Shown here: positions 1 through 13,878 of the stretch, piece after piece | How positions within the stretch are numbered: the stretch's first letter is position 1 | Layout of the letters: each line of letters opens with the position of its first letter | Assembly: GCA_050261115.1 (NCBI GenBank) | Contig: JBLNCY010000049.1 | Location: forward strand, 1 to 13,878 | Length of the DNA: 13,878 bases | Direction: 5' to 3' | Source of the DNA: Methanocella sp. | GTDB lineage: Archaea > Thermoproteota > Bathyarchaeia > Bathyarchaeales > Bathycorpusculaceae | The notes under the pieces: model-generated | Told to the model about the DNA's origin: nothing | Databases searched by the model: none | The model's input: the letters and a program-made list of their open reading frames with translations, nothing else | Position numbers and translations under genes: made by a program

Positions 1-95
1 ATTCTTCCTGGGATGTTTACTTCTGCTAGTTCACGGGATAGGCTGGTAAGGCTTAAATCGCCTTTAATCTCTATTTGTGCTTGGACTGATACCAT
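1..95 (-). CDS. N-terminus of a putative transposase (partial; 3' end outside window)
   Basis: ATG at 95 gives MVSVQAQIEIKGDLSLTSLSRELAEVNIPGR..., open to the edge. It resembles from memory the N-termini of archaeal ISH6-type transposases. Only 31 codons are visible. Confidence 0.45.
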   Translation of the reverse strand, partial: MVSVQAQIEIKGDLSLTSLSRELAEVNIPGR

Positions 96-182
96 GGGTT
101 CACTCTTCTGTTTCCTTGGCGGGTTACATAGGAGTGGACCAATCGGTCCAATTAAAATTCTAGCCGATTAGCAGACGGCACC
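1..182 (-). mobile_element. Probable terminal part of an insertion sequence (ISH6-like DDE family), running off the window edge
   Basis: On the minus strand the viral ORF reads ...KFKIL and then switches at 182 to GGTGCCGTCTGCTAATCGGCTAG. A 5'-GGT end is what I recall for ISH6-family ISs. A new ORF starts 87 nt inside (ATG at 95). The second end is not in the window, so neither TIR nor TSD can be confirmed. Confidence 0.55.
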
Positions 183-358
183 AAAATCTTGAACTTTTGC
201 GTTTCATCAATGCCCAAGCCGAAGGCTTCAGCTACGACAAGGCTTCTAGGTGTTGGCTTAGTGTGGGTTTCATAGCTGATGTTAAACGTAAACTTACCTT
301 CCGTCCGGTCGTAGATACGACGGAATTGCCTTATGCGAAAGTCTCTTTGTCTTCTCAT
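152..358 (-). pseudogene. Truncated 5' fragment of a viral gene, probably an ABC-type ATPase (often GNAT-fused) of archaeal tailed viruses, interrupted at about 182
   Basis: ATG at 358 with an AGGTGA RBS overlapping the terminase stop, so it is coupled to the late operon. The sequence FNISYET..TPRSLVVAEAFGLGID..QKFKIL resembles the leader that, from memory, precedes the Walker A in such ATPases. The P-loop is absent and the last residues (VPSANRLEF) come from the putative IS. Confidence 0.55.
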
Positions 359-365
359 TCCTTAG

Positions 366-2843
366 TCACCTTGGAATAACCGCTAGGAAAGGTTCTGGTT
401 CCATCTGCACGGTAGCAAACATCGCTAGCGCAATACTCCAAAAGACATCATCGTGAGTGCCATTGGGGTGTGAGTAGCCTATAGCGCCATCCTTGCGCAG
501 TTCATAGCGTTCAACGTTTAGTTCGCTACAAATATCCCCCCGATATGGTCGCTCCCAGTTGAGCAGTGGATAGTAGAACTGCTTGTTCATCATGCGCTGC
601 TTTAGCAGGCTGGCCATCTCGCTTTTACGGGGCACGCTAAAGTTCACGCCTTCAGCGTTCTCTATGCCAGCGTTCTCCATGTCAGCTATGATGCTTGGGC
701 CTTCCCTTGTGAAGTCAACCCTGATTTTTTGGAATCCGCCCCAACGGTCCTGCAGCGCCTTAAGATAACCGAGAACATGAGCGTAGAGTGTGGGCTGCTG
801 GAAAATCTTCAAATGCCTAAGAAACAGCTTGTCATTTAGGCGCTCAACGACTGAAAGCACACAATAGTCTCTGGTTTGTGCCAGGTCAAGTCCAACAAAG
901 AATTCTCCCTCACAGCTCGCATTAGGATTAAACTCTTCGAGGTCTTCACCGCAATTCTTCTCCGTGCCCACACAGGCAACAATAAGACTTTGAGCTAGCC
1001 AAACATCTTCGTCTTCAGCCCATTCAGCCTCCATTTCCCGCCGCCAACGTGCAGGATCATCCCCGAACTGCCGCTTTATCTTCTCAATAATTGCGGGCTT
1101 TAGTGGACCGTCAGGTTCGAGTGCCTGCTGCCAACTGATGTGCGTTCTGCCAAAGTCGCTGTAGTCTTTGTGGTTGCACATCTTCCAAAACAGGCTATCG
1201 GTACTCCATGGCGTAGATGTGGCGATTAGTCTGCCGTTGGTTGTGCCTAAAGTGAACAAGATAGCATCATAGAGGTCTTCATCGTTAGCGGTGAAGTTGC
1301 ATTCTTCCCACCAGATAACATGGAAAGCTGGACCACGAATCGTATCAGGATTATTCGGGAAAGCCTCAATCACGCTACCATTGGGCAAGCTGACTCTGGT
1401 TTTTTGAATTCCCCGCTCGCAGCCAAGGTATTTACGGGCAAAGCCGCCGATGCGCCTAACGTTGAGTTTGGTTTGACGCCAGCTTGGACCAACAATAGCA
1501 ATGTAGCTGTTAGGATGCTCGATAGCGTACTTGAGGACTAAGCCAGAAACGATAAAGCTCTTGCCCGTTTGCCTAACTGGGATGAACGTGTAGAAGGCCA
1601 AGTAGTCGTTTAGGTAGTAGCCCGCTTCAATCATCACCTGTTCAGCTTTAAGGGAAGAAATAACGGCTAGCAAATCCAAAGGTTCACCATAAGCCACTGT
1701 TGCGGCGGCTTCTCGAACAGGATACAGCGTCACCGTTTCGCCTTTGCTTTTTAGAATCTTGGTGAACTGGGTTACTGGCTCCTCGTAGTGTAGGAAAAGT
1801 TCGGCTAGCCAGCAAACCGTGACTATGGCCTGCTTATTCTCAACAAAACTGTAGCCTGTGTGTTTGGCGCCCCAATACATGAACTCCTCTGCATGTTTGC
1901 CGATGACTTCTACGCTTAGCCTAAGGCTTGGCTTGTCGTGGTTGCTACGGATTTTCCAAAGAATCCCGCTTGTGACGGCGTCATAGTAGTCACAGGCTGA
2001 AAAGCGGCTAACGACGTCTATGTAGCCAGCCCAACATACTGCAGGGTCATAGGCGGGATATTTTGCGCTTGCCCTAATGTTGTTTAAGGTGTTGTAGACT
2101 TTTTGGCAGCTAACGCTCCAGCCCTCAACCGCATACAATCCTAGCAGGGCGTAGGCAAATGGGTCGTCGTAGACCTCGTTTTCGGTTAAGCCGACTCTGT
2201 GCCATTTGCCATCTGCAGGGTCATAGTTTAGCCAAAGGTTCTCAAAGCCAGTTCTAAGAAAGCCTATTGCCTTGCTTATGATGCTGTTGTAGATTGCAAA
2301 GTTTAGGCTGTCGTGTTTCTCAGATAGTAGCTTTAAACCGATTAAGCCATAGAGACATTCAACGTCCAGTTGCAGAAGCCAAGCGTCCCCAATCGTCACT
2401 GCCCTTGTGAAGCCGCCGTAGGCCTGCTGGTCCTGCATGGTTTTAAGGAAAGTTCCGCCTGCTATCTTTGCTGCGTCCAAATAGCTTGAATTGCTGGTAA
2501 GTTCATAGGCGCTCAGAAGTGAGGGTATGGCTCTGCAGGCGTCTACACTATAATAGTAGGTGCTTTCTTCTGCGCTTTTGAAGCCGCCATAAGCCTTCTT
2601 TGCTGGGTCGGTGCATTGTTGTGTTAGAACCCAATCGGCTAAACTCACGGTTTTGGCGTAGATTTCGGCTTTTCTGTCCTTAAATTGTGGGGCAGAGTAG
2701 GCTTCACAGAGAAAGTCAATAGCAAAGCTAGCCGCTAAAACGCCTCTGCCATACGCTGGGTCTGGTGTGCTCGGTGGAATAACATAAACATAAGGCGCAT
2801 AGTCCATGACGAATTGGTAATAGGATTCAGGAACGGTTCCCAT
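366..2843 (-). CDS. terL: Fusion protein: alpha/alpha-toroid domain (aa 1-~353), truncated head-closure-like domain (aa ~354-424), terminase large subunit ATPase and nuclease (aa ~424-825)
   Basis: GGAGG RBS before ATG 2843. The C-terminal half has Walker A RQTGKS (R424), Walker B-like VIWWEE (1302-1319), coupling motif ATSTP, and RNase H-fold acidic motifs FVGLDLA, RVDFT and HDDVFWSIALA. The N-terminal half is helical and aromatic-rich, with two QW/prenyltransferase-like repeats (DWVLTQQ...YGGF, TFLKTMQ...YGGF) and AYELTSNSSYLDAA, typical of (alpha/alpha)6 barrels. Confidence 0.85.
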   Translation of the reverse strand: MGTVPESYYQFVMDYAPYVYVIPPSTPDPAYGRGVLAASFAIDFLCEAYSAPQFKDRKAEIYAKTVSLADWVLTQQCTDPAKKAYGGFKSAEESTYYYSVDACRAIPSLLSAYELTSNSSYLDAAKIAGGTFLKTMQDQQAYGGFTRAVTIGDAWLLQLDVECLYGLIGLKLLSEKHDSLNFAIYNSIISKAIGFLRTGFENLWLNYDPADGKWHRVGLTENEVYDDPFAYALLGLYAVEGWSVSCQKVYNTLNNIRASAKYPAYDPAVCWAGYIDVVSRFSACDYYDAVTSGILWKIRSNHDKPSLRLSVEVIGKHAEEFMYWGAKHTGYSFVENKQAIVTVCWLAELFLHYEEPVTQFTKILKSKGETVTLYPVREAAATVAYGEPLDLLAVISSLKAEQVMIEAGYYLNDYLAFYTFIPVRQTGKSFIVSGLVLKYAIEHPNSYIAIVGPSWRQTKLNVRRIGGFARKYLGCERGIQKTRVSLPNGSVIEAFPNNPDTIRGPAFHVIWWEECNFTANDEDLYDAILFTLGTTNGRLIATSTPWSTDSLFWKMCNHKDYSDFGRTHISWQQALEPDGPLKPAIIEKIKRQFGDDPARWRREMEAEWAEDEDVWLAQSLIVACVGTEKNCGEDLEEFNPNASCEGEFFVGLDLAQTRDYCVLSVVERLNDKLFLRHLKIFQQPTLYAHVLGYLKALQDRWGGFQKIRVDFTREGPSIIADMENAGIENAEGVNFSVPRKSEMASLLKQRMMNKQFYYPLLNWERPYRGDICSELNVERYELRKDGAIGYSHPNGTHDDVFWSIALAMFATVQMEPEPFLAVIPR

Positions 2844-2845
2844 GG

Positions 2846-3196
2846 CTAGACGCCTCCCACATATGGCTCTTTGAGGCTGGCAAGAATCCGCTCAAATTCC
2901 GTCTGCAAAACCGTCAAGCTGGGCAAAGCTGATGTTGAACTACTAAGGTCTCCGACACTAAAGTTCAAGCCAACTGCTGAGCCACCCGTCAAATAGCAGA
3001 CCGCATAAATTGCTGCCAAAAGTGTGATGGCTTCTTTTTGGGCGTCGGTGCAGTTTTGGTAGTCGATATCAGCGGAGAGTTCAAGCTCTAAAGCGACCTG
3101 TGCACGCTTAATCATCTTTAGAACCTTAGCGTCAGAAATATCCGAATCGCTAATGTTTAGGGTATCTCTGACGTCTTCCATTGATACGCTACCCAT
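2846..3196 (-). CDS. Putative head-tail adaptor/connector (HK97 gp6/SPP1 gp15-like)
   Basis: 116 aa. Opens with the pattern SMEDVRDTLNI...D..V..MIKRA, followed by helices and a short beta-hairpin (NFSVGDLS). Located after the portal gene. Confidence 0.65.
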   Translation of the reverse strand: MGSVSMEDVRDTLNISDSDISDAKVLKMIKRAQVALELELSADIDYQNCTDAQKEAITLLAAIYAVCYLTGGSAVGLNFSVGDLSSSTSALPSLTVLQTEFERILASLKEPYVGGV

Positions 3197-3399
3197 CTTC
3201 TATGCAGCTCCTGTGCTTCTTGGGGCTTGCCGCCCATCAGTTCTTTGATGCCTGCAATGATTCCGCCCACCATTGAACTGCCAAGAATGCCTAGCTCGAC
3301 GTTTCCAACTGGAAAGCCAAGCCCCATCCAAGTAGCCAATGGCGGCAGAACGAAAGCGGCAAACATCAAAAGCGCCTGCTGCTTGTCTGACAACTTCAT
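3157..3399 (-). CDS. Small two-TM membrane protein, holin-like
   Basis: GGAGG RBS and ATGA overlap with the portal stop. Two hydrophobic segments (ALLMFAAFVLPPLATWMGLGF, LGILGSSMVGGIIAGI) and a charged tail. The holin function is inferred only. Confidence 0.6.
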   Translation of the reverse strand: MKLSDKQQALLMFAAFVLPPLATWMGLGFPVGNVELGILGSSMVGGIIAGIKELMGGKPQEAQELHRRWVAYQWKTSEIP

Positions 3400-4646
3400 T
3401 CTTGTTTTACCTCCTTACCTTGAACACCAGCCTGCTCTGGTGTATTTTCGGGTTTGGCATCCCACAGTTCCCAGCCAAACTTGACTGCGTTCTTTCGGAA
3501 CTCTTCAGCCCTAACCAGCCCAAGCTCAGCGGCTTTGATGAGGTCGGCGGGCACTAACTCTGGTGTTTCAGGACTGCCAAAATTGAGCCTAACCTTCGCC
3601 TTAGCAGCGTCTAAACCCGCCTGTGTCACCTTGACTGCAAAGATTTCTTTCTCCACTTGACGCTTGATGTACCGCTGGACGGGTTTTATGAGCATGTCTT
3701 GCAAATCCAGTGCTGCCCTTGCCGATGCTTCGGTGAAGCCTGGAGTGCTAAACAACCGTGGCAGAGGCGTCTCGCATCCAAGATAAAATTGGTTGACCAT
3801 GTGGTCGATGTAGTACTCAAAACGTGCTCTTGGGTCGATAGAAACTGGATAGACGCCTACATTTTTAGCACCACTAAAAAGCCACTGCCCCTCTTCTGGG
3901 CGGTTCTTAATCGCAGACTCATACTTTTTGATAGTGTCCTCTTTTTGGCCTTCAAGCTGAACAACGACGTCGGGTCCAGCGTACTTTTTGAAGATGTTTG
4001 GCAGAATCTTTTCTATTTTAGCCTTCATCCAAGCATAGGATGGGCGCTTATCTGTGTCAATTGTCAACGTATGCAAAAGAACCTGCAGCAAACCGACGCC
4101 GAACCCAGATGGGACATCACCGTTTAGGCGCCAGTGAATGACGGCTTCGGGCTTTAACTCGTTTCCAGCATTGCCCGCATAGCTGCCCCTAAGCTGGTAA
4201 CCTGTAACCTTGTAGGGTATTTTCAAGTCAGGAATAGAACTCAAGCCTATCCGTTGAACCGAATCAATCGGCATACGCAACATGTCGGCTAGCCGTTCCG
4301 GGGTGAGTTTGAGCCAGAAATCGTTACCGCAAGCAATCAGAGGCTTAGCCATATCGTTTAGAAGCCCATCAAGATTGACGTCTTCACAGAACCTATCTAC
4401 AGCCGCTTTAGCTTCTGAGGCTTTATCATATTTCTCGTCAACTGTGGTGTAGAAGCCCATGCCAACCGTGGAAGCTGCCAATAGGTCTACGCTGCTTTTG
4501 CAGGTTGGGTCTCGGTCGTAAAGTTTTATGACATCGGCTAGTGGGATGCATGAGGTGTCAAAGAACACCCTATCCTTTGGGGAAGCCACGCCCGAAGCAG
4601 GCGCATAAGATAGCACTTCACGGATTTTCTTTAAGACGAAACTCAT
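3396..4646 (-). CDS. Portal protein
   Basis: 416 aa from ATG 4646 (GAGGT RBS); the ORF-track TTG at 4682 is probably too far upstream. Portal-like motifs include LYDRDPTCKSSVD, LIACGNDFW, LKPEAVIHWRLN...FGVGLL, LGCETP, and ASA..A...QDMLIKPVQRYIKRQVEKEIF. Confidence 0.85.
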   Translation of the reverse strand: MSFVLKKIREVLSYAPASGVASPKDRVFFDTSCIPLADVIKLYDRDPTCKSSVDLLAASTVGMGFYTTVDEKYDKASEAKAAVDRFCEDVNLDGLLNDMAKPLIACGNDFWLKLTPERLADMLRMPIDSVQRIGLSSIPDLKIPYKVTGYQLRGSYAGNAGNELKPEAVIHWRLNGDVPSGFGVGLLQVLLHTLTIDTDKRPSYAWMKAKIEKILPNIFKKYAGPDVVVQLEGQKEDTIKKYESAIKNRPEEGQWLFSGAKNVGVYPVSIDPRARFEYYIDHMVNQFYLGCETPLPRLFSTPGFTEASARAALDLQDMLIKPVQRYIKRQVEKEIFAVKVTQAGLDAAKAKVRLNFGSPETPELVPADLIKAAELGLVRAEEFRKNAVKFGWELWDAKPENTPEQAGVQGKEVKQE

Positions 4647-4680
4647 TGCGGGTTTAACCTCAAACGATTTTTTGGTTCCC

Positions 4681-4697
4681 AAAAAATGGGGAGAAAG
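4681..4697 (-). terminator. Putative oligo-T terminator/attenuator after the major capsid gene
   Basis: Minus strand CTTTCTCCCCATTTTTT, 20-35 nt past the MCP stop. Confidence 0.4.
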
Positions 4698-4716
4698 ATT
4701 GTTGGTTTAGAGCAGC

Positions 4717-5670
4717 CTAAGTCATGGTCTGCTTAACGTTGGTCATTTTGGCAATAGCTTTAGAGCGGAGGATGCCAGCGCCAAACCTTGTGGTTCCACG
4801 GACACCGTACTTGCCGTTTTTAACGTCTTCCCAGTCTTCCACAGTAACGTCTCGACGTAGAAGCATAACAGAAGCCACTCGTGTGTCAATGGCATACATC
4901 GTTCCGTTAGGTACCAGAGTGCTTGACTGCACCGTCATACCAAGCACACTACCGATAGTGCCCTGTTCAATGTCAGTCTCACTACTTGGCAGGTACACCG
5001 ATTTCACGAACTTGTCATCGTTAAGCAGTTGATGTAGTTGCATTTCGTTGACAGCAAGAATATTGGGACGCCAGTTTTCTCTGCGGACAGCTTCATGCAA
5101 GCTCAGAAGTGAAGCCCAGCTAGCCACAGCACCACCGCCAGCCAGTTCTGCGCCAGTTGCCAAGTCGCCTGCTTGAACTGCAGCATACAATGCGATGATA
5201 ACTTCCGTTTCCCTTTGTCCCAGCGCTCTACCTACATTGTCGACTGCTTTGTTCATTACATTCCATGTGGCGTCTTCGAGGTATTCACGGGTCCACTCAT
5301 CAGCGGATTCTGCCAGTTGATTGGTATAGATATCAACTGTGGAGGCTTTCTTTGCGCTCAGTCTTGTGATGGCGCCTTCTGCATAGCGGTAGCCAACCGC
5401 GCCTGCGTCGAGCGGGAAACGCTCCATCGCCTCAGAAGTTGGCATAACGGTGATAATATTTCTGCCAATCAGCTCAGGCCATGCATCGTCAACCATGGTG
5501 TCATGCATTCTGCCAAGAGCGCCCGCCATATCACTAAAGAAGCCCTCTTTGACTCCTGTCTGTGCATAGCGTTTTAGGAAAGGGTGCTCGGTTTTCTGCT
5601 TGAGTTTCTCGTAGAGTTCATGCTGGTCATTGGGCTTAGCCATCAGTGCTTCGAAAAGTCGCGGTTTCAA
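4717..5670 (-). CDS. Major capsid protein, HK97 fold
   Basis: About 317 aa (TTG 5670 after GGAGAAGTGA; alternative GTG 5679). E-loop YAEGA, spine helix NVMNKAVDNVGRALGQRETEVII, A-domain RPNILAVNEMQLHQLL, IGSVLGMTVQSSTLVPNGT, and terminal RFGAGILRSKAI. Confidence 0.9.
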   Translation of the reverse strand: MKPRLFEALMAKPNDQHELYEKLKQKTEHPFLKRYAQTGVKEGFFSDMAGALGRMHDTMVDDAWPELIGRNIITVMPTSEAMERFPLDAGAVGYRYAEGAITRLSAKKASTVDIYTNQLAESADEWTREYLEDATWNVMNKAVDNVGRALGQRETEVIIALYAAVQAGDLATGAELAGGGAVASWASLLSLHEAVRRENWRPNILAVNEMQLHQLLNDDKFVKSVYLPSSETDIEQGTIGSVLGMTVQSSTLVPNGTMYAIDTRVASVMLLRRDVTVEDWEDVKNGKYGVRGTTRFGAGILRSKAIAKMTNVKQTMT

Positions 5671-5675
5671 AGTTA

Positions 5676-6104
5676 TCACTTCTCCACTTCGATAAAGATC
5701 AGGTCGTTGTCTGCGGTTGCAGATTGGAGAGCGGTTCCGAGTTTGCGGTTGTAGTATACGGTGTAGGTTGCTGCTCCGCTTTCATCGACGGGTTGGTCTA
5801 CTAGCTGCGTTACCTTGTTACCGCCTGCACTACATACGCCATAACCTCGGGTTATGGGGCCATTAGCTGTGACTTTGACTCTGCCCTTTTTGAGCACAGA
5901 ACACATATCGCCAATTGCCACTGTTTTTGTTGCTACACCGATGGCCATGTCTCCGCCTGGGCTAGGCGAGACCTTGTCATCAGAGCTCAGGTAGACGGGT
6001 GAGCCTTTGGTGATTGCGGCTTCAGCTTCAAAGGATTCTATGATAGCGTCGGCGTCGTCGGTTTCTCCTATAGCCATCCAGCTTTTGCCAGTTTTATCAG
6101 CCAT
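5676..6104 (-). CDS. Capsid cement/decoration protein (DUF2190-like beta-rich)
   Basis: FEAEAAITKGSPVYL...AIGVA...G..V....GRVKVTANGPITRG..V...LGTALQSATADNDLIFI pattern, immediately upstream of the MCP. Confidence 0.75.
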   Translation of the reverse strand: MADKTGKSWMAIGETDDADAIIESFEAEAAITKGSPVYLSSDDKVSPSPGGDMAIGVATKTVAIGDMCSVLKKGRVKVTANGPITRGYGVCSAGGNKVTQLVDQPVDESGAATYTVYYNRKLGTALQSATADNDLIFIEVEK

Positions 6105-6185
6105 AAAGTGTCAAATCAGTTTTTGTTGAATTTCCCAAAGTTCGTCCTTTGGTACTCTTCCTCATAGAAATGAGCATAAACACAG

Positions 6186-6914
6186 CTAGCTGCCTCCAGC
6201 TTTCTGCTCTAGCCGTTGGACTACTCTTCGTACTTCTTGGCACATTCTTTGCGGTCCAAGGCTCCAGCTTCTCTGAACCATATTTGAAGGCAAAACTGAT
6301 TCGATAAGTTTGGCAGCTTCGGAGACCGCTATCATTTTTGGCGGACTCTTTAGCAAGCCGCCACCCGGGACTTGTTTGCGTAGGTCCTCGATGGTTTTTT
6401 CTGCCTCAGTCAGTTTGTCCTCTGTTTGAGTTAACTTTTCCATAACTTGCACGTTAGTCTCGGGAATACCCGGCACCGCCACAAGACTTAACTCGGCATT
6501 ATGCAAGCCATGGGGAACCTTGCCATCCACAAGATCAACCGCTTCATAGTCGGCTCCTACGCTGACGTGCTGGATTAAGCCATTGCGGATTTTTTCAGCG
6601 GTTGGCTCATCGTAGATTTCTGCTTCATACCAAAGGTTGTGTCCATCCCAATCGGACTTTGTAACCTTGCCAATGGCGTTAGGAACAGCAACATGCTCGA
6701 TATAGACTGGCGCATTAGTCAGCTTGCTTGTGAAGGCTTGCAATTCTTCAGAAGTGTAGATGTTGTGGTTTCGGCTCATGCCACTGCACATAGCTACCCC
6801 CCGAATACACAAGGGCTTACCAGACAAAGCCTCAAGAAGAGTAAAAGGCAAGAGGGAAGCTACATGTTCCCTAACACGCTTACAATCCTTACAGCCAACG
6901 CCATCCTGAGACAT
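6186..6914 (-). CDS. Prohead maturation protease (HK97/assemblin-type) with C-terminal coiled-coil scaffold-like segment
   Basis: IRGVAM..G.SRN..IY, PVYIEH (catalytic His), IGKV, LWYEAEI, HVSVG (catalytic Ser), AELSLVAVPG, then the heptad-like LTQTEDKLTEAEKTIEDLRKQ. Confidence 0.85.
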   Translation of the reverse strand: MSQDGVGCKDCKRVREHVASLLPFTLLEALSGKPLCIRGVAMCSGMSRNHNIYTSEELQAFTSKLTNAPVYIEHVAVPNAIGKVTKSDWDGHNLWYEAEIYDEPTAEKIRNGLIQHVSVGADYEAVDLVDGKVPHGLHNAELSLVAVPGIPETNVQVMEKLTQTEDKLTEAEKTIEDLRKQVPGGGLLKSPPKMIAVSEAAKLIESVLPSNMVQRSWSLGPQRMCQEVRRVVQRLEQKAGGS

Positions 6915-7060
6915 AGCTAAATCGCAAAAACAAGCCGCAACAACAGATTAATGGCTTGAGAGCCTAAACACGATAATATCGCAAAAATGACAACAGAACA
7001 AAGGCTAAAGCAATGAAGCAGCTGGGGCTCGGGAACGAATTTTTCGTTTGGTTTATGCTA
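6915..7060 (-). promoter_or_regulatory. Likely control region of the late (capsid) operon
   Basis: Non-coding region upstream of the protease. Contains the palindrome AACGAA-TTT-TTCGTT (7034-7048) and a duplicated bipartite motif: ATCGCAAAAA (6921-6930, 6978-6987) and ACAACAGA (6940-6947, 6990-6997). Confidence 0.4.
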
Positions 7061-7178
7061 GTCGTCAGCAACAAATGATAGGTTTATGTAAAAAAATCAT
7101 AAATGGAGTATAGGACAACCAATTTTCTATCTGGAAAATTGCTTTTGTCGAACGCTGTAAGTTATCCCCCGAAATATT

Positions 7179-7194
7179 GAAAAATAATATAAAG
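7179..7194 (+). promoter_or_regulatory. Putative archaeal BRE/TATA promoter for the cargo operon
   Basis: GAAAAATAATATAAAG about 40 nt upstream of ATG 7234, with an RBS-like GAGGGAG just before the start. Confidence 0.4.
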
Positions 7195-7233
7195 CAACAT
7201 TGTCCTAAAGTTGGTAACGAGGGAGCATTGAAA

Positions 7234-9984
7234 ATGGTCACACGTTCGAGAACCAAATTTCTAGTAACAGTTATTATCGCTCTGTTGATAATTTCAAGTG
7301 CATATACGTTTGTTATTCCAAGCGTATATGCCGCAGAGTTAACGACGGAACAGAAAGGGTTGAGTGCTTTAACCAATGTAGTAGGTCTTGATTTAACAAA
7401 ATACGATGTTAAAACTCAAGGGAGCAATCAGTCCTTGCCATTTCTTGATGGAATTCTGCAGGAGAATGTTTTGTTCAACCTGACGTCTGAGAATAGTAAA
7501 TTGAGCATATTTTACACTTATACAAACGGTAATCTGCAAGGTCTATATGTGCTTGAAAACGAGGGTACACCTGTCTTAACTAAATCAACAGTGAGTATTA
7601 ATGCTGTTGAAAGTGCCAAAGACTTCTTAACAAACTACCAAACGTATTCCAATAAACAAGTTTTCGGAGAACTACAATCGACCCTTACCAATGTGGATGC
7701 TAGCAAAAACATTACAAAGACTATTGGCAACACAGTGCTCGAACAAACCGTTTACAATGACAGCCAAACGTATTTCAAATGGTACTACACCGCAAACGGT
7801 GCCATAGCCCCCTATACCAAGACTATTGCTATGGGTTTCAAGAATGGGTTCTTAACTTCATTTATCGATAATTGGGAACTCTATCCTGTTGGTAGCACTA
7901 ACGTCAATCTCTCTAAGGATCAAGCCGTGGCACTAGCACTCGATATTGCGAAAAATCACAATTGGACTATGCAGCTTGACCAAGATACCCTTGATCCTAT
8001 TAATTTTAATAAGGATAAAAGCGTCTCATGGATAACACTATCTTTTGATAATTCGATAGATGCAGATACTACTCGTAGTAAAAATTCTCTAGAGCTCTAT
8101 CCAGTTTGGAAAGTTGGGATTGTTCTCAATAAAGTCTACGGCGAACTATACGGATTAGAGGTAGACATTTGGGCAGACACCAAAGAACTAAGAAGTGTAG
8201 ATGAACAGTACTCGCAATTAGCCGCCCAGTGGCTACAGAATGTTACTGTGAGCGCCGATGCAAGCACAAAAAACAATCAAACACTCACTAATGGAATGCA
8301 AGTAAACTTGGCATTGATCGCATCAATAGCAGTCGCCATGACAGTTACAGGCCTTTGTACGGTTGCAATACTTAGGAAAAAGAGTCTAAAAATTAGCCAC
8401 CAACTAAAATCTCGCTCCCCAAGAGTATTGGGGCTCATTCTATGTTTTCTGACATTGTTGGTCATTTTCTTGCCTCTTGTGGAGAGTGCTAGTGCAAGTA
8501 ACGCTGGTATAATTTGGGGCTCAAGAAGCTCTGGTGCATCAAACAGTCCAGTTAGTTATATTTGGCGTAAAACAGATGGTGAAATTAACAGGCAATCCTA
8601 TGTTACAAGTTATATTGCAAGCAATTTCTTCACTGCTGCTAACGGTTATACTGGCTATAGTAATCATGGGGTAAATAAAGATGTCATTCTTTATCAGGCA
8701 GGCTACTTACGCGACAATTTTGACTATATGGCGGTCCTTGATTGGAATCACGGAGTCGGCGGCCGCCCACCACAGGCACCCAACGAAGACCATTACATGT
8801 TTGAAGACGATTGTGGTACAAAAATAGGTTCACCAAGCAACTTCTATACAGATCTTAGCCATGGAGTATACGATATGGAAATACATAACGTTATTCCACC
8901 AGCCAAAGCCCACTTTGTCTTTATCGATGCATGCCAATCAGCAAATCTTGACCGATTGGGTGAGGGATACCTCCCAAGCGGTAATGCAGTTGGGTTACCC
9001 TTTGCTTTTACCCACCGTATAGTCACTTACCTTCCAACAGGTACTCAGATGAGCGCAGATGGATACAGCTTTCCAGACGCTTTTCCACAATGCTACATAG
9101 GTTTCCCAATGGGTTCAGCCGCTTTAGACCAACATGTAGACTACAATCAAGATACAGAGAACTATGGAACGGGACCGTACTGGTATAACTGGATTCTTTT
9201 CTTCTACTACTTTGCGTTGGATTATGACATATCGGTGAAAGATGCTCTGGATTTGGCTTCATACCAAACATGGCAGTGCAATAATTTTGCGTCAAGTCCA
9301 TTAAGAGGTGCTGGATTTACAGCTGTATGGCCAATGTATGGATATAATTCTACATCACAGCGCTGGGAATGGATGGATACTGTAGGGTCTCAAAGTACTC
9401 TAGCGGTATATGGTAACGCTAACATTCATTTGAGAAACTTCTCCCCATCTGACATGCTAATTGGGCCAGATTTAAGCGGTCCAATACAAGGCGACCCGTA
9501 CCAATCATACACTTTTAGTGCGAAAGCAATTGATTCACATGGCCACCGAATCAAATATCTGTTTGACTGGGGGGATGGCACACAATCATGGACAGATGAT
9601 TATACTGCTAATGGCGTAATTGCCTCAAAATCTCACACATGGAATTCGGGAGGTACATATAGCGTTAAAGTTAAGGCACAATGCGAAAACGGTCAATGGA
9701 GCGGTTGGTCTAATACAATCAACATTGCAATAGGCACTTATTATTGGCTTACGGTAGATGCATACGATCAATATGGGCAATTCTTCACTGGTGTGCGTAT
9801 AGATGGCAATTACTATGGAACGCCTGTGTCAGTGTTGGTAAGTCCAGGTTCCCACAGTGTCTGGGCAGAGCCCTATCCAGGCTACTCATACCTAACAGGA
9901 TTCAGTGATGGCCTTGGCAACGGAGACTACAGACAAATCTACTCTGACACTCAAATAACCGCATACTATCAATCCTTCTGGTAA
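7234..9984 (+). CDS. Large exported/membrane protein: signal peptide, PepSY/YcdB-like ectodomain, TM helix, internal signal peptide, clan CD (gingipain/caspase-fold) protease-like domain, PKD domain, C-terminal beta domain
   Basis: ATG 7234 gives a clear signal peptide (MVTRSRTKFLVTVIIALLIISSAYTFVIPSVYA). Hydrophobic helices at about 8308-8373 and 8425-8481. Motifs AVLDWNHG (His codon 8749), HFVFIDACQS (Cys codon 8932) and LAVYGN. PKD signature YLFDWGDG...SHTWNSGGTYSVKV (about 9463-9732). Confidence 0.8.
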   Translation: MVTRSRTKFLVTVIIALLIISSAYTFVIPSVYAAELTTEQKGLSALTNVVGLDLTKYDVKTQGSNQSLPFLDGILQENVLFNLTSENSKLSIFYTYTNGNLQGLYVLENEGTPVLTKSTVSINAVESAKDFLTNYQTYSNKQVFGELQSTLTNVDASKNITKTIGNTVLEQTVYNDSQTYFKWYYTANGAIAPYTKTIAMGFKNGFLTSFIDNWELYPVGSTNVNLSKDQAVALALDIAKNHNWTMQLDQDTLDPINFNKDKSVSWITLSFDNSIDADTTRSKNSLELYPVWKVGIVLNKVYGELYGLEVDIWADTKELRSVDEQYSQLAAQWLQNVTVSADASTKNNQTLTNGMQVNLALIASIAVAMTVTGLCTVAILRKKSLKISHQLKSRSPRVLGLILCFLTLLVIFLPLVESASASNAGIIWGSRSSGASNSPVSYIWRKTDGEINRQSYVTSYIASNFFTAANGYTGYSNHGVNKDVILYQAGYLRDNFDYMAVLDWNHGVGGRPPQAPNEDHYMFEDDCGTKIGSPSNFYTDLSHGVYDMEIHNVIPPAKAHFVFIDACQSANLDRLGEGYLPSGNAVGLPFAFTHRIVTYLPTGTQMSADGYSFPDAFPQCYIGFPMGSAALDQHVDYNQDTENYGTGPYWYNWILFFYYFALDYDISVKDALDLASYQTWQCNNFASSPLRGAGFTAVWPMYGYNSTSQRWEWMDTVGSQSTLAVYGNANIHLRNFSPSDMLIGPDLSGPIQGDPYQSYTFSAKAIDSHGHRIKYLFDWGDGTQSWTDDYTANGVIASKSHTWNSGGTYSVKVKAQCENGQWSGWSNTINIAIGTYYWLTVDAYDQYGQFFTGVRIDGNYYGTPVSVLVSPGSHSVWAEPYPGYSYLTGFSDGLGNGDYRQIYSDTQITAYYQSFW

Positions 9985-10022
9985 GAACTAAATAAGATGG
10001 ACACGATAAGTGAGCTGAAAAA

Positions 10023-11438
10023 ATGAAGAAACAACTACTCTCACTTTTTATTCTAATTACCATCTTAACCACAACTGTACCTACTCTTGCCCAAACCACC
10101 AATACAGTAGAGGATTCTTGGAATACCAAGGCGTCAATGCAGCAGGCAAGGAGCGGCTTAGGCGTTATTGCAGTGGACAACAAAATCTACGCTATAGGCG
10201 GTGCTTTATCTGGTTTCAAGATTGTTGCGGGAACTAACGAGCAATATGATCCTGCTACAGATACTTGGGTTTACAAAGCTTCAATGCCTACGCCAAGAGC
10301 CTATTTCGCTATAGCAGCATATCAAAATAAAATATACTGCTTTGGAGGGGTGACCGGCGAGAGACTTGTCGATGAAAAGAGCGGATTCTACACTGCCATA
10401 TATTCGAATGCATTTGAGGTTTACGATACAGTCACAGATACTTGGACAACCAAGCCACCTATGCCTAAAGGCGGCGGAATGCATATTTCCGCCCAAGAAG
10501 TTAACGGAAAAATATACGTTATTAATCCACCTGACATTTACATTTACGATCTATCTAATGATAATTGGACAGAAAGAAAAAACCTGTCTCTGCCAGAATA
10601 CTCATCAGTTATCGGTAACAAAATCGTCGTAGCTGGAACCCATGATATTGGCTATTCACCCAGTAGCCCATACTTTGGCGGCATTCAATCGGTAGAGCAG
10701 GTCATAGTCTATGACCCTGAGGGTAACAATTTAACTCAAGGTGCTGATGCCTCAATAGGTGTAGACGCAGGAGCAATCGGTGCAACTGTTGGCATTAATG
10801 CACCTCAACGGGTTTATATAATGGGCGTGAAATCCGAAAAATCCCCCCCTATACCAGTCAATCTAGTCTATGATCTAAAAACTAATAATTGGACGACAGC
10901 CACAGCCATGCCATCAGTAAGAATCAATTTCGGCATTGCAATCGTAAATGATACTTTGTATGTTATAGGCGGGACGTTGTTGCCTTATTCTTATGACGAG
11001 ACAGGAAAATACGTTGAATATGGCACCTCAAGCGTTACAAATACCAATGAGCAATACATACCCATTGGATTCGGAACTATTTTACCAAGCCCAACTGCAA
11101 ATCCATCAGCGCCTTCCGATTCTGTGGACCAGTTTATTTCGACGGAATTCATTGCGATAATTGCAGCCATAGCGATAATTCTGTTGATAGTGACGCTCTT
11201 CATCTATAAAATGAAGAAAAACAATCAATTAGCCAAAATGCGTATGAACGGCTATCGGGTCGATATATTACAATTGATAAATAAGTGTAATCTTATGCTA
11301 AATTACCTTGGCCGCTGGGATTTGAGCCCATTGACAAACTCTAAATCAGCCTTTGCTCGCTCGATTTTCTTTAAAGCGTTCTTTCTTGAACGGGTTACGT
11401 TTGGCGTCTCCATCCTTAACTGTTTAGCTATTCGGTAG
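10023..11438 (+). CDS. Secreted, C-terminally anchored Kelch-repeat beta-propeller protein
   Basis: Signal peptide, then repeats such as W.TKASM...RSGLGV..VDNKIYAIGG, ASMPTPRAYFAIAAYQNKIYCFGG and AMPSVRINFGIAIVNDTLYVIGG. A Pro/Ser linker, the TM helix FIAIIAAIAIILLIVTLFIY and KMKK follow. The tail beyond about 11230 looks like read-through. Confidence 0.9.
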   Translation: MKKQLLSLFILITILTTTVPTLAQTTNTVEDSWNTKASMQQARSGLGVIAVDNKIYAIGGALSGFKIVAGTNEQYDPATDTWVYKASMPTPRAYFAIAAYQNKIYCFGGVTGERLVDEKSGFYTAIYSNAFEVYDTVTDTWTTKPPMPKGGGMHISAQEVNGKIYVINPPDIYIYDLSNDNWTERKNLSLPEYSSVIGNKIVVAGTHDIGYSPSSPYFGGIQSVEQVIVYDPEGNNLTQGADASIGVDAGAIGATVGINAPQRVYIMGVKSEKSPPIPVNLVYDLKTNNWTTATAMPSVRINFGIAIVNDTLYVIGGTLLPYSYDETGKYVEYGTSSVTNTNEQYIPIGFGTILPSPTANPSAPSDSVDQFISTEFIAIIAAIAIILLIVTLFIYKMKKNNQLAKMRMNGYRVDILQLINKCNLMLNYLGRWDLSPLTNSKSAFARSIFFKAFFLERVTFGVSILNCLAIR

Positions 11439-11497
11439 TCACTCAAACCCTCCTTATGCAACCGTAAAATCTGCCGTTCACGCTCAGTCAACGCCAA
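11303..11497 (-). CDS. Small LuxR/sigma70-region-4-type HTH protein, candidate late-gene regulator
   Basis: LTERERQILRLHKEGLSDYRIAKQLRMETPNVTRSRKNALKKI is a textbook HTH pattern. TTG start with a GGAG RBS inside the upstream gene. Confidence 0.8.
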   Translation of the reverse strand: MALTERERQILRLHKEGLSDYRIAKQLRMETPNVTRSRKNALKKIERAKADLEFVNGLKSQRPR

Positions 11498-11499
11498 AG

Positions 11500-12024
11500 T
11501 TAGGTCTCCTCTTCAGAAACACTATGTACTGTCACGCCTTCGACTAGCAAATCCTTCTTCGATGCTTTGTAGGCGTCTACGCCGAAGCTGGTCATAGCCC
11601 AGCACCAACCCCGCCGCTCAACAACCGCCGAATCCAACTCTTTAGCCAGACGCTTATTCATGCGAACAATCCGTCGGGTCACTTGATGGCGGACAATCTT
11701 GAATTCAGCCAGCTTGGCGGCTATGTCTTTAGGCAGTAGCCCGGGAGCGCCGGCTTCAAACAGCAGCTGAAGGATTGCCTTGTCGATCTCATCTTCGCAA
11801 GCTGCCTCTTCGATAAGCGACTTCTCAAAGTGCAGTGAGTCTTTTAGGCCAGCAAAGATAACGCGGAGTAGCAGTTTGATTTCGGCTACGTCTCGGTCGA
11901 GTTTCTTGTCCTTGGCAAGTAGGTACTTGAGTTTTCCAACCTTGTCAGCTTGGCTACGCTTCTTTTTCTCTGATTTTTGGGCTGAAAACGCCGTGTTTTG
12001 AACAGGTTCATCGCTTGTTTCCAT
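11500..12024 (-). CDS. Winged-helix DNA-binding protein with N-terminal basic/coiled-coil region
   Basis: ATG 12024 preceded by GGAGTG (ORF-track start 12060). C-terminal DEIDKAILQLLFEAG..GLLPKDIAAKL...RHQVTRRIVRMNK...W.MTSFG fits a wHTH fold. Confidence 0.7.
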   Translation of the reverse strand: METSDEPVQNTAFSAQKSEKKKRSQADKVGKLKYLLAKDKKLDRDVAEIKLLLRVIFAGLKDSLHFEKSLIEEAACEDEIDKAILQLLFEAGAPGLLPKDIAAKLAEFKIVRHQVTRRIVRMNKRLAKELDSAVVERRGWCWAMTSFGVDAYKASKKDLLVEGVTVHSVSEEET

Positions 12025-12119
12025 GTCAAAGTGCACACTCCAAGGTTTTCGTTCCATCAAAACAGGGTGAAATTGATACTTGGTAATCAGGACTAACTAA
12101 CCGTAGAAAATTGACTTGT

Positions 12120-12143
12120 AAAAAGCATGGACTTTTCCCATGC
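12120..12143 (-). terminator. Hairpin plus U-tract terminator-like element after the 325-aa wHTH gene
   Basis: Minus strand GCATGG-GAAAAGT-CCATGC-TTTTT. Confidence 0.5.
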
Positions 12144-12197
12144 CCTCGGCATACTGCTAAGATAGCTTTTGAACAGGTTTTCACTGCCAAAATCGGG

Positions 12198-13175
12198 CTA
12201 ACGAACATAGCTTTTGCCTCCATCCCCAAACTTAACCGCTTCTTTACCTGCATCATTGCCTTTTGCTAAACCCAAAGCTTCAGAGAGCAATCCTACAAGA
12301 CGTTCGTTAAGAGTCACCAGCCCACTGACCGTTTGAATAAGAACATTAACTTTTTCAGCTAACTCTACAAAAAGCTCTGGACTGCGAACAGCAGCAACCG
12401 CCAATTCTTTTCGGTTGTACTCAAAATGCCTTTGACGGTCCGGTGGGCTGTTATCTAAACCGCCCATGGCGCCGTCCTTTAGGTGAACCTTGAAGGTGCC
12501 AACGCCGTCCAATTCTTTGGCTTCTTCAGTGAAAACCTCCCAAACGGGAGCATGCAACGGCACACCTTCCTCGCTAAGAACCATGCCAAACCGAACCATC
12601 AACTCCAACCGCGCACGGCCAACAATCTGACCAGCAGTCACCAAAAGCGCATCCGCATCAAAATCCCGCAATTTACCAGGATGAATAATGATGCTCCGAC
12701 TAGTCTTAACTACGCGAACGTTTCCCAGCTTAAAGCCCCACTTAACCCAGTTCCGAGGCTCCCCAAGCTTTCTCCAATCGATAGGATGCTGCTTATCCTC
12801 TTCTTTGAGAATCTCAAACTTAACCGCATGATCCTCCAACACATGCACGCAACCAAAGTCTCCCTCACCCGTAGTGAAGTTTTTTGAACGCTCAAGGATT
12901 TTCTTTCCAAGAGGCGTTAACTCGTAGTATTTGACTATGCCATCGGCTAGCAGGCGCAGGCAGTCGGTCTTTAGGGCATGGTTTTTCCAGTGGGAAACTA
13001 GGCTTTTGGAGCAGCCTACGAGTTTGGCGGCGTCGCTTGCTGTGCAGTCAGGCGTACCTAAAACTCGCAGTATCCGTAAGCCGCGCTGTGAGAACCCTAA
13101 GAGTTCAATTTTGCCCTTGAACTGTTGAACTGGTTTACGGGAAACGGGTTCAACGGTTCGGTCAGTGTCAACCAA
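12198..13175 (-). CDS. N-terminal wHTH protein with uncharacterised beta-rich C-terminal domain and coiled coil; candidate replication initiator or regulator
   Basis: TTG 13175 after GAGGTGA (alternative GTG 13184). HTH TASDAAKLVGCSKSLVSHW and wing YELTPLGKKIL. The replication role is inference. Confidence 0.65.
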   Translation of the reverse strand: MVDTDRTVEPVSRKPVQQFKGKIELLGFSQRGLRILRVLGTPDCTASDAAKLVGCSKSLVSHWKNHALKTDCLRLLADGIVKYYELTPLGKKILERSKNFTTGEGDFGCVHVLEDHAVKFEILKEEDKQHPIDWRKLGEPRNWVKWGFKLGNVRVVKTSRSIIIHPGKLRDFDADALLVTAGQIVGRARLELMVRFGMVLSEEGVPLHAPVWEVFTEEAKELDGVGTFKVHLKDGAMGGLDNSPPDRQRHFEYNRKELAVAAVRSPELFVELAEKVNVLIQTVSGLVTLNERLVGLLSEALGLAKGNDAGKEAVKFGDGGKSYVR

Positions 13176-13180
13176 AAAAA

Positions 13181-13564
13181 TCACCTCAGCCTAGGGAGAA
13201 CGCTCTCCCTGATGTCTTGTCTTATGCCCTCGATTAAGTAGTCAAGTTCGGCTGGGCTTAGCAGTTGTATGGCGAAGTATTCGGCTATTGCTGCGTTTAG
13301 GGATTCGCGGTTTTCAGCGGTGTCTTTTATGCGAAAGAAAGCAGAGATACTATTAGGGAGGACTGGTGCCACCATGACTTCGAACTCTGCGTTTTTGGGT
13401 GTTCCTGGCGAAAAATACCAGTGCTCCATATACTGCCCAAAGCCGCAGTTAATGCTAAAGACAATCCATCGCTCATCAGTAAGCCAGTCAACCGCATCCA
13501 CCCTGCTAAAACCCAGCTCTATCTTACGCTTTTGAAAAGCGTCGGTTGGCTCGTATTTTCTCAA
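13181..13564 (-). CDS. Hypothetical protein (127 aa)
   Basis: GGAGG RBS, TTG start overlapping the upstream TGA, and stop within the next gene's RBS. No motif recognised. Confidence 0.65.
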   Translation of the reverse strand: MRKYEPTDAFQKRKIELGFSRVDAVDWLTDERWIVFSINCGFGQYMEHWYFSPGTPKNAEFEVMVAPVLPNSISAFFRIKDTAENRESLNAAIAEYFAIQLLSPAELDYLIEGIRQDIRESVLPRLR

Positions 13565-13695
13565 ACGTGAGCCTCCCTAGTATGCCCTCTGGGATGGAAC
13601 TTAGAGCAGGCATCGCTTGAAGCTATCCGGTTGATTGATTTCTTGCCCTTCAAGGTAGGCTCGGAGCAGCGTCCACACCAAAAAGTGCAATCCAT
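13561..13695 (-). CDS. Small Cys-rich putative zinc-binding protein; start uncertain
   Basis: The frame contains CMDCTFWCGRC...DACSKF, a common viral CxxC..C..C pattern, and its stop is coupled to the next start. The only ATG (13695) falls inside the CxxC, and the ORF-track start lies within the tRNA. Confidence 0.4.
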   Translation of the reverse strand: MDCTFWCGRCSEPTLKGKKSINRIASSDACSKFHPRGHTREAHV

Positions 13696-13755
13696 GCACT
13701 GAGGGACTTTAGGCGTTGGTTTTTTAGCGCCTAACGTAGGACCTTCTGTATGCTC

Positions 13756-13774
13756 AAAAAAAGAAAGGGGAGAA
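13756..13774 (-). terminator. Oligo-T terminator downstream of the tRNA
   Basis: Minus strand TTCTCCCCTTTCTTTTTTT starting about 22 nt after the CCA end. Confidence 0.55.
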
Positions 13775-13796
13775 CAGGATAAATTCGTGACAGATA

Positions 13797-13874
13797 TGGC
13801 GGGCCCGGTGGGATTTGAACCCACGATCTCCGGCTCCGAAGGCCGACACCTTAATCCGTGCTAGGCTACGACCC
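13797..13874 (-). tRNA. tRNA-Arg (anticodon TCG), CCA encoded; probable attachment site
   Basis: Minus strand: GGGTCG TA GCCT AGCACGGATTA AGGT G TCGGC CTTCGGA GCCGG AGATC GTGGG TTCAAAT CCCAC CGGGCCC G CCA. D, anticodon and T arms all pair; anticodon at 13837-13839. The 5' acceptor strand is one base short. Confidence 0.93.
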
Positions 13875-13878
13875 ACGT

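Follow-up and report, generated by a model that had tools for sequence, protein, structure and literature searches.

The window, by which we mean the whole stretch of 13,878 nucleotides analysed here (contig JBLNCY010000049.1, from a Bathyarchaeia metagenome-assembled genome, MAG), contains the head module of a provirus followed by a single 825-codon frame whose halves match two separate protein families (Table 1). The initial annotation had described this frame as a terminase large subunit (TerL) joined at Walker A to an alpha/alpha-barrel enzyme and part of a head-closure domain; the uninterrupted frame held, but its strand had to be corrected to minus, the plus strand over 366-2843 being full of stops. 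The head module (2846..6914) lies intact upstream of the chimera and is syntenic in relatives at 60-93% identity. An HK97-type capsid protein, a terminase and a maturation protease, the proteins by which we recognized a provirus of Caudoviricetes, are all present, the protease with weak matches only, and the 428-aa and 116-aa proteins gave no significant match against Pfam, PHROGs or the PDB.

At the two ends of the window the element meets a tRNA gene and an insertion sequence (IS). Just past the tRNA, the IMG/VR contig L115, which carries the same fusion, encodes a tyrosine recombinase (PF00589, 4.2e-10). At the other end, the gene that follows TerL in relatives is reduced to a stump (tblastn places aa 15-59 of a 479-aa homologue from locus L016 on window positions 316-182), while in L115 it is intact (478 aa) and free of any IS. 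The Mutator-family transposase gene of the IS starts near position 132 and exits the contig, and the corresponding ORF on contig G000:C46 carries PF00872; the depth of the per-run contigs is about 10-fold higher at this end and the assembly graph forks at 183-192. On contig C27 of the same genome there is a sibling element whose closure gene is intact. Pulp-mill digesters have yielded Bathy-6 Bathyarchaeia MAGs with a siphovirus-like provirus of 46.8 kb, which is described as common in the class (PMC11697101); by that description it resembles the window in being a head-tailed provirus, in its host class and in its digester-type habitat.

Table 1. Features of the 13,878-nt window, with the evidence for each
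Feature	Position	Strand	Evidence or remark
End of multi-copy IS	1..187	-	78% DNA match to G000:C46
5' stump of ABC-ATPase/GNAT gene	182..358	-	Gene downstream of TerL in relatives; interrupted by the IS
Chimeric ORF P0001, 825 aa	366..2843	-	Uninterrupted frame; each half matches a different protein family
aa 424-825 plus stop, TerL from Walker A to C-terminus	366..1574	-	Pfam PF03237, PHROG TerL; first ~79 aa of parent missing
Junction codon R424 (AGG)	1572..1574	-	Upstream side PVR = closure gene; downstream side RQTGKS = TerL
aa 353-423, truncated head-closure (Hc1-like) domain	1575..1787	-	Alignment A1, strand map of intact model, PHROG and BFVD matches
aa 1-352, predicted (alpha/alpha)6-barrel domain, glycoside-hydrolase/epimerase-like fold	1788..2843	-	AF2 model of intact paralogue P0122 and Foldseek against PDB
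116-aa neck-position protein, candidate adaptor	2846-3196	-	Size and position only
428-aa portal-sized protein, candidate portal	3396-4682	-	Size and position only
320-aa HK97-type major capsid protein (MCP)	4717-5679	-	PF25209 27.1 bits (cut-off 27), phrog_267 7.6e-14
142-aa cement protein	5676-6104	-	PF09956
242-aa protease candidate	6186-6914	-	Weak: phrog_7015 0.0021, PF04586 0.07
80-aa ORF	within 2846..6914	-	Part of head module
Upstream part of element, ORFs of 186, 76, 328 and 127 aa	11500..13875	-	Homologues upstream of head module in relatives
tRNA-Arg(TCG)	13797-13875		At the end of the window

The two parent proteins and what the chimera retains of them

The two halves, which the initial annotation had advised searching separately, have two distinct parents, with E-values for the frame and domain assignments that are far beyond chance. 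The best matches in a search of 5.8 billion proteins were separate proteins of 463 and about 481 aa, each accounting for roughly half of the query, and query coverage did not exceed 57% for any of the 120 matches listed. Residues 1-423 of the chimera correspond to the first 423 residues of the 463-aa parent (alignment A1), and aa 1-428 show 80-90% identity to that family. The passage of LAFYTFIPV straight into RQTGKS that had been noticed beforehand is found in the sequence, with R424 as the shared residue.

In the AF2 model of the intact protein P0122 (pLDDT 95.4), the 463-aa parent has an (alpha/alpha)6 barrel at aa 1-352 and, behind it, a beta domain of head-closure (Hc1-like) type at aa 355-463. 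The alpha/alpha-barrel fold expected for this region was recovered by Foldseek, which matched it to GH8, GH76, GH88 and sugar-epimerase structures in the PDB (160 at E <= 0.001), the matches to 3ren, 8h1l, 3wiw and GH76 entries having E values of 5e-7 to 5e-5 and target-normalised TM scores of 0.53-0.66. The predicted barrel resembles those of GH8, GH76, GH88 and the cellobiose/glucose 2-epimerases in its (alpha/alpha)6 fold, but sequence identity to them is only 9-14%. A few relatives of the neck protein bear a precomputed PF06662 label (glucuronyl C5-epimerase C-terminal), and the barrel part of the chimera itself gave nothing against Pfam at E <= 0.01.

SPP1 gp16, HK97 gp7 and lambda FII are head-closure or head-tail joining proteins. 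Viral proteins of about 110 aa annotated as 'head-tail joining', 'closure knob' or 'connector' were matched by Foldseek in BFVD (E 2e-5 to 5e-4, target-normalised TM up to 0.73), these matches being placed on aa 355-463 by inference from their aligned lengths. Among 17 stand-alone homologues, phrog_939 was matched in 8 (best 1.3e-8), phrog_161 ('head closure Hc1') in 3 and phrog_8797 in 1; Pfam families and PDB sequences gave no significant match to the domain. Searches of the ESM Atlas with it returned leads only, with scores below 0.9. The domain has in common with the Hc1 head-closure proteins of PHROG its size of about 110 aa, its beta structure and a gene in neck position, and differs in sitting behind a 350-aa (alpha/alpha)6 barrel. 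As modelled, the parent neck protein couples a glycosidase-like barrel to a head-closure domain, and this predicted arrangement is conserved across these viruses. Truncation after residue 423 of 463 takes the last 39 aa and with them three predicted strands (428-431, 434-446 and 449-459), in agreement with the earlier suggestion of a closure barrel that stops before its last strands.

The TerL half is 94% identical to the intact 481-aa protein P0002. Its residues 424-621 match positions 6-213 of the 215 of Pfam Terminase_6N (PF03237; 47.4 bits, gathering cut-off 22) and residues 424-809 match the TerL family phrog_2 (1.6e-30). All 32 columns that are invariant past the junction in a 22-sequence TerL alignment are kept, so that the downstream ATPase and nuclease motifs are as intact as had been claimed. 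The residues retained include R424, G427, K428, E514, S543-T544-P545, D653, D659, D710 and H797-D798-D799, which would correspond to Walker A, Walker B with the catalytic Glu, the coupling motif and the acidic residues of the nuclease.

What is missing lies before the P-loop. The 79 deleted residues of TerL held the invariant F48 and Y60 and the near-invariant P57 and W78. The family profile matches T4 gp17 with an E value of 7.7e-25, and the lost segment aligns to residues 108-161 of the solved gp17 ATPase domain, including DYQ and the strand that precedes SRQLGKT. The Gln of the gp17 YQ motif contacts adenine. The chimera shares with the T4 gp17-type TerL proteins the RQxGKS/T Walker A, the Walker B with its catalytic Glu, the STP coupling motif and the RNase-H-like nuclease half, but begins at Walker A, without the segment homologous to gp17 residues ~108-161 (PF03237; 3cpe, 2o0h). 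An adenine-binding motif is among the elements that the literature describes in gp17 (PMC3012670). An N-terminal segment with this motif and a strand before Walker A had been given as normal for TerL, and relatives do carry both, whereas the chimera has neither the YQ-motif segment nor the native pre-P-loop strand. An apparent similarity between the C-terminal part of the closure domain and the TerL N-terminus, seen in MAFFT alignments and BLAST extensions, was rejected as an alignment artefact, the direct comparison giving a best E of 1.5.

Gene order in relatives and the reality of the junction

Relatives keep the two genes apart, as expected of a TerL that is not normally fused to neck proteins. 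Each of the 71 TerL ORFs that align from residue 424 onward carries its own N-terminal extension of about 80 residues, and the 14 full closure genes all stand apart from TerL. Seven same-strand pairs of closure and TerL genes, spaced 6.3-7.7 kb, were present in 5 of the 41 genomes searched, and in 11 of the 12 fetched loci with both genes the closure gene is followed by TerL on one strand at a distance of 6.0-8.9 kb. Eight genes occupy this interval, among them those for a tail tube protein, an HK97-gp10-like protein, a 536-aa tail protein and a helix-turn-helix (HTH) protein at the position of the small terminase subunit (TerS), with domain matches to PF18906 (tail tube), PF04883 (gp10-like) and YQBQ/Prophage_tail. 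All eight were detected in nine loci and seven in two distant ones, and none in the fused lineage L115, which therefore has no tail module. Exactly this block is absent from the window, with all eight interval genes gone, and the closure protein is short of its last 39 aa and TerL of its first 79. Elsewhere in its own assembly (94.85% complete) we found no tail or interval gene, save one at the end of C27. The loss of the closure end, the tail genes and the TerL N-terminus that had been supposed from the sequence alone is upheld by these comparisons; for TerS there is a candidate, by position and HTH domain. Many broken copies of the closure and TerL genes, with stops inside the matches, are also present in the genomes of the genus, and a metagenome scan for the DNA encoding P0002, which at 94% is the closest intact TerL, retrieved only relatives at 81% or less.

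A misassembly had been put forward as the alternative to a deletion. More broadly, an error of assembly or binning could have wrongly joined two genes of one or two elements. The MAG consists of 66 contigs and harbours two or more related elements, the window is itself a short contig with an IS at one end and a tRNA at the other, and the per-run contigs of one run (X5) are fragmented within the TerL part, all of which would suit such an error. Against it, 18 of the 22 runs listed, from nine studies, contain 98% or more of the words sampled from the window, and k=31 contigs assembled per run from four runs in four studies (one of these runs possibly being from the sample that gave the MAG) cross 1572-1574 with 0 differences and with no joint or loose end, where the absence of spanning sequence had been named beforehand as the outcome that would speak for a chimeric assembly. 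Because the parent sites share no 30-mer at the junction, a mis-join in the graph is not expected. The junction 47-mer is also found in the separate contig L115, and a JGI protein with the same fusion is encoded on contigs as long as 321 kb. An artefact is therefore close to refuted, and we regard it as highly improbable. The junction is a real and fairly recent deletion in a decaying provirus.

The deletion itself was most probably a single illegitimate event of about 6.4-6.5 kb. It would have used no more than a few bases of microhomology at the Arg codon, the relatives' codons at the breakpoints permitting at most a few shared bases. At one stroke it would have taken the last 39 codons of the neck gene for the (alpha/alpha)6 barrel and head-closure domain, the eight genes that include the tail module and the HTH protein at the TerS position, and the first ~79 codons of TerL. 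By chance, with a probability of 1 in 3, its ends were in frame, producing the 825-aa chimeric ORF, and the IS that truncates the gene after TerL is a further mark of decay.

A second fused lineage and the age of the allele

The fusion was found only in two near-identical lineages, the window and L115, and in none of the divergent relatives examined, which is the reverse of what a conserved architecture predicts. The junction had been recommended for a search in independent sequences, and L115 represents a slightly different lineage, with a variable region that differs from that of the window. A protein collection holds an exact copy of the 825-aa chimera alongside the 825-aa variant P0251, which is the fused protein of L115 and is identical to that of the window at 819 of 825 positions. 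The junction 47-mer had no match in 185,579 species genomes, among which the window's own genome is possibly not included.

Thirty-nine of the 40 nucleotide differences between the two fused alleles are confined to a single tract of 320 nt at the TerL 3' end (dS 0.34), and the protease gene differs at 81 positions between the lineages while the genes for the portal-sized protein and the MCP differ at none. These differences represent imported recombination tracts and not point mutations. Outside the tracts the fused alleles differ at 1 of ~2160 nucleotides, and for this reason selection cannot be read from them. A dN/dS comparison of the two alleles, meant to reveal any selection acting since the deletion, was accordingly set aside as uninformative, its differences being recombination tracts. 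The fused allele is nevertheless not brand new, because it has outlasted the IS insertion, the change of variable region and two recombination tracts and is widespread, having been seen in nine studies. It occurs in digesters and composts.

That the fused form could be the ancestral, conserved architecture from which the split forms derive has in its favour only the existence of two fused alleles. These alleles are near-identical apart from the two recombination tracts, every one of the TerL ORFs and closure genes compared above (71/71 and 14/14) has the split form, and the split forms bear conserved sequence that the fusion lacks. The data refute this possibility, to which we give practically no credence.

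Fate of the chimera

It had also been proposed that the hydrophobic strand LAFYTFIPV could stand in for the lost pre-P-loop strand, so that the chimera might still fold. The AF2 model of the intact closure domain does place a beta strand at residues 414-419, which makes a substitute strand conceivable. The AF2 model of the chimera, however, a weak test (a shallower alignment, with 46 mixed rows against 43 for the one intact protein, and no intact-TerL control), has a mean pLDDT of 57.3, with aa 354-590 below 50 and aa 414-423 as coil, and thus lends no support to a substitute strand or to a rescued fold.

A working chimera could be a packaging enzyme, or a decoy or dominant-negative protein that attaches to portals or DNA and so hampers sibling or incoming viruses; or the head-only remnant could be mobilised, in the manner of a satellite, by an intact sibling provirus. 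Several observations would agree with this: the 825-codon frame is open with all downstream invariant TerL columns kept, Terminase_6N is nearly complete by its Pfam boundaries, the head module is intact and its portal-sized gene and MCP are identical in the two lineages, the allele is widespread and has survived later rearrangements, and a sibling with an intact closure gene resides in the same genome. Damaging substitutions are also not in excess: the TerL part deviates at 3 of 174 conserved columns, with 48 of 129 relatives as bad or worse, and the N-terminal part at 1 of 164, with 61 of 78 relatives as bad or worse. Opposed to these are the loss of the invariant Y60 and F48 together with the native strand, a closure domain short of three strands, the low-confidence model, alleles too alike for any selection to be read, the absence of the fusion from the divergent lineages examined, the IS in the adjoining gene and the absence from the assembly of helper tail genes of its family. 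Weighing both sides, we consider a working protein unlikely. Slightly less probable still is its exaptation, either as a portal-proximal closure fragment linked to a TerL with its nuclease retained but beyond regulation by TerS, which as a dominant-negative or decoy would block packaging by sibling or superinfecting viruses of the family, or as a head-only satellite with a helper provirus; such a role would explain an open frame that outlasted the IS, the cargo swap and the two tracts and spread over nine studies.

Taking all the results together, the reading that we hold with good confidence is that the window is a defective head-tailed (Caudoviricetes type) provirus of Bathyarchaeia in which one deletion joined a neck gene to TerL, and that the chimera is probably dead. 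As DNA, the chimera exists in two near-identical lineages and is missing from the divergent relatives examined. Its sequence indicates that it is most likely a dead packaging gene, because it has no YQ (adenine-binding) motif, no native strand leading into the P-loop and lacks three closure strands. To judge from its gene content, the element would be unable to make tails and probably could not package DNA on its own. The frame would still be open owing to the youth of the event relative to the mutation rate rather than to selection, and the lack of excess changes at conserved columns given above speaks for this youth; an open 825-codon frame with 32/32 intact TerL columns is also compatible with selection. 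Most likely, then, the virus was crippled by the deletion, and what we see is the usual decay of a provirus, which here has left a remarkably clean scar. In its decay by deletion and IS insertion the window can be set beside the cryptic proviruses that arise through internal deletions; its in-frame join at the P-loop is peculiar to the present case.

The locus offers a well-documented case of a decaying provirus from an uncultured class of archaea, traceable across public metagenomes, in which the deletion can be dated relative to the IS insertion and the recombination tracts and the fused allele is useful as a strain marker. It also carries a warning for annotation, as the fused protein caused TerL and neck proteins to fall together in one 90% cluster. 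Should the chimera be active after all, it would be a natural experiment on how far a terminase ATPase tolerates a swapped pre-P-loop strand. The parent neck protein is a by-product of more interest than the chimera itself, since its modelled barrel suggests that archaeal virions may bear a neck collar that binds or cuts glycans.

Reality of the fused reading frame

The initial annotation had described one uninterrupted frame of 825 amino acids in which LAFYTFIPV runs straight into RQTGKS, and both features were borne out: 825 codons are open on the minus strand, the plus-strand reading is dense with stops, and the R after LAFYTFIPV is residue 424. The window is one entire contig (C49) of the genome G000 assembly (66 contigs, 94.85% complete). 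From residue 424 onward the chimera is, by its profile matches, a large terminase (TerL): Pfam Terminase_6N matched aa 424-621 over profile positions 6-213 of 215 (47.4 bits; cut-off 22), phrog_2 of the PHROG set matched aa 424-809 (1.6e-30), and T4 gp17 chains were matched directly. The downstream TerL motifs are indeed intact, all 32 columns past the junction that are invariant in an alignment of 22 intact TerLs (25-79% identity to P0002, a 481-aa TerL) being retained.

When per-run contigs from four public runs of four studies, one of which may be the MAG's own source, were placed on window 1-3400 at a likeness of at least 97%, each run gave one contig across the junction codon with zero differing letters (see table), and no joint or loose end was reported at the junction in these contigs. 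Parent-site DNA in relatives has nothing like a shared 30-mer, so a k-mer graph should not mis-join the two sites. On these two grounds we rejected an assembly artefact, the alternative named in the initial annotation. Of the 22 public runs listed, 18 (9 studies) contain 98% or more of the 251 31-mers sampled from the fused gene, and their labels are anaerobic digester, compost, sludge, biofilm and bioreactor. A minority undeleted allele may occur in the four runs above, as contigs can hide rare variants.

Coordinates of the chimera, its surroundings and the compared loci
Feature	Location	Remark
Chimeric gene	window 366-2843 (-)	825 aa
Junction codon	window 1572-1574	residue 424
Truncated neck gene	window 1575-2843 (-)	463-aa family
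Bridging contig, run X1	window 158-3400
Bridging contig, run X2	window 158-3400
Bridging contig, run X3	window 685-3400
Bridging contig, run X5	window 1467-3400
Multi-copy IS	window 1-187	Mutator-family transposase PF00872, runs off contig
ABC/GNAT remnant region	window 182-358	residues 15-59 at 316-182
Assembly graph forks	window 183-192	IS depth ~10x in per-run contigs
Low-GC block	window 6980-11325	opposite strand; GC 0.37-0.43 vs ~0.49
tRNA-Arg(TCG)	window 13797-13875	contig end
Fused gene, L115 vs window	window 369-690 (last ~320 nt)	39 of 40 differences / 2478 nt; dS 0.34 there
Protease gene, L115 vs window	window 6186-6914	81 differences
Portal-sized gene, L115 vs window		0 differences
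MCP gene, L115 vs window		0 differences
Tyrosine recombinase	L115:12080-12898	just past tRNA-Arg, far side from structural genes
Closure paralogue P0122	L019:12031-13422	C27 of G000
Tail module	L016:10503-16552	~6 kb
Interval gene 1	L016	339 aa; no match
Interval gene 2	L016	287-aa tail tube protein; PF18906, 5.6e-14
Interval gene 3	L016	154 aa; no match
Interval gene 4	L016	111-aa HK97-gp10-like / Neck1 protein; PF04883; phrog_5, 4.2e-17
Interval gene 5	L016	182 aa
Interval gene 6	L016	536-aa tail protein; YQBQ-like, 1.9e-7; phrog_400 and phrog_1887
Interval gene 7	L016	137 aa
Interval gene 8	L016	176-aa HTH protein immediately before TerL; sub-threshold GcrA/HTH_38; phrog_323, 1.3e-11
ABC/GNAT gene	L016:17974-19413	directly after TerL

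Parent genes and what the deletion removed

When 5.8 billion cluster representatives were searched (8000 candidates scored, 1022 matches, 120 listed), the 120 matches listed were all proteins of 456-504 aa with query coverage of 48-57%. Their source names are Bathyarchaeota, Bathyarchaeia and Thermoproteota, and the host label is taken from these names alone. Two parent families were distinguished among these listed matches, namely 463-aa 'hypothetical proteins' aligned to aa 1-428 of the chimera at 72-86% identity, and ~481-aa TerL proteins aligned to aa 424-825, the best being P0002 at 94%. When the chimera was aligned with both, the 463-aa proteins read ...YTFLPVR up to the break and continue as VHDKIRRQGEDYE... 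for 39 further residues, and the TerLs have ~79 residues of their own and then ...QFNAVRWPR followed by QTGKS.... By this alignment the chimera is the left side of the 463-aa family joined to the right side of the TerL family. The 90% cluster of the exact chimera protein in a 15-billion-protein collection (the P0002 cluster, with a TerL as representative) mixes TerLs with 463-aa neck proteins, evidently because the chimera bridges both families; such a merged cluster can mislabel neck proteins, and its fused members stay hidden from representative-level searches.

Some match was found in 33 of the 41 genus and order genomes, and only the window itself matched over residues 1-825. Each of the 71 TerL ORFs that align to the chimera from residue 424 onward carries an N-terminal extension of its own, and the full-length closure genes (14/14) are separate from TerL. 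Seven same-strand pairs in five genomes (two each in G014 and G005, one each in G040, G026 and G037) place a closure-type gene 6.3-7.7 kb upstream of TerL, and 11 of the 12 fetched loci with both genes run from closure gene to TerL with 6.0-8.9 kb between the ORFs; in the remaining one, the metagenome locus L032, the TerL-ABC/GNAT segment is inverted relative to the neck-tail genes. The eight interval genes of the relative's locus L016 recur in the same order in 9 other loci, and seven of them in the two most distant loci. The proposal that a deletion took the closure end, the tail genes, TerS and the TerL N-terminus is thus supported, as relatives keep separate genes with tail tube, gp10-like, tail, HTH and other proteins between them, the HTH protein being a TerS candidate from position alone. 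Inter-ORF distances and the 39 and 79 lost codons give a deletion of ~6.4-6.5 kb relative to the closest relatives, and lost with it were the tail module, the TerS-position gene and, from each of the two joined proteins, parts that look essential.

In the TerL fold the Gln of the YQ motif contacts adenine, and the strand preceding the P-loop sits inside the central sheet. The 79 deleted residues hold the invariant F48 and Y60 and the near-invariant P57 and W78 of the 22-sequence alignment. The profile of that alignment matched T4 gp17 (3cpe_A, E 7.7e-25) from gp17 residue 108, so the lost piece is part of the solved ATPase domain and not a dispensable tail; the family's '...sYq...fiavrwsRqsGKt' lies opposite gp17 '...DYQ...MTVCNLSRQLGKT'. 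T4 gp17 keeps DYQ and the pre-P-loop segment, whereas the chimera is without the homologous 79-aa part; a review of the T4 head (PMC3012670) places the gp17 adenine-binding motif near a mobile loop.

On the neck side, the intact paralogue P0122 of the same genome (86% identical) was modelled with AF2 (mean pLDDT 95.4, pTM 0.93, 43-row alignment). Its residues 1-352 form an (alpha/alpha)6 barrel with fold matches to GH8-like 3ren, glucose and cellobiose 2-epimerases, GH88 and GH76 (E 5e-7 to 5e-5), and residues 355-463 form a helix and eight strands. In BFVD the model matched dozens of viral proteins, 100-155 aa long, that go by the names head-tail joining, connector, closure knob or SPP1-type adaptor (99-135 aligned columns, target-normalised TM up to 0.73), which probably map to the C-domain; stand-alone C-domain homologues of ~100-115 aa fall to phrog_939 'head protein' (8/17) and phrog_161 'head closure Hc1' (3/17). 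The neck part of the chimera ends past strand 414-419 of this model, and the final three predicted strands (428-431, 434-446, 449-459) are gone, as expected of a closure-type domain cut before its last strands.

Several features of the intact relatives deserve mention. The 463-aa neck family (44-90% identity across related proviruses) is small (125 representatives when clustered at 50% identity), and barrel and closure domain also exist as separate proteins in some cases; the neck protein may build a collar on the virion that binds or cuts glycans. The tail module has largest ORFs of 536 and 339 aa and no long tape-measure-sized gene, which, given its small extent, suggests a very short tail. 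The ~479-aa ABC-type ATPase and GNAT acetyltransferase-region protein of L016 comes directly after TerL in nearly all relatives (12 of the 13 loci that were compared) and on G000:C43 also follows a TerL of just 32-34% identity; a conserved partnership with the packaging module is possible.

A second fused lineage

The 15-billion-protein collection also holds P0251, the second 825-aa member of the 90% cluster, 819/825 identical to the window protein and found on two contigs of up to 321 kb (among the 15 of 67 members listed). A 47-base word over the junction was absent from the species-representative genomes searched and occurred in one IMG/VR contig, L115 (12,898 bp), whose fused gene encodes exactly P0251. 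L115 is 97.6% identical to window 178-6980 and 99.7% to 11325-13878, keeps the ABC-ATPase/GNAT gene behind the chimera whole (478 aa), and carries 1.4 kb in place of the 4.3-kb low-GC block; little else separates the two fused lineages. From their strong clustering, the differences are best described as recombination or gene-conversion tracts from related sibling elements rather than accumulated point mutations. Because the lineages differ in IS, cargo and tracts, the deletion is older than the IS insertion, the cargo exchange and the two conversion tracts. The deletion is real, common to two near-identical lineages and absent from every divergent relative examined, a distribution at odds with a conserved architecture.

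Two proteins are encoded in the low-GC block of the window, one a PKD-domain protein of 935 aa that has hydrophobic segments, the other a Kelch-repeat protein of 471 aa; L115 has a Big_13 Ig-like protein at this position. The block looks like a swappable cargo slot for cell-surface proteins, between regulatory genes and head module.

Probable fate of the chimera in a provirus that seems to be decaying

The initial annotation had supposed that LAFYTFIPV could stand in for the lost strand. This was unsupported by the AF2 model of the chimera (46-row alignment from trimmed parents; mean pLDDT 57.3, pTM 0.47), in which residues 354-590 fall below 50 and 414-423 are coil and not strand; against the idea the model is weak evidence, since it has a shallower alignment per half and no intact-TerL control. 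Substitutions at conserved columns were not in excess in the TerL part (3/174; 48 of 129 relatives equal or worse) or in the N part (1/164; 61 of 78), the count leaving out duplicate loci of the window and C27/G014 and TerL ORFs below 60% identity or 450 aa. Such an absence of excess fits youth as well as selection, which allele comparison cannot separate, and we regard a functional or exapted chimera as improbable. Most probably the provirus is in decay and the chimera a packaging gene that no longer works, the in-frame join being a one-in-three accident.

The multi-copy IS is inserted in the ABC/GNAT gene downstream of the chimera. Elsewhere in the assembly no tail-interval genes were found except the 339-aa one, at the extreme end of C27, where the sibling element runs off its contig; C51 and C23 carry small pieces of MCP, gp10-like and TerL, which seem to be remnants of older date. 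Genus genomes have up to 13 matches each (G014 and G005 with 13), several with internal stops (8 in G001:C4:220755-221864), and hold many provirus-family copies at different stages of decay; one 2.7-Mb genus genome has several TerL genes of 60-87% identity.

PMC11697101 reports a provirus from Bathy-6 digester MAGs that has genes for terminase, integrase and structural proteins, and calls it common in Bathyarchaeia. A Bathyarchaeia virus survey (PMC10848311) covers other head-tailed families, in passages that make no mention of a terminase-neck fusion. Read as a dead gene, the chimera is a new instance of an already known phenomenon, provirus decay; more unusual than the fusion is the conserved neck protein of the parent family, which combines the barrel with the closure domain.
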